From positions 1 to 60,524 of the IMG/VR virus record IMGVR_UViG_3300032156_000008: a stretch of DNA of 60,524 nt; one strand, given 5' to 3'. Origin of the DNA: a virus. Its lineage: Duplodnaviria; Caudoviricetes. This document shows positions 1-60,524 of the stretch, one piece after another; within the stretch, counting starts at the first letter, position 1; each line of letters starts with the position of its first letter. The position numbers were made by a program, and so were the translations under genes. The notes below the pieces were generated by a model that worked only from the letters and a program-made list of their open reading frames with translations, was not told where the DNA came from and searched no databases.

Positions 1-130
1 CGATGATGCAGCCGGCGCTCCCGACTCCACCCGTGTAGGCGGTGCCGGACGACATGGCCCCGCCGCCCCCCGCCCCCCTGCCCGCGGCGCCGTTCCCATT
101 GCCCTGAGCGGTCCTCCCGACCCCCCCGCC
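1..130. repeat. Terminal direct repeat, left copy (assembly overlap or terminal redundancy)
   Basis: 1-126 is identical to 60395-60520; then a C7 (left) versus C6 (right) homopolymer difference. A reading frame runs across the junction. Confidence 0.95.
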
Positions 131-2485
131 CCCGAGGGACGAGCCCGCGCCGTTCCCACTCACGGCCACCGTGCCGGAGGCCCGGTACGCCCACGCGCCC
201 CCGGTGCCGCTCCCGTTCAGGTCTCCGTTCGTGGAGACGCCCCCGCCGGCGCCCCCGGCGACGAACGCGACCGAGGTCCCGTAGGTCTGCCCGACCCCGC
301 CGAGGCCCCCGTTCGCGGTCACGGTGGTCCCGCCGACGACGAAGGTCGAGGTGCCCCCCGTGCCCCCCGTGCCCCCGGTGTTGGCCCCGGCGGTCCCCCC
401 GGCCCCACAGGTGTAGGAGTACCCGGTCGACCCCGCCACCGCGAAGAGCTTCTCGGCGTAGCCGCCCGAGCCCCCGCCCCCTCCCGCCGCGGCGTTCGAG
501 GACGACCCCGAGACCCCTCCCCCTCCCCCGCCGGCGGCCATCACCTGAATATAGATCTGCGTGGTCGCGGCCTGAGTGGTGAAGGTCCCGGAGGCGGAGG
601 TGAGAACGGTCACCCCGAGGAGCCGCCCGGCCTGAGAGGCGTGGACGTGGTCCCTCCTCGCGGCGACGAGCTGCGTGCCGGGCGCCGCCGTGCCGAGGGC
701 GGCCGGGTTCGTGTTGTCGAAGATGGGCTTGTCCGTGCGGGCGGTCTCGGCGTTGCCGATCCCGAGGACGCTCAGGAGGCCGGACGCCGGGGCGGTGGCC
801 CTCGGCGAGAGGCCGTGGGCCGTGGTCGAGGCGTTCAGGGTCGTGACGTCCGTCGGCGCCGCCAGCTCGTCCAGCTTGATCGGGTCGCCCCCGCCACTCT
901 TGTGCTGGGCCGCGTGGGTCGAGGCGGCCTTGCCCGCGAGGTCAGTCGTGAGGTTCGTCACGTCGGACTCGGCGTGGGAGTGAGTCGTCGGAGTCCGTGC
1001 GTTCGTGTTCCGTGAGTCGCCGTCGGTGACGAACTTGTTCCCCGACCCGGGCGTGCCCGACGTCCCGGCGAGCGCGGCCTTCTCCCCCGCCGACGGGTCG
1101 TTGGTGCTCGAGTGCGTCGGGTTGTTCAGCGCGAGCTGCGACTCCGTCGCGTTGATGGTCCCAGAGTGCTTGGACGAGCCGTGCGCCTGAGCGGGCGCGT
1201 TCCCCGAGCCGTCGAACCCGTGGACGCTCGACGAGGCCCCGGCGTGGGACGAGATCGCCGTGTCCCTCGCCGAGGGCGTGTCCTTCGCGGCGAGATCAGA
1301 GGTTAGTCCCGTGACGTCGGACTCTGAGTGAGAGTGAGAGGTCGGGGCCTTCCCCGCGAGGTCCGAGGCCAGCCCGGTGACGTCCGACTCCGAGTGAGAG
1401 TGAGACGTCGGGGCCTTGCCCGAGAGGTCGGAGACTAGTCCCGTGACGTCCGACTCCGAGTGGCCGTGGGAGGACGAGGCCTTGCCCGCGAGGTCCGTGA
1501 CGAGGCTGGTGACGTCGGACTCGGGGTGGGTGTGCGGGGAGTACCCGCCGGCGTCGCCCTTGTCCCCCTTGTCTCCCTTCGGCCCGGTCTGACCCTGCGG
1601 CCCGACGTCTCCCTGATCGCCCTCGTCGCCCTTGGGGCCGACGTAGCCCTGCGGGCCGGCGTCTCCCTGATCTCCCTTGTCTCCCTGCGCCCCCGTGGAC
1701 CCGGGCGGACCCTGCGAGCCCGTCTGCCCCGTCTGACCCTGAGCCCCGACGGAGCCCTGATCTCCCTTGTCTCCCTTCGAGCCCGCCTGCCCGGCCGGAC
1801 CCTGCTGACCCGTCTGGCCCGTCTGGCCCGTCTGGCCCTGAGAGCCAGTCTGACTCTGTGGCCCCTGTGAGCCGGTCGGACCCTGAGGACCAACGTAGCC
1901 CTGATTCCCGGGGTCTCCCTTGTCTCCCTTGGGGCCGGGCGCCGTCGAGTCGGCCCCGTCGGCCCCGTCGGCGCCGCGGTCTCCGATCATCCCCTGAGGG
2001 CCGGTCTGGCCCTGAGGGCCGACGGAGCCCGTGCCCCCGCTGGGGCCGACTGCTCCGGGGTCGCCCTTCTGGCCGTCGAACCCCCTCAGACCCTGAGGAC
2101 CCTGATCCCCCCTGTCGCCCTCGGGACCGCGGGCGCCCTCTGGCCCCCGAGGACCCGTAGGACCCTGAGAGCCCTGAGGGCCGACGTCACCCTTACCGCC
2201 CTGAGGACCCTGAGGCCCGTCTGCCCCGAGGGTGCCGTCCCGGCCCATCATCCCCTGCGGCCCGGGCTCGCCCTGAGGCCCGACGGGGCCGGGCGTGGAG
2301 GCGGTGGGGCCGAGCCCGCGCATATATGGCGTGTCGCTCCACCTCTTGCCCTCGCCCATCTTGGCCCTCCTCGTGTCGGTCTCCAGCCCGATCTCCCCCA
2401 TGTCGAGGATCGGGTCGATGTCCGCCCACTGCTGCGCCGTGGCGCAGGAGGCGTCGGGACCGTCCGGCATCGGCGGGACGCTCAT
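1..2485 (-). CDS. Fibre protein (~833 aa; continues across the junction to the stop at 60378): Mtd_N-like N-terminus, collagen Gly-X-Y tract, HxHxESDVTxL repeats, glycine-rich C-terminal domain
   Basis: Manual translation from ATG 2485: TAQQWADIDPILDMGEIGLETDTRRAKMGEG..W...PY; long GPQG/GDKG collagen run (~1550-2290); five HxHxESDVT(G/S/N)L repeats (~945-1535); ends GGVGSAGCIIVSEYS*. Missing from the ORF track because it runs off the window edge. Confidence 0.85.
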   Translation of the reverse strand, partial: MSVPPMPDGPDASCATAQQWADIDPILDMGEIGLETDTRRAKMGEGKRWSDTPYMRGLGPTASTPGPVGPQGEPGPQGMMGRDGTLGADGPQGPQGGKGDVGPQGSQGPTGPRGPEGARGPEGDRGDQGPQGLRGFDGQKGDPGAVGPSGGTGSVGPQGQTGPQGMIGDRGADGADGADSTAPGPKGDKGDPGNQGYVGPQGPTGSQGPQSQTGSQGQTGQTGQTGQQGPAGQAGSKGDKGDQGSVGAQGQTGQTGSQGPPGSTGAQGDKGDQGDAGPQGYVGPKGDEGDQGDVGPQGQTGPKGDKGDKGDAGGYSPHTHPESDVTSLVTDLAGKASSSHGHSESDVTGLVSDLSGKAPTSHSHSESDVTGLASDLAGKAPTSHSHSESDVTGLTSDLAAKDTPSARDTAISSHAGASSSVHGFDGSGNAPAQAHGSSKHSGTINATESQLALNNPTHSSTNDPSAGEKAALAGTSGTPGSGNKFVTDGDSRNTNARTPTTHSHAESDVTNLTTDLAGKAASTHAAQHKSGGGDPIKLDELAAPTDVTTLNASTTAHGLSPRATAPASGLLSVLGIGNAETARTDKPIFDNTNPAALGTAAPGTQLVAARRDHVHASQAGRLLGVTVLTSASGTFTTQAATTQIYIQVMAAGGGGGGVSGSSSNAAAGGGGGSGGYAEKLFAVAGSTGYSYTCGAGGTAGANTGGTGGTGGTSTFVVGGTTVTANGGLGGVGQTYGTSVAFVAGGAGGGVSTNGDLNGSGTGGAWAYRASGTVAVSGNGAGSSLGGGGVGRTAQGNGNGAAGRGAGGGGAMSSGTAYTGGVGSAGCII

Positions 2486-2598
2486 CGGCGAGCCCTCCTC
2501 TCGCGGGCCTCGTCGGCCTTTTTCTTGGCCTCGGCCTCGCTCTCCTCGTGACCGACAATCTCGATCTCGGCCTCGAATCGCCTGAGATCCCCGGTCAT
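2482..2598 (-). CDS. Small charged hypothetical protein (38 aa)
   Basis: ATGA overlaps with both the upstream ART stop and the downstream fibre start; MTGDLRRFEAEIEIVGHEESEAEAKKKADEARERRARR. Confidence 0.5.
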   Translation of the reverse strand: MTGDLRRFEAEIEIVGHEESEAEAKKKADEARERRARR

Positions 2599-3491
2599 TT
2601 GTGGACCTCCATCGTGAAGACTCGGATGAGGGTGCGTCCCCTCTGCTCCGACCACGCGAACTCCTTGTCCTCTATGGCGACGCATCGCATCCTCGTCCCG
2701 GGGGCCAGAATCATCTCGTGCTCCTCCTCGTCCTTGAATAGACCCCTCGTCCGCCCGTCGCCGACGAGGCGAAGAACCGGGACCTGCACCTCTGTGGGCG
2801 TGGCCTTGCCGAACGTCTGGGCGAACGTCGCGGCCACCGCCGGGGACGTGGTCCACGACTGGAAGGCCTTGTCGTCGCACACGTCCCCGACGCGCATCCT
2901 ATCGAGGAGCTCCCCGCCCTTCGCCCCACCCACGCCTCGGAAGAGCTGGGCGCCCTCGGGGATGGGCGGGGACTTGTCTATCGCCTCGGTCAGGGTGGCG
3001 ATCGCGTCGCTCGTCGACATCTTCCCGGGAGCGGATGGAGGGATCTCCTCACCCTTCCGTCTCCCACGGAGGATGCGGTTCATCCTAAACCCGTCGTAGA
3101 GATACTGACTGACCGCCTCGGCGTGCTCGGGTGAGAGCTCAGTCATGTTAATATTGAAGTCCTCCTCCTGCGACACGGCCATCTCGTCGGCGTCCTCGCT
3201 GAGCGGGCGGAACAGAGCACCGGCGGGCACGGGTGGGGCGCTCCGCCCCGCTCCGCCCCCGCCAGCGGTGAACCGCCCTCTCTCGTCTCTGACCATGTCG
3301 GGGTTGTACGCCTCGTGCCCGGGCTGGAAGACGTGCCGCCTGTCGCCCTCGGCGGGGTCGAGGCCCAGAACCGCGACAAGTCCCGCAGGGGTGGCCGATA
3401 TCTCGTCGTCGTCCTCGGAGTCGGGGTCAGGGATCTTTCTCCAGTCTACCGCGCCCCGCACGCGCCCGTGGTGCACGTCGTAGTCAAGCAT
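2595..3491 (-). CDS. ADP-ribosyltransferase (VIP2/Alt-like, R-S-E clade) with an N-terminal acidic segment and tag motif
   Basis: LFRG, FQSWTTS and EHEMIL motifs; Y....F..MN..LR helix; start placed at ATG 3491, overlapping the upstream stop. Confidence 0.85.
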   Translation of the reverse strand: MLDYDVHHGRVRGAVDWRKIPDPDSEDDDEISATPAGLVAVLGLDPAEGDRRHVFQPGHEAYNPDMVRDERGRFTAGGGGAGRSAPPVPAGALFRPLSEDADEMAVSQEEDFNINMTELSPEHAEAVSQYLYDGFRMNRILRGRRKGEEIPPSAPGKMSTSDAIATLTEAIDKSPPIPEGAQLFRGVGGAKGGELLDRMRVGDVCDDKAFQSWTTSPAVAATFAQTFGKATPTEVQVPVLRLVGDGRTRGLFKDEEEHEMILAPGTRMRCVAIEDKEFAWSEQRGRTLIRVFTMEVHK

Positions 3492-6228
3492 GAGCCGTGT
3501 CCCTCCACCCCGTGAACACCTCGGGGGCGATGTACCTCTGGAGCGCCACGGTCGGGGTATTGCCCAGTCTGGCCGCAACCTCCTTGGCGACGGCCCTCAC
3601 CGACCTCTTGTAGGCCGTCTTGCTCGTGGGCGCCTCCGTGCGGGCGATGATCGACTTGGCGGTCGACGTGCCGAGGTAGGTGCGGAAGTCCTTCGTCTTG
3701 AAGCCCCCGCCGTCGAGGCCGTGGGCGTATTCGGAGAGCTCACTCGGCCCGACGGTGGGGAAGAGCTGCCCGTCGGGTCCGACGGCGCCCGCCCTCTCGA
3801 CGAGCATATCGGCGACGGACTTGTCGCCCACGGGGACGTCGGCGGCGACGCCCTTCTTGCCGACGAACTGGAGGCGGACGCCCGTCTCGGTCTCGACGAC
3901 GTGCCTGCCCTCGAGGGTCGTCGCCCCGTAGGCCCTGACCTCGCCCCTCGTGTCCTTCTCACTACCCGGCCGAATCCCGGTCTCCACGACGAGGGCCATG
4001 AGGTCGGCCCTCTCGCGGAGCTCGGGGTCCTGACGGTCGGCCCGGATCTGGCCGCGGACGCCGTCCATCTTCTCGTCGAGCTCGGAGATCCTCGCGAACT
4101 TCGCCGCCTGCTGCTCCGAGTCGTAGCGCTCGGAGTAGATGTACTGGGTCCGCCCCTTCTTGTCGTGCCCCTTCACGAGGAGATCCCCCTCGGGGTCGGG
4201 GTTGACCACGACGTCCGTCCACGCGGGCGGGATGCCCAGCGACTGGATGTGGGCGGGGGCCGGGGCTCCGTCGGCGGTGACCCACGCCTTGCCCGAGCGC
4301 GTGACGCCCACTGAGGGGCCTCCTCCCGAGGACCACTTGCCGCTCTCGTCGCGGGACATGTCGGGATTGTAGGCCTCGTGACCGGCCTCGAAGACGTGGG
4401 TCTTCTCACTCTTCCACCTCAGCCCCGTCTTGTACTCGAGCCCGCGGGTGGGCGCCCACTCCTTCGTGGCGGCGAGGATCTTCGCGTTGTCGTAGCCTCC
4501 CTCCCCGTGGCCCTTCTCCGCGAGGGCGTATATCTCCTTCTTTGTCGCGGCGAGGAACTTGGGCTTGTCGACGACCTCCATGGTCGCCATCGCCCCGCTC
4601 CTCGTGATCACCGCCATCTTCTCGTAGTAGCCGCGCTCGACCGACTGCTTGAGGCCGTAGATATCGCCCTCGGAGAACGCCGCCGCTGAGTCGGGGTCGT
4701 CCCCGACCTCGCCCGAGTGGCTGTGGACGGAGACGAGGCGCGGCCTCTCCTCGGGCGGGACGCTCTCGAGGTCCTTCCGCGAGTAGATCTTCCCAGACTG
4801 CGGCTCCACGAAGAACTCGGTCGCGGCGGTCGTCTGAGAGCCGAACCCGTGATACAGCCTGCGGGAGTCCTCACCGATCGCTCTGGCGATGCCACCGGCG
4901 AGCGCGCTCCCTCCTGAGGAGAACTTGCCCCTCTCGTCTCGGGACATGTCGGGGTTGAACGCGGGGTGGCCCGGCTGGAACACGCTCTCCTGCGCCGCCC
5001 TGACGACTGGCTTCCCGTCGCACTCGCACTTCGGGTGGACGGGGATCTCGGGGAAGTCGTCGATCGGGTAGATCCCGGGGCCGTAGCCGACGTCGGCCTC
5101 GGCGAGGGCGGCGCAGTCCCCGCAGGCCCTGTCCCCGAGGAGGTACTCCATCAGCTCGACGCCCTCGTCCGCGTATCTCTCCTTCTCTCCGATGTGGACG
5201 AGGCGGGACATCTCCGTCTTGGCGGTCAGCTCGGGGTCGTGCGCCTCCGTGTCGATGACGCCCCGAAGGTCTCTGGCGATCTCGCGGGAGCCCCTGCCCT
5301 CGCGGATGCCCGCCTCGATGGCGTCCACCACGGCCCCTCGGGCCGCGGTCGTTCCGTCTCGGAGCCACGGGGTGAACTCCCCCTGAATCGTCGTGCCGCC
5401 GCGGTTCTCCATGTCGTCGCGATACCTCTGGGCGAAGGCGACGGCCCGAGAGTAGTTCAGCTCCTCATAGTCTGAGCCGAGGCGCACCGCGCCCCTCCTG
5501 TCGCCCGCGAGGTAGGCGTCGATGCCCGCCTTGGCGAGGGTGCGGGCCAGCCCGATCTGGTACTCCTCGAAGGCCATGCCGATCGCCCGCACGGTCTTCG
5601 GGGGGACGAGTCGGCCCGCGTGCGCGTGGTCCCCGAGGACGGAGAGGAGGTCGGAGACGATGCTCGCGCACAGGGCGTGCGAGGACGGGAGCCTCTCGTC
5701 GACGACCCCCATCACGGCGGGGTCGCCCCCAGTCCAGTCGGCGAGCATGCCCGCCTTCATCTCGGGGTGGAACTGGACCGCCATCGCCCTGTCGCGGACC
5801 CAGCCGACCACGCGCCCGCGCCGGTCCCTCCAGACCGCCGTGGCCCCGGGCGGCATCGTGAACGACCAGTCGTGCCACTGAAACACGGAGAACACTCGGC
5901 CCGACGGGTCTCTCACGGAGTCCCACCCATACACTCGATCTCGGACGGTGCGCCCCCCGAGGGCCAGCGAGATCGCCTCGCCCCCGAGGCAGATGCCGAG
6001 GAGCGGCACCCCGAGGGCCACGCAGTCGGTGATGAGCCCCCTCTCGTCGATCGCCCACGGGCGCGTCTCGACGGGCTCCGTGCCTCCCATCAGGATCACG
6101 GCGTCGCCCTGTCGGACGTCGATCGGGAGCTCGCCCTCGTCGGCGCGGACGATGTGGAGGCCGCCCACGAGGTCGGCGATGCGCCCGGGGCCTCCCCCGG
6201 GGGCGTGGGCGACGACGTGGATAGTCAT
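3484..6228 (-). CDS. Multidomain minor head protein: class I glutamine amidotransferase-like + MuF (SPP1 gp7-like) + JAB-like + type IB topoisomerase
   Basis: GICLG/QFHPE (GATase triad); CGDC...HPKCEC (MuF); HSH...FSEGD (JAB-like); KGRTQYIY, GIRPG, FVGKKG, KDFRT, LGNT...RY (TopIB). Lies directly after the portal. Confidence 0.85.
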   Translation of the reverse strand: MTIHVVAHAPGGGPGRIADLVGGLHIVRADEGELPIDVRQGDAVILMGGTEPVETRPWAIDERGLITDCVALGVPLLGICLGGEAISLALGGRTVRDRVYGWDSVRDPSGRVFSVFQWHDWSFTMPPGATAVWRDRRGRVVGWVRDRAMAVQFHPEMKAGMLADWTGGDPAVMGVVDERLPSSHALCASIVSDLLSVLGDHAHAGRLVPPKTVRAIGMAFEEYQIGLARTLAKAGIDAYLAGDRRGAVRLGSDYEELNYSRAVAFAQRYRDDMENRGGTTIQGEFTPWLRDGTTAARGAVVDAIEAGIREGRGSREIARDLRGVIDTEAHDPELTAKTEMSRLVHIGEKERYADEGVELMEYLLGDRACGDCAALAEADVGYGPGIYPIDDFPEIPVHPKCECDGKPVVRAAQESVFQPGHPAFNPDMSRDERGKFSSGGSALAGGIARAIGEDSRRLYHGFGSQTTAATEFFVEPQSGKIYSRKDLESVPPEERPRLVSVHSHSGEVGDDPDSAAAFSEGDIYGLKQSVERGYYEKMAVITRSGAMATMEVVDKPKFLAATKKEIYALAEKGHGEGGYDNAKILAATKEWAPTRGLEYKTGLRWKSEKTHVFEAGHEAYNPDMSRDESGKWSSGGGPSVGVTRSGKAWVTADGAPAPAHIQSLGIPPAWTDVVVNPDPEGDLLVKGHDKKGRTQYIYSERYDSEQQAAKFARISELDEKMDGVRGQIRADRQDPELRERADLMALVVETGIRPGSEKDTRGEVRAYGATTLEGRHVVETETGVRLQFVGKKGVAADVPVGDKSVADMLVERAGAVGPDGQLFPTVGPSELSEYAHGLDGGGFKTKDFRTYLGTSTAKSIIARTEAPTSKTAYKRSVRAVAKEVAARLGNTPTVALQRYIAPEVFTGWRDTAHA

Positions 6229-7970
6229 TTCTTCGTGAGCGCCTCCGACACGTCCGAGTAGAGCCTGTCCCTGAGTCGGGCGATGTCGGCCCGCGTCTCG
6301 GCGATCACGCGCTCCTCGACGGACCCGAGCGCCATCGTCCTGAGGGCGTTCTCCCTCTCGGCCTCGAGCTCGCCGTCGGGCTTCGCGGCGGGGTTCTGGG
6401 CTCCCCCGAGCTGGGGCGGTTCCCCGTCCCTCTTCTCGAACAGGGGCTTGCCGTCGGGGCCGAACTGCCCCTGCGGGGGGACGGGCATGCCCGTCGTCTT
6501 GACCTTGTTCCAGAACTCGGCGTTCTTCAGGAGGTAGGCCTCGACGGCGTCGTCGCCCTCCCCGTAGAGGTCCTCGGGGATGTCGATCTCGAAGTCGAGC
6601 TTCTCGAGGAGCTGGAGCGGGGGCGCCACGCCGGACAGGAGGGCCGTCGCCGCCTGCTTGATGCGGAGATCAGACTTGTCGACCTCGGCGGTCGGGAACT
6701 CGATGATCGCGTAGTAGCCCTCGTAGCCGTTCGCGTCGAGGTAGTACTGGGGGACGCGGCTCCACTCTCGGCTGAGCCACCCGCGCATCGCCTCGACGTA
6801 TGTGTGGTAGAGCCCCGTCGCGCCCACGGAGGAGCCGAGGGTCGACTGGTTCGGCTGGACGCTCTCCTTCGGGCTGAAGTAGTCGACGATGACCTGATTG
6901 AGCGCCTGCACCGTCTGGAGCCCGACGCTCTCGGAGCTCGACGTGTCGCCGAAGTTCACGGTCTCGACGGTCATGTTGGGGCGGAGGACGTAGCGGTTGT
7001 CCTTGCTCGCGTACTGGAGGATGGTGTTCGCGTAGTCGATGTCGCTCACGTAGCCGTTGACGGCGGACGGCCCCTGCGGGTTCTCGACCTTGATGAAGAA
7101 CCACGGCGCCCCCTTGCGGTTGACATACTGCATGTGCGAGTTGATCGAGTAGGTCATCATCTCGCAGAGGGGGATGATGGGCTTGCAGATGGGCTCGCCC
7201 GCGAGCTCGTGGCCGATCGGGTCGCGGAGCCAGAAGAGGGACTCCGAGTCGAGCATCTGCGGGTAGAAGTTGAAGACCGACTGACGCTGCCAGAACTCCA
7301 TCTGGCCCGTGTTCAGGCCCGTCGTGGGATCGCGCGCGAGGGTCACGCCCTGTAGCACGGGGGAGAACACGAGGGGCTGGCCGATCGGTGGGTAGTCGAA
7401 GGAGTGGGCGGGCAGCCTGACGAGGGCCTTCAGGGCGAGCTCGTTCCCCTCCCTCTTCCACTCCCACGAGAAGATGCCCATGCCGTAGCCGAAGACGTCG
7501 GCGAAGGAGAAGCGCATCTTCCTGACGAGGTCCACCCTCGGGTCGACGAACATCATACGGTGCAGCCTGCGCTGGATCTTGGACGCCGTCTGGTCGACCT
7601 CCCCCTCCTCGCTCACGATCTTCAGCCTGATGCGGAGGTCGGGCGTCTCGGAGAAGACCATGTTCATCTGCTTGACGAGGACGCCCTTCATCGCCCAGTG
7701 GTTCAGGAGGTTGTAGATCTTGTGCGCCGTGACCTCCTCGTTCAGCTGGAGCCACGAGACGAAGCTATACTGCGGCAGAAACGACGGGACGTAGTAGACG
7801 CCCTCGAGGCCCGTCTTGCTCGTCGGGGCCAGTGGGCTGGCGTCCGTGTCGCTCATGTTCTGTGGCAGCGCCGTCGTGAACCCCGGCACGTGCGTCGCGG
7901 GGACCATCGCCCTCGCGCTCACCCTCGACGTCAGCCTCGACACGCCGACGTCCCTCTCATCCTTTCTCAT
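6225..7970 (-). CDS. Portal protein
   Basis: 581 aa, between terL and MuF; ADVFGYGMGIFSWEW segment typical of portals. Confidence 0.75.
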   Translation of the reverse strand: MRKDERDVGVSRLTSRVSARAMVPATHVPGFTTALPQNMSDTDASPLAPTSKTGLEGVYYVPSFLPQYSFVSWLQLNEEVTAHKIYNLLNHWAMKGVLVKQMNMVFSETPDLRIRLKIVSEEGEVDQTASKIQRRLHRMMFVDPRVDLVRKMRFSFADVFGYGMGIFSWEWKREGNELALKALVRLPAHSFDYPPIGQPLVFSPVLQGVTLARDPTTGLNTGQMEFWQRQSVFNFYPQMLDSESLFWLRDPIGHELAGEPICKPIIPLCEMMTYSINSHMQYVNRKGAPWFFIKVENPQGPSAVNGYVSDIDYANTILQYASKDNRYVLRPNMTVETVNFGDTSSSESVGLQTVQALNQVIVDYFSPKESVQPNQSTLGSSVGATGLYHTYVEAMRGWLSREWSRVPQYYLDANGYEGYYAIIEFPTAEVDKSDLRIKQAATALLSGVAPPLQLLEKLDFEIDIPEDLYGEGDDAVEAYLLKNAEFWNKVKTTGMPVPPQGQFGPDGKPLFEKRDGEPPQLGGAQNPAAKPDGELEAERENALRTMALGSVEERVIAETRADIARLRDRLYSDVSEALTKK

Positions 7971-9448
7971 CTCATCCTCGGAACGAACCCCTGTCGGGGG
8001 TCATAGTCTGTTCTTATGCTCGGTATGCCCCTCTGCTGTATAGAGGGCGCCCTCGCGCCCTCGAGAGTCGGGGAGGCGGGCTGCACGCCGTACCCCCTCG
8101 ACAGCCTCTCGTGCGCGAGGCTGAGGGCGTCGACCTGATCGTCGTGCACGCCCACCGTCGGGAACGCCTCCAGCTCGGAGAGGAACGCGAGGTTCCACGC
8201 GCCCGCGACTATGCGGATGAGCCCGTGGGACGCCGCGGCGGAGGGCAGCATCGCCCTCGTCGCCTTGTCGCCCGTGGGCTTCTCCGAGAAGACACAGTAG
8301 CCGGGGAGCACGTCTCGGGCGTAGTGCTCGATCACGCTCTTCCCCGCGGACCCGCCCTCCTGCTCGAAGCCGATCTCCGTGCCGTAGCCGTCGACCGACG
8401 CGGTGTGCCTGATGATGCCCTCGACGTTGCCCGGGTTGACCCTCGCCCTGATCACGTCGAGCACGTAGAAGATACCGTCCGCCCAGCCGTAGAGGACGCC
8501 CGCCGTGTAGTCTGGGTCTCTGTTGGCCGCCGAGGGCTCGGTCGCGGCGAGGTCCCAGCAGCGGCAGGTGCGCAGGCCGGAGGGCACGCCGTCCGCGATC
8601 TGGAACCACTCGCGCCTGAACATGTTCCCCGCGGCCACTCTCATCGACCAGTCGCCGTAGAGCAGGCGCGCCCTGTCGACCGTCGACATCGCCTCCAGTC
8701 GGCCCCTGTATCCCGGGTCGACCGCCTCGAGGGCGGGATTGTCGGCGAGGCTCGCGGGGATGAAGGAGACGGACTTGGGGTCGCAGCCCGGGTAGACGCT
8801 CAGCAGCTCCGCCCTCGTGTCGCCCCAGACGAACTCGTCCGAGTCTCGAACGAACCAGCGCACGACGCCCGACTTGCTCTGGTCGGGGTAGCGCCCCTCC
8901 TTGTCGAGCCACCACGAGATGAATCCCCTGACCCACGAGTCGGGGTCGGGGTTGCACGTCGCCCTAACGTAGGGGCGCACCCCGCAGACGGACCTGTTGC
9001 GGCTCAGGAGGTAGAAGAACTGAAACTCGGTGAACGACTCGAGCTGGTCGAAGCAGAGCAGGCAGATCTGCGAGCCCTGATACTTATATACGTCCTTCTC
9101 GTGCTCGGCGTGCGCGAAGGAGACAGTGTCCCCGTGGGGAGGGAACGACCAAGACAGGTCGCTCTCCTTGGGCCTGCCCCCGACGAGGGGGTATATCTGG
9201 AACGACGAATCCCAGAGGGAGCCCTCCGACGTGATCTCGGGGTAGGTCCGCCTGAAGATAACGGCGCCGAAGCCCGGGGTATCGATCCAGTAGAGGGGCT
9301 CCATCTCGAGCCCGAACGTCTTGCCCCCGCCCGCTGCCCCCCCGTAGATCGTGATGTCGGCGGATGAGGAGAGAAAAGCGGTCTGAGGCCCCGCCTGAGG
9401 CTCGATGCGCGGGCCGTCGACTGACTCCACACGAGCTCCAGAGGGCAT
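7967..9448 (-). CDS. terL: Terminase large subunit
   Basis: PQAGPQ, YGGAAGGGKT Walker A, FDQL Walker B variant, TCNP, RCWDLAA...DYTAG, HDDQVDA nuclease motif. Confidence 0.95.
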   Translation of the reverse strand: MPSGARVESVDGPRIEPQAGPQTAFLSSSADITIYGGAAGGGKTFGLEMEPLYWIDTPGFGAVIFRRTYPEITSEGSLWDSSFQIYPLVGGRPKESDLSWSFPPHGDTVSFAHAEHEKDVYKYQGSQICLLCFDQLESFTEFQFFYLLSRNRSVCGVRPYVRATCNPDPDSWVRGFISWWLDKEGRYPDQSKSGVVRWFVRDSDEFVWGDTRAELLSVYPGCDPKSVSFIPASLADNPALEAVDPGYRGRLEAMSTVDRARLLYGDWSMRVAAGNMFRREWFQIADGVPSGLRTCRCWDLAATEPSAANRDPDYTAGVLYGWADGIFYVLDVIRARVNPGNVEGIIRHTASVDGYGTEIGFEQEGGSAGKSVIEHYARDVLPGYCVFSEKPTGDKATRAMLPSAAASHGLIRIVAGAWNLAFLSELEAFPTVGVHDDQVDALSLAHERLSRGYGVQPASPTLEGARAPSIQQRGIPSIRTDYDPRQGFVPRMR

Positions 9449-9467
9449 GGAAGGATTGCGTCGCGGG

Positions 9468-9475
9468 GGTATATA
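9468..9475 (-). promoter_or_regulatory. Putative archaeal-type TATA box for terL
   Basis: TATATACC begins 27 nt upstream of the ATG at 9448 in otherwise GC-rich intergenic DNA. Confidence 0.4.
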
Positions 9476-9646
9476 GCGCGATCGGAGGACGCCTCCCTGT
9501 GGGACTTGTCGCGGGGGACAGGGACGGAGACTAGCCCGCGCGTCTGGAGACTAGTCGGGCGATGCCTCGGGTCGCCCAGCACACCAGCGCCGCGGGCAAC
9601 AGGACGCAGTAGAGGACGACCCACGAGGCGGCGGCCGCCACTCTGC

Positions 9647-9973
9647 TCACGCCATCTCCAGACGGCTCAGAGGCGGTCGGCCTCGGACCCGCGCCAGAGT
9701 GGTCAGCCTGCGGTCCATCGCGGCGAACCAGTCGCCAACCTTGGGCGGGATGCCGTAGGGGTGGCGCGGCTCGAGGGCGAGAGCGATCGCGTCTGCGAGG
9801 CTCACCCTGACGCCCGTCTGGTTGAGGGGCGGGACGACGCGGCGAGACACGAAGCGAGTCGGCAGAGACCCGGGCGGCCTCTTCGGACCCTGACCGAGGG
9901 GTGGCGCCTCCTCGACGCTGCGGTACCAGACGGGCTGGGTCACGTCTGAGTCTGCCCTCACGGACGACCTCAC
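9647..9973 (-). CDS. Hypothetical protein
   Basis: ORF track; coupled to the upstream small ORF by overlap. Confidence 0.45.
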   Translation of the reverse strand: MRSSVRADSDVTQPVWYRSVEEAPPLGQGPKRPPGSLPTRFVSRRVVPPLNQTGVRVSLADAIALALEPRHPYGIPPKVGDWFAAMDRRLTTLARVRGRPPLSRLEMA

Positions 9974-10106
9974 CTACAGTGGTGGCACTTCGAGCAGGTG
10001 ATCGCGAGCCCGCCCGCCGACCGCTCCAGCCGCCTCAGCGCGTAGTCTGGGTCTTCCCTCGCCTCTGGCGGTATCTCCTCCAGAGGACGGAACATCCTGT
10101 GGGGCG

Positions 10107-10571
10107 TCACGTCGGGGCCTCGCTCTTCGCGGGGAGAACGACAACGCCGATCGGGTTGGCCCCGTCTCCCGAGTGCTCGCGTCTCTCCGTCCACCTCGGG
10201 CGATCCCTGTTCATGAGGAAGAAGCGAAGCGCAGTCGTGTCGGGCGGTAGGACCCTCGTGGTCGAGCGGAAGCCCCCGTCTGCGGTCTCAGTCGTGTCGA
10301 CTACCTCCTGCCCGCCGAGCGCCCTCTTGTAGAGGACCCGGGCCAAGCGCCCGCAACTCTCGACTGCGCCCTCCTTGATGGCATTGGAGAATTCGTGCTC
10401 TTTCTTCGCCCACTCGTAGAGGGTCTCGACTGAGATCCCCATCGCCTCGGCCACTTCCTCGTTGGTATAGCCCGACCGCCTCATGCCCTCCGCCCACGCC
10501 GGGTGCAGGTCGGGGTCGTATGGGCTCGGGTGGCCACGGCCCCTCTTCTGGCCGTCCTCTCGCCTCACCAT
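10107..10571 (-). CDS. terS: Terminase small subunit
   Basis: GHPSPYDP, HTH (EEVAEAMGISVETLYEW), LYKRALG, PPDTTALRFFLMNR..W..R.EHSG; upstream of terL. Confidence 0.85.
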   Translation of the reverse strand: MVRREDGQKRGRGHPSPYDPDLHPAWAEGMRRSGYTNEEVAEAMGISVETLYEWAKKEHEFSNAIKEGAVESCGRLARVLYKRALGGQEVVDTTETADGGFRSTTRVLPPDTTALRFFLMNRDRPRWTERREHSGDGANPIGVVVLPAKSEAPT

Positions 10572-10593
10572 GGGAGAGGAGAGGCTCGCCGCC

Positions 10594-10604
10594 CTCATAT
10601 ACCC
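10594..10604 (-). promoter_or_regulatory. Putative TATA box for terS
   Basis: GGG-TATATGAG; the first T lies 30 nt upstream of ATG 10571. Confidence 0.4.
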
Positions 10605-10610
10605 AGCGAT

Positions 10611-11017
10611 CAGTCTGGGTAAACCATTGACGCGGCCTCTCTCCTCCGGCGATTTGTCAATGGTTCGCAGACGAGCGCAATCCCTTGCAGTAGAGAGCGA
10701 CCAGCACGTCTGGCCGATGCTGCCAGCCGTAACGGAGAGAGCCCCGCCCTCAGTCTGGACGTCTGGCGACCCCCCGCCACAATGGGTTGCAGTCTGGAAA
10801 CCATTGACACGAATGGGTCAGGCGTGGGGCACCCCACCCCCTCCACAGCGGGGGGGCGGACTCCAAGCCATTGTGACGTCAGTCTGCCGATTGACTGGAG
10901 GGGAGACGTAACGTCTGCTCCAGTCGTCAAAAGTAGAGGAAAGCCATTGTGACGCGCTCCTTGCGATTGACACTGTCAATCGCAAGTCGAGCGTCACAAT
11001 GGCTTTCCTCTACTTTT
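10611..11017. repeat. Non-coding region with iterated CCATTG(A/T) / CGATTGAC / CAGTCTG motifs; candidate origin or packaging site
   Basis: AAACCATTGAC at 10621 and 10798, inverted copy ~10656; AAGCCATTGTGACG at 10865 and 10941, inverted at 10992; CAGTCTG at 10611, 10751, 10790, 10880. Confidence 0.7.
10929..11017. repeat. 89-bp near-perfect palindrome
   Basis: 27-bp perfect outer arms (10929-10955/10991-11017), 5x5 mismatch, 12-bp perfect inner arms (10961-10972/10974-10985), 1-nt centre. Confidence 0.95.
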
Positions 11018-11147
11018 CTCGTCTGATCCAGACTTAACGTCTGATAGAGTGTCCCAAATCGTCTGAGGCCACAAGGGCTTGGAGATCGGGGGGTCGCTAT
11101 GAGCCTTTACTAGTAAAAAGAGGGGGGGGATTTGTTGTGTCTCGCCG

Positions 11148-12146
11148 TCACTTCTTCTTGACGACGGCGGACGCCCCGCCGATCTTGCCACGGATGACGC
11201 CGGCGCCCGCTCTGGGCGTGCCCGGGGGCGCCACGACGATCGGCCCCCTGGCGGGCGCCGCCGCCCCGATCACGACGCCCTTCTTCTGGACGACGGGCCG
11301 CTCGCCCCGAGCGGGGGCACTCGGGGCCTTCTTGGTGCCCTTCCCCTTGCGCTCGGAGCCCTCGCGCCACGTGAACCCACAGGCGTTGCAGTGCCAGATC
11401 TGGCTCTTCGTGCCGTCGGTGGTCGTGTAGGACCCCGACTTGCGGGTGTTGATCTCTCCGCACCGCACGCACGCGGGGTGTTGGTAGTCTCCCTTCTTCG
11501 ATGCCTCGGCGGGCGCCACCGCGGGCGCGCGCCCCTTGCCTGTCTTCTTCGCTGCCATAGTCTGTCCACCCGATCGGGCTCGGGTAGTTTCCCTTTGGGA
11601 GCCATCGGGACTTATACTCTTCTTCTCTCCTTGCGACTTGTCCACCGCGAGCCCGACGGCGAGGACGTGCTTGCACGGCACCCCGCCCCCGTATCTCGTG
11701 AAGTCGTAGCAGTCGCAGGTCAGGGCGACGCCGTCGGGGTTGGTGACGCTGTGCGCCTCCGACCCGGGGGCGCTCTGCACCAGCCACGAGTGCTTCGTGA
11801 CGGCGCTCACGAGCCCCGCCGCGACGATCTTCTGCGCCCTCTCGGCCTTGACCGACTGCCTCTCGGCCATCACGGCCCTCTGCGCGACCTGCTTCTCGGT
11901 CAGTGGCCTGCTCGCCTGCTCGCCGCCGAGGGACTTCTGCCCCGCCAGCGGCACGGAGGTGTCGAGCAGGCTCAGCACCGGCCTCGGCGAGAGGAACGTC
12001 GTCCGTGGCGTGAAGCTGTTCTCGAGGACCCTCTCCAGCCGCTCGGCCGGCACGGGCTCGGGACTTGTCTCGCCCCTCGCCGCCACATCGGCACGGATCT
12101 CCCGCAGCCTCTCGACGGAGACGCCCGTCCTGGACGACTCCGACAT
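11148..12146 (-). CDS. SWIM zinc-finger protein with a C-terminal zinc ribbon and basic tail
   Basis: TCDCYDF...CKHVLAV (SWIM); CVRC...CNAC; Lys/Ala/Pro-rich tail. Start uncertain. Confidence 0.7.
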   Translation of the reverse strand: MSESSRTGVSVERLREIRADVAARGETSPEPVPAERLERVLENSFTPRTTFLSPRPVLSLLDTSVPLAGQKSLGGEQASRPLTEKQVAQRAVMAERQSVKAERAQKIVAAGLVSAVTKHSWLVQSAPGSEAHSVTNPDGVALTCDCYDFTRYGGGVPCKHVLAVGLAVDKSQGEKKSISPDGSQRETTRARSGGQTMAAKKTGKGRAPAVAPAEASKKGDYQHPACVRCGEINTRKSGSYTTTDGTKSQIWHCNACGFTWREGSERKGKGTKKAPSAPARGERPVVQKKGVVIGAAAPARGPIVVAPPGTPRAGAGVIRGKIGGASAVVKKK

Positions 12147-12842
12147 GAGCTCAGTGAGCTCCTCCGCCCTGTTGATACTCTTCTCTGCCACTAGATCAGC
12201 CTCCTGACCAGCCTCGCGAGCGCCGACTCGACGGGCGGGTCGGCCGCTCTCCCGCGTCTCTCTATCTCCCTCTCTATAAGGGTATAGGAGGGGCACAGAA
12301 GCGCGCCCATGCCGCAGTCTCGCGTCATCGCCTGAAGTCCCTCCCCACCGTCGTGCCGCCGCTGAGCGGCCGCCCGGCTATGAACACCTGCGGGGGCTCC
12401 GCCCACTCTAGGTCGGCGTAGGCCGCGGGCGTCGGCCACAGCGGCCCGTCTCGCGCCATTAGTTCATCGCCCCCACGCAGTCCACGATCTCGACGAGGGC
12501 CGAGGCCACCGCCAGACGAGACTCTTCCTCCCATCTGACGGCGAACTCGGCGCAGACGCCGTCGGGCCACTCATCTTGCGGGTCGAGCCCCCTCTCTGCC
12601 GCGAAGCACCGCTGGAACTCGACCAGTCGCCTGAGCAGCCCGATCGCCATCAGCGCCCCCCTCGGAGGCCGGACCTCGAGGGCGAGGCCGACGCCTTGCC
12701 GAGCGTCTTCGCCACGGCGGACCTGTTCGCGCGCAGCCGCCTCGACGCCCACCAGAGGGACGCGAGGAGGACGGCGAGGCACCCGACCGTCAGGGCCAGA
12801 GCGCCGTCGATCCAGTAGTCGCCGACGTAGACGATCATGGTC

Positions 12843-14396
12843 TCACCGAATGAGGATGCAGTTCCCCGACGGGGCGCAGTATGTGCCCGTCGCCTCAACC
12901 ACGTCGCCGTCCGTCAGCCTCAGAGATATCGCCACGACGCCGGGGTTCGACGCGTAGTAGGCGCGAATCTCGTCTATCGTCGCGTGCCTGAGATCCCAGA
13001 CGTCATAGATGGCGTGGCAGCACGTGGTGAACCGCGGCCCGGCCGCGCTGTACTGGTCGGGGCTCGCCGCGTCGTTGACGAACATCTTGTCCGCCGAGAG
13101 GACGCGGGCCGTGACGGGGTTCTCCGCGTCCGTCCCCGACAGGATGACGACCCACTGGGTGTTCTCCACGTCGTGCGGGCTCGACGCCTCGTCGATGAGC
13201 ATCATCGCCCCGCCGCTGGCGTCCACCCCGCCGCGGCCGTTCGCCACGGTCGTGAGGGGGTGCGCGTGGACGGGTCCGACGCGCGCGCCGTCCGGCCTGA
13301 TGATGGTAATGAACGCCTCCGTGGCGTTGCTGGTGAACCACGAGTATCCGTGGTACGTGCCGTTCGTGACGACGTGGAACATCCACTGGACGTAGCCGGA
13401 GCTCAGAGTCCCGTCCCCGAGCCCGTCGCCGGTGGCCCCGCCGCCGCCGATCGGCACCCCGTTCGGCACGCAGACGTTGTCGACGTTAGTGTAGCCCTCG
13501 CCGCACACCACGGGGGTGGGCGTCGGGGTGGGCGTCGGCTCGACGCACTGCCCGTCGACGCATATCCGGTCGCCGACGCAGGGCGTGCTGGGACAAGTCC
13601 CCGGCTGGGGGCCGACCCTGTAGTAGCGGAAGGCGATCGTCTGGCCGCACTGGTCAGAGGTCAGCCTGAATCCGCCCGGAGTCTGCGCGGTGTACGCGGG
13701 GTCGAGGGCGTGGTCGACGACCGTGACGTAGCTGTTCTCGTCCGACGGGGCGTTCCAGTGCTCCTCGTGCCAGACGAAGTCCCTGCCGTGCCACCTCAGG
13801 CGCCAGTATGAGCCGCTGGTCACGTAGCCGATCTCGATCTCCGTGGGCGAGCCCTGCGCGGAGGTCACGACCGATCGGTCGGTCACAGTCTCCGCCTGAG
13901 TGTAGTGGTGCTCGACGTGGGACTTGTCGCACTGCTGCTCCGTGATCGGGGTCGAGTCGTCGCCCCTCGGGCAGGAGTGGTCGTCGTCGATGGTCTTCAC
14001 GCAGTCGGTGCCAAGCAGGGTGTACCCGCTCGGGCACGTGTAGGTCGGGGCCACGTCTGGCTTGTGGCTCTTCTTGCACACGCCGCGGCTCAGGGCGTAT
14101 CCGCTCGGGCATGTCGCCGTGGCGTCCCTCGAGCACGTATATCCAGTCGTGACCGTCTTGTAGTGGTCGCACACGACGACCGGATTGTCGACGGTGTCGA
14201 TCCTCACCTTCGTGACGCTATAGGAGAAGACGTGCGTGTCGGCGATCGGGTTGTGAAACGCCGGGTCGCCCGTCACGGCGACGCTAATGGTCGCGTCACA
14301 GTCTCCCCCGAAGAAGCGACCGAGGCACCCGCAGCTCACTGCCGCGAGGGCGACGACCACCACGACGAGGGCGACGCTGATAAGTCTGTTCTTCAT
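12843..14396 (-). CDS. Secreted or membrane-anchored cysteine-rich protein
   Basis: N-terminal hydrophobic signal ending SCGC; TCPSGYxL...C repeats; PTPTPTPTP linker. Confidence 0.75.
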   Translation of the reverse strand: MKNRLISVALVVVVVALAAVSCGCLGRFFGGDCDATISVAVTGDPAFHNPIADTHVFSYSVTKVRIDTVDNPVVVCDHYKTVTTGYTCSRDATATCPSGYALSRGVCKKSHKPDVAPTYTCPSGYTLLGTDCVKTIDDDHSCPRGDDSTPITEQQCDKSHVEHHYTQAETVTDRSVVTSAQGSPTEIEIGYVTSGSYWRLRWHGRDFVWHEEHWNAPSDENSYVTVVDHALDPAYTAQTPGGFRLTSDQCGQTIAFRYYRVGPQPGTCPSTPCVGDRICVDGQCVEPTPTPTPTPVVCGEGYTNVDNVCVPNGVPIGGGGATGDGLGDGTLSSGYVQWMFHVVTNGTYHGYSWFTSNATEAFITIIRPDGARVGPVHAHPLTTVANGRGGVDASGGAMMLIDEASSPHDVENTQWVVILSGTDAENPVTARVLSADKMFVNDAASPDQYSAAGPRFTTCCHAIYDVWDLRHATIDEIRAYYASNPGVVAISLRLTDGDVVEATGTYCAPSGNCILIR

Positions 14397-14668
14397 GCTA
14401 TCTGTCCTGCGAGGGCGATCTCCCTCGCGTCCCTCTCGAGTCTAACGGCGTCGAGAGCCGCCGATGCCTTGGTCAGTCCAGCCTCCAGCGCCGCGAATGG
14501 GTCGAGCCCCTCGCGGGCCAGAAGGACGGCGACGAAATTCGCGCCGTCGTTCAGTCGGCGGGCGAGGGCCTCGGGGTCTAACCCGTGCGCGGCGATCGCC
14601 CGTCTCGCGTTCTCTTCTCTTGTCATCGGATCTCCCGTGGTCCGCCCCTCGCGCGCTCCCGCGTTCAT
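14393..14668 (-). CDS. Hypothetical protein
   Basis: ATGA-coupled ORF in the accessory gene string. Confidence 0.5.
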   Translation of the reverse strand: MNAGAREGRTTGDPMTREENARRAIAAHGLDPEALARRLNDGANFVAVLLAREGLDPFAALEAGLTKASAALDAVRLERDAREIALAGQIA

Positions 14669-14865
14669 CGAGGCGCCACCCGCGAGGGCTCGGACTCGTC
14701 TCCACCCTCGGTGTTCTCGTCCGGGCTGTAGAATGCCGACTGGGGCACGTCGGCGAGCCAGACCCTCCGGCAGCCGAGGCACCGCGCCCGAAGGACCACT
14801 CTGTCCTCGAGCACGTCGGCGCTCCTTATCGACAGTGGCTGGCCGCACGTCGGGCAGGCGACCAT
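14665..14865 (-). CDS. Small zinc-ribbon protein
   Basis: CPTC...CLGC. Confidence 0.55.
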   Translation of the reverse strand: MVACPTCGQPLSIRSADVLEDRVVLRARCLGCRRVWLADVPQSAFYSPDENTEGGDESEPSRVAPR

Positions 14866-15017
14866 CTACTGGCCCTCCTCGCAGTGGCACTCTTCGTTCG
14901 GCTTCCCACAGTAGGCGCAGTAGTTAAAGTAGGCGTTCGTGTCGACGTCCGGACCGAGGCACGCGCCCTCGTGCCCGTCGCCCTCCCCGCCGCATATCGG
15001 GCAGAAGTCGCCGTCCA

Positions 15018-15587
15018 TTATCGCACCCTCCAGAGGGCGGGGCCTCCGCCCCGCCGCGGCCTGATGAGCTCGAGGGACGAGTCCCTCACGGAGATCTCCG
15101 CCGCCCCGAAGGGCATCTCGACGGAGTAGTGGAGGGCCTCCTCGGCCCCCCTGTGGCCCCCGGCGATGACCCCGGGCGGATGGCCCTGTCCCACCCAGCT
15201 GTCGCCGAAGAAGACGACGTCGCCCATCCTGACCTCCTCGCACGACGCGTGGGCGCCGATCGGCTCGGGCATCTCCATCAAGACGATCGCCCCCGGGTAG
15301 TCGAGGGTGTGGTCGGGCACCCCGTTCGAGTCGCCCTTCACGCCCCCGCAGCCACCGCAGACGAGGTCGATGCCGCCCCGCCTCGGCACGAGGGCGAACA
15401 GCGCGTATCCGCACTCGGCGCAGGTGACGGCCCCCGAGGGGGCCACGGGCTCCTCGTCGTGCTCGTGGGGGCTCATCCTCGCCTCATACCTCTCGAGCTC
15501 AGCCCTCGTGCAGTCGATGGTCTCCCTCACCACTCGGCGGAGCTCGGCGCCGTCGGCCTCTATCGTGTAGTCTGTCATCTCGATCAT
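15018..15587 (-). CDS. Hypothetical protein with a zinc ribbon
   Basis: CAEC...CGGC; overlap-coupled. Confidence 0.55.
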   Translation of the reverse strand: MIEMTDYTIEADGAELRRVVRETIDCTRAELERYEARMSPHEHDEEPVAPSGAVTCAECGYALFALVPRRGGIDLVCGGCGGVKGDSNGVPDHTLDYPGAIVLMEMPEPIGAHASCEEVRMGDVVFFGDSWVGQGHPPGVIAGGHRGAEEALHYSVEMPFGAAEISVRDSSLELIRPRRGGGPALWRVR

Positions 15588-16033
15588 CCGAACGCCCCCG
15601 GGAAGTCGACGCCCTCGAGGTCCGAGGTGGCGTTCTCCAGCTCGTCGGCGATCTCGAGCAGCCTGCTGTGGTAGTCCTCCACGCTCTCGCCCTCCTCGGG
15701 CTCAGGCGCGGCGTCGAGGTCTCCGACGGTGCTGGCGATGTCCTCGAGGGAGCTCGCCGCCTCGTCGACGCGCTCATACTTGCTCGTCGTCTCGAGGTTC
15801 GTGCCCGACATGTTGTCGCGCCACGACTCCATCTCCTCCTGAAGGGCCTCGATCTCGTCGGACCCGACGCTCTCGAGGGCCTGCTTCGCCTGAGCCACCA
15901 CGTCGGCCATCGGCCTGAGGAGATTGCCCTCGTGGTTCTCGTAGATGTCTATCTCCCTCAGGGACGACGCCGCGTCGTAGAGAGCGCCAGCGGCCTCGGC
16001 CGCCCTCGTCGCCCTCGACTTGTACTTGCTCAT
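15584..16033 (-). CDS. Acidic alpha-helical hypothetical phage protein
   Basis: EEMESWRDNMSGTNLE..SKYE segment; start at ATG 16033 overlapping the upstream stop. Confidence 0.65.
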   Translation of the reverse strand: MSKYKSRATRAAEAAGALYDAASSLREIDIYENHEGNLLRPMADVVAQAKQALESVGSDEIEALQEEMESWRDNMSGTNLETTSKYERVDEAASSLEDIASTVGDLDAAPEPEEGESVEDYHSRLLEIADELENATSDLEGVDFPGAFG

Positions 16034-16920
16034 TCCTCTTCCTCCGTGGCCGCCGCGATCGCCCTCAGGATGGGTTCCATCTTCCTCTGGATGACCCCTC
16101 GGTCGGCCTGTATCTTCTGCCGCACCTTCTCCCACGCGTCGGCGTCGATGTGCTCCTCGACGGCGTCGCGGACTATCTTCTGGAGGACGTTCGGCTCCAG
16201 CGCGTCGAGCTCGACGACGTCGCGACCGTGCTGGGCGATGAACTTGCTGGCCCGGGCGTCTGTAGTCTTGACCGGCGCGGGGGGCAGCTTGTAGTCGGTG
16301 ATCTGGCCCTTCGTCAGGGCTATCCTGTGGACCTTGACGTGGGGAGCCCCGTATTCCTTCAGTCGACGGGTCAGGTCTCGGGTGATGTCGAGTCCCGACG
16401 GGTCAAAGTCGCCCGCGTAGATGATGATGGTGGGCTTATCGTCTGGCACCGCCGCGAGCCTGTCGACGGCCCTCTTGACGTAGGTGTAGGACGAGTACCC
16501 CCGCCCGACGCACGTCGTGACGCGGAGGCCGTCCGTCGCCGCGCGGAACAGGCGGCTGAGGGCGTCCTTCTCGACCCATACCTCGACGTATTCGGGCTGG
16601 TCGGCCCACATCTCCCTCGTGTAGCCGCTCTCGATGCTCTGGAGGCTCTCGAGCTTCGTCTTGATGAAGTCCTCGGGCGTCTGGTAGCCCCAGTCTCCGC
16701 CGTAGACCTCGCGCCCGCGGTCCTCCATGATATTGTCGTCGACCTCGCCCCTCTCCCTCGCGGTCACGAGGGTGCGGCTGAGGGACTTGTAGGAGTTCAG
16801 GTTGTTCGGGATGAGGTTCCTCGCGACCAGTCGATAGTAGATCTGACGGAGGGTCATCCGAGTGCGATACTGCGCCGCGATCTCTATGACCGCGCCGACT
16901 ATTTCTTCGTAGTCTGCCAT
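16030..16920 (-). CDS. Topoisomerase VI-A/Spo11-like wHTH + TOPRIM protein
   Basis: TLRQIYYRL, VEVWVEKDAL, GRGYSS, GDFDPSG, ELDAL motifs. Confidence 0.85.
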   Translation of the reverse strand: MADYEEIVGAVIEIAAQYRTRMTLRQIYYRLVARNLIPNNLNSYKSLSRTLVTARERGEVDDNIMEDRGREVYGGDWGYQTPEDFIKTKLESLQSIESGYTREMWADQPEYVEVWVEKDALSRLFRAATDGLRVTTCVGRGYSSYTYVKRAVDRLAAVPDDKPTIIIYAGDFDPSGLDITRDLTRRLKEYGAPHVKVHRIALTKGQITDYKLPPAPVKTTDARASKFIAQHGRDVVELDALEPNVLQKIVRDAVEEHIDADAWEKVRQKIQADRGVIQRKMEPILRAIAAATEEEE

Positions 16921-17114
16921 TCTCAGAACCTCCCGACGGTGCCCAGTCGGGTCATTAGCTCGGTGTATGCGTGATCGAATCGCATGCTGGACAGGAGGGA
17001 GTCTTCCTCCGTGTATCCGCGTCGGGCCATGATCCTGTTGGCCCTCTCGGCGGCGCGGTTGAAGGCTGACGCATGACTGCGGACCCTGTTCAGGTAGTCT
17101 CGCGTCTGAGTCAT

Positions 17115-17372
17115 TCAGAGCCTCCCGACGGCGTCCCCGTGGATCGACTGGTGGAGGGCGCGGGCGTAGGAGATAGTCTCCGCGAGCTCGCGGTCGCCCT
17201 CGACGGCGCGGGCCAGACTGGCCTCCGCCGCTCGCCTCAGGCTGGACCCGTCGGCGAGGATGTGGGCCGCGCAGACGGTCATGTTCTTCTCTCTCAGGCC
17301 GCACGGGCCGGCGCCGTGCAGGCAGCTGCCGCAGGCTCCCGGCCCCTCTTGGTTCGTCTCAGTGCTTCGCAT
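17115..17372 (-). CDS. Hypothetical Cys-containing protein
   Basis: ORF directly downstream of a strong TATA-like element. Confidence 0.5.
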   Translation of the reverse strand: MRSTETNQEGPGACGSCLHGAGPCGLREKNMTVCAAHILADGSSLRRAAEASLARAVEGDRELAETISYARALHQSIHGDAVGRL

Positions 17373-17401
17373 AAACACCGAAAGACAGGTCTACTCGTGC
17401 G

Positions 17402-17415
17402 CTTATATACCTTCC
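17402..17415 (-). promoter_or_regulatory. Putative archaeal BRE-TATA promoter
   Basis: GGAAGG-TATATAAG in an intergenic gap, 37 nt upstream of ATG 17372. Confidence 0.55.
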
Positions 17416-17496
17416 TGCGACTCGCCATCCTTGCGACCCTGCGCGCGGCGCGGCGCCCCCGGGCCTCCCTCTGACGGACTTGTCGACCCGCCGCAC

Positions 17497-17895
17497 TCAG
17501 TCTTGAACATCCTTCCTCCATCTCAGGGTGTGCGTCAGGCGGCACTCCCCTCCGTGCTCGGCCTCCATCAGTCTGGCGATCGCCGTCGACCGCCTCGGGT
17601 GGGCCTCGACAGCCTCGCCCCTCGCGAGGGCTCCGAGGATGTCCGAGTCGGCCCGTCCGAGCAGGGCCATGATCGTCAGCTCCCTCTGGCGAGCGAGGGT
17701 CTTTAGTCCCTCCAGACGCCTGATCGGAACTCCGTCCCCCAGAAACCTCTTGGCCGCGTCCTCGGGGTCGGACCCCCTGAGGAGGAGGTCGTCGAGGCAC
17801 TCCGCGTCGTAGTCGTCCACGCGGCCCATCCTCCTCGCGGCCCTGACGGGGTCCTCACCCTGTAGGAGCTCTTCGACCGAAAGGCCGAACCTCAC
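17497..17895 (-). CDS. Hypothetical protein
   Basis: ORF track. Confidence 0.5.
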   Translation of the reverse strand: MRFGLSVEELLQGEDPVRAARRMGRVDDYDAECLDDLLLRGSDPEDAAKRFLGDGVPIRRLEGLKTLARQRELTIMALLGRADSDILGALARGEAVEAHPRRSTAIARLMEAEHGGECRLTHTLRWRKDVQD

Positions 17896-18095
17896 GGAGA
17901 ATCACCTTCTCGCACCTGTATCCGTCGTGCACGCAGTGGAACCCCGCCCTGCCGACGTCCTCCGCTCTTATCCTGAAGTCGAAGACGTGCTCGGGGGTAG
18001 ATGGGCAGACGAAGCGAACGTTCGGGTTCTTCGGCGGGGCGGCCGAGCGCCGCACCTTGGGCTTCGGGCGCCATAGTGTCTTCTTCCTCCTGCGC

Positions 18096-18548
18096 CTACC
18101 GCCCATCGGGCGCCCCCGGCTCCTTCTTTTTCAGCGCGAGGGGGTTCGTCAGTACGTAGTCGCTGCACGGCACCACCGTCGTCGTTCCCGACGCCCACGG
18201 CGTCAGCCCCGGCGGGCGGTTCCGCTCCTCGACGAGGGCCGCCAGCAGCACGAGGTAGTTCCTCGCGTCGGAGATCCTCTCGGCGAGGGTCTCTCCGCCG
18301 GGCCTCGCCGAGTCCAGAGTGGCGGACTTGTCGCCCATGACGGCCTCGCTCACCGCCTGCACGTGCTTCATCAGGAGGACGAGGCACACGCCCTCGGGCG
18401 TCGCCCCCCGGCCCAGCGCCGTCGCCGTGACCTTGAAGTTTCGGAGGACGTCCTCGCCCCCCGCGTACTCGGCCCTCTTGCTCACCAGCAGCGCCCTCTC
18501 GGCGCCCTCCAGCCGCCCGTAGACGGCCTCAAACTCCTCTCTCCTCAT
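18096..18548 (-). CDS. All-alpha nucleotide pyrophosphatase-like protein (Nmad1/DUF1599-like)
   Basis: SKRAEYAG..D.LRNF, LLMKH, ERISDARNYL pattern. Confidence 0.65.
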   Translation of the reverse strand: MRREEFEAVYGRLEGAERALLVSKRAEYAGGEDVLRNFKVTATALGRGATPEGVCLVLLMKHVQAVSEAVMGDKSATLDSARPGGETLAERISDARNYLVLLAALVEERNRPPGLTPWASGTTTVVPCSDYVLTNPLALKKKEPGAPDGR

Positions 18549-18853
18549 GGTCCACCCGTGAGATTGACTCCGTAGTTCAGGCCCGGGGTCTCCCACTCCT
18601 TGCAGTTGGCGAACAGGGACCTGAGCTTCTGGTCACACTGGGCGTTCGCCTGCTGAATCCCCTTGGCCTCCCCGACGGCGTAGCCCTGATCGTAGATCTG
18701 CTTGACCGCGATGGCGGTGCCGTCCGTGGCGACCCGCCCCCCAAGGTAGAAGGCCCCCGCCATGCCCCCGATGAACATCAGGAGGACAATGTAAACCTCA
18801 TACCTCTTCGCGCCCGTGAGGGCGTCATATCTTCCCCATGCCATTCCTCTCAC
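18545..18853 (-). CDS. Small membrane protein
   Basis: Single hydrophobic helix VYIVLLMFIGGMAGAFYLG. Confidence 0.55.
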   Translation of the reverse strand: MRGMAWGRYDALTGAKRYEVYIVLLMFIGGMAGAFYLGGRVATDGTAIAVKQIYDQGYAVGEAKGIQQANAQCDQKLRSLFANCKEWETPGLNYGVNLTGGP

Positions 18854-19134
18854 CTTCGGAACCCGAGACGGCCCAGTATACCGGGTCGCCTCTTTGCGCG
18901 AAGCTGCTTTTCTCGCTTTCTCTCTTCAGTTATTATGTCGTCGAGGTTTTCCCTGACGTCTGCTTCCTCTTTGACTCGGGCGAGGTGCTTTCCCGAGGCG
19001 AACTCGCGAAGCCCCTCGATGAAGTCGCAGCCCCATCGGGAGCATCGCACAACACCATGCCCGGCCTCCAGCGAGTCCCCGCACGTCGGGCATTTCCCGA
19101 GACCCTCTTGCTTCTCTCCTGCGTCAATCGCCAT
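18850..19134 (-). CDS. Zinc-ribbon hypothetical protein
   Basis: CPTC...CSRWGC. Confidence 0.5.
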   Translation of the reverse strand: MAIDAGEKQEGLGKCPTCGDSLEAGHGVVRCSRWGCDFIEGLREFASGKHLARVKEEADVRENLDDIITEERKREKQLRAKRRPGILGRLGFRR

Positions 19135-19246
19135 TAGCCGCTCCTCCTTAGCTTCATAGTCAGCCGCCGCACCGGGTCGGGCGCCACGTAGGTGGGGCAC
19201 CCTCCCTTCGGCAGCCTCTTCGCGTCGCGCCGACGCTGCGCTCTGC

Positions 19247-19810
19247 TCATGGCCCCCTCCTCAGAATGGTCGCGCACCGAACCCGGTGGTTCGTCGACTG
19301 CGACAGCCCGATCGTGCCCGCGAGGGACCACCCGTCCGACTTGGACCATATCGGGATGACCGTGTCGAGCCAGACGAGATACCCGCCCGGCTCCACCGCC
19401 CCCGAGCACGCCCTGACGATCTTCCTCCTGTTGATCGGCGCGGTCCCGTAGCGGACGTGCTGACCCTCGTAGGGCGGGTCCGCGAGGACTAGGTCGAAGG
19501 CCGCCATGAGATCGCCGACCTCGGCCGCGTCCATCGCGAGGTCCGCCCCCGCCTCGGGCCGAATGTCCAGCGTCGTCTCGTGCTTGGTCGACTCGATCGA
19601 GCCCGAGAACAGGTGGAGGACTTGTCCGCGCCCGAACTCGTCGGGGAACAGGAGGCGCATCCTCTTGAGATACCCCGGCGGGTAGGTCCCGTAGAGCCTC
19701 GACCTGTTCCTGTAGTCCGCCCCGACGAGCCAGAACCCGCAGGCGACGCCGTTGTGCTCGACGAGCGGCGACAGCGGCCCCCGGCTGGCGTTATAGTGCT
19801 CGACGTTCAT
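19247..19810 (-). CDS. Small amino-DNA methyltransferase (DPPY type)
   Basis: LHLFSG (SAM-binding motif I), LDI, LADPPY (motif IV), PGG. Confidence 0.75.
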   Translation of the reverse strand: MNVEHYNASRGPLSPLVEHNGVACGFWLVGADYRNRSRLYGTYPPGYLKRMRLLFPDEFGRGQVLHLFSGSIESTKHETTLDIRPEAGADLAMDAAEVGDLMAAFDLVLADPPYEGQHVRYGTAPINRRKIVRACSGAVEPGGYLVWLDTVIPIWSKSDGWSLAGTIGLSQSTNHRVRCATILRRGP

Positions 19811-19944
19811 AGCCCCTCCGAGTCGGCGATCTGGAGGAGGTCCTCGACGAGCTGGTCGTCCGACCAGCACGCCATGCGCGAGAAGTCCTTCTTCCTCTGA
19901 TGCAGCCTCGTCGCGGTCTTTCTCTTTATCCTTATCCACACCAT
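19807..19944 (-). CDS. Ribbon-helix-helix-like small DNA-binding protein (45 aa)
   Basis: Manual translation MVWIRIKRKTATRLHQRKKDFSRMACWSDDQLVEDLLQIADSEGL; beta-strand then two helices; ATGA-coupled to the MTase. Confidence 0.55.
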   Translation of the reverse strand: MVWIRIKRKTATRLHQRKKDFSRMACWSDDQLVEDLLQIADSEGL

Positions 19945-20105
19945 CTACGTCAGCCTCGTCTGCTTAGTCTTCTTCCTCGTCGCCCTGACGTGTGGAGGGC
20001 AGTCTACCCCGCCCGGGCAGTCCCTCATGGACGTGCACCTGTCGGGCGCCAGCACGAGGTGCGGGCACGGCCTCTCGACGCGGGCGGACGCCTCCGACTT
20101 GGTGA

Positions 20106-20354
20106 CTACGCCGTTGCCTCTACGAGCCACACGGACCCCCTCGGCGAGCGCTGGGCGCCCACCCAGTGCACGATGCGAACCCCGTCGACGCCACGACTAG
20201 CGAGGCGCGCGACCCTCTGCCCGACCATCTTGTTCGTCATCCTCAGCCTGCGGGCGATAGCGCCCGTCGATATGAAGACCCTCCCCGCCGACGCGGCCTC
20301 CTGCTTCAGGAGGTTCTCGATCAGGAACGACGGATACGGGTCGGCCCTAGCCAT
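20106..20354 (-). CDS. Winged-helix/HTH protein
   Basis: STGAIARRLRMTNKMVGQRVARL. Confidence 0.55.
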   Translation of the reverse strand: MARADPYPSFLIENLLKQEAASAGRVFISTGAIARRLRMTNKMVGQRVARLASRGVDGVRIVHWVGAQRSPRGSVWLVEATA

Positions 20355-21405
20355 ACAGTCTCTCCACAATCCCCTGCGCGTAGTCGTGCCTGAGCTCGAT
20401 CGACACCGAGTTTCGCCCCAGCCTCTTGGCGACGGCCGCCACCGTGCCCGACCCGGCGAATGGGTCGAGGACCCACCCGTCGAGGGGGCAGCTCGACAGG
20501 ATAAGCGGCTCGACGAGGTCCTCGGGGAACGGCGCGACGTGCCCGCCGTAGCTCTTCGACGCGAGGTGGACAGTCCACACGGTGTCTCTCTGCCGTCCCT
20601 TGGGGTCTCCCCAGACGCGCTTCCCCTCGGAGAACTGAGATCCCCCTCTGATGCACCTCGGCTCGCCCCCGGCGTTCCTCACTCGAGGCTTGGTCTTGAG
20701 CGGGATTCTCGTCGCGTCGAGGTCGTAGTAGCACCGGGCGCTCTTCGTGAGCTGGAACACCTGCTCGTGAGCCCTAGTCGGGCGGTCGCGCACGGACTCG
20801 GGCTTGTGGTTCGGCTTGTGCCAGATGTTCTCCGAGCGCAGCCACCACCCGTCGTCCCTGAGCGCGAACGCCGTCATCCAAGGCACGCCTATGAGGTCCT
20901 TGTTCTTCAGCCCCACGACGCGGGTCAGTCGCGAGGAGAATCCCTGACGTCCCTCCTGCCCCTGTATGCCGGTGCGCCCCGACGGACCCTTGCCGCTCCC
21001 GCTGTAGCAGTCTCCGATAACGAGCCACAGGGTGCCCGACGGGCGCAGCGCCCCCCGCACCCCGCGGAAGGCCTCGACGAGCCTCTCCACGTAGGCCTCG
21101 GGGGTGGTCTCGGACCCGACCTCACTGCTCACGAAGACGGCGCCACACTTGGAGCACGACGGAGCAGGGTGAGAGTCCGGGAATCTCGCCTCCTTTGGGT
21201 TGGTCCCGGACCCTCCCCTACCTCTCCTCGACTTAATCGTGTCGTGCTCGCACTCGGGGTCGCCCCCGACCCACTCGCCGATGCCGTAGTTCCTGAGCCC
21301 GTAGTAGGGCGGCGAGGTGATGCAGCAGTCGATGGACTCGTCACCGATCATCGCCAGCCCGTCCATCACATCGCCCTCGATCACGACGTGCTCCGTCTCA
21401 GCCAT
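20347..21405 (-). CDS. DNA N4-cytosine/N6-adenine methyltransferase (beta class)
   Basis: TSPPY, IWHKPN..PESV.DRPT..HE, HVAPFP, LDPFAGSGT. Confidence 0.92.
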   Translation of the reverse strand: MAETEHVVIEGDVMDGLAMIGDESIDCCITSPPYYGLRNYGIGEWVGGDPECEHDTIKSRRGRGGSGTNPKEARFPDSHPAPSCSKCGAVFVSSEVGSETTPEAYVERLVEAFRGVRGALRPSGTLWLVIGDCYSGSGKGPSGRTGIQGQEGRQGFSSRLTRVVGLKNKDLIGVPWMTAFALRDDGWWLRSENIWHKPNHKPESVRDRPTRAHEQVFQLTKSARCYYDLDATRIPLKTKPRVRNAGGEPRCIRGGSQFSEGKRVWGDPKGRQRDTVWTVHLASKSYGGHVAPFPEDLVEPLILSSCPLDGWVLDPFAGSGTVAAVAKRLGRNSVSIELRHDYAQGIVERLYG

Positions 21406-23875
21406 CGTACACCTTCTCCAGCTCGCCCCAGCTCGGCCCCGTCTGAATCTCGACCGAGAACGGGACCTCCGTCTCGAATGGGACGTGATGCATCTTGTTC
21501 ACCGTCAGGTCCCTCGCCTCCCTGACCGCGCCCTCCGGCACCTGAAAGTAGAAGCCGTCGTGCACGTGCGGCCATAGAAGGACCGGGATTCTCCTCGCGT
21601 CCAGCTCGTCGACGACGGCCATATAGGCGAGCAGGGTCATGTCCGAGACGGCGGACTGGACGGGGAAGTTAACCGCCTGACGCTGGATCTCGGCGGCGTG
21701 CCTCCTGTCGATCACCAGAGGGAATCTCCTCTTGCGACCAAAGATGGTCGTGACCTCCCTCTCGCGCATGACGAGGGCGTGCTGCCGGGATATCCACCGC
21801 CTGACGCCGGGCATCATCGAGAAGAAATCCCTCATCATAACCTCCGCCTCCCGCGCCGTCACGCCCATCTGTGGCGCGATCGACTTGGCGCTCCGCCCAT
21901 AGATGAGGCCGAAGGTAATCGTCTTGGCCGCTCTCCTCTTAATCTCGCGCTCCTCGCCGGGCATCGCGTCGAGCTCGTCGTCGGTCAGCCTGAACAGGCG
22001 CTTGGAGATGGCGCGGTGAATGTCGTGCTCTCCGAGGGCGCGAATGAGGGACTTATCGCCGGCGAGGTGCGCGACCATCCGCACCTCCGCCTGACTGTAG
22101 TCTGCCGACACGATGCGGAACCCCGGGTCCGCGACGAAGATGCGCTTGATCTCCTTCCGTCGTGGCATGCCGTGGATGTTGGGGTCGGTCGAGGACAGGC
22201 GCCCCGTCCGCGTGCCGTGCAGTCGATACCGAGGCCGGATTCGGCCCTCGTGGTCCATCAGCCTGACGTAGCCGTCGTGGTAGGCGCCATACTGCTTGGC
22301 CAGCAGCCTGTGGCGCACCATCATCCTCGGGAACTCGTGCTGCTGGGCGAGCCACCACAGCATATACGTCCCCGTTGAGTGATCGCTGAGTCGCTTCGCC
22401 TGCGCCGTCCGCCAGAACTCCTGCGCGTCCTCGTCGGCGATATCGGCGGTCAGTACCGCCACCACGTCGGGGGCGATCACCCCGTCCGCCGCCGCCCCGG
22501 GCATCGGCGCGAGCCCGAGGGTATCGTAGAGGAACTCACGGACCTGCTTCGACGAGCGGAGGTTCAGGCCCTCGGCGCCGGGGTAGGCGTGCAGCCCCTC
22601 CTCGATCTGAAGGATCTCCGCCATCCACCTCTTGCCCGCGTCCTTGAGGTAGTCGGCATCGACGAGCATGCCGTCCCTCTCGAAGCGGATGAACAGTCTC
22701 GCCGCGGGCAGTAGGATGCGATCGTGGACCGCCGTCACGCCCTCCTCCTCCATGGCCTCTCGCAGGAGGAACTTCAGTCGGTGCGTGTAGTAGGCATCGG
22801 CCCCGTTGTAGCGCATAACGGTGTCGCGGAAGTCGGGGTCGTCGCGCCACTGCTCGACGGTGAGCTCCAGAGGGAGCTTCCTCCCGTCCTCGTCGGTGCG
22901 TCTGAGTTCGGCGTCATATTCGGGGGCCGCGAAGGCCGCGGTCGCGAGCTTCTTCAGCCCGTGGCTTCCTCTCCTCTCGTCGACGCAGTAGTGGGCCAGC
23001 ATGGTGTCGAAGACGAGGCCGGCCGGGACTCCGTTGGCCCACAGCCACCCGAGATCAAACTGGCAGTTGTGGAACACGCCCTCGCAGCCGTCCATCGCGC
23101 CCGCGACTAGTCCGCGCATCCGCTCGTCGGCCCACACCCAGTCGAGGACCATGACCTGATCGGGCTCTGGCCCCTCGCCCCACGCGAACGCGGACGACAG
23201 GATGGAGCCCTCGTCGGGGTGCAGTCCCTCCGTCTCGAGGTCGATGGAGACCTCTCCGCCCTCCTTCAGTCGAGCCAGCAGGGCGCGGAACGTCGGCTTG
23301 CTGCGGACCATGACGAACTGATCGTAGGGCGGCTCGACGACGGGCTCGACGCCCCCCGCCGATATGCGCTGGGCGAGGGCCACGTCGTTGACGAGGTCCC
23401 TGAATCCGTCCGGAGCCCGCAGGATGCCCGCGGGGTGCAGGCTGGGGACGACGCCGCACACCTCGGTCTCGACGTATATCCCGCGTCTCTTTGTGATCCC
23501 CGTCGCGCCACCGAGGAGGGAGTTTAGGGCCGTGTTCCCGAGGGCCATGATAACCCTCGGCTGGACGGTCTCCAGCTCCTCTATTAGCCTACTGTGGCAG
23601 GCGTTGACCTCATTCCTCTTCGGCGTCCTGTTGCCCGGCGGGCGGCACAGGCAGGCGTTGGTGTAGTAGACGCGGGACGTGTCCACCCCGAGCCCCGATA
23701 GGATCTCGCGCAGGAGGCGGCCGGCGCGCCCGACGAACGGCTCGCCCTGCTCCAGCTCCTCCAGCCCCGGGGCCTCTCCGACGAAGGCGATGTCGGGCCT
23801 GCGACTGCACCCGCTCGGCGGAACGAGCTTCGCCCTGTCGAGGGTGCAGCTATCGCAGTCCCCACACGTAGTCAT
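21398..23875 (-). CDS. polA: Family A DNA polymerase with an N-terminal family-4 uracil-DNA-glycosylase domain and 3'-5' exonuclease
   Basis: GEAPG, PFVGRAG, CRPPGNR, HPA (UDG4); DLET, HN..FD, YN..D (exo); TGRLSS, ADYSQAEVR, RRAAKTITFGLIYG, VHD. Start at ATG 23875 after GGAGGTGG. Confidence 0.95.
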   Translation of the reverse strand: MTTCGDCDSCTLDRAKLVPPSGCSRRPDIAFVGEAPGLEELEQGEPFVGRAGRLLREILSGLGVDTSRVYYTNACLCRPPGNRTPKRNEVNACHSRLIEELETVQPRVIMALGNTALNSLLGGATGITKRRGIYVETEVCGVVPSLHPAGILRAPDGFRDLVNDVALAQRISAGGVEPVVEPPYDQFVMVRSKPTFRALLARLKEGGEVSIDLETEGLHPDEGSILSSAFAWGEGPEPDQVMVLDWVWADERMRGLVAGAMDGCEGVFHNCQFDLGWLWANGVPAGLVFDTMLAHYCVDERRGSHGLKKLATAAFAAPEYDAELRRTDEDGRKLPLELTVEQWRDDPDFRDTVMRYNGADAYYTHRLKFLLREAMEEEGVTAVHDRILLPAARLFIRFERDGMLVDADYLKDAGKRWMAEILQIEEGLHAYPGAEGLNLRSSKQVREFLYDTLGLAPMPGAAADGVIAPDVVAVLTADIADEDAQEFWRTAQAKRLSDHSTGTYMLWWLAQQHEFPRMMVRHRLLAKQYGAYHDGYVRLMDHEGRIRPRYRLHGTRTGRLSSTDPNIHGMPRRKEIKRIFVADPGFRIVSADYSQAEVRMVAHLAGDKSLIRALGEHDIHRAISKRLFRLTDDELDAMPGEEREIKRRAAKTITFGLIYGRSAKSIAPQMGVTAREAEVMMRDFFSMMPGVRRWISRQHALVMREREVTTIFGRKRRFPLVIDRRHAAEIQRQAVNFPVQSAVSDMTLLAYMAVVDELDARRIPVLLWPHVHDGFYFQVPEGAVREARDLTVNKMHHVPFETEVPFSVEIQTGPSWGELEKVYDG

Positions 23876-24923
23876 AGTAGTCTCCACCTCCCAGTGTGCG
23901 CAGAGCTCCCCTTTGGACGCCATCGGATATGAGCCTGACGGGCACGCCGAGCCACGAGTGGATCTTCTCGGCGAGCTCGGACCAGTGGCACGACGTCGTG
24001 CGCCCCGTGCAGTCCACGAACGGGACCGAGCTGAGGTGCTCGGCGATGTCCATGTGAGTCACGGCGATCGAGTCGACGCCGTTCACCCAGCAGGCGCGAT
24101 GGATGGCTCGGAGGTCGAGGATACCGATGCGCCTCGGGCGCCCCGTCGTCGTGCCATACTCGTGGCCCTCCTCGCGAATATAGTTCTCGACGGCTGGCGC
24201 GAACGACTGGGTGAACGGCCCCGCGCCTATCCTCGTCGAGTAGGGCTTCATGACGCCCACGACGTGCCGAATCTTCCTCGGGTCGAACCCGCCGCCCGTG
24301 CCGACGGCGCCGATGCCGCACGACGACGACGTCACGTATGGGTAGGCTCCGTGGTCGATGTCGAGCTCGAATCCGTGGGCGATCTCGAACAGGATGCGAA
24401 ACCTCGCCTCGTGCTTCGACAACGCCATGAACGTCACGTCGACCATCCGCGCCCTCAGGGGTCCGTCCTCTGTACCCTCGAACCTGACGCCCACCCTGCG
24501 AGACTTATCCGCGTAGGCGGGACCATTGCCAGTCTTGGTCGTCCCGATCGCGAACTCTCCTCTGGCTCTCTCGGCGATGGCGTCCTCCTCTTTGTGGCGA
24601 GGGAGGATGAGATGAGCCGCTCTGTCTATGAAGAGCCTCTCCATGACATTGACCCCGAGGGCCTCGGCGTCTGCGATCTCCTTCTTCAGCTTCTCGACGT
24701 CGATCACCGCGCCCGGGCCGATGGCGAGGAGTGCCTTGGTGAAGACACCCGACGGGAGCTGGTGCACGGCGAAGGACCCTCCGCCCTCGAGCGGGATGGT
24801 GTGCCCGGCGTTCGCCCCGCCGTTCACCCTGACGACCATGTCCGCCTCCTGCGCCAGCCAGTCGACGACGCGGCCCTTGCCCTCGTCGCCCCACTGGAGC
24901 CCCATGACCGCGATCGCCGTCAC
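23850..24923 (-). CDS. purA: Adenylosuccinate synthetase-family protein (short PurA, variant)
   Basis: QWGDEGKG, NAGHT, IGTT..G.GPAY, LDIDHG.YPYVTS, TTGRPRRIG; EGAQG motif altered to EIAHG. Confidence 0.9.
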   Translation of the reverse strand: MTAIAVMGLQWGDEGKGRVVDWLAQEADMVVRVNGGANAGHTIPLEGGGSFAVHQLPSGVFTKALLAIGPGAVIDVEKLKKEIADAEALGVNVMERLFIDRAAHLILPRHKEEDAIAERARGEFAIGTTKTGNGPAYADKSRRVGVRFEGTEDGPLRARMVDVTFMALSKHEARFRILFEIAHGFELDIDHGAYPYVTSSSCGIGAVGTGGGFDPRKIRHVVGVMKPYSTRIGAGPFTQSFAPAVENYIREEGHEYGTTTGRPRRIGILDLRAIHRACWVNGVDSIAVTHMDIAEHLSSVPFVDCTGRTTSCHWSELAEKIHSWLGVPVRLISDGVQRGALRTLGGGDYYDYVWGLR

Positions 24924-25720
24924 TCGTAGGCCCCCCGGGCGACCACGGCCTTCCATCGTCTGAGGTTCGTCGCGAGTCTGTCCGCCCTCCAGAACCCGAC
25001 CGGCCCACCCTCCCCGGCCCTCTGCACCCTGACGTCCATCGGGGGGTCGAAGTCGAGGTCCACCCTCGGTCGCGGCGCCTCCCCGAGGACCAGCCCGGCC
25101 TGCGTGTATATGGCGGCGATGCCCGAGTCGCAGCCCCGTATGCGCCCGGGCAGTCTCTGCTCCGTCCGCCAGATCTCCGTCGGGTCGCTACCCAACACCC
25201 CGAGGAGGTGGAGATCGAGGTCGCTGTCGACGAGACCCGGGACGTTCTCGATGGCGTCGGCGCGACAGGCGACCTTGCCCTCGAGGAACTTGGTGATGCC
25301 CATCGCCGTGACTCCGTCCGTCACCTCCGCGGCCCTCAGCATGTGGGAGGCGCAGGAGATCCACTCCTCGAGGGTCTCTCCCTGCGGGATGGCCATCGTC
25401 TCGAACCCCGTGGACTTGTCCCACTGACTAACCGCCGAGCGGAACAGGGCGAGGGTCGCCCGCCTGTCGTTGATCGAGTCGGGCAGGCAGACCTGAGTCG
25501 GGTGGACGGCATCGGCGAGCGCGAACAGCTCCGCAGTCGGCTTGGCGAACCCGGTCTCGACGACGCCGTTGTCCATGAGGACGAAGTGCCCCATCTGCGC
25601 CTGAGCGACGAAGAAGTCTCGGTAGGCTCGGTGGTGCAGGAGGTGCGCGAGGCACATGTGGTAGTCGTCGCTGCCCACCAGAGGCAGGAACGGTATCGGC
25701 AGGATGGTGGCTACTCTCAT
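24920..25720 (-). CDS. TGT/DpdA-like TIM-barrel protein (putative 7-deazaguanine transglycosylase)
   Basis: LMDNGVVE, CLPD, AIPQG, LHLLG and RGCDS motifs resemble the TGT/DpdA fold; located in the que cluster. Confidence 0.65.
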   Translation of the reverse strand: MRVATILPIPFLPLVGSDDYHMCLAHLLHHRAYRDFFVAQAQMGHFVLMDNGVVETGFAKPTAELFALADAVHPTQVCLPDSINDRRATLALFRSAVSQWDKSTGFETMAIPQGETLEEWISCASHMLRAAEVTDGVTAMGITKFLEGKVACRADAIENVPGLVDSDLDLHLLGVLGSDPTEIWRTEQRLPGRIRGCDSGIAAIYTQAGLVLGEAPRPRVDLDFDPPMDVRVQRAGEGGPVGFWRADRLATNLRRWKAVVARGAYE

Positions 25721-27423
25721 ACGCCGCACGCCTCGCAGTAGACGCCCTCGCCCGACTTGTCCCGATACGCGGTGACGCCCTTGCACCCCTCGTCGTAGGC
25801 GAGGCGATAGATGATCTCGAAGTCCTCTGGCGTCGCCGCCTCGGGGAGGTTCACGGTCTTCGACACCGACGCGTCGACGAAGGCCTGAATCGCCGCCTGC
25901 ACGGAGACGTGCTCGAACGGCGTGACCTCCTTGGCCGAGACGAAGGCCGACGCGTGGGCCAGCGGGTGCTCCACGACGTGGCACCCGGTCGCGTCGGTCC
26001 TCGTGTATTTGGCCGCGAAGATCGGCTCGATGCCGCTCGACGCGCCCGCGAGGGTGCTGGTAGTCCCCGTGGGTGCCTGCGTCAGCAGGGTGAGATTGCG
26101 GATGCCATATTCGGCGATGGCGTTGCGGACGTACTCGGGCAGCGTCTGAGCGAACCCCGAGTCGAGGAGCTGGGGCGTGTACCCGGGCGCCGGCCCGAGC
26201 TCCTCGGCGAGGGACGCGCTCTTCATATACGCGGTGTCCCGTATGAACTCGTAGAGGTCGCCGATGAAGTCGATACTGCGCGAAGACCCATATCTGATGC
26301 CGTGCAGGATGAGTACGTCGGCGAGGCCCATCGTGCCGAGGCCCACCCGCCTGCACGCCGCCTGCTCCGCCGTTATGCGTGCGTCGACCGGGGCGCTCAC
26401 GTCGACGATGCGGTCGAGGAACTCGACGGCGTCGCCCACGCAGTCGCGCAGCGCCTCCTTGTCGAGCGCCCCCGCGGGCTCGTCCCAGAAGGCGGTGAGG
26501 TTGACGGCTCCGAGGTTGCAGCAGCCGTCCTCGGGCAGGGGCTGCTCCCCGCACGGATTGGTCCCGACGATGCGCCCGCGATACCACGTGTTCGACGCCC
26601 TGTGGCAGCGATCCATGAAGACGACCCCCGGGCTCCCGATGGCGTGCGCCGACTCGGCCATGTCCGCCCACATCATCGACGCGGGCAGGCAGTCGTGCTC
26701 CTCGACGTCGCCGCTCCAGACGTGGTTTCCACCGCACCAGTCGCGGTTGTAGTTCGGGTCGTCGGTCCTCGGAAAGATGGTGTGCCAGTCGCGCCCGGCC
26801 GCGAGCGCCCCCATGAAGGCGTCGGAGATACCGAGGGAGAAGTTGGCCCTCAGAAATCTCGCGCGGGTCCGCGCGAAGTCGGGCGCGTCGGGGTGCCAGT
26901 CGTCGAGCATGAACATGAGGGCCGCCGTCCTCGAGCCGCCCTGACGGATCTGGTTGGACAGGGCGTCGGCCCCGCGCATCCAGCCGTTCGGCCCGGTCGA
27001 GTTGCCGTCGACGCCGCGAATGTAGGCGCCGGCCGGCCTGAGGGCGGACCAGTTGATGCCCACGCCGCCCCCTCTGGCGTTGATCTCCACCATCCTCGTC
27101 ATCATCCGCATGATCGCCACTCTGCTGTCGCACCCGTGGTGGCCCGTCGGGTCGCGGGGGCCGATGACGAAGCAGTTATAGAGGGTGGCCGACGCCTTGC
27201 CCCCGGCCCCGGCCAGTATGCGCCCACCGGGGACGAAGGCGAACTCCCCCATCCAGTCGGAGAACCTGCCGGCCTGCTCGGGGTCGCGGGCCACCGCGTT
27301 GCAGACGCGGGCCACGGTCTCCCCGTAAGAGGTCTCGAGCTCGCGCCCGTCTGGTCTCTTTAGCGCGTATCGGTCGAGGAAGACCTTGTGGCGATGCCCG
27401 TCGTACTCGAAGATCTGGTGCAT
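25717..27423 (-). CDS. nrdJ: Ribonucleotide reductase, class II (B12-dependent)
   Basis: PGGRIL, NCFV, GGGVG, TNPCGEQPL, CNLG, GLG.MG, APTGT, SKTVN; no beta subunit seen. Confidence 0.9.
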   Translation of the reverse strand: MHQIFEYDGHRHKVFLDRYALKRPDGRELETSYGETVARVCNAVARDPEQAGRFSDWMGEFAFVPGGRILAGAGGKASATLYNCFVIGPRDPTGHHGCDSRVAIMRMMTRMVEINARGGGVGINWSALRPAGAYIRGVDGNSTGPNGWMRGADALSNQIRQGGSRTAALMFMLDDWHPDAPDFARTRARFLRANFSLGISDAFMGALAAGRDWHTIFPRTDDPNYNRDWCGGNHVWSGDVEEHDCLPASMMWADMAESAHAIGSPGVVFMDRCHRASNTWYRGRIVGTNPCGEQPLPEDGCCNLGAVNLTAFWDEPAGALDKEALRDCVGDAVEFLDRIVDVSAPVDARITAEQAACRRVGLGTMGLADVLILHGIRYGSSRSIDFIGDLYEFIRDTAYMKSASLAEELGPAPGYTPQLLDSGFAQTLPEYVRNAIAEYGIRNLTLLTQAPTGTTSTLAGASSGIEPIFAAKYTRTDATGCHVVEHPLAHASAFVSAKEVTPFEHVSVQAAIQAFVDASVSKTVNLPEAATPEDFEIIYRLAYDEGCKGVTAYRDKSGEGVYCEACGV

Positions 27424-28340
27424 CAGCGATACCCCTTGTCCCACATCGTGCGGGCGAGGTCCGCCACCATCATCGCCCTGTTCGCCACGTCGGCGGCCTC
27501 GGCGATCACGGCGTCTCGCTTCTCGGCCGTGGCGGGGCCGTCGATGAATCTTCGGACGGCGTCTCCGAGCTCGCGATACTCGGCGTCCACCTCGCCGAGG
27601 AGGACGTTCAGCCCCTCCCCGAGCCACCCGCCCTTCGAGGCTCTGGCGAGCAGCTTCGTCTCCATGTGGCCGTAGAACCAGAGGAGCGTACCCCTGTCGA
27701 TCGCGAACTGCGGGTATCTCCACCTGACCGGGAGCCCGAGCCGCCACGCCAGACGGATCTCCTCCGACGTGCTATGCCCGACGTAGCCGTCGACGTTCAC
27801 GACGTAGATAGAATCGCTCATGCGTATCTTCGCCTTGTGGAGTGCGTCGAAGGCGGCCTTCTCGGCGGCGTCGGGCGCCCACTCCTCGGCGTGCGGAAAT
27901 CCACCGACGGAGAGGACTGCCTTGCCCTCCCTCTCCAGCTGGAGTATGGCCTGCTCCGTCGCGGCCTTGAATCTCGTCGAGCCGCACACGGTCACGACCT
28001 CGGGCCTGCTGGCCTCCCCTCTGGTGACCATCGCCCCGTGGCGGTCGTCCTCGTTGACGGTCACGGCGTCGGCCCTCGGCGTCGAGTCGAGGATGGCGAG
28101 GGCGATGCTCTCGCAGGACATGTCGCCGAACTCGCCGAACGGCGCCATCGCGTCGAGGGCCGCGTCGAGCTCCTCTCTCAGGCTGTGCAGCTCGATCTCT
28201 CTCTCAGGGCCTCCGACGCTGACGGCTATGCCGACCTCGAACTCGTGGTGGTGGCGCTCCCTGAGGTATGACCTCGTGTCGGGCGCCCCGGGCCAGCGGT
28301 GGAACCCGTCCTTCTTCGTGGATACCTGTAGTCTAATCAT
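27423..28340 (-). CDS. Three-domain fusion: QueD-like (DpdL-like) T-fold + nucleoside 2-deoxyribosyltransferase-like + MazG-like
   Basis: GFHRWPGAP..YLRERHHHEF...REIE...MSCE...EDD..GA; then VCGSTRF...HKAKIRMSD...GYVGHST..EI; then METKL...EVDAEYREL...EAADVAN.AMM. Confidence 0.7.
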   Translation of the reverse strand: MIRLQVSTKKDGFHRWPGAPDTRSYLRERHHHEFEVGIAVSVGGPEREIELHSLREELDAALDAMAPFGEFGDMSCESIALAILDSTPRADAVTVNEDDRHGAMVTRGEASRPEVVTVCGSTRFKAATEQAILQLEREGKAVLSVGGFPHAEEWAPDAAEKAAFDALHKAKIRMSDSIYVVNVDGYVGHSTSEEIRLAWRLGLPVRWRYPQFAIDRGTLLWFYGHMETKLLARASKGGWLGEGLNVLLGEVDAEYRELGDAVRRFIDGPATAEKRDAVIAEAADVANRAMMVADLARTMWDKGYR

Positions 28341-28924
28341 CTCTTCACTCCCTCCTCGATCAGTCGGAGGAACTCCGCCCTCGTCTTCGGATCGTCCTTG
28401 AAGAGGCCGCGCATGGCGCTGGTCACCGTCTTGGACCCCGGCTTGTTCACGCCGCGCATGGTCATGCACGTGTGCTCGGCGGCGAGGATGACCCCGACGC
28501 CCCTCGGCTTGACGTGCTCCATGAACGCGTCCGCGATATCGCTCGTCATTCTCTCCTGAAGCTGGAGTCTCCTCGCGTAGCACTCGATCAGTCGGGGGAT
28601 CTTGCTGATACCGAGTATCTTGCCGTCCGGGATGTAGCCGACGTGAGCCGTCCCGATTATCGGCAGCATGTGGTGCTCGCACATCGAGAAGAACGGGACG
28701 TGCCCGACGACGACCATCTCGTCGCTCCCAGACTTGAATGCCCTCCCGAGGATAGTGGACGGGCTCTGCTCGTAGCCGCGATACAGTTCGCGCATGGACC
28801 TCGCCACTCGGTCGGGCGTGTTCCGCCTCGCCTCCTCGTCGATGCCGTCGATCGAGATGGTCATGAGGAGCTCGACGATCAGCTCCCTGACCCTCGCATC
28901 TCTCTCAGACGCCACGGCGGTCAC
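28337..28924 (-). CDS. folE: GTP cyclohydrolase I
   Basis: TPDRVAR, CEHH, GISKIPR, RLQLQE, HTCM..RG. Confidence 0.97.
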   Translation of the reverse strand: MTAVASERDARVRELIVELLMTISIDGIDEEARRNTPDRVARSMRELYRGYEQSPSTILGRAFKSGSDEMVVVGHVPFFSMCEHHMLPIIGTAHVGYIPDGKILGISKIPRLIECYARRLQLQERMTSDIADAFMEHVKPRGVGVILAAEHTCMTMRGVNKPGSKTVTSAMRGLFKDDPKTRAEFLRLIEEGVKR

Positions 28925-29576
28925 CCCATATCAGTCTGTGCAGCTGGGGCAGGAACCTGACGCCCCGCCCCCACTCGGGGTCGGACGCGACGTGCTCGGC
29001 GAGGTTCGCCAGCCCGTATGGGTAGAGGGACTTGGCGCAGTCGTAACCCGGCTGGATGGTCATCGGCACGTCGGGGAACTGCTTGTGCAGCGCCTTCGCC
29101 AGCCTGTAGTCTGCCCCGTCGAACACGACGTATTTCAGCTGGACGTCGGCCAGCATCTGCGTGTCGTTCACGGCCGCGACCGCCGCCGCGAGGTCGGCCT
29201 CGAAGGCTATCTTCGGGCAGATGGTCACGAGGACTACGTCGCGGAGCCAGTAGGGGACGACCGTGCCCTGTGTCTCCACGTGGACCTCGCGCCCCCTGAG
29301 CTTCAGCTCGTGGACGAGCTCCCCGCAGTCGTGGATGCACGGGTTGCCGCCCGTCAGGACGACGATCTTGGCGTGGGCCAGCGCCTCGACCGCGGACACG
29401 ATCTCCGCGGCGGTCATCCTGTGACCCCCGCCCCTCGCGTACTTGGTGTCGCACCATACGCAGTCTGAGTCGCACCCAACGGTGCGGACGAAGACCGCGC
29501 GCCGCCCGACGTGGATGCCCTCGCCCTGAAGGGTCGGGCCGAAGATCTCCGAGATCGGTATCGTCGAGTCCATCAC
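28905..29576 (-). CDS. queE: 7-carboxy-7-deazaguanine synthase (radical SAM)
   Basis: EIFGPTLQGEG, FVR..GCDSDCVWCDT, TGGNP, VETQG, PQLH. Confidence 0.95.
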   Translation of the reverse strand: MMDSTIPISEIFGPTLQGEGIHVGRRAVFVRTVGCDSDCVWCDTKYARGGGHRMTAAEIVSAVEALAHAKIVVLTGGNPCIHDCGELVHELKLRGREVHVETQGTVVPYWLRDVVLVTICPKIAFEADLAAAVAAVNDTQMLADVQLKYVVFDGADYRLAKALHKQFPDVPMTIQPGYDCAKSLYPYGLANLAEHVASDPEWGRGVRFLPQLHRLIWGDRRGV

Positions 29577-29929
29577 GACCACGCCTCCGCGAAGGAGTCC
29601 GCCGTCTCGTACAGCCTGATGCTCACCAGCTGAAGCCCGAGGGGGAGGGCGGAGATAATCTCGTCGGCGAACACCTCGACGAGGTTCTCCGCCGTCGGCC
29701 TCGTGTTCGGGAACATGTCGTTCAGGACCTTGTGGTCGACTCTGTCGAGGACGGCCCTCTGGACCATGACGTCGAAGTCGCCGAAGTCGAGCACCATCCC
29801 GTTCGGCTTGGCCTGCCCGCGGATGCGGACCTCCATCCTGTAGGTGTGCCCGTGCATCCCGGCGCACTTGCCCGGGTGGTCGGGGAGGAAGTGGGCCGCG
29901 TCGAAAGTAAACACCTTGCCGATGATCAC
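29573..29929 (-). CDS. queD: 6-carboxy-5,6,7,8-tetrahydropterin synthase
   Basis: FDAAH, CAGMHGHTY, GMVLDF, DH..LN, PTAENL, YET. Confidence 0.95.
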   Translation of the reverse strand: MIIGKVFTFDAAHFLPDHPGKCAGMHGHTYRMEVRIRGQAKPNGMVLDFGDFDVMVQRAVLDRVDHKVLNDMFPNTRPTAENLVEVFADEIISALPLGLQLVSIRLYETADSFAEAWS

Positions 29930-30114
29930 GCGCCCCGCCCCCTCGTCTCGAACGCCTCGACGGCCTCGGGCCGCACCCGCCACTGCCTCTTGATCTTGAA
30001 GCCCTCGAGCCTCTTCTCACGGAGGAGGGCGTGGACCGTGTGGACGCTGACGCCCAGCTCGGTCGCCACCTCCGCCGACGTGAGCGCCTTCTCGCGCTCC
30101 TTCTTCTCGTTCAT
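29926..30114 (-). CDS. Excisionase/MerR-like HTH DNA-binding protein
   Basis: LTSAEVATELGVS..TV...L.GFKI..QWRV. Confidence 0.85.
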   Translation of the reverse strand: MNEKKEREKALTSAEVATELGVSVHTVHALLREKRLEGFKIKRQWRVRPEAVEAFETRGRGA

Positions 30115-30142
30115 GGTAGTTCTCCTATCCTCGCCGCGCCGC

Positions 30143-31708
30143 TCATACCCAGTCCACCGCTCTCGGTGTGCTCGGATAGCACAGCTCCAGTCGATCCCGC
30201 GACCTCGTCATGCCGACGTAGAAGAGACGGATTATCCTGTCTCGATGGTCGTAGGACGCGTATTCCGCGTAGCCCGCGGGTGATAAGTCGGGGAACAGGA
30301 CGACCGTGTCGGCCTCTCCACCCTTCACCGAGTGAATCGTCCCGACTATGACCCATGGCTCCACGTCTACTCCGTGCGCCTTGGCGACTCTGATCGCGTA
30401 GGGCCAGTCGCCCGTGGCCCCCGTCATCCTCATCCTCTCGAAGAGGGCGATATCCTGCGAGATCGCGAGATCCTCGGCGTCGCTCGACATATGCTCGCCG
30501 ACAACCCCGACGGGGAGCGGGCGATGCCCCGCGTCTCGGCAGGCGTCGAGGAGCGCCCTCTTGCCGCCCTGATAGAACGCCCTCTTCTCGGAGAGCACGG
30601 ACGCCCACCTGAGCGCCTCGTTCCCCGTCCACTCGCGATCTCCGACGGTCAGGCATCGCATCGTCTGAAGCGGGCCATCGAGGGGATTCCACTGGGCGGA
30701 GGCCCTCCGATATGGGTTGTGGAACGGGATCGTCGCGGCCCTGAGGGCGTTCGCCACGTCTGCCAGCATGTATGAGCACGACGCGAGGAACATGGTCCGC
30801 CTCTCGGGGTCGAGTGCCGACTCGGGTATCTCGCCCGTCCTCGCGTGGAACAGGCTGTAGGTCGAGTATTCGAGCTCGCCGTCGGCGTCTCTCGGCTGAT
30901 ACTCCTTCTCCTTGCGATAGGAGAGAGCGCCGATCCACTTCGACGCGACGCCGTGGACGGCCCTCGGGACTCGGAACGACTGGGAGAGGACCATCTCATG
31001 CTCCTCGGGGAGTGGTGGCTCGAGGAATCGCCGCGGGACCGCGCCGCTCCACTCGTAGAGGTTCTGATCGTCGTCACCAACGAGATATCGGCGGCGGACG
31101 CTCCACGACCTGACGACCGCGAGCTGGAGGGGCGTGTGATCCTGCGCCTCGTCGACGAACAGAATCTGCTGGGGAGGTAGCACGTCTGTGCCGTTGCACG
31201 CCTCCAGCCACCCGGTGAAGTCGAGGAGCCCCTCGCGCGCGCACCACTCCTCCCACACGGCGTACCAAACGGATACGCTCGCGCCCCACTCGCTCCGGGG
31301 CATCATCAGCTGCCTCAGAATCTGCGCCTGTTCGTAGAGGGTGATCCCACCGCCCGACAGGAGGGTCTCGTCCGAGGTGTCCTCGACGGGCTGATTGCGG
31401 ACTAGTCCGCGGGGCATGCACTCCTCCGTGGCATACGATGGGTGCTCCTTGGCGAAGGCGCGGGCCTCGGACTCGGCGGGCTTCCCCGCCATGAGTGTTC
31501 TCTTGCACCTCGCGTGCAGGGTGGTGATGTTCTCGCTCGGTATCGGTAGGTCGCGCCCCATGATCTCTCGGATGGCCGCCCTCGTCAGCGAGACTATCGA
31601 GACCTGATCGGCCCCGAACTCGTCCGCGAGCTCCTCGGCCCTTCGCCCGATCCATGTCGTCTTGCCCGTCCCGGGCGGGCCGTATACCCTCCTCTCCTCA
31701 GCCTGCAT
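30143..31708 (-). CDS. Superfamily 1 (UvrD-like) helicase
   Basis: GPPGTGKT, DEAQD, GDDDQ, QSFR, TIHSVKGGE, YVGMTR. Confidence 0.92.
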   Translation of the reverse strand: MQAEERRVYGPPGTGKTTWIGRRAEELADEFGADQVSIVSLTRAAIREIMGRDLPIPSENITTLHARCKRTLMAGKPAESEARAFAKEHPSYATEECMPRGLVRNQPVEDTSDETLLSGGGITLYEQAQILRQLMMPRSEWGASVSVWYAVWEEWCAREGLLDFTGWLEACNGTDVLPPQQILFVDEAQDHTPLQLAVVRSWSVRRRYLVGDDDQNLYEWSGAVPRRFLEPPLPEEHEMVLSQSFRVPRAVHGVASKWIGALSYRKEKEYQPRDADGELEYSTYSLFHARTGEIPESALDPERRTMFLASCSYMLADVANALRAATIPFHNPYRRASAQWNPLDGPLQTMRCLTVGDREWTGNEALRWASVLSEKRAFYQGGKRALLDACRDAGHRPLPVGVVGEHMSSDAEDLAISQDIALFERMRMTGATGDWPYAIRVAKAHGVDVEPWVIVGTIHSVKGGEADTVVLFPDLSPAGYAEYASYDHRDRIIRLFYVGMTRSRDRLELCYPSTPRAVDWV

Positions 31709-33086
31709 CGCCCACTCCCCACATCTCTCTCGTAGTCCCGTCCCTCGCGCTAAACTTCTTCGGCTCGATGCCCATCGCCCTCAGGCTCTGCGCGAGGTGC
31801 GAGGTCTTCTGAACCCTCGCGCCCCACCTCGCGTTGCTCCTCTGCGTTATGTCGGCGAGGGAGATCCAGACTCGGCCTCCGACCCTGAACGGGCCACTGA
31901 TCGGGACCACCTCGCCCCCCCGGACCTCGGGGATGGCCGACTGGTGGGCCACGAGGGAGTGCACGATGGCGAGTAGCTCCCCGTGCCACGTCGAGTCGCG
32001 CCCGGCGTCCTCGTCGGTTGATGCCCTGAGGATGGCCTGAGCCAGCTCCTCGTGCGACGGCTTCGTCTTGGACGACCTCTTGGGCACGACCACCTTCGTC
32101 GCCTCGGCCACCGCCGTCTGGAACATGACGGGCGATAGGAGGTCGGCCGTGGTCACGGTGCATCTCCCCTTCTCGAAGTCCATGATTATCTTCGGCTCGT
32201 CCCCGGTCACCCGACGAATGCTCGTCACGGGGGCCGCGAGGGCGCTCGATATCCACTCCAGCCCCTTCTCCTTGCTGTCTTTCCTCTGGACCGACGCGAT
32301 CACCGCCTCGATCTCCGAGTCGGGCAGGGGAGGCTTGTTGTTCTGGTTCCACGCCTCCAGCAGGCGCTCGACCTCCAGCGGGACTAGTCCCATGGCGAGG
32401 TAGCGGCCCGCCAGCCGTGTGGCCGACGAGTTGCGAGCCCCCTCTGAAACCCCGAGGAGAAGCTCCTCGAACCAGTCGGGGCTGATGACGTGGACCCTGA
32501 CCCTCTTGGTCTCGGCCTCGGGCGGGGCCGCGCCGTTCGCGAGGGTGGCCACGTCGAACTCGGCGAGGCCGATGTCGTCGAGCCTCCTGTCCTCCACCCA
32601 CTCATACCTTGCTCCAGACTTGTGGACGGATGGGGGGGCGATGACGAACCCTCCCTCTGCGCGGATGTCCACCTTGGGCAGGATGCCGGCCTGAGTCTTG
32701 ACCACGCCGGCGTCGGGGTATGCGTAGTAGAGGTGGATGCCCCCGCCGCCCGTCTTCACGGATGGCGTGGGGGGCAGCGACTCCAGAGGGCATCCGGCCT
32801 TTCTCAGGGACTCGAGCCCCTCCTCCCCGTCTATATCTATGACGAAGACCCCCGATATCGGGCCGGTCGCGACTCCTATGTTGCTCTTCGGGTTCCGGGT
32901 CAGCTCCCTCTTGATGGCGGCGGGTGTCATTCGAGCGCTCTGGCTCTTCCTCCACTCGCCACGAGGGTGCTTACCCGCCGACCGACAGGATGGGTTCCCG
33001 CAGGAACACTTGCCGTTGGCGCCGACGGAGTGCGCGAGGACCACGGATAGCCCAAGCGCCTCGTATCTCAGCGCCTCCTTGAGCAT
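31698..33086 (-). CDS. Bifunctional primase-polymerase with PriCT domain
   Basis: GKHP, NIGVATG, IDID, TGGGG.H.YY, D.RAEGG...APPS.H; EGARN...PPL...E. Confidence 0.9.
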   Translation of the reverse strand: MLKEALRYEALGLSVVLAHSVGANGKCSCGNPSCRSAGKHPRGEWRKSQSARMTPAAIKRELTRNPKSNIGVATGPISGVFVIDIDGEEGLESLRKAGCPLESLPPTPSVKTGGGGIHLYYAYPDAGVVKTQAGILPKVDIRAEGGFVIAPPSVHKSGARYEWVEDRRLDDIGLAEFDVATLANGAAPPEAETKRVRVHVISPDWFEELLLGVSEGARNSSATRLAGRYLAMGLVPLEVERLLEAWNQNNKPPLPDSEIEAVIASVQRKDSKEKGLEWISSALAAPVTSIRRVTGDEPKIIMDFEKGRCTVTTADLLSPVMFQTAVAEATKVVVPKRSSKTKPSHEELAQAILRASTDEDAGRDSTWHGELLAIVHSLVAHQSAIPEVRGGEVVPISGPFRVGGRVWISLADITQRSNARWGARVQKTSHLAQSLRAMGIEPKKFSARDGTTREMWGVGDAG

Positions 33087-33096
33087 TCAGGAGGCC

Positions 33097-33564
33097 TCAG
33101 AACGGCATCTGCCCCTTGCCCTTGACTCCTGCGGCGGGCTTGGACCCGCTCTTCGTGACCACCGGCCCCGCCGTGGCCTTCTTGGCGGCTGGCAGGATGG
33201 TGTTGACGCGGTTGACCTCCATGTCCTCGTCGGTGTTGCGGTTCTTGATCACCTTGGTGCCGACGACGAGGACCGCTGGCTTGCCGATGAGCTTGTCGGT
33301 CTCGACGTCGATCTCCCCCGAGATGCCGAAGGCCTCGAGGTGCTGCTTCAGCCCGAAGAGGGCGTGGGCCTGAAGGGATGTGTAGGATCTTAGCTCCGTC
33401 CCCTGATAATCTCCAGACGTGATCTCCCACGTCCACTGGAGCATGGGGTTGCCGGTCGAGGACTCTTCCTCGGTGATGTCCGTTACCTTCGCTTCGTAGC
33501 GACCGGCCGGTATGACGGCGCGGGCCGTCCCGACCTCGTCGAGGTTTACGTTCAGTCTAACCAT
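33097..33564 (-). CDS. Single-stranded DNA-binding protein (DUF669-like)
   Basis: IPAGRY...SSTGNPML; follows AAA_24; PF C-terminus. Confidence 0.75.
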   Translation of the reverse strand: MVRLNVNLDEVGTARAVIPAGRYEAKVTDITEEESSTGNPMLQWTWEITSGDYQGTELRSYTSLQAHALFGLKQHLEAFGISGEIDVETDKLIGKPAVLVVGTKVIKNRNTDEDMEVNRVNTILPAAKKATAGPVVTKSGSKPAAGVKGKGQMPF

Positions 33565-33566
33565 AG

Positions 33567-34925
33567 TTATTCTCCGATAATGTCTCTGGCCGCGAGAATC
33601 CCTGACGTCGCCGCGGCCACGAGCGAGTCGAGGTATCCTGATGCGTTCCCGATCACGTAGAGGCCCGGCACGTCGACGCTCTGCCACCCCGGGGTCAGCG
33701 CCACTCTCGGCGAGTAGTACTTGACCTCGGGGGCGTAGACGACCGAGAACTCCCCGATCACCCCGGGGACGAGCCTATCGAGGGTCAGGATGTAGTCCCT
33801 GTAGTCCCTCGCCAGCCCGTCGATCCCGTCGAGGCACCGCCCGATGTCCACTCGGGGGCGTGCCTGATTGTTAGTGATAAACTCGTTGTGCATGATCGAC
33901 GTGCCCATCGTCTTGCGCCCGCAGAGGAAGTCCTCCACGCGCTGCACGACGGTGTGCCCGCCCGCCTCCCCATTGACCGCTCTGGCCAGACCCACGACCA
34001 TGCCCTGTGGGTCCTCCGTCATCGCCGTCGTCACCTTCGCCATGATAGCAAAGTTGGACGACTCCGTCTTCATCGTCGGGTTGAGGAACGAGTGCCCATT
34101 CACGTTCCGCACGCCGAGGCTCGCGTGGTTCTCGTTGAGCACGAAGCCGCGGTTGTTGCAGCAGAAGGAGCGCAGGCGACCCCTCTCCATCTTCCAGTCG
34201 TAGAAGGCGTCGAAGAGGGGCGCGAGCGCGTCGGCCGGCGCCTCGAGGCGGAGGGCGATGCCGGCCGGCCCCGGCTTGAACGAGCAGCCGAGGCGCACCA
34301 GCTCGTCGTGGAGCCACGGAGCGCCGTCGAGGCCTGTCGCCGCGACCACCACGTCTCCGAATAGCACACCCCCGTCGCTCAGGGCGACCGACGGGGCGTG
34401 GCCGTCTCTTATCACGATCGAGGCCGCCTCCGTGGCGTCGATAAACTCCACGCCGAGCTCGAAGAGGTCTCGCCTCATGTTGTCGGCCCATCGGCGGATG
34501 CCGTCGGACCCGAGGTGGCGGAGCGGGTAGCTCGAGAAGACGAACCCCAGTCGGCTGAACTCGGGATACATCATCGACTGCTTGCCATCGAAGACGACCC
34601 CGCCGCCCCCGGCGTAGGCCGCCACGGAGGCGTCGACCTCTCGCATGATGGACACGTCCTCGGGCCTGAAAAGGTCCTCGCCCTGTGTCCCCCGCCCGAC
34701 GCTGATGGTGTTCTTCCCGTCGGAGAGCCCCCCGGCGCCCCCCGTTCCGCACAGGATGGCGCACGGCTTGCAGTCGCACTCCTCCGTGGCCGGGCACTCG
34801 CGGCTCCTCATGCCGTAGCCCTTCTCGACGATCACGACGCCGATATCGGCGTCTGCCCTCTTGAGCTCCCACGCGCAGTACATCCCCGCCGGGCCGGCCC
34901 CGACGATAGCGACGTTAGTCCTCAT
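33567..34925 (-). CDS. FAD-dependent oxidoreductase (COG2509-like)
   Basis: IVGAGPAG, GGAG..SDGK, H.GSD, RSFC, NGHS, PEVKYY, GLYVIG. Confidence 0.85.
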   Translation of the reverse strand: MRTNVAIVGAGPAGMYCAWELKRADADIGVVIVEKGYGMRSRECPATEECDCKPCAILCGTGGAGGLSDGKNTISVGRGTQGEDLFRPEDVSIMREVDASVAAYAGGGGVVFDGKQSMMYPEFSRLGFVFSSYPLRHLGSDGIRRWADNMRRDLFELGVEFIDATEAASIVIRDGHAPSVALSDGGVLFGDVVVAATGLDGAPWLHDELVRLGCSFKPGPAGIALRLEAPADALAPLFDAFYDWKMERGRLRSFCCNNRGFVLNENHASLGVRNVNGHSFLNPTMKTESSNFAIMAKVTTAMTEDPQGMVVGLARAVNGEAGGHTVVQRVEDFLCGRKTMGTSIMHNEFITNNQARPRVDIGRCLDGIDGLARDYRDYILTLDRLVPGVIGEFSVVYAPEVKYYSPRVALTPGWQSVDVPGLYVIGNASGYLDSLVAAATSGILAARDIIGE

Positions 34926-35727
34926 GGCAGAATCCCCCGACGATGTCGCAGATGGTGGGATTCCAGAGGAAGAGGCCGAGCCTGCCCGACCTGTCCTTGC
35001 CCATGTGGCGGACGTCGATGTCGTTGATGTAGTCGTCGAGCAGCAGGTGGCGATGGACCTCGACGACCTCCTCGCCGTCTCTCTCGACCGTTACGCTCTG
35101 CCTCGACAGGCGGGCCAGCACGTCGACGAAGGCGCCGCACTCGTTGCCGAGGGTGCCGGAGAGCTGCGGGCAGATAACCTTCCTCTTCTCGTCGTATTTC
35201 TCGAGGGCCACCATGACGACGTGCACCCTGCGGGGCTCGTCCTCGAGGTAGGCGAGGTCGCGGAACGCTCGGATGAGCTTCCGCATCTGGTCGCCCGTCT
35301 TCATCCAGTCCTGCCTCGTTGGGACGATGGTCGCCCCGAGGTCGTTGTAGTGGTCGGCGTCCTTGGAGATCTCCCCGAGGATGGTGCCCATGCTGAACTT
35401 CCTCTGAATCTCGGTCAGGCTGTCGATGACGACGCACTTGTAGTAGGTATTCTCATGCAGGAGGAAGTCGTAGACCTGCTGGATCTCACCCCACGACCGT
35501 GGGCGAACGACGTCGATCTCCCTGCCGGCGAGGGTCGCCATGCCCGAGTCCACGTCGATGAACAGGACGGGGCTCGTCGCCTCACACTCCTGCGCGGTGC
35601 CCGCGAGCCACGTCTTGCCCGCGCCGCTATCGCCGTATAGAATGATGTTCAGGAATCTGCTCGCCTGCGGCCTCTCGACGCGAATGGGCATCTCGGGCCT
35701 CTGCGCTGAATCTTTCTTCTTCACCAT
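34915..35727 (-). CDS. AAA_24/Sak4-like ATPase
   Basis: YGDSGAGKT, VVIDSLT, KDRSG. Confidence 0.85.
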   Translation of the reverse strand: MVKKKDSAQRPEMPIRVERPQASRFLNIILYGDSGAGKTWLAGTAQECEATSPVLFIDVDSGMATLAGREIDVVRPRSWGEIQQVYDFLLHENTYYKCVVIDSLTEIQRKFSMGTILGEISKDADHYNDLGATIVPTRQDWMKTGDQMRKLIRAFRDLAYLEDEPRRVHVVMVALEKYDEKRKVICPQLSGTLGNECGAFVDVLARLSRQSVTVERDGEEVVEVHRHLLLDDYINDIDVRHMGKDRSGRLGLFLWNPTICDIVGGFCHED

Positions 35728-35731
35728 AATC

Positions 35732-36622
35732 TCACTCTGATACCACTTTCCTCTGCTCACGGCTGGTGAACATCTCGTCGAGTATAAACTGGTAGTCCCC
35801 ACCCCTCGACCACTCGACGCAGACCTCCTTGAACTCGCAGGACCCGCATCGTATCGGGTTGGGCGACTGGAATATCTTGACGTCGTCGCTCGACAGCTCG
35901 TGGCACGTCCAGTATGCCCTGAAGAGCATCACGGCGATCTGCCAGTCATTGCGGTATATCTTCTCTCTAACGAAGAGAGGGTCCTTGACCCTCGGCCCGG
36001 GCGCCTTCTTGCGGAGCCCGTTGTAGAGGACACCGATGATGGGCTCGTCGAGCCCGAGGGACTCCACGAGGTCGCGTCCCAGCCAGACCTGAGTCGTGAA
36101 CTGGTGGTCGAGGTCGAAGTAGGAGGGGTTGTATCGAGCGAACGTCTTGTGCTCGAGAGAGAATAGCTTCCCCGTCGAGGAGTCGCGAACGATGCCATCG
36201 AGCCTCGCGGTGATGGTATAGTCGGAGTCGTCCTCCGTCTCGGGTATCGGGATCTTCTTCGTCAGGGTGTGCTCCGTCGCGAGCACCTCGATGGACTTGT
36301 CGCGGGAGCCCCACTGCTCGACGTAGCCCTCCAGCATGACAACCCCGAGGCCCTCGACCTCCGCCATGGCGTTCAGGTCGTCGATCCACTCGGGCCTGAG
36401 CTCCTTCCGTCTGTCCTTGCACCACTGGGTGAATGCCTCGACGGGGTCGGCCCCGTCCGCGTAGTGGGCCTCGAGGGCGGCGTGCACGCCCGTTCCGAGA
36501 TCCAGACTAATGGTCACCCTCGCGGCGCGATAGCCCAGCCTATAGCCGAGGTACCACGCGAGTCTGCACGTCGACGCCTCCAGCTGGCTCGGGCTCACAC
36601 CTACAAAGTCTGAGTTCCTCAT
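35732..36622 (-). CDS. PD-(D/E)XK (Cas4/RecB-like) exonuclease
   Basis: C...GTGVH, E, RLD, EHKT, C-terminal CxxCxxxxxC. Confidence 0.85.
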   Translation of the reverse strand: MRNSDFVGVSPSQLEASTCRLAWYLGYRLGYRAARVTISLDLGTGVHAALEAHYADGADPVEAFTQWCKDRRKELRPEWIDDLNAMAEVEGLGVVMLEGYVEQWGSRDKSIEVLATEHTLTKKIPIPETEDDSDYTITARLDGIVRDSSTGKLFSLEHKTFARYNPSYFDLDHQFTTQVWLGRDLVESLGLDEPIIGVLYNGLRKKAPGPRVKDPLFVREKIYRNDWQIAVMLFRAYWTCHELSSDDVKIFQSPNPIRCGSCEFKEVCVEWSRGGDYQFILDEMFTSREQRKVVSE

Positions 36623-36803
36623 GCCATCCCACCGTTGGGCTGCCCGTCCCAATCTACCCCGCAGGCGACAGGTCCCAGAGAGCGTGGCTGGGTCCAGAAT
36701 AGACTGGCATTGAGGAGGACCCCGCCGCGCGGGTGGGGGGCCGGTCTGTTGGCCGTCCCCACCACAGGTGTGGGTGAGCCCCGTCCGCCCATATACCCTG
36801 TCA

Positions 36804-38387
36804 TTATATCTCCTCTACGGGGCTCGAGACCCCGCCCCTCTGAATAATCTCCGTGATCGTGACGGGCCTCTTCTCCGCGACGATGTCCCGGACGTGGTCC
36901 TCGATCGTGCCGACGGAGTGTAGATAGGTGATCTGAGTCCTGTCGCTCAGCTGCCCGGGCCGCAGGATGCGCCGCATGGCGTGCTCGTTCCCGGCCGGGT
37001 GCCACGCGAGGTCGAGGAAGATAGCCCTGTCGGCGTTCTCGAGGTTGAGCCCCTCGCCGCCCGTGCCGTGGGTCACGACGAGAACCTGCGCCGCGCCCAC
37101 CCTGAACGCGTGGAGCGCCTCCTCGCGGCGGGCGTCCGACAAGTCCCCGGTCAGGGCCAGCGCCGAGACGCCCTCCGCCATCAGCCCGTATACCGCCCGC
37201 CCGGCGAGCTCGGCGAACGACGTGAAGACGACCACCTGCCCCGGGCGCTCCCCGACGAGTCCGGGCAGGGCGTCGAGCTTCGACGGGCCGTCGTAGGAGG
37301 CGAACAGGAGCCCGGGGTCGAGAGCGAGCTGCCGCAGCCTCGTCACCTGAGCGAGCACGTCGAGGACCTCCACGGACTCGTCCCCGCAGCAGCACAGCCC
37401 CGTCTTGCCCATATCGGTGTATAGCCTCTCCTGCTCGCCCTCGAGCCTGTGCTCGATGATGCGCGACTCAGACGGGTTGAGGCCGAGGAGCCCGTGCCGC
37501 CTCAAGACGTATGGCTTGAGGATGCGGTCGAGGCTCTCGGCCTCTCCGTCGGCTATGCCCCCGATCTTGAGCCCGAAGCCATCGTCGGCGACCTCGCAGA
37601 AGCGGAACACGAACCCCCAGAAGGAGCCAAATCGCCTCGGGTCGCACATGGCGAGGAGGGGCCAGATGTCGGGGACGTTGTTCACCGTCGGGCTGGCCGT
37701 TAGAAGGAATAGAAGCTCGGCCCGTCGGGCGATGCGCCGGATCGACTCGGACACCCCCGTCTTGCGATTGCGGGCCTTGTGGGCCTCGTCGATGATGACA
37801 AGGTCGGCGCTCAGTCGGGCCTCCTCCAGCTCCGCCCGGGCGTAGTTGGTCACGAGGAACCCGCCCGACTCCGACCAGTCGGCTATGACGGCGTCTCGCG
37901 AGGACTTGTCCTGAGGCATGTAGAGCTGCGGGTAGTCTGGCGCCCACTCGCCGATGTGCTCACCCCAGCTCGGCACGACGGAGCCCGGACAGATCACCAG
38001 CACCCTCTCGGGCGCGGCCTCCGTCGCGGCGACTATCGCCTCCACCGTCTTGCCGAGGCCCTGCTCGTCCGCGAGGATGCCCCGGCCGACCTCGAGCAGC
38101 CAGCGGACCCCGACCCGCTGGTAGGGGAACAGGCGCTCGTCGCCGTCGCAGTCGGCCATATCGGCGATCGCCAGAAGAGGCTCCTGCTCGGCCCGGACCC
38201 GCTCGAGCTCGTCGAGCAGCTCCTCGGAGATCTCCAGCCCGGGGTCGGCCTCCATCAGGCGTCTGGCGATGTCCCCGCAGACGGGGAAGGAGTGCCTCCC
38301 GTCCTCGCCCCGATATGAGTGGAGCTCGCGCGGGACTAGTCCGCCCCGCAGGGTCATCCTGTAGCGCTTGGCGTCAAGTAGTAGCAT
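36804..38387 (-). CDS. SNF2-family helicase
   Basis: LADEQGLGKT, DEAH, TASP, SKL, GEGLNL, R..RPGQ. Confidence 0.92.
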   Translation of the reverse strand: MLLLDAKRYRMTLRGGLVPRELHSYRGEDGRHSFPVCGDIARRLMEADPGLEISEELLDELERVRAEQEPLLAIADMADCDGDERLFPYQRVGVRWLLEVGRGILADEQGLGKTVEAIVAATEAAPERVLVICPGSVVPSWGEHIGEWAPDYPQLYMPQDKSSRDAVIADWSESGGFLVTNYARAELEEARLSADLVIIDEAHKARNRKTGVSESIRRIARRAELLFLLTASPTVNNVPDIWPLLAMCDPRRFGSFWGFVFRFCEVADDGFGLKIGGIADGEAESLDRILKPYVLRRHGLLGLNPSESRIIEHRLEGEQERLYTDMGKTGLCCCGDESVEVLDVLAQVTRLRQLALDPGLLFASYDGPSKLDALPGLVGERPGQVVVFTSFAELAGRAVYGLMAEGVSALALTGDLSDARREEALHAFRVGAAQVLVVTHGTGGEGLNLENADRAIFLDLAWHPAGNEHAMRRILRPGQLSDRTQITYLHSVGTIEDHVRDIVAEKRPVTITEIIQRGGVSSPVEEI

Positions 38388-38745
38388 GCTTCCTCGTATA
38401 GTATGAGACGTGCGCCGCCGCGGCCCTGACGTGGCGACTCCTGTGGAGCCCGATCTGAGCCCCGAGGGTCATCCGCAGGATAGACGGCGACTGGACGACC
38501 ATGGGCGTCCGCCTCCTCTGGCAGAGGAAGTCGACGACCCCGATCATCCTGATCGACGGGTGGTAGTCGGACGGCTGCCCGCGCCTCACCCTGAAGTCCT
38601 CGATCACGACCACGTCGGGGTCGAGCCTGTGGATAAAGCTGACAACCTCATCGTACGACTTGGCCTCCACGCCCTCCCGGAACTCTCCGTCCTCGAAGGC
38701 GCACAGCCCCGTGACCCTTCCCGGGTCCACTCCGACTACGATCAT
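38374..38745 (-). CDS. RuvC-like Holliday junction resolvase
   Basis: VVGVDPG..TG, VVVIEDF, H.RAA. Confidence 0.75.
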   Translation of the reverse strand: MIVVGVDPGRVTGLCAFEDGEFREGVEAKSYDEVVSFIHRLDPDVVVIEDFRVRRGQPSDYHPSIRMIGVVDFLCQRRRTPMVVQSPSILRMTLGAQIGLHRSRHVRAAAAHVSYYTRKHATT

Positions 38746-38754
38746 ATGAGGGAC

Positions 38755-38826
38755 TGGCCGGGGGCGGCGTTGGACCGCGAACCACCTCTCAGAGGATGCT
38801 GACGTGCAGTTGATTATCCCCGGCCA
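38755..38826. ncRNA. Cloverleaf/tRNA-like structured element (not a canonical tRNA)
   Basis: 9-bp closing stem TGGCCGGGG/CCCCGGCCA enclosing three short hairpins in 72 nt. Confidence 0.3.
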
Positions 38827-38833
38827 CGAGGAT

Positions 38834-38852
38834 GGTGGGGATGGCCCCCACC
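38834..38852 (-). terminator. Hairpin after the peptidase gene
   Basis: GGTGGGG-N5-CCCCACC about 10 nt after the stop; no U-tract. Confidence 0.35.
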
Positions 38853-38861
38853 GCGCCCGAC

Positions 38862-40205
38862 TTACTTACCGAGGAGTCCCTTCAGGATGGCCCAGAGGGC
38901 CTTGAGGAACTCTACGACTGGGTTGGGGCTCGGAGTGGGAGGGGGCGTGGGGTCCGTGGGTCGGAAGGTGAACTCGACGGTGATCACGGGCTTGCCCGCG
39001 GCGTCGACGACCTCCTGCGACTTGTTGGGGATAAACGACACGGTCCCGTCCGTCTTGATCTGGAGCGCCGGGCTCCCGCTGATAACCACCGTCGGGGGAA
39101 TCTTGACGCTCGACGGGTCGAGCGGCGCCGCCCTGACCGTGGTGATACTCCCGTCGAGGACGCTCACCCTGCCGTCGGCGCACTCCCTGCCGTTCACGAC
39201 GAACCCGCAGGGGACGTTGCACGTCGCGGCCATGGTCGAGTAGATCTGCCTCCCGACGGCCACGTCGGACGCGTCGATCGGCACGTACGCCGCCGAGGCG
39301 TTCGCGACGTGGTAGTTGCGGGTCCACCCGTTTAGGAGGGGCCAGTCCCTGTCGTTGTCTCCCCACGAGGCCGCGACGACGAGGATGCCCTGATCCATGT
39401 CGTAGCCGACGATGCACTGGGCGTGCCCGCCGACGTCGGTGCCCGACTTGCCGGGGTAGATATAGACCGAGGCCCCGTCCACCGTCTTGGGCATCAGGTT
39501 CTGGTAGTCCTCCATGATGTTGACGCCGACGAGGGCGGCCCCGCCCGTCCCGGCCTCGTACCCACGGAAGATCGCCTCGCATATTTCGTCGAAGGTATCG
39601 CAGATCGCGTATCCGTCGGCGAGGTGGAAAAGCGCCTCGGCGTCTATCTGCTCCCTGCTAATGCCGAGGTCGTTATCATACGACGGCACGCAGTCGGGAT
39701 TCTTGGAGGTCCTGTACCACCACTCGGGCACCCAGCCCCTCTTGGTCCACGCGATCATGCACGCGTCGACCCATCCGCCATCGGGAGGCCTGTCCGCCGG
39801 GTCGGGCCACGCCTGCTCGCGACCCAGCTCGTAGGCTCTCTGCATAGAGGGCATGAGCCCAACGACCTTGTCCCAGAACATGGCACAGCGCCAGCCGTCC
39901 TTCTTGATCTGGACGTCGCGCCGTATGGCGGCGAACTCCTCAGCGGTCGGCCTCTGGCCGAGCAGGCGGAGGATGACGACGAGATACTGAGCCATCGCGG
40001 TCGCGAACCCCGTGCACGTCCCCCTCTTGTCCTGATTCAGCCTCGTCGGCTTCAGGAACGGGAGGACCAGTGGGTTTATCCACGCACGGGGTATCGGAGG
40101 GCGCGCCTCCGCCTTCGCCCTCTGAATGGCCCTGTAGCTGAAGTGCGGCCTCTCCGCGAGCTTGTGCTTCGGGAGGACCGGGTCCAGCTTCGGCTTGAAG
40201 GGCGT
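38862..40205 (-). CDS. Papain-like (C1) cysteine peptidase, candidate lysin
   Basis: NQDKRGTCTGFA (catalytic Cys; upstream of the first ATG at 39995), GGHAQCIVGYD (His), ASWG; Pro linker and amphipathic C-terminus. Start inferred at ACG 40205. Confidence 0.75.
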   Translation of the reverse strand, partial: TPFKPKLDPVLPKHKLAERPHFSYRAIQRAKAEARPPIPRAWINPLVLPFLKPTRLNQDKRGTCTGFATAMAQYLVVILRLLGQRPTAEEFAAIRRDVQIKKDGWRCAMFWDKVVGLMPSMQRAYELGREQAWPDPADRPPDGGWVDACMIAWTKRGWVPEWWYRTSKNPDCVPSYDNDLGISREQIDAEALFHLADGYAICDTFDEICEAIFRGYEAGTGGAALVGVNIMEDYQNLMPKTVDGASVYIYPGKSGTDVGGHAQCIVGYDMDQGILVVAASWGDNDRDWPLLNGWTRNYHVANASAAYVPIDASDVAVGRQIYSTMAATCNVPCGFVVNGRECADGRVSVLDGSITTVRAAPLDPSSVKIPPTVVISGSPALQIKTDGTVSFIPNKSQEVVDAAGKPVITVEFTFRPTDPTPPPTPSPNPVVEFLKALWAILKGLLGK

Positions 40206-40214
40206 GTTTCCACC

Positions 40215-40625
40215 TCAGGCGGGCGGACCCTTCATCCGCTGGACCTGAAGGGCTCCCCTCTGGTATCCCATCTGGGAGCCCTGCGTGTATCCACCGAGGG
40301 ACGCGATGAGCAGCACGACGGCCTGCATGGTTGCTCCGTCGATGCCCTGAAGCAGCGCGTAGATCTCGATAACGCCGAGGACGATCATGGCGAGGACGAC
40401 CCTCATCGTCAAGTCGGTGAACTCGGCCCCGACAAGTCCCACGGCCCGGCCTACGCCGTGACCAAGGGAGTGCGTTACGATGCCGGCGATGACCGCGAAG
40501 ATGATCGCCGTCAGTCCGCTCTCCGTGGTGACCACGCCCGTGCTCATCCCCGCTATGAGGATGACAGCGATGATCACTACAGAGGACACAGTCTTGATAG
40601 TTCCGTCTGGATCAGTGAGGCTCAT
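40215..40625 (-). CDS. Multi-pass membrane protein, holin-like
   Basis: About four hydrophobic helices; adjacent to the peptidase. Confidence 0.6.
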   Translation of the reverse strand: MSLTDPDGTIKTVSSVVIIAVILIAGMSTGVVTTESGLTAIIFAVIAGIVTHSLGHGVGRAVGLVGAEFTDLTMRVVLAMIVLGVIEIYALLQGIDGATMQAVVLLIASLGGYTQGSQMGYQRGALQVQRMKGPPA

Positions 40626-40820
40626 GAGCCAATCTCCACGATACCGTCTGATGCGGGCGCGCGGGCAGCACAGTCTCCCCACCCGAGCGCCCTCTGACCA
40701 GCCGACGGTCGGGTACCTGCGACCCATCGGCACTTGGGGATTGGCGCGGGGCGTGATAGACCCCGGCTCACGCTGTCAGCGGGTCCAGACGACGTCGTCG
40801 AGATATACCTCGATAGCTGC

Positions 40821-41570
40821 CTACCCGCAGTTTATCGAGACGTCGTCCAAGTAGACAGTCCCCGTGGCGGGCCAAGGGTAGGCGTCGTCGAGCCACACAT
40901 CGATCTGGATCGCGTGCGGGGCTCCGAGGTGCTGCATGGCCGGGAGGACCCACGTTTTTAGGTCATACGTGCCGTAGATCCGTTCTATGTATGGGGCCGA
41001 AGCCTCTCCGACCCACGCAGCACCGTTCCACCACACGATGGCTGACATCACGAGAGTATAGTGGGGGAACTCTAAGGTCCTGATCCGATACGTGAGCGTG
41101 TCGCCCTCGGCCCAGCGGCACGACGAGGGATTGACGAGACTCGCTTGGTAGACTCGTTCTGGCATATAACCGGGCGGCCCGACGCGGACTAGGTTAATCT
41201 GAAGACCGTAATCCCCCGAATATTTCGCGGCCGCATTCACCTCGTCAGAACCGGCGTCGTGACTCTGGTAGACCAGCTCCCACCCCGTCATGTCCCCGGT
41301 CTCGAAGCCCCCGTTGATCAGGGCGCAGCACTCTGGCACGAGGGGCGCGCCCCCGGTGATGGCGTATACGGGCTGACCGCCTATTGGGATAAGAACACAC
41401 TCGCCCCCCTCGGTCGGGACGCCCGGGGAGACGGCGTAGTACTCGCCCCTGTTCCCCGTGGGCACGAGGAGACACTGCCCACCCTCTCTCGGCGTGCCCG
41501 GGCCGTAGGCGGCGTACTCGCCCCTGTTCCCCGTGGGCACGAGGACCGTTCGATCGCCGAGGCCGGTCAT
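40821..41570 (-). CDS. Tail-associated protein with LVPTGNRGEY repeats and a carbohydrate-binding-like domain
   Basis: 32-bp exact repeat at 41439 and 41514; LINGGFETGD..GW...YLDDVS (CBM4/9-like). Confidence 0.65.
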   Translation of the reverse strand: MTGLGDRTVLVPTGNRGEYAAYGPGTPREGGQCLLVPTGNRGEYYAVSPGVPTEGGECVLIPIGGQPVYAITGGAPLVPECCALINGGFETGDMTGWELVYQSHDAGSDEVNAAAKYSGDYGLQINLVRVGPPGYMPERVYQASLVNPSSCRWAEGDTLTYRIRTLEFPHYTLVMSAIVWWNGAAWVGEASAPYIERIYGTYDLKTWVLPAMQHLGAPHAIQIDVWLDDAYPWPATGTVYLDDVSINCG

Positions 41571-42418
41571 GACGCGTCGTAGAACCCCGCGAGTTGGACG
41601 TAGCACGTGTGCCCGCTCGGGCACGGTGTGGGTATAGTGTAGGACTGGATGCTGTTGACGTATACGTAGCCCACCAGACTCTGATAGACTCCTGCGGTCC
41701 CGTCGAAGAAGTAGTATGGGAACGCGACCACGGTATATGTCTGGGTCGCCGGGTTGACCGGGACTCCCCAGTACAGGTTCGTCGTCGCGGTCGTGTTTCC
41801 CGTGAAGGAGGCGCTAATAATGAAGTGAACCGTATTCCCGTCTCTGCTGTATCGCGCACTCGATGAATATCCAGTGGGCACTCCCCCAGCCCACTGGAGA
41901 TACGGAGACCACGCCCCCCACGAGGCGCCGGCGTCGACGTAGGTCTTGTTAACGGCCCCGGTCCCGAGGGTAGACGATACCACTCCCTCGATCTTATGAC
42001 CCAGAAGATCCACATACGGAGTATCGGTGACTCCCGCAATCTGCATCGCGTAGACGGCCGTGGCCTTCGTGGCATTGGGAACACCAAGTATCACGCTCCC
42101 CGGATAAGCCCCGCTGGTGGAGCCGAAAAACAAAGCAAACGCCCCATGCCCCGACGCGTATTGGCCCCCCGAGAGGTAGAAGTAGCTATTGTCGACGTTC
42201 CGATAGAACGCCGTTCCCGTCAGTGGCCTCGAACTATCCAGCCGAACGTCTTGCGTCTCGTTGGAGATCAGCGCGTTGATCGTGTCGCCGAGGTATCCGG
42301 CCCCGAGGGGGCCTGCGGGCCCGCGCCCCTGCGGGACTAGTCCCGCATAGAGGGCTCCGATCGCCACCGCCTGAATGGCTACGGCGATCGCCAGAATCTG
42401 GATTGCAGTCGGTCTCAT
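41567..42418 (-). CDS. Fibre-like protein with an N-terminal hydrophobic segment
   Basis: AVNKTYVD, W..WSP, ARYSRDGNTV tail-fibre-like motifs; N-terminal TM/signal. Confidence 0.6.
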   Translation of the reverse strand: MRPTAIQILAIAVAIQAVAIGALYAGLVPQGRGPAGPLGAGYLGDTINALISNETQDVRLDSSRPLTGTAFYRNVDNSYFYLSGGQYASGHGAFALFFGSTSGAYPGSVILGVPNATKATAVYAMQIAGVTDTPYVDLLGHKIEGVVSSTLGTGAVNKTYVDAGASWGAWSPYLQWAGGVPTGYSSSARYSRDGNTVHFIISASFTGNTTATTNLYWGVPVNPATQTYTVVAFPYYFFDGTAGVYQSLVGYVYVNSIQSYTIPTPCPSGHTCYVQLAGFYDAS

Positions 42419-45400
42419 GGTCCCACCTGAATGTATGACGCGTCGAAGCTCGTCGCGGGCACGCGCGGCACCGTCGCGGAGTTGACGACGTTATACTCGG
42501 AGACGAAGCAGTTGCCCACGGAGTTGACGCCCGTGCCCGTCGGGGCGAGAATGGCCCCGTGGTAGAAGATCACGTAGGCGAGGGACACGACTCGAATGCC
42601 GTTGCCCCCGGCTGTCCCCCTGAGGACGCTCAGCACTATACTCGCCGATCCCGAGTACCCGAAGGTGAAGGCGTCGGCCGTCGCCCCCGTGGAGTCGAGG
42701 ACGCTGCCCGTGCTGAACACCCACCCGGACCCGACCCCGACCACCGAGTTGTACAGGACATAGAGGGGGGAGTAGCCCCTGACGTAGCTCGAGTTGACGT
42801 ATGCAGCGCAGAAGGCCATCCCATACAGCCCACTCGCCCCATAGGTATTGTCGGCGAGCAGGACCGACGCCGTGACGGTCACCCCGCTCCTCACGCCGAT
42901 GTAGACGCACCCGCCCGGCCCGGCGTTGAGGCTCAGCCCGGTGATGCTCAGCATGGCCGAGTTGTCAGTGACGACGTATCCAGAGGAGGTCGTCACCCTC
43001 GTTCTGACGATAGTGTACCAGTCGCTCCCGGCGGTGGTGATGTTGCCCCACGGCGCCGCGTCGTCGATCTCGATCTCCCAGACGTTCGAGCCCTTGTCGA
43101 CCGTCGCCTTCACCGTCGAGTAGACGAAGCTAGTGGCGGCGTGGCGGACGAGGATTGGATCTCCTACCGTCACGCTCGCCCCGTCGGAGGCCGTGAGATT
43201 AAACTTCGTCGAGGACGGTGTGGCCGCGTCGGCGCACGCCCCCGCCCAGTAGAGCTCCCCACGGATCTCCAGCGTGCCGGACCCGATGATCCTCTGGACT
43301 GCGAGGTTCTCCGCGTAGTCGGTTCCGCCCTTGCGGACCTTAATCGACGTGACGTGGTCGATGATCGACGGGAGGGAGTCGATCGCCGCCTGAATAGTCG
43401 TGAAGGCGTTCGTCCAGTCGACGCCCGTCCCCGCGCCAGCCGCCGCCTTGTCGACGTAGATGGTAGCGGCGGCGGTCGTCCTCGTCGCCGCGTTCGCCAC
43501 CCCCGGGGGGGTCGCCCAGTCGCCCGCCCCGTTCAGGAAGTGAGATGTGTCGGCGTCGAAGGCCTTCACCGCGACGTGGCTGCCATCCCCCTCGAGGAGG
43601 CCGGTGAGGTCGGTATCGGTCGCCGTCGTGATGTTGTCTGGCCCCGCAGGACCCATGATGTTCTCGATCAGGACCCACGCGCCCGTCTGCTTCTGGTAGA
43701 CGTCGCCCGAGTCGATGTCGAGATAGTAGTCGCCATCGACGCCGATGCCGGCCCCTCCCACTGAGAAGTCGTCGAAGTCGGCCTCGATAACCTCCATCCC
43801 GTCGTCGCCCACGGCCTCCGCGTAGACGACGGCCTTCAGCCTCGCGGCCTCGTAGGCCGACGTCGTGGTGCCGGTGACCTCGGTCCACCCGACCGAGCCG
43901 CCGTCGGTCACCTCCAGCAGGACCTCCTGATGCGGCGCTCCCGACTCGTCGGAGAGGATGACCGACACCGTGTAGGAGTAGGTCCAGTCGGTGGCGTCGA
44001 TCCTGTACCAGAAGGAGAAGTCCTGCGCGTCGGGCAGCGCCCCGAGGTCCTGATAGGCGTCGGACGTGTCGGGGTCGATCACGCCCGGGATGATCAGGCT
44101 GAGGATCTGGAGGCTATACGTGCCGGAGTGCTTCTCGGCTGTGACCACGTTGACCGACCCGCCCACCACCTCCTCGGCGACCCACGGTGTGAGCTCGCCC
44201 GTCTCGAACCCGCCGTTGACGACGTATTCCCCGACGGGCGGTGGACCCTCCCCGTTCCACCAGACGCTCCCGACGACCCCGGCCGGCCCCGCAGGACCCA
44301 TTACGTTGCCGAAGAGCCCCCACGAGCCCCCCGTTTTCGTGTAGACGTCCCCGCTGAGGGAGTCGAGGTAGTAGTCTCCGTTGTCCCCGATCCCGAACCC
44401 GGGCGGACCCTCGTCGTTCCACCATGTCGAGCCGGGGTCGCCGGGCGGCCCCTCCGGACCCATGATGTTCTCGACGACGGACCACGTGCCATCCCTATAG
44501 TAGACGTCCCCGCTGGCGACGTCGAGGTAGTAGTCCCCGTCGACGCCGGTGCCCGGGTCCGGGGCGCCCGAGCCATTCCACCAGACGGAGCCCGGGGCTC
44601 CCGCCGGGCCGGCGGGTCCGTCTGGTCCGTCGGGTCCTGCCGGCCCGGGCGGCCCCTGCTCGCCGGGCGGCCCGTATCCGCCCTCCATGACCCTGACCTT
44701 CAGGGTGCGCCCGTCCTTGTCGGAGATCACCGTGCCACCCCCGACGCCGTCGAGTGTGTCCACCGTGCCGGTCAGCACCTCTGGGACCTTCTCCTTGATG
44801 GCCTGCGTCGCGATGTTCTTCGACGCCGTCGTCCTGTCCTGCACGAGGGTCTTGTAGGCGAGCTGAGACGTGAAGTTAGAGTCCTTCACCGACTGAATAT
44901 TAACGTAGACGCCCGCGAGCTCCCTGACGTATTCGACGGAGATCACCCGCATGGTGTCGTCGGGGATGCCGTCGAACCCCGTCAGGGAGATCTTCTGATA
45001 GAGCTCGATGTCGGGGCGCCCCCTGACGGTGAACGAGTAGACGGTGGGTGGGTGGGTGACGAGGGCGAGGATATCGGTGGCGATCGCGTCCGCCTCCGCC
45101 TCGTCCGCCACCTCGGGCCTCTTGACGTTCAGGGTGATGCGGAACTCCGTGTCCCCCAACACACCCGCTGTGCAGGCGTAGCCCCGTACCCACTGGTTCG
45201 TGAACTCGTCTATCGTCATCCCGATAACAACGACCTCGTTGATGTACTCGTCTGCCCTCTCATCGGCGTCGACCGACTCGACGAGGCCGTCGGTGTAGGC
45301 GATCGTCAGCTGCCCCGGGAGATCGAGCCCCTCCTCCTCGTCGTCGATGTTCGCGTAGGGCACGAAGTAGGCGCACGGGACCGGATCGCCGCCGACCTCG

Positions 45401-46314
45401 ACGGGGCCGGCCTTCACGAGGAAGATGTGGGAGCAGTGGTCACAGATCTGGTCGATCGTCTGCTTGACCGTCGTGTTCTCGTCGACGGTGAACATTTTGT
45501 AGGGAATCGTCGTGCCCCAGCCGACCATGCCCCCGAGGCGCGTCACCCTGTAGGGGAGGACGCCGGTGTACCAGTCCCAGTCGGTGCCGAGCGGGTCGCG
45601 CCCGAGCATCCTGTTGATGAGCTCCGACGGCTCCGTCGTCTCGTCCACCTCGGGATAGATGAGGTCGGGCGGGGTGTCCCACGCTCGGAGGGTCTCGAAG
45701 GAGCCATACTGCTTCCCGAGATACCACGTCTGGTCCATCCCCGAGACGAACGAGTAGCGGTCCCCGGGCCTCCACGACTTCTTCGACGGGAGGGTGAACC
45801 CGTGGAAGACGGTGACCGGCCCCGTCTCCTCCGACGTCATCTCGACGGTGAGGTCGGCGAGCGCCACCGGGCGGACCAGTCCCACGAGGTCCATCTCCAG
45901 AGAGCGAAAGGTGTCCCCTATCCTCTGCGAGACGCGGACGCCCTGCGCCCCGAGGGTGTAGGCGACGAGCTCCGACTGGCCCCTCGAGAACTCGACCGTG
46001 TACTCCAGTTGGGCCGGGGTGATCTCCTTCTCCGCGAACCCCGTGATAAAGACGAAGTGGATGGTCTCGCCGTAGAGAACAAGATCGTATGGCCCGTTGC
46101 CGATGAGCGCCTTGATGTCGTCGATCTCCGTCTGAGAGTAGGGCCAGCAGGTGAACGTCCACGACCGCCCATATCCCGTCGGGGAGATGACCCTCTGCTG
46201 CCCGTCGAGGGAGATGCGTATCGTCTGACGGATGTCGAAGAGCGGCGCGTGGGGCGACGGCCTCGACAGGGGGATGGAGTCGTAGGTGACGACCCCAGTC
46301 GGTGTGTTGGTCAT
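42415..46314 (-). CDS. Large tail tip/hub and receptor-binding protein (~1299 aa)
   Basis: Dit-like N-terminus, hub-like region, short collagen runs, three GSxWWN..G.P...GDYYLD..SGDVY repeats, NGGFETG CBM-like insert, beta-helix-like C-terminus. Confidence 0.8.
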   Translation of the reverse strand: MTNTPTGVVTYDSIPLSRPSPHAPLFDIRQTIRISLDGQQRVISPTGYGRSWTFTCWPYSQTEIDDIKALIGNGPYDLVLYGETIHFVFITGFAEKEITPAQLEYTVEFSRGQSELVAYTLGAQGVRVSQRIGDTFRSLEMDLVGLVRPVALADLTVEMTSEETGPVTVFHGFTLPSKKSWRPGDRYSFVSGMDQTWYLGKQYGSFETLRAWDTPPDLIYPEVDETTEPSELINRMLGRDPLGTDWDWYTGVLPYRVTRLGGMVGWGTTIPYKMFTVDENTTVKQTIDQICDHCSHIFLVKAGPVEVGGDPVPCAYFVPYANIDDEEEGLDLPGQLTIAYTDGLVESVDADERADEYINEVVVIGMTIDEFTNQWVRGYACTAGVLGDTEFRITLNVKRPEVADEAEADAIATDILALVTHPPTVYSFTVRGRPDIELYQKISLTGFDGIPDDTMRVISVEYVRELAGVYVNIQSVKDSNFTSQLAYKTLVQDRTTASKNIATQAIKEKVPEVLTGTVDTLDGVGGGTVISDKDGRTLKVRVMEGGYGPPGEQGPPGPAGPDGPDGPAGPAGAPGSVWWNGSGAPDPGTGVDGDYYLDVASGDVYYRDGTWSVVENIMGPEGPPGDPGSTWWNDEGPPGFGIGDNGDYYLDSLSGDVYTKTGGSWGLFGNVMGPAGPAGVVGSVWWNGEGPPPVGEYVVNGGFETGELTPWVAEEVVGGSVNVVTAEKHSGTYSLQILSLIIPGVIDPDTSDAYQDLGALPDAQDFSFWYRIDATDWTYSYTVSVILSDESGAPHQEVLLEVTDGGSVGWTEVTGTTTSAYEAARLKAVVYAEAVGDDGMEVIEADFDDFSVGGAGIGVDGDYYLDIDSGDVYQKQTGAWVLIENIMGPAGPDNITTATDTDLTGLLEGDGSHVAVKAFDADTSHFLNGAGDWATPPGVANAATRTTAAATIYVDKAAAGAGTGVDWTNAFTTIQAAIDSLPSIIDHVTSIKVRKGGTDYAENLAVQRIIGSGTLEIRGELYWAGACADAATPSSTKFNLTASDGASVTVGDPILVRHAATSFVYSTVKATVDKGSNVWEIEIDDAAPWGNITTAGSDWYTIVRTRVTTSSGYVVTDNSAMLSITGLSLNAGPGGCVYIGVRSGVTVTASVLLADNTYGASGLYGMAFCAAYVNSSYVRGYSPLYVLYNSVVGVGSGWVFSTGSVLDSTGATADAFTFGYSGSASIVLSVLRGTAGGNGIRVVSLAYVIFYHGAILAPTGTGVNSVGNCFVSEYNVVNSATVPRVPATSFDASYIQVGP

Positions 46315-46670
46315 GAGACCACTCCGGCCGTCGACTCGGCGAACTCGACGGTGTACTCGCAGAGGGTGCCTCCGGTCCCGGGGGTCTCCCTCGCCTCCAG
46401 AGAGACGATCGTGCAGTAGCCCTGCGGGTCGCCGTCTATAGTGAGGGTGGTCCCGTAGACACCGATGCCGATCGCCGCCTCCAGCGCGTTGGCCTCCGCC
46501 CAGCCCTCGGCGAGGCAGGAGAACCTCCACCTGCGCCCGAGCGACGGGGTCTCGAACACCTGCTGCGTGCCGTCGAGGAGAGCCCTCCTCTTGGCCCGCA
46601 CGTCGGTGCCCGGTGCCTTCGGGGAGGGATTGGAGAGGGTCGTCGACCCGTAAACTACCTCTGTGACCAT
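46311..46670 (-). CDS. Distal tail-like protein
   Basis: Follows the tape measure; paralogous to the N-terminus of the next gene. Confidence 0.65.
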   Translation of the reverse strand: MVTEVVYGSTTLSNPSPKAPGTDVRAKRRALLDGTQQVFETPSLGRRWRFSCLAEGWAEANALEAAIGIGVYGTTLTIDGDPQGYCTIVSLEARETPGTGGTLCEYTVEFAESTAGVVS

Positions 46671-46674
46671 GGTC

Positions 46675-48240
46675 TCACGTCGCCGACTGCGTCGGCACTC
46701 CCCTCTGCTTGCTGTCGTCCATGTCCTCTCCACCCTGACGCCTCATCCACTCGCGGAATCTCGCGTCCGTGGAGAAGTCCGCCGTCAGACCATTGATGAC
46801 GATCGACTTGCCCCTACCGAGCATCCCACCACCCTGCGTCGTCGCTCTCCACTCAGATGAAAGCCAGTCCATCGTCCCCTCCCCAGCGCTCCGCACGGCC
46901 CCCTTGCCGGTCAGCCCAAGAAGGCCTGCCGACTCGAGCCCGTAGACACCCGCGAGGCCGAGACTGAGGCCCGCCCCGACGGGGCCGAGCATACCCAGTC
47001 CCCCGAGCCCCCCGAGGCCCCCCCCCCCGCCCGCGCCCCCCGCCCCGCCGATAACGCCCAGCCCCTTTAGGAGGACGTAGGCGGAGGCGAGCTTGGTCAC
47101 CCCGTCGGACGCGGCCGACGCGGAGTCGGCGAGGGGGCCGAGGACAGTGAGCTGCTGGTGAATAGCGGCGTTCGTCCTCTCCGCACCCGTCGCCGTCATG
47201 TCCTCGGCGTTGGCGAACCTCTCGGTCGCGCCCGCCGACGCCTCCAGCTTGGCGCCCGCCGTCGAGAGCTCCTCGCCGGTGAGTCCGAGGGACTTCATCA
47301 GGACGGAGTGCGCGTCGGCGGCGCCCAGCGTCGACGGCTTGAGGTCCTTCATCTTCTGATCGACCACGGCCTGCTGTGTCGTGTAGTGTCCGAGCTCCTG
47401 CTTCAGGCCGAAGATCTCGTTCTTGTAGGCCTTGCTCGAGACGAGGCCGGCGTCGACCCTCTCGTTCAGATCGCCCCACCTCTGCTTGACGCCGTCGATC
47501 TTCTCCTGAAGGGCGTCGTGCTCGTCGGTGAGCCCCTTCATCTCCTTGCCGGACTCTCCGCCCGCGTCGGCGACCTCCTTGAGGGCGGAGGTCATCAGCG
47601 ACATGGCCCTCTTGCCCGAAACCCCCCTCTCATTGAGGGCCATCAGGATGGTGATAGTGTCGTTTAGGGAGATACCCGTCGCCGCGAGCTGCGGCCCCAT
47701 CCGAGCCATCTGGCTGGAGAACATCGAGGCCGACAAGTCCGTCGTCTGGAACATGGTCGTCAGTCGATCCATGTACTGGGGCGAGTCCCTGACGTCGACG
47801 CCGAACTGCTTGAACGCCGGGGCCATCTGGTAGAGGAGGGTCGCCGCGTTCGTCTCGTTCGCGTCCCCGAACGCCTTGTACTTCTGGATGAGCGTCTCCA
47901 TGTCGTCGGCGTTGGTGACGTGCTCCTTACCGAGCTGCACCTCGAGGGCCGTGATGTCGGCCATCGAGTTGTGGACGTCCTGATACTTCTGCGCGAGCCC
48001 CTCCAGAGTGTCCCTCTGAATGCCCGTGATGAGCGCGGCCCTCTCGGCGGTGCCCGTCACGACGGCGTGCTCCTTCGCGAACTCCTGTATCCTGTCGTTC
48101 ACCCTGTCGATCTGTGCGATGATCGTGTCAGACGTGATAATAAAGCCCTGCTGCGCGGCGTCGAGCCCCTCGCCCGTCTCGTCCTGAGCGAAGATACTGT
48201 ATGCGACGCCGCCCATCGACCCGAAAATTCCTCCGAGCAT
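46675..48240 (-). CDS. Tape measure protein
   Basis: Helical Ala/Gly-rich; G.SL.DT...L.AL..RG..G..A pattern; follows the chaperone. Confidence 0.8.
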   Translation of the reverse strand: MLGGIFGSMGGVAYSIFAQDETGEGLDAAQQGFIITSDTIIAQIDRVNDRIQEFAKEHAVVTGTAERAALITGIQRDTLEGLAQKYQDVHNSMADITALEVQLGKEHVTNADDMETLIQKYKAFGDANETNAATLLYQMAPAFKQFGVDVRDSPQYMDRLTTMFQTTDLSASMFSSQMARMGPQLAATGISLNDTITILMALNERGVSGKRAMSLMTSALKEVADAGGESGKEMKGLTDEHDALQEKIDGVKQRWGDLNERVDAGLVSSKAYKNEIFGLKQELGHYTTQQAVVDQKMKDLKPSTLGAADAHSVLMKSLGLTGEELSTAGAKLEASAGATERFANAEDMTATGAERTNAAIHQQLTVLGPLADSASAASDGVTKLASAYVLLKGLGVIGGAGGAGGGGGLGGLGGLGMLGPVGAGLSLGLAGVYGLESAGLLGLTGKGAVRSAGEGTMDWLSSEWRATTQGGGMLGRGKSIVINGLTADFSTDARFREWMRRQGGEDMDDSKQRGVPTQSAT

Positions 48241-48310
48241 CTACGTTATCCTCCTTACGAGCACCGCCCCGCCCGTCCTCCACCACGACTCCCAGTAGGC
48301 ACGGATGTCC

Positions 48311-48886
48311 TCAGGGAGGCCCGCCCATGTTCGCGGGTCCAGCACCCCGAGGTCCCTGAGCATCAGGCCGTATTCCCTCCCCTCTCGGGTCGAGCCGAAA
48401 GGAGATAGCCCTGATCACCCTCTCCGCTCGCTGGCGGACGGAGCCCTCCTGCGACTCGAAGTATTGCAGCAGGACCTCGAGGAAGTCATTGGCCGCGAAC
48501 TTGTCGGGGTTCGCGAGCATCCACTCCTTGTTCAGTTCCTCGTCGACGGTGATGAGCTCGACGAGCTCGAACGCCGCCTCGGGGCGCCTCCTCGAGACCC
48601 ACTCGAGGAGCAGCTGCCCCGCCAGTCTCTCCTCCGTCTCGCTCATGCAGGAGCGAACGGCTATTCTGTCGCCACCCCGAAGGGTGATGTAGTCGGGGGC
48701 TGGCTCCTCGCGGACACGTCTCTCGAGGAGGGCGATGGCGCTGACCGCCTCTATCGCCTGTCTCCGTATGACCGCGTCTCGCCTGCGCCACTCAGTCGAT
48801 GACTCGTCCGCGTGACGGATGAACGCCGCCTTCTCGCTCGGCGTCATCACCCGCCCGAGCGCCCGAGCTGTCCCTCCTCCGGCCAT
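48311..48886 (-). CDS. Tail assembly chaperone (probable +1 frameshift extension to 48241)
   Basis: Position between tail tube and tape measure; TCC-TTT-CGG at 48395-48403. Confidence 0.7.
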   Translation of the reverse strand: MAGGGTARALGRVMTPSEKAAFIRHADESSTEWRRRDAVIRRQAIEAVSAIALLERRVREEPAPDYITLRGGDRIAVRSCMSETEERLAGQLLLEWVSRRRPEAAFELVELITVDEELNKEWMLANPDKFAANDFLEVLLQYFESQEGSVRQRAERVIRAISFRLDPRGEGIRPDAQGPRGAGPANMGGPP

Positions 48887-48897
48887 CGCTCGTCACC

Positions 48898-49683
48898 TCA
48901 CGGGGAGAGATCCGTCGTGTCCGAGACCGCCATGTCGGCGTCGGGGTCGAGGATGGTGAAGGCGATGTCCTCGTCGAGGAGCTTGTTGGCGTCCCCGGAC
49001 GCGAACAGCCCCTTCGAGATCCACGCGTGGTGGAAGAGGGCCATGATGAAGTCGCCCGTCACGGAGTCCTCCACGACGCACTCGAGGTCGTAGTACTTCG
49101 GCATCCCGACGGTGTACGACGTGCCCCCGACGATTGTGTTGAAGGACATCGTCCCATCGCCGTCGATGACGAGGCCGAGCGGGGTGAAGCTACTCACCGA
49201 CTTAAAGGTCCTCTTCCCGTCGAGGTTCTTCGTGGCGTCGGTGATGATCGGGACGTCGATGACCTCCGTCAGCTCCGCGTCGTTCACGTCCGTCCCGAAG
49301 GCGAGGATCTGCCCGGGGGTCGTGACGCCGTCGCCCGTGCCCTTCGCGAACTCGACGCGGAGGCGGGACGGGACGACGATGGGTTCTGAGTTGTCGATAA
49401 CCGTCCCCGCCGTGACCGCCCCCGCGGCGACGAGCTCGAGGTTAGCGCCCCCGGTCGGCGTGTTGTTTAGCATCCCGCCGATGAGGTTCGCGTTTCTCAA
49501 TATGCCCTTGGCCGTGACGACCATGGGTCCTATCTTGCCCGGTGCGGACAGATCGCTCCACGCGCCACCTCTGGCATGGGAGGCCGCACCCCTGCTGACG
49601 GGGATCTCGAAGATCGCGCTCGCGAGGAGCGTGTCGTCGACGAGGATTCTCCCCTGTTGCCCGGTGTAGTGTGAGACTACCAT
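48898..49683 (-). CDS. Major tail tube protein
   Basis: Position; strong AAGGAGG RBS; YTG..G.I start and E.IAFT end. Confidence 0.65.
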   Translation of the reverse strand: MVVSHYTGQQGRILVDDTLLASAIFEIPVSRGAASHARGGAWSDLSAPGKIGPMVVTAKGILRNANLIGGMLNNTPTGGANLELVAAGAVTAGTVIDNSEPIVVPSRLRVEFAKGTGDGVTTPGQILAFGTDVNDAELTEVIDVPIITDATKNLDGKRTFKSVSSFTPLGLVIDGDGTMSFNTIVGGTSYTVGMPKYYDLECVVEDSVTGDFIMALFHHAWISKGLFASGDANKLLDEDIAFTILDPDADMAVSDTTDLSP

Positions 49684-49780
49684 AATAATTCCTCCTTGGC
49701 GCTCCAGCGAGCGCCGTCTGTGTGCTCGACATCCTGTGCCGGCCGGCTCACGGGGTGCCCCCCGATCATCGACGGCGGGG

Positions 49781-50788
49781 TCATAATCCACCCCAGAGAT
49801 AGGCATAATCGAAGACCATCTCCCCGGCGGTGTAGACACCGGGGTCGCTGATAACGAGGGACACCACGCGGTCCACGCCGTCCGCCACGAACGGAGAGTT
49901 AAGGAGGTGCCGAGTCGACGGCGCGCCCATGCTCAGGGGAGGGTCGGAGAAGGTAAAGGGGTCGACTGGCGCCGGGTCGGCCGGGTAGTCGATCGTGTAG
50001 GCGCCACTCCACTGAAGGATCGCCCACGCCCCCTTGATGTCCACTGCCCCTATTCCGTCTATGTATTGCACCCACTGGGCGCCGTCCCAGTAGTAACCGG
50101 ACTGAGACGGCCCGAAGCACGCCTCGACCTCCACGTAGTTGTCCGCGTCGATCGAGTCCACGCTCAGGGCGTAGGCCATGATGGTGTCGAGGCTGAAGTA
50201 GTGGTATGGGGGCGAGGCCTCGAACACATGCTCGACGAAGCTCTCCGTTAGGGCCGAGGCGGCCAGCGTGCCGAAGGTGTGGAGGAGCTCCCCCGTAGCG
50301 CCGTTGTATATCCCCACGGATATCGTCTGAGTGGGACTCCCGTGCTTGCGAAGGAAGAAGGAGGCACGCACGAAGGTGACGTCGGTGGCCGAGCCAACCG
50401 TCTCCCCCACTATCGAGTAGACCTTGCCGAGGGGGAACGCGGTCTTCTCCTCCCCGTCGATCGGGTATAAATACTCAGCCGACGGCATGAACCTCTCGGA
50501 GATCCTCGACGCGAGCGCGACCAGAGTGGACCCGCCCGGCAGGGTAAACAGGGGGAACGCCGTCTGGAGGGACAAGTCCTCGTGGGTGACGGTCTTGGAC
50601 CTCGACTGGACCCCGGGGCCGGCGTAGGACAGCCTCGACCAGACGCTCGCCCCGTCCCCGAACTTAAACTTCTTCGTGTCGGTCTCGTAGCCGATCTCGC
50701 CCTCCTTGAGGACGGGGTTCGCCGCGGCCCACGCCGCCGCGCTCCCCCGCCTCTGAAGCATCTTGGCTATGATTATCTCTTCCGTCAT
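49781..50788 (-). CDS. Mtd_N-domain structural protein
   Basis: QRRGSAAAWAAANPVLKEGEIGYETDTKKFKFGDG...W..L.Y. Confidence 0.75.
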   Translation of the reverse strand: MTEEIIIAKMLQRRGSAAAWAAANPVLKEGEIGYETDTKKFKFGDGASVWSRLSYAGPGVQSRSKTVTHEDLSLQTAFPLFTLPGGSTLVALASRISERFMPSAEYLYPIDGEEKTAFPLGKVYSIVGETVGSATDVTFVRASFFLRKHGSPTQTISVGIYNGATGELLHTFGTLAASALTESFVEHVFEASPPYHYFSLDTIMAYALSVDSIDADNYVEVEACFGPSQSGYYWDGAQWVQYIDGIGAVDIKGAWAILQWSGAYTIDYPADPAPVDPFTFSDPPLSMGAPSTRHLLNSPFVADGVDRVVSLVISDPGVYTAGEMVFDYAYLWGGL

Positions 50789-51303
50789 GGACTCCCTCCG
50801 TCGTAGACCTCTCCCACGAGGGCCTCGGCCTCGATCTCGACCTGCGGGCCGCCCTCCCTGTGGTAGCGGAAGACGAAGTGGAGGGAGTAGTGCCATATCT
50901 GCGTGGCCTCCTCGGGGACTAGTCCGCCCCCGACTCTCTCCCACCCGTGCGTCTCGGCGACGTAGTCCGTCGGGTTGAGCAGGATCTCCTTGATCTTCTG
51001 CGCGATCGCGTCGGCGTCCTCTGGTAGGTTCGGCGGTGCGGAGTCGCCCCACGACACCCACACGTCGATCTGCACCGACGGCATACTCTCCCAGACTATC
51101 GCGTGGGGGACAGACCACGAAGCGACCCCGCCGGGGAACGGATCGTCCCTCTCCCCTGACTCCTTCACCGTCACCGACGGGACCTTTATCGGGGCGATTC
51201 GACTGAACCTGAATATGCGCGACTCGTCTCCTCTCAGCATGGCCACGAGGGCGTCGCTGGCCCTCAGCTTGGCTATGATGCCGTCGTATATGCTCGGCTT
51301 CAT
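50785..51303 (-). CDS. Tail completion/terminator protein
   Basis: Position; VQIDVW motif. Confidence 0.65.
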   Translation of the reverse strand: MKPSIYDGIIAKLRASDALVAMLRGDESRIFRFSRIAPIKVPSVTVKESGERDDPFPGGVASWSVPHAIVWESMPSVQIDVWVSWGDSAPPNLPEDADAIAQKIKEILLNPTDYVAETHGWERVGGGLVPEEATQIWHYSLHFVFRYHREGGPQVEIEAEALVGEVYDGGSP

Positions 51304-51304
51304 C

Positions 51305-51805
51305 CTACCCTGACCTCGTAATGACCTCGCCGATCGCCTCTCTGAGGGGCATCTCGATGAGGTCCACTATCTCGTCGTGCGAGTCGAGGATCGCGTCGAG
51401 GACGAACGGGCGGGCGGGCACGACCCTGACGGTGCCACCCCCGTATTTCGCGATCGCCGACTCCGTCGACGATGTGTAGGCGACCGTGTGGCCCTCGTGG
51501 ACCGGGCGGGCGTAGTCGAGATCAGACCCGATCACGCCCTCGACCCACCGCGAGCCGACGCTCACCCTGCTCGTAACACTGCTCCTGAGGTCGCCGATGT
51601 CGAAGGGCGCCCCGCTCCTCAGGTTGCCCTGACGGTCGACCTTCGTCGGAAAGACCATCCAGTCGTAGGGGGACCTGCCGGGGGTGCAGTAGTCCTTCGC
51701 GACGCCCTCGACGTAGTGGGTGGCGTCCGTGACGCCCCTCTTGATGGCGTTTTTGCTGCCCTGCTTGAGCACGCCGAACTTCGCCACGAGCTCCCCCGGA
51801 GTCAT
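51305..51805 (-). CDS. HK97 gp10-like neck protein
   Basis: APFDIGDLRSS, YARPVHEG, PARPF. Confidence 0.8.
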   Translation of the reverse strand: MTPGELVAKFGVLKQGSKNAIKRGVTDATHYVEGVAKDYCTPGRSPYDWMVFPTKVDRQGNLRSGAPFDIGDLRSSVTSRVSVGSRWVEGVIGSDLDYARPVHEGHTVAYTSSTESAIAKYGGGTVRVVPARPFVLDAILDSHDEIVDLIEMPLREAIGEVITRSG

Positions 51806-51833
51806 CAGACTGCCGCGCGGCGCCCTCGCCATC

Positions 51834-52151
51834 TCAGATCAGCCCCTGCCTGAGCGCCTCGACGATGTCGTAGGCGCGCCCGCCCGCGACAAGGAAGACT
51901 ATGAGGAAGAGCAGGAGATCCTGATAGTGGGTGAATACCCAGTCTTTCAGAGTCCTGTTGGTCTTCTCCTTCTCGATCTCGGCCTCGACCGCGGCGTGGG
52001 CCGCCACGTCTGAGAGCTCCTTCTTGTGTAGCTCATCCTTCAGCCCATCGATAGAGGTCTGCACACTCGCGCAGAACGTCTGAATCTCTCCCCTCACTAC
52101 CTCCATCCTGTGATCGCATTGATCTGACGATACTGCTGCGTCTCCGTTCAT
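51834..52151 (-). CDS. Coiled-coil protein with a C-terminal TM helix
   Basis: LLLFLIVFLVAG. Confidence 0.6.
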   Translation of the reverse strand: MNGDAAVSSDQCDHRMEVVRGEIQTFCASVQTSIDGLKDELHKKELSDVAAHAAVEAEIEKEKTNRTLKDWVFTHYQDLLLFLIVFLVAGGRAYDIVEALRQGLI

Positions 52152-52696
52152 AACATCGGGACCTCCTCAAGGGTGGCCTCGTAGTGGTTAATGCCGTGCA
52201 GAAAGTGCGCGGCGTAGAGGCCCGTGATGCGGAACGTCTTGGCGAACCCGATGGTCGCCGACGTTATCCTGTGCTCCGTCGGGGTGATCGTCACCGTCGG
52301 CGGCACAATAACCTTAGTGTCGAGGTCCTGAAACTGCCCGGGGCCGATCAGCGCGATCGGCTTCCGAGTCGTGTAGAACCGGCACGGGACGTCGATCTGG
52401 TCGTCCCCCCAGTAGTAGTCGGGCGTGCCTCCCTGCGTCTCGAAGGCCGAGACGGTGTCGGAGATGGCCGAGGCGGTCTCATTCGTGATCGTCTCGGACT
52501 CCATAAAGATACCCTCCACGTCGCGCAGGACTAGTCCGCCCGTCAGCAGCCTGTCGACTATACCCACGGCCTCGGAGGTGCCGCCCTCGATGGCGTCGTC
52601 TATCGCGAACACCCCGCCCGTCAGACCGGAGTAGTCGATGCGGACCTTCCGGACTCTGGCTTGTATGGTGCACCTGTGGGTGAGGGCGAAGAGCAC
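52148..52696 (-). CDS. Head closure/stopper-like protein
   Basis: LTHRCTI...VPCRF...HYEATL pattern; position. Confidence 0.6.
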   Translation of the reverse strand: MLFALTHRCTIQARVRKVRIDYSGLTGGVFAIDDAIEGGTSEAVGIVDRLLTGGLVLRDVEGIFMESETITNETASAISDTVSAFETQGGTPDYYWGDDQIDVPCRFYTTRKPIALIGPGQFQDLDTKVIVPPTVTITPTEHRITSATIGFAKTFRITGLYAAHFLHGINHYEATLEEVPML

Positions 52697-52700
52697 GGTC

Positions 52701-53189
52701 TCACGTCCCGTTCACGATCTTGATCGCCGAGTAGTCACCCTCGTAGAGGTCCTCGACCGCGAGCTTGTCGATGTGCACGTATGCAGAGGAGACGAAGTTC
52801 AGCTCCTCCCCGTAGGCGATCGGGACGACGAATGTATACGTCCCCCCCGCGACGAGCGCGACGCCCGCGTTTAGCTGCTCCACGGAGTCGTTATTCCCTC
52901 CGCCGTATCTCGTCACAGAGAGCACGACACTCCTGTTGGCCGACCAGAGCACCCCGAGATACATGAACGGCTGACCGACCCCGGACGGCAGACTCAGATT
53001 GGAGCTCAGAATGAGCGCGTTCGGAGCCGCCGTCGTGTTCACGGTGAGGTTCTGGACTAGTCTCCCGTTGAGCTGGGACGGGGAGACCCCGCCGACGCCG
53101 AGTATCGGCTTGGTCGGCGCGGTGCACCCCGCCGCCAGCAGCATCGCCGCGACGGCCACGGCGAGGAGGGAGAGGGTGATCGCCCTCAT
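52701..53189 (-). CDS. Putative lipoprotein
   Basis: MRAITLSLLAVAVAAMLLAAGC lipobox-like signal. Confidence 0.65.
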   Translation of the reverse strand: MRAITLSLLAVAVAAMLLAAGCTAPTKPILGVGGVSPSQLNGRLVQNLTVNTTAAPNALILSSNLSLPSGVGQPFMYLGVLWSANRSVVLSVTRYGGGNNDSVEQLNAGVALVAGGTYTFVVPIAYGEELNFVSSAYVHIDKLAVEDLYEGDYSAIKIVNGT

Positions 53190-53950
53190 GGCAGTCTCAC
53201 CCAGCTCATGACCGACCGCCCGTCTGGATCGGACACGACCGCCCATATGCCGTCGCCGAGGGCGTCGACCTTGCCGCACACCTTGACCTTCGTCGACCCT
53301 GTGGCCGCGTAGATCCAGTCGAAGTGCAGCGTCCGGTTGCCCGCCGCGTGGAACGTCGTGCCGGCTCTCTCCGAGTTCGTCACGGCCGAGGTGCCCGAGC
53401 CCGTGCACAGAATGTAGGACGACTGCGTCGCGGTGGACGTGACGGTGATGATCTCACGGATGTCGGCGCTGATCAGGTAGTAGCCCGCGCTCGGGACCGT
53501 GACGTTGAGCGCCTGCGTGGTGCCGACCGCCGCGATCTCCGAGAACGCCGCCGTCAGGTTGTAGTATGCATCCCGGTAGGCGGTGCTGTTCGTGTAGACT
53601 GCCGTCCCGTTCCCCGAGAGGGCCGTGACGTTGAGCGCCCCCGCGTCGATCGCCAGACTAGCGTTCTTGTCCGCGGCGTCGAGCGCCTTCGAGATGTTGA
53701 CGCTATTAGCGTCGGTGCTCTTCGTCAGGTTGGCGATGAGGTCCTCCACGAGGAACGCCCTGCGGGTGACGTTGTTCGCCATGTCGACCCAGTTGAGGGC
53801 CGTGATCTTCGTGATCGCGGGGTCGTTCCACGCCGAGCCATAGGGCGCCGGCTGGGCCGTCGGCTGCGACGGCAGGACAAGTCCCGCGAGGGACACGACC
53901 AGCGCCACGACGGCGACGACCGCCATCATCTTCTGCATGAATGGGGTCAT
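53186..53950 (-). CDS. Membrane-anchored protein with a beta-sandwich-like C-terminus
   Basis: N-terminal TM; TVPSAGYYLISA motif. Confidence 0.6.
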   Translation of the reverse strand: MTPFMQKMMAVVAVVALVVSLAGLVLPSQPTAQPAPYGSAWNDPAITKITALNWVDMANNVTRRAFLVEDLIANLTKSTDANSVNISKALDAADKNASLAIDAGALNVTALSGNGTAVYTNSTAYRDAYYNLTAAFSEIAAVGTTQALNVTVPSAGYYLISADIREIITVTSTATQSSYILCTGSGTSAVTNSERAGTTFHAAGNRTLHFDWIYAATGSTKVKVCGKVDALGDGIWAVVSDPDGRSVMSWVRLP

Positions 53951-54540
53951 GGGATCGCCACCCAGTAGATAGTCTGCGAGGTCCCCGCCTCACCGAGGTT
54001 GGTCTTGATCGCCACGGTGAACGTCGTGGACGCGATCGACGAGACCGTGACGATCTCGCCGGCCACTGTGCCGCTGACGACCACGGCGGTGGGGGCCGCC
54101 GAGAATCCGTGGGTGATCGTGCTTCCATCCGTTCTGGACGCCGTCGCCCCGTATCGGGGGATGGCCGCCGAGCCACTGCCCGACCCGACCGACAGCTCCC
54201 CGACCGTCGTGTAGACCTTCCACCCGTCGGGGCCGTAGACTGCGGCTCCGTAGGCGGGGATCGTGAACGACGGGGTGATGCGATAGCCGTCCACCGTCAG
54301 GTAGACCCCCGTGACGGCGGTGCCAGACGTGTTCGCGAGAAACACCGCCTCCACCCTCCCGGGCGCCACCGTGGGCGCCGTGTAGAGGGCGGCCGCCGTG
54401 CCGGCGAGCTGACCCTGCGCGAGGGTCTTGACGTCGCGCTGGTCGAAGGGGGACTTCTCGGAGCCCATGATCGAGTAGTCGATCACGGACGCCGTGCCCG
54501 CCACCCCGGCGACCACGCTCTTCTTGCTGATTGTGATCAT
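53947..54540 (-). CDS. Virion structural protein (fibre/H-lectin-like C-terminus)
   Basis: LYTAP, ITHGFSAAPTAVVV...IYWVA. Confidence 0.6.
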   Translation of the reverse strand: MITISKKSVVAGVAGTASVIDYSIMGSEKSPFDQRDVKTLAQGQLAGTAAALYTAPTVAPGRVEAVFLANTSGTAVTGVYLTVDGYRITPSFTIPAYGAAVYGPDGWKVYTTVGELSVGSGSGSAAIPRYGATASRTDGSTITHGFSAAPTAVVVSGTVAGEIVTVSSIASTTFTVAIKTNLGEAGTSQTIYWVAIP

Positions 54541-54557
54541 CTCTCCTTAACCTCCCA

Positions 54558-55085
54558 CTAGGGGTACAGGGGATTCGGCCCCTGCCCGGCCGGCCTCTTG
54601 TTGCTGGGGTCCGGCATCTTCATGTTGTTGTCGTCGAAGTCCATGAGGGGCAGCCTCTGGTTGCTCGGGTGAAGCGCCCTCGCCGTCTGCGAGTCCGCCG
54701 CCACGACGCCCGAGGACGCCACGACTGCGCGACTTCCCTTGAGGGTGATCAGCGCCTTGTACTGCGACAAGAAGTTGGTCATGACCTCGCCCGTCTCGTC
54801 GTCCACCTTCTTCTGGTAGGACAGGTCGCCGATGCGACCCGAGACGAGATCGTTGGCCCCCTCGAACGCCATGTAGAGGAAGTGGCAGACGAGAAACTCT
54901 GTCGCCTGATCGCTCTCTCCCCCGCCGAGGCCGGGGTTCTCTCTCGCGAACCTCTCCTCGGCCCTCGCGAGGGCGCGATCAAACATCGACTGCGTGTACG
55001 TCATAGACGTGGCGTCCTTCGTGGTGCCGAGACTGAACGGGCTGTCCCCGTCGATCATATCGGTCGTGACCGTCAAGCGCCTCAC
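54558..55085 (-). CDS. Head-tail connector/adaptor
   Basis: Position after MCP; LVCH.L, S.RIGDLSY, T.FL.QY pattern. Confidence 0.65.
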   Translation of the reverse strand: MRRLTVTTDMIDGDSPFSLGTTKDATSMTYTQSMFDRALARAEERFARENPGLGGGESDQATEFLVCHFLYMAFEGANDLVSGRIGDLSYQKKVDDETGEVMTNFLSQYKALITLKGSRAVVASSGVVAADSQTARALHPSNQRLPLMDFDDNNMKMPDPSNKRPAGQGPNPLYP

Positions 55086-55417
55086 CTCTTTGGCTTCTTG
55101 GAGACGAACTGACCGCCCGAGCCCCTCGGCTTGGCCTTGGGTCTCTCCTCGGGCGGCTCCGCCGCCGGCTCCTCCGCGGGGGGCTCCTTCGTCACCTTCG
55201 CCGCCACCCGCTCAGGCGGGGGCGTCGGCTTAGGCTCCTCGGGGAGCAGCTCGATGCTCCTCAGGCCGAGCAGATACTCCACCCTGCTCGTCGGGACCTC
55301 GACGATCATGCCCTTCTCGTTGGCACGATTGCCGTGGACCGACGTCTCGGTGGGTGGGTACCCGTCGACCACGAAGAATTTGCGGGCTCGCACCCGCGTC
55401 ATTGGGAATTCGTTCAT
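55082..55417 (-). CDS. Small Pro/Glu-rich head-associated protein
   Basis: Follows MCP; ends KPRGSGGQFVSKKPKR. Confidence 0.6.
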   Translation of the reverse strand: MNEFPMTRVRARKFFVVDGYPPTETSVHGNRANEKGMIVEVPTSRVEYLLGLRSIELLPEEPKPTPPPERVAAKVTKEPPAEEPAAEPPEERPKAKPRGSGGQFVSKKPKR

Positions 55418-55441
55418 TTCCGCGCCTCAGAGTGGGGAGAG

Positions 55442-55465
55442 TGAGGTGGACTAAAGTCCACCTCA
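55442..55465 (-). terminator. 11-bp perfect hairpin at the capsid gene stop
   Basis: TGAGGTGGACT-AA-AGTCCACCTCA, overlapping the TGA. Confidence 0.6.
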
Positions 55466-56443
55466 GCCCTGCACCAGTGTGGTGATCTGGCAGGCTGCGT
55501 ATGTCTGCTTCAGGTGCGGGTAGACGATCGACGTCATCGTCGAGTAGATGGGGGAGTTGTTCGGGTCGCGGCTGTCGTAGCCGAGGCTCGTCTTGACGTC
55601 CTGGATGACGTATTCCTCATACCATGTCCTCGACGGGTCGTCCGGCAGGAGGAGGGCCGTGCCCTGCGCCATCGCCGTGATCGTCTGGGTCTTGCTGGTG
55701 AGCGGGTCCGTGATGGTCACGGCCGGGAGCTCCCAGATGCCGCCGGGGCCGGAGACTTCTCCGTGACGGAGGGTCTTGAGGACCGCGTCCATCTCCTTCA
55801 CCCCGAGGGTGCTGATGATCCCGTCGAGCCACGAGTAGTCCACGGCGTTCATGAACAGGTGGTAGTTCCCGTTCGGGGGCTTGACGCCCCGCGCCTTGAG
55901 GGCTCCGATGGACGCGCCGATCATCTTGTTGAAGTTCCCGTAGTAGTTCCCGTTCCCGAAGGTCGTCGAGGTGGTGTACTGGGTGTCCGCACCCTGATAG
56001 AACCCCTCGATGGCGTAGTTGGTGCCGTCGGGCGCCCACCCCTGAAAGATCAGGGCGTCCTCGAGAACCGCCATCTGGTAGGCCTGCGACGCCGCCCCGA
56101 TACGGGTGATGTCGATGGCCCCCCCGGCGTAGTTCTGGAGGGCGTTGAACTCCTTGCGGTCGATCTCGATCTGGTGCCGCAGGATGGGCAGCTGGACGTT
56201 CTCACGGCTGAGCCGCGGGGCGTCCTTGATGTCGTTGGGCCTCGGGAGCTGGTAGGCGATGGTCGCCGGGCCAGCGTCGGCCAGACGCACCGCGTCGACC
56301 GAGTAGATGCCCTCTCCCTTGATATTCGGGTTGGCGGTGATCGCCTGTCTCGCGATCGTCCACGCCCGAAGGGGCTGGATGATCTCGAGGTCGATCGCCT
56401 GACCAGCGCGGAACAGGAGAGGCTCGAGAGTAACGGTAGGCAT
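55463..56443 (-). CDS. Major capsid protein (HK97 fold, encapsulin/Linocin_M18-like)
   Basis: 326 aa; LPIL....I...E, A.LED.LIFQG; position after scaffold and decoration genes; AGGAGG RBS. Confidence 0.8.
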   Translation of the reverse strand: MPTVTLEPLLFRAGQAIDLEIIQPLRAWTIARQAITANPNIKGEGIYSVDAVRLADAGPATIAYQLPRPNDIKDAPRLSRENVQLPILRHQIEIDRKEFNALQNYAGGAIDITRIGAASQAYQMAVLEDALIFQGWAPDGTNYAIEGFYQGADTQYTTSTTFGNGNYYGNFNKMIGASIGALKARGVKPPNGNYHLFMNAVDYSWLDGIISTLGVKEMDAVLKTLRHGEVSGPGGIWELPAVTITDPLTSKTQTITAMAQGTALLLPDDPSRTWYEEYVIQDVKTSLGYDSRDPNNSPIYSTMTSIVYPHLKQTYAACQITTLVQG

Positions 56444-56456
56444 GTCTCATCCCCTC

Positions 56457-57398
56457 CTAGAGTGCGCTCAGCGCGCGGATGTTCGCGGCGGAGCTGGTGG
56501 TCGTGACGCTCTCCATGGCCCGCCCGACGATGCGGAGGTGCGGGTGAATGAGGTGCAGCCAGATGCGGCCGCCGCACGCCGAGGAGCTACCCGGCGTGTA
56601 GACGATGGTGCGCCCGAGGGCGTTCGTCGTCCCCGCCCCGACCACGTAGCCGGGATAGAGGAGGAACTTCCCATACTTGGACGAGCCGCCATTATCCTCG
56701 CCCCCCATCAGGAGGTCGCCGATGGTCTCGGCCCCCGAGGTCGTGCCGAACTGGTTCGCCGCGACCGGGGTGGTGGCGTTGATGGAGATCCCGTCGAGGA
56801 TTCCGTCGACGTCGCCTCCCTCAGTGGTGTTGTCGAACCCCACGTCGATGGTCGTCGCGAGCGCGGTCGTGCCCTCGATGTATGAGTGGTGCCCGACCAT
56901 GCAGTCGACCGGCACGATAGTGGGTGTCTTGACGATCGCCGACGCCGTGGCGTAGGGGATCGAGAGGAAGATTCCACCCGGTGCCGGCTGGACCGGGCCG
57001 ATGACCTGCCCGTAGAACCAGTTCGCGAGGAGGTCGCCCTCCTTGACCGTCCGGTAGGTGGCGAGGCTGGCGTAGACACCGAACCCACCGCCCGCGTAGA
57101 TCCTCGTCTCCGCGGTGCTGGCGTATGCCGTCGCCACTGTGGCGGGGCGGAAGTTGGTGTCGACGTCGTCGTAGCCGATCCACCCGAGAGGCATCTGCGT
57201 CGGGAGGTGCGCCACGTATACGTCGTTGTCGCTGTAGCCGGTGCCGCTGCCGAGGCGTGAGCCAGAGGCCGCGAGCCGGCCGGGGAGGAACTCCGCGATG
57301 TTCGTGACCTCGGCGACGTTCCTCGGAAACGCCAGAGGTGGGTTCCCGTACCAGAGGATCTTGTTAATCAGCGGGTCGGGGAATCTTGATCCTGCCAT
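56457..57398 (-). CDS. Capsid decoration/cement protein
   Basis: Between scaffold and MCP; PG.L, LGW.GY, IVGRAME. Confidence 0.6.
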   Translation of the reverse strand: MAGSRFPDPLINKILWYGNPPLAFPRNVAEVTNIAEFLPGRLAASGSRLGSGTGYSDNDVYVAHLPTQMPLGWIGYDDVDTNFRPATVATAYASTAETRIYAGGGFGVYASLATYRTVKEGDLLANWFYGQVIGPVQPAPGGIFLSIPYATASAIVKTPTIVPVDCMVGHHSYIEGTTALATTIDVGFDNTTEGGDVDGILDGISINATTPVAANQFGTTSGAETIGDLLMGGEDNGGSSKYGKFLLYPGYVVGAGTTNALGRTIVYTPGSSSACGGRIWLHLIHPHLRIVGRAMESVTTTSSAANIRALSAL

Positions 57399-57400
57399 GC

Positions 57401-60082
57401 TTAGGCCTCCTTGCGGTAGGGCTCGAACGGCACCCAGTCGCGCTTGCCGGTCGCCGTGTTGAAGACGGCGCGTCCGACCGTGCTCTCTCCGGCCCTCGCG
57501 GGCTCGTCGGAGAGGCGAGCGCCGAGCTGGGCCGCTCTCGCCTTGATGGACTTCTCCGTGAGTGGACCCTCTCCGACGGCCGAGCCGCCGGGGACGTGCT
57601 CCAGACCGGTGAGGTCCGTCTCCCCGCCGCTGCCGGCGAGGGTGTTCGCTCTCGACTTCATGTAGCCGACGGGGTCGGCCTTGAACTCAGCGTAGAGCTG
57701 GTCTCCGGCCTTTAGGACCCCCGGCTTCAGGAGGTTCATGAAGTCTCTCTTCGTCGCCGCCTCCTTGATCACGGCGTCCTCGGACATACGCTTCTTGATG
57801 TCCGCGAGCTGCGCCTCCTGCGAGGCGAGCTTCTCCTGAAGGGCCTTCACGAGAGTGTTTGTCTCATCGCCCTTCTTCTGGTCCTCCTCGTCCTGCGCCT
57901 TGGCCGCGGCTATCTCCGCCTCGGAGCACTTGTTCGTCTGTGCTCCGGGGGCCGCGGGCGGAGGAGTCTGGAGTGCGGCGCCTGCCGCCTTCTTCTCTGT
58001 CTCGCCCATGGGTGATTCCTCCTTGGGTACTGTGTTCGTCTGACTGTTCTCGGCGGTCGTGCTGACTCGCCAGTGGCCCATCTCCTTGTGCCACGCGCGC
58101 AGGCCTTCCTCGGGGCTCTTGCCAGAGGCGTATTCCTTGATCCACGAGGCGGCGAGCGGTCTCGAGAGAACCACTCTGGCCGCGGCGGCGATCTTGCCCT
58201 CGCCGTGCTCGCGCAGGGCCTTGTCTACTCCGAGGCGGCCCACCTCCTGCATGGCGTAGATATCACTCTGACTCCTGCCCAGCATCTGCGTGACCGCGGC
58301 GTCGTGGTCCTGCTGGAGGACCTCCTCCGCGTGGGCCTCAGAGGCGATGTGGGGGGTCTCATCGGCGAATTTGGCTATGTCGCCCTGCATCTTCGGGTCG
58401 GCGAGCTGCTTCGTGTATGCGCGAGTGGCGCGGTCCTCCACGCCTCGGAACACATGCCCCTCCATCTCCTTCCGCTTGGCCTCGTAGGTCTCCTTGTCGC
58501 CCCTCTTGTAGGCCTCCTCGGACTCCGTGTAGGCCGCTCTCGCCTTCGCGTCCGAATCCGCCTGACGGGCCTCGAACCCCGCGTCGGACCCGCCTCCACC
58601 AGAGGTGAATCGACCGCTCTCGTCGTGATTCGGGTTGAAGTTCTCCCGCCGCGACAAAGTGTTCTCCTCCCATTGGTTGACGTCGAGCTCAGCGAGGTTG
58701 ACCGGGAACTCAACGAAGTTGTCCTTGTCGAGGGCCACGGTGAGCACGGCCTCATCCGAAGTGAGCCCCAGCTCCTCGCCGTGGAGGAGCCCGATCTTCC
58801 CCTTGCTCTTGGCGACGACCTCCTTGACGGACTCTCTCATCGCCTCGGCCTTCCAGCTCCCCTTCGGCAGCTCGGAGTCGTCCTTTGTCGTCGGGGGGCC
58901 GACGTCAGGGCCGGGCTCGTCGTACTGGTTGATGCCCATCTCGTTAAGGTCGACCGGGACGTCGATGAAGCTGTCCTTGTCGAGGTTTAGCCGCATCACC
59001 GCCGAGCCCTTCTCGCTGAGGGCGTCGTCGACGCTGATGAGCCCCTTGCTCTTCTTCGCGATCTCGCCGAGAGTCTTGCGGTTCTCCCCCGCCTTCCACG
59101 ACTCGCCCTTGGGTCCGCCCCTCGCTCTACCTCCTCCCTTCGAGGCGGCGCCTCCGCCCCCTCCCGAGGTGAATCTGCCACTCTCGTCGTGGTTGGGATT
59201 GAAGTTCTCCCTCGAGCCGCCCTCGACCGTCATGACGAGGTTGCTGAGGGCCGCGACAAAGGCGCTCATCCTGCCCACTGGTTTCTTCTGCTCTTCCGTC
59301 ACATCTTCTCGTCCTCCCATCTGATTCAGGGTGTTCAGCACGACCGCGGACAGATCTCTCTGCTCCGTTCCGCCGTCGGCGTTGCGGGGGAACAGGAGGA
59401 TGTGGTCCGGGTGGACGTCCCCGACCAGTCGCCTCCCGTCCTCCGTCTCGCGATCGGTGAATGCGCTGCTGATCCCGAGGCGCGCGTCGTCGTAGAGGTT
59501 CTGGACCTCGGCGTCGCATATGTCCCCGAGGTCCACTCTCAGCAGGGGCCTGCCGATATTCTTGTCCAGCAGCGCCACCCCGACCGAGTATCCGACGATC
59601 CTCGCCATGAGGTCGTCGGTGCTGATCTTCTTCAGGGTCTCCGCCGCGTTCGTCGCCAGCCCCCCGATGGCCGGGTGCTGGCCCGCGAACACGATCGGCA
59701 CGCCCTGCCCCCACTCCTGATGCGTCGGCTCGAACGCCGACTTGGGGTAGAAGGTCCCTTGGACGCGCCCCTCGTCGTCGGGCAGCCACTGGTCGAGCCC
59801 CTGTAGCACGGTGTTCTTGAACCTCGTGCACCTCGGCCCGACGTTTGTGGTGGCCCCTACTCCTCCGCTCGGGATCTGCATCATCGGAGAGAACCGCGCA
59901 TTCGTCTTCGTGCTCTTCTTGACCCACTTGCCGTCCTTGCCCTTCTTCCACTTCTCCTTGAGCTGGGACCAAGTGATCCTCGAAGCCCTCTCGGGCTTCT
60001 CCCCCGAGTCGATCAGGCCGGCGTATATCCGCTCCGAGTCTGCCCTCATCTCGGCTGGGGCTCCCTCTCCTACATTCGGCAA
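57401..60082 (-). CDS. ChaB + prohead protease (DUF2213-like) + inserted cargo domains + scaffold polyprotein (~893 aa)
   Basis: TTG start after GAGGTGA; ASRITWSQLKEKWKKGKDGKWVK (ChaB); HP, GISSAF, PDHILLF (protease); two RENFNPNHDESGRFTSGGG; C-terminal coiled coil. Confidence 0.7.
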   Translation of the reverse strand: MPNVGEGAPAEMRADSERIYAGLIDSGEKPERASRITWSQLKEKWKKGKDGKWVKKSTKTNARFSPMMQIPSGGVGATTNVGPRCTRFKNTVLQGLDQWLPDDEGRVQGTFYPKSAFEPTHQEWGQGVPIVFAGQHPAIGGLATNAAETLKKISTDDLMARIVGYSVGVALLDKNIGRPLLRVDLGDICDAEVQNLYDDARLGISSAFTDRETEDGRRLVGDVHPDHILLFPRNADGGTEQRDLSAVVLNTLNQMGGREDVTEEQKKPVGRMSAFVAALSNLVMTVEGGSRENFNPNHDESGRFTSGGGGGAASKGGGRARGGPKGESWKAGENRKTLGEIAKKSKGLISVDDALSEKGSAVMRLNLDKDSFIDVPVDLNEMGINQYDEPGPDVGPPTTKDDSELPKGSWKAEAMRESVKEVVAKSKGKIGLLHGEELGLTSDEAVLTVALDKDNFVEFPVNLAELDVNQWEENTLSRRENFNPNHDESGRFTSGGGGSDAGFEARQADSDAKARAAYTESEEAYKRGDKETYEAKRKEMEGHVFRGVEDRATRAYTKQLADPKMQGDIAKFADETPHIASEAHAEEVLQQDHDAAVTQMLGRSQSDIYAMQEVGRLGVDKALREHGEGKIAAAARVVLSRPLAASWIKEYASGKSPEEGLRAWHKEMGHWRVSTTAENSQTNTVPKEESPMGETEKKAAGAALQTPPPAAPGAQTNKCSEAEIAAAKAQDEEDQKKGDETNTLVKALQEKLASQEAQLADIKKRMSEDAVIKEAATKRDFMNLLKPGVLKAGDQLYAEFKADPVGYMKSRANTLAGSGGETDLTGLEHVPGGSAVGEGPLTEKSIKARAAQLGARLSDEPARAGESTVGRAVFNTATGKRDWVPFEPYRKEA

Positions 60083-60381
60083 GTACTCACCTCGCAGAGG
60101 GGTAGGGCCTCCGCCCTCCCGGCGAGCCCGAGGCTCCAGAGGAACATCCACTGGACCTCCTGCCGACTCGCCGCCTCTATAGTCTCCTGCGAGCACTCCT
60201 CTTCCCACTCGGGCGGGACCGTCACAAACATGTTCAGCGGATTGTAGACGGCGAACCACGCCCACGCCCTCTCAGCACGCAGCCTGCGAACCTCATCGAG
60301 GAAATCCTCCACCGCCGCCTCCACGGGACTTGTCGGCGCGGGGAGGGTCGCTCCGAGGGTGGGCGCCGCGGCGGACATCAT
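60070..60381 (-). CDS. Hypothetical protein
   Basis: ATGA-coupled to the fibre gene stop. Confidence 0.55.
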   Translation of the reverse strand: MMSAAAPTLGATLPAPTSPVEAAVEDFLDEVRRLRAERAWAWFAVYNPLNMFVTVPPEWEEECSQETIEAASRQEVQWMFLWSLGLAGRAEALPLCEVSTCRM

Positions 60382-60524
60382 GAGTACTCCGACACGATGA
60401 TGCAGCCGGCGCTCCCGACTCCACCCGTGTAGGCGGTGCCGGACGACATGGCCCCGCCGCCCCCCGCCCCCCTGCCCGCGGCGCCGTTCCCATTGCCCTG
60501 AGCGGTCCTCCCGACCCCCCGCCC
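60378..60524 (-). CDS. 3' end of the junction-spanning fibre gene
   Basis: ...SAGCIIVSEYS-TGA (stop 60378-60380). Confidence 0.8.
   Translation of the reverse strand, partial: GRGVGRTAQGNGNGAAGRGAGGGGAMSSGTAYTGGVGSAGCIIVSEYS
60395..60524. repeat. Terminal direct repeat, right copy
   Basis: Matches 1-131 apart from one C in a homopolymer. Confidence 0.95.

Follow-up and report, generated by a model that had tools for sequence, protein, structure and literature searches.

The stretch of DNA analysed here (the window; IMG/VR record IMGVR_UViG_3300032156_000008, 60,524 nucleotides) is a complete phage genome. [quoted passage not shown] The genes of this region are as follows:

21398..23923, minus strand, family-A DNA polymerase with an N-terminal UDG-superfamily domain and a 3'-5' exonuclease (PF00476, PF03167, PF01612)
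23850..24923, minus strand, PurA-like adenylosuccinate-synthetase homologue, 357 aa, GTG start (PF00709, E. coli PurA match, AF2 model)
24920..25720, minus strand, DpdA3-family transglycosylase homologue, 266 aa, its stop overlapping the PurA start (tblastn to phiST CGPG_00065, 2e-10, and CP220 gp056)
25717..27423, minus strand, ribonucleotide reductase large chain (PF02867, 328 bits)
27423..28340, minus strand, fusion protein with, in order, a DpdL-like T-fold domain, DUF4406 (NDT-like) and a MazG-like domain
28337..28924, minus strand, GTP cyclohydrolase I, FolE (PF01227, 233 bits; NCBIfam FolE models above cut-off)
28905..29573, minus strand, 7-carboxy-7-deazaguanine synthase, QueE (TIGR03365, 181 bits, below the cut-off of 206; Radical_SAM)
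29573..29983, minus strand, 6-carboxytetrahydropterin synthase, QueD (PF01242, 108.6 bits; TIGR03367, 94.4 bits, above cut-off)
33567..35090, minus strand, FAD-dependent oxidoreductase, role unassigned (Rossmann/FAD Pfam; Atlas look-alikes with PF21688 and PF07992)

The DpdA3 homologue, for which a Pfam search gave no match, retains invariant DNG, PD, HLLG and DS motifs; the family of CGPG_00065 and CP220 gp056 is named DpdA3 in the relevant passages of PMC10516641. The window copy of the fusion protein had no direct Pfam match either, and its domains were assigned separately: the N-terminus is similar to phiST DpdL CGPG_00067 (blastp, 1e-12) and contains LRERHHHEF, which fits the DpdL motif LxxxHxHxF; the DUF4406 part was assigned by an Atlas structure match; and the C-terminus is similar to a MazG-like ORF of L163 (7e-12), the orthologue in L329 matching PRA-PH and MazG. 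The constituents by which dDG modules are recognised in the same passages of PMC10516641 (DpdA3, DpdL with LxxxHxHxF, FolE, QueD and QueE) are all present in the window, with no QueC found by profile search of the genome. Gene order (QueD, QueE, FolE, MazG-like, DpdL, DpdA3, polymerase) is shared with the dDG module of the Cellulophaga phage phiST, whose DpdA3 and DpdL are homologous to those of the window; however, phiST lacks PurA, the FAD oxidoreductase and, within the module, RNR, and the window has a single protein that combines DpdL, DUF4406 and the MazG-like domain. The FAD oxidoreductase is present in 5/5 related records and is conserved across the phage supergroup described below.

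The open reading frame of the PurA homologue ends at 23850 on the minus strand and most likely starts with the GTG at 24923, which gives 357 aa; this start is favoured by its overlap (GTGA) with the stop codon of the preceding gene and by relatives beginning MTAIAVMGLQWGDEGKG. HMMER alignment to E. coli PurA (PDB 1ade and others) places EIAHG on EGAQG, TKTGNGPAY on TGRGIGPAY and THMD on TKLD, with the following codon positions:

24885..24887, minus strand, Asp13 (GAC) of GDEGKG, within QWGDEGKG
24801-24803, minus strand, His41 of NAGHT
24525..24527, minus strand, Asn133 (AAT) of GNGPAY, at the position of E. coli Ile133 (alignment)
24375..24377, minus strand, His183 (CAC) of EIAHG, at the position of E. 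coli Gln224 (alignment; identical in a second metagenome)
24054..24056, minus strand, His290 of THMD, at the position of E. coli Lys331 (alignment)
24048-24050, minus strand, Asp292 of THMD, kept (E. coli Asp333)

A sequence-only reading had described the changes of EGAQG to EIAHG, with the His codon at 24375-24377, of GIGPAY to GNGPAY and of TKLD to THMD, together with retention of the Asp of GDEGKG and of TTGRxRR; the codon map and the alignment agree with it on every point. Thus, the Gln224 of EGAQG that is characteristic of PurA is His183 in this protein, and the (S/T)KxD guanine-specificity motif reads THMD, with the Asp retained and the Lys replaced by His. The P-loop GDEGKG with Asp13 and Lys16, and His41 in NAGHT, are as in PurA, and the aspartate/ribose loop TTGRxRR (Thr300, Thr301, Arg303, Arg305) is retained as TTGRPRR (Thr260, Arg262, Arg264). 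The Asn and the two His replacements are real and not noise, because Asn, His and TH.D are present in 18/18 of the closest relatives listed (P0002-P0019, two of which are fragments lacking the N-terminus) and because the intervals 24169-24562 and 23978-24157, in which all three variant codons lie, recur without a difference in contigs from another sediment metagenome (run X2). Across 47 aligned His-type sequences, D13, E14, K16, N38, H41, G127, R143, T260, G261, R262, R264 and D292 are invariant, and T128 and T129 nearly so; the window protein accordingly keeps the catalytic residues (Asp13, Lys16, His41) and the ligands of the nucleotide 5'-phosphate (Asn38, Thr128/129, Arg143). Gln224 of E. 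coli PurA, which we take to contact N7/O6 of IMP, is the counterpart of His183, and the latter presumably lies within the purine base pocket. This placement is partially supported by PMC8342488, in passages of which Gln190 of S-2L PurZ, the equivalent of Gln224, lines the base pocket.

The protein contains the PF00709 domain (336 bits, the cut-off being 27), and the match to E. coli PurA has an E-value of 8e-66, with values of 1e-66 to 1e-71 for bacterial PurA structures versus 3e-26 to 1e-12 for PurZ/PurZ0. The AF2 model (pLDDT 92.5, no stretch below 50) shows the same gradient in Foldseek, with TMq of 0.86-0.90 to ligand-bound PurA structures and 0.76-0.79 to PurZ/PurZ0. The fold is that of E. 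coli PurA (PDB 1ade/1cg0 series; TMq 0.87-0.90), to which the structural alignment gives 32% identity, and every catalytic, IMP-phosphate, ribose and aspartate-loop residue is retained, as is the Asp that specifies guanine. The phage protein is shorter (357 versus 431 aa), with two segments missing: the greater part of the helical subdomain that follows Arg143, and the insertion that follows TKLD. It also differs at Gln224 (His), Ile133 (Asn) and Lys331 (His), and has an added tail at the C-terminus, with WGL as its last residues. Its closest relatives retain about 45 helical-subdomain residues that the window protein has lost. The short PurA of the archaeon Pyrococcus horikoshii (PDB 5k7x/2d7u) is similarly compact (TM 0.84 query-normalised, 0.89 target-normalised) but more distant in sequence (E 2e-44, versus 1e-66 to 1e-71 for bacterial PurA). 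None of the five NCBIfam equivalog models for PurA scores the homologue above its cut-off (for example, NF002223, 325.8 < 402; TIGR00184, 303.8 < 395.55; NF003295, 201.5 < 368). In one FastTree tree, His-type sequences were monophyletic with an SH-like support of 0.884; in another tree with three more sequences they split into two clusters, and we make no claim of monophyly.

A scan for AHGxxLDxDxGxYP identified at least 120 genomes of cellular species with His at the Gln224 position; all of the matches listed are PurA ORFs, mostly of 420-438 aa, with GNGPAY alongside the His in 3 and His at the Lys331 position in 8 of the 120 matches listed. In all eight cellular genomes checked (G002, G003, G005, G006-G010), the His-type PurA is the sole PF00709 gene, with the Asn+His combination in G006-G008 and His at both the Gln224 and Lys331 positions in G002, G003, G009 and G010. 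The Gln-to-His change itself, therefore, is also found in ordinary bacterial enzymes; what is unusual is the viral His type inside a 7-deazaguanine DNA gene set. His183, Asn133 and His290 appear to be another way of building the active site, one that arose in housekeeping PurAs as well, and they are no proof of a new substrate. The sequence-only reading had taken the His to indicate possible tuning to a nucleotide lacking N7; this is a weak deduction given that His occurs in so many cellular genomes and, like the Asn+His and His+His combinations, in sole PurAs. In a metagenome scan, 78/78 of the matches listed were ordinary Ile/Gln PurAs, two further loci being left out of the count.

Among viruses, the distribution is much narrower. 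All 13 His-type viral PurA loci in IMG/VR belong to one phage supergroup; PolA adjoins PurA in each of them, and DpdA3 is present in all 11 that have upstream sequence. By contrast, none of the 71 Gln-type viral PurA loci has DpdA3, FolE, QueD or QueE within 8 kb. In viral contigs, the His variant thus co-occurs with que genes, being seen only beside 7-deazaguanine genes. However, L329, a supergroup member with an orthologous PurA in the same module, has Gln at the Gln224 position, and PurA is absent from phiST, CP220 and 16 other DpdA3 loci (found with a narrower alignment, the version with phiST and CP220 being too divergent), observations that also oppose the suggested tuning to an N7-less nucleotide. 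No near-identical DNA to 20000-30000 was found among cultured phages, and the best cultured-phage protein matches to the PurA homologue are cellular-type PurAs (37-41%).

From sequence and the structural model, the gene is predicted, with moderate confidence, to encode a compact, phage-lineage adenylosuccinate synthetase with canonical PurA chemistry on IMP. The enzyme would transfer phosphate from GTP to the O6 of a 6-oxopurine ribonucleotide (IMP being the likeliest) and add L-aspartate to give adenylosuccinate, which host PurB would convert to AMP. Its role might be management of the purine pool while the phage makes 7-deazaguanine from GTP (FolE, QueD, QueE, DpdL) for insertion into its DNA by DpdA3; speculatively, IMP, along with guanine recycled to IMP, would be drawn towards AMP as GTP is spent. 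This prediction is favoured by the PF00709 family and PurA fold, the residues invariant in the 47 His-type sequences, the occurrence of His in sole cellular PurAs, the absence of ToyG-type partners and the published proposal on tubercidin synthesis (PMC6112128) discussed below. It sits less easily with the scores under the trusted cut-offs of the five NCBIfam equivalogs, with the confinement of the IMG/VR His type to this supergroup and with the lack of an obvious need for more IMP-to-AMP flux in a GTP-consuming phage. The aspartate loops altered in two lineages, GTNTKRPRR in L323 and IGVHIHRPRR in L329, are odd for a strictly canonical enzyme. A further point against it is that PurA has kept its place between DpdA3 and PolA in four or five deeply diverged lineages, whose GC contents run from 46 to 70% (37-39% identity to the window protein for PurA, 41-51% for PolA).

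The phage protein is not PurZ or PurZ0, given the retained Asp13, the score of the NCBIfam PurZ model NF038379 (143.4 versus a cut-off of 300), a fold closer to PurA and the PurA-like TTGRPRR and STRIG loops. PurZ/PurZ0 enzymes (S-2L 7odx, phiVC8 6fm1, Archimedes 7vf6) resemble it as short phage PF00709 enzymes encoded beside nucleotide-pool enzymes and a DNA polymerase, and a PurZ-like role, in which Asp is joined to dGMP or 7-deaza-dGMP, yielding 2-aminoadenine or its 7-deaza form in phage DNA, would fit the sole PHROG match (phrog_1211, annotated PurZ) and a neighbourhood of the kind seen in Z clusters (PurA homologue, MazG-like, NDT-like, PolA, PrimPol), the NDT-like DmtZ and Dut-like enzymes going with PurZ0 in passages of PMC12884076. 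We nevertheless consider such a role extremely improbable: the position of Asp13 is Ser in 147/147 phage PurZ/PurZ0 sequences according to PMC12884076, Trp11 stands where PurZ has Phe, the guanine-specifying Asp of TKxD is retained, no match to the dATP-removing DatZ family (PF12917) was found in the genome, the top phage PolA matches come from phages other than Z-genome ones, and the PurZ structures are the weakest matches by both fold and sequence (22-24% identity). The residues named for the 2-amino group in part of bioRxiv 10.1101/2025.10.22.683976 are S14, F12 and T262, and PurZ, as described in passages of PMC8342488, has a loop insertion after a conserved Val and has lost the Arg303-type 2'-OH contact, whereas STRIGAGPF and TTGRPRR of the phage protein align with PurA without insertion. 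PurZ itself, unlike the window protein, retains Gln at the Gln224 position. Hence, of the earlier statement that the protein is neither ordinary PurA nor PurZ, the second half holds; the first agrees with the scores below the NCBIfam PurA cut-offs but not with the presence of His in sole cellular PurAs.

A 7-deazapurine substrate, as in the biosynthesis of toyocamycin and tubercidin, is unlikely: the enzyme would aminate a 7-deaza-IMP-type ribonucleotide derived from the phage's own 7-deazaguanine, and host PurB, kinases and the phage RNR would lead to 7-deaza-dATP and to DNA with 7-deazaadenine and 7-deazaguanine. This would agree with the translational coupling of PurA to a module ending at CDG/DG (FolE, QueD, QueE, DpdL; no QueC), the flanking RNR and dedicated PolA, the exclusiveness of the His type to this module among viral contigs and the changed residue, presumably within the base pocket. 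Toyocamycin clusters carry a PF00709 enzyme, ToyG, for such chemistry (a passage of bioRxiv 10.64898/2026.04.15.718813), which, like the PurA borrowed in tubercidin synthesis, is associated with FolE, QueD and QueE genes, but these clusters also encode GMP reductase, lyase, phosphoribosyltransferase, HAD phosphatase and QueC-type steps. No match to GMP reductase/IMPDH, lyase or phosphoribosyltransferase (PF00478, PF00206, PF00156) was obtained in the complete window genome, which leaves no GMP-reductase-type enzyme for removal of the 2-amino group; neither GMP reductase/IMPDH nor QueC was found in five related records, one of them a complete genome. Sole cellular PurAs with His, Asn+His or His+His, the Gln of L329, the absence of PurA from phiST and CP220, DpdA3 phages in which G is fully replaced, and the lack of a dATP-excluding DatZ family enzyme also argue against it. 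Part of PMC6112128 proposes, but does not show, that ordinary PurA and PurB process the 7-deaza-IMP analogue in tubercidin synthesis, so that no special residue would be needed even for 7-deaza-IMP. That the supergroup replaces both adenine and guanine by 7-deaza bases, giving DNA purines without N7 by way of a 7-deaza-IMP-type substrate, host PurB and phage RNR and PolA, seems quite unlikely. Yet another chemistry, or none, is very unlikely: Asp might be joined to some other acceptor, for instance the carboxyl group of a 7-carboxy-7-deazaguanine nucleotide (giving an amide via host PurB), or the protein might be a regulatory or decaying copy. The altered aspartate loops of L323 and L329, the lost helical-subdomain residues and the conversion of CDG to its amide, ADG, by DpdA3 phages that lack QueC, an unsolved step in passages of PMC10516641, speak for it; the invariant catalytic and ligand residues, the confident model, the absence of PurA from the ADG phage CP220 and the DpdL of the module, a predicted CDG decarboxylase that would take off the carboxyl, speak against.

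If the chemistry is canonical, Gln224-to-His, often accompanied by Ile133-to-Asn, is an active-site change that PurA can accommodate and that recurs, and reasoning on N7 recognition from one residue is unsafe; if not, the gene would point to a purine branch new to phage DNA modification. In both cases, the data delineate an uncultured phage supergroup, spanning GC contents of 46 to 70%, with a phiST-like 7-deazaguanine module extended by PurA, RNR, the FAD enzyme and the DpdL-NDT-MazG fusion, a combination of which a literature search (listings, abstracts and selected passages) found no description. The His-type metagenomic protein P0020 has a viral match at 33% only.

Features of the window, which CheckV estimates to be a complete virus record (60,524 bases), with a GC content of about 66% and every gene on the minus strand
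3484-6669, minus: 1061-aa protein that joins a class-I glutamine amidotransferase domain to a Mu-F-like head domain and the catalytic core of a type IB topoisomerase
20347-21498, minus: N6/N4 DNA methylase, next after the polymerase (PolA)
21398-23923, minus: family-A polymerase (PolA) with an N-terminal UDG-superfamily domain
23850-24923, minus: PurA homologue, 357 aa (PF00709, 336 bits)
27423-28340, minus: fusion of DpdL-like T-fold, DUF4406 (NDT-like) and MazG-like parts in one protein
33567-35090, minus: FAD-dependent oxidoreductase, the Atlas look-alikes of which carry PF21688 and PF07992

The PurA homologue begins with a GTG codon that overlaps the stop codon of the upstream gene, and its relatives share this start position. 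The alignment to E. coli PurA and the codon positions agree on all residues named in the sequence-only reading: the phage protein keeps Asp13 of GDEGKG, as well as His41 and TTGRPRR, and has GNGPAY, EIAHG (His codon 24375-24377) and THMD versus GIGPAY, EGAQG and TKLD in E. coli. All three changes (Asn, His and TH.D) are common to 18 of the 18 closest listed relatives, and the sequence across these codons is identical in a second sediment metagenome. Confidence is high throughout an AlphaFold model built from 47 relatives (pLDDT 92.5, pTM 0.92). The protein has the fold of PurA, its catalytic and ligand residues are intact, and its pocket is of the ribonucleotide and guanine type. The enzyme would catalyze GTP-dependent addition of aspartate to C6 of a 6-oxopurine ribonucleotide. 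No close relative was found among cultured phages.

As the sequence-only reading held, this protein is not PurZ, and a PurZ-like use is extremely improbable. PurZ identity was rejected on several grounds. Asp13 is present; Ser occupies this position in 147 of 147 phage PurZ and PurZ0 sequences, according to a passage of a published survey (PMC12884076). PurA-like features are the Trp ahead of Gly-Asp, the TTGR loop and a STRIG loop that runs on uninterrupted; S-2L PurZ departs from PurA at these sites and itself retains Gln at the Gln224-equivalent position, as described in part of PMC8342488. The NCBIfam PurZ model scores 143, below its cut-off of 300, and PurZ/PurZ0 structures are the weakest family matches both in sequence (E 3e-26 to 1e-12; bacterial PurA, 1e-66 to 1e-71) and in fold (TMq 0.76-0.79; PurA structures, 0.86-0.90). 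A search of the window genome for a DatZ-family gene found none, and the adjoining polymerase is closest to UDG-fused PolAs of unrelated phages (26-29%), not to polymerases of Z-genome phages.

The gene belongs to a run of start-to-stop overlapping genes in the order QueD, QueE, FolE, the 305-aa fusion, RNR, a 266-aa protein, PurA and PolA; PolA, if started from its ATG at 23923, shares 74 bases with the 3' end of PurA. The 266-aa protein, without a match in a Pfam search, matches phiST CGPG_00065 and CP220 gp056, the defining members of the DpdA3 subfamily of transglycosylases, which is associated with DNA in which G is fully replaced (passage of PMC10516641). The N-terminus of the fusion is homologous to phiST CGPG_00067 (blastp 1e-12), which is the predicted CDG decarboxylase DpdL, and the published motif LxxxH.HxF is present as LRERHHHEF; the middle part is a DUF4406 (NDT-like) domain by structure match, and the C-terminus is homologous to MazG-like ORFs of relatives. 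No QueC was found in the window genome. From homology, the phage is predicted to make 7-deazaguanine DNA as phiST does. DutZ-DmtZ of PurZ0 phages (passage of PMC12884076) offers an analogy: the fusion could convert dGTP to dGMP and exchange the guanine of a nucleotide for 7-deazaguanine. The fusions of relatives differ: in loci L163 and L329, DpdL-DUF4406 is one protein and MazG another, and in L324 DpdL stands alone. At the DpdA3 gene of Campylobacter phage CP220 (locus L309, 3868-6361), an HD-domain/P-loop protein and a thymidylate-kinase-like protein lie on the flanks, so nucleotide enzymes adjoin DpdA3 there too.

PurA has a fixed place in this 7-deazaguanine and replication module. The gene order is kept in 7 close viral loci, with the full set in all 6 that include upstream sequence. 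A scan of IMG/VR for the His pattern returned 14 stretches, one of them a chance match outside PurA; the other 13 loci fall into four lineages of a single phage supergroup (the window clade, L159/L160/L163, L321, and L323, whose genome is complete at 51 kb). In all 13, the gene after PurA is PolA; DpdA3 precedes PurA in 11 of the 11 loci with upstream sequence, and each of the four lineages has DpdL. The FAD-dependent oxidoreductase was found in all 5 of the related phage records (42-59% identity) and in no cultured phage, and QueC and GMP reductase in none of 5 related records. DpdA3, FolE, QueD and QueE were absent within 8 kb of all 71 Gln-type viral PurA loci.

L329, a locus of the same supergroup, has the following in place of FolE, QueD and QueE:
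L329, 6055-7045 and 11268-12473: Vut_1/YhhQ-type transporter and QueF-like protein
This replacement suggests that a 7-deazaguanine precursor is taken up rather than synthesised. L329 still has DpdL, MazG, RNR, DpdA3 and PolA; its PurA, nested among His-type sequences, has Gln instead of His and a disrupted aspartate loop, and this loop is altered in L323 as well. Among 28 loci from a DpdA3 scan, PurA is present in 12, all from the supergroup, and absent from the other 16, in 12 of which PolA directly follows DpdA3; nor was a PF00709 gene found in phiST and CP220, the two DpdA3 phages that have been studied. One lineage has therefore added PurA, which does not belong to the DpdA3 system itself.

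His at the Gln224 position is not diagnostic. Scanning one genome per prokaryote species with a DNA pattern encoding AHGxxLDxDxGxYP yielded at least 120 stretches. Among the matches listed, 120 of 120 lie inside PurA ORFs, mostly of 420-438 aa, from lineages including Binataceae, Gaiellaceae, Armatimonadota, Myxococcota, Patescibacteria, Chloroflexota, Planctomycetes and Thermoplasmata. In all 8 cellular genomes checked (G002, G003, G005 and G006-G010), the single PF00709 gene bears His, which undercuts the step from His to an enzyme tuned to a nucleotide lacking N7. GNGPAY accompanies His in 3 of the 120 matches listed (G006-G008; the claim rests on G007 and G008, G006 being flagged as unpublished), and His at the Lys331 position occurs in 8 of the 120, including two complete Armatimonadota chromosomes. 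The cellular His variants are scattered over several separate positions in the trees, so these changes arose repeatedly. Overall, His is rare: 78 of 78 recognisable PurAs among the matches listed from a metagenome sample have Ile and Gln. In the assembled set, which is biased to relatives of the query, 46 sequences have Asn together with His and 1 has Asn together with Gln.

Canonical use of IMP, to which we assign an even chance, accords with the occurrence of each unusual residue in sole cellular PurAs and with a search of the window genome that found no ToyG-type reductase, transferase or lyase. Both results count against a 7-deazapurine nucleotide as the substrate; moreover, ordinary PurA has been proposed to accept a 7-deaza-IMP analogue in tubercidin synthesis (passage of PMC6112128), so a special residue would not be needed even for such a substrate. 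A 7-deaza substrate is rather unlikely, even though PurA has long been retained inside the 7-deazaguanine module, the His type is exclusive to that module among viral contigs, and a GTP-spending phage has no obvious need of extra AMP synthesis. Other chemistry or decay of an enzyme with intact catalytic and ligand residues appears very unlikely. In the abstracts and passages covered, we found neither a PurA homologue linked to phage 7-deazaguanine modules nor a report of natural 7-deazaadenine in phage DNA.

A separate viral PurA family of 326-329 aa has GNGPCY, EGAQG and NKMD, that is, Asn with Gln, in 17 loci (L199, L202, L204, L205, L211-L214, L216-L218, L221-L225 and L227), with no 7-deazaguanine genes seen within 8 kb. 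Locus L142 (G004:C1:2438812-2439690) is a 361-codon open frame that reads GSEGKG, with Ser where PurA has Asp13, and that resembles PurZ in other features too; its genome, a MAG labelled delta proteobacterium, also holds an ordinary PurA.
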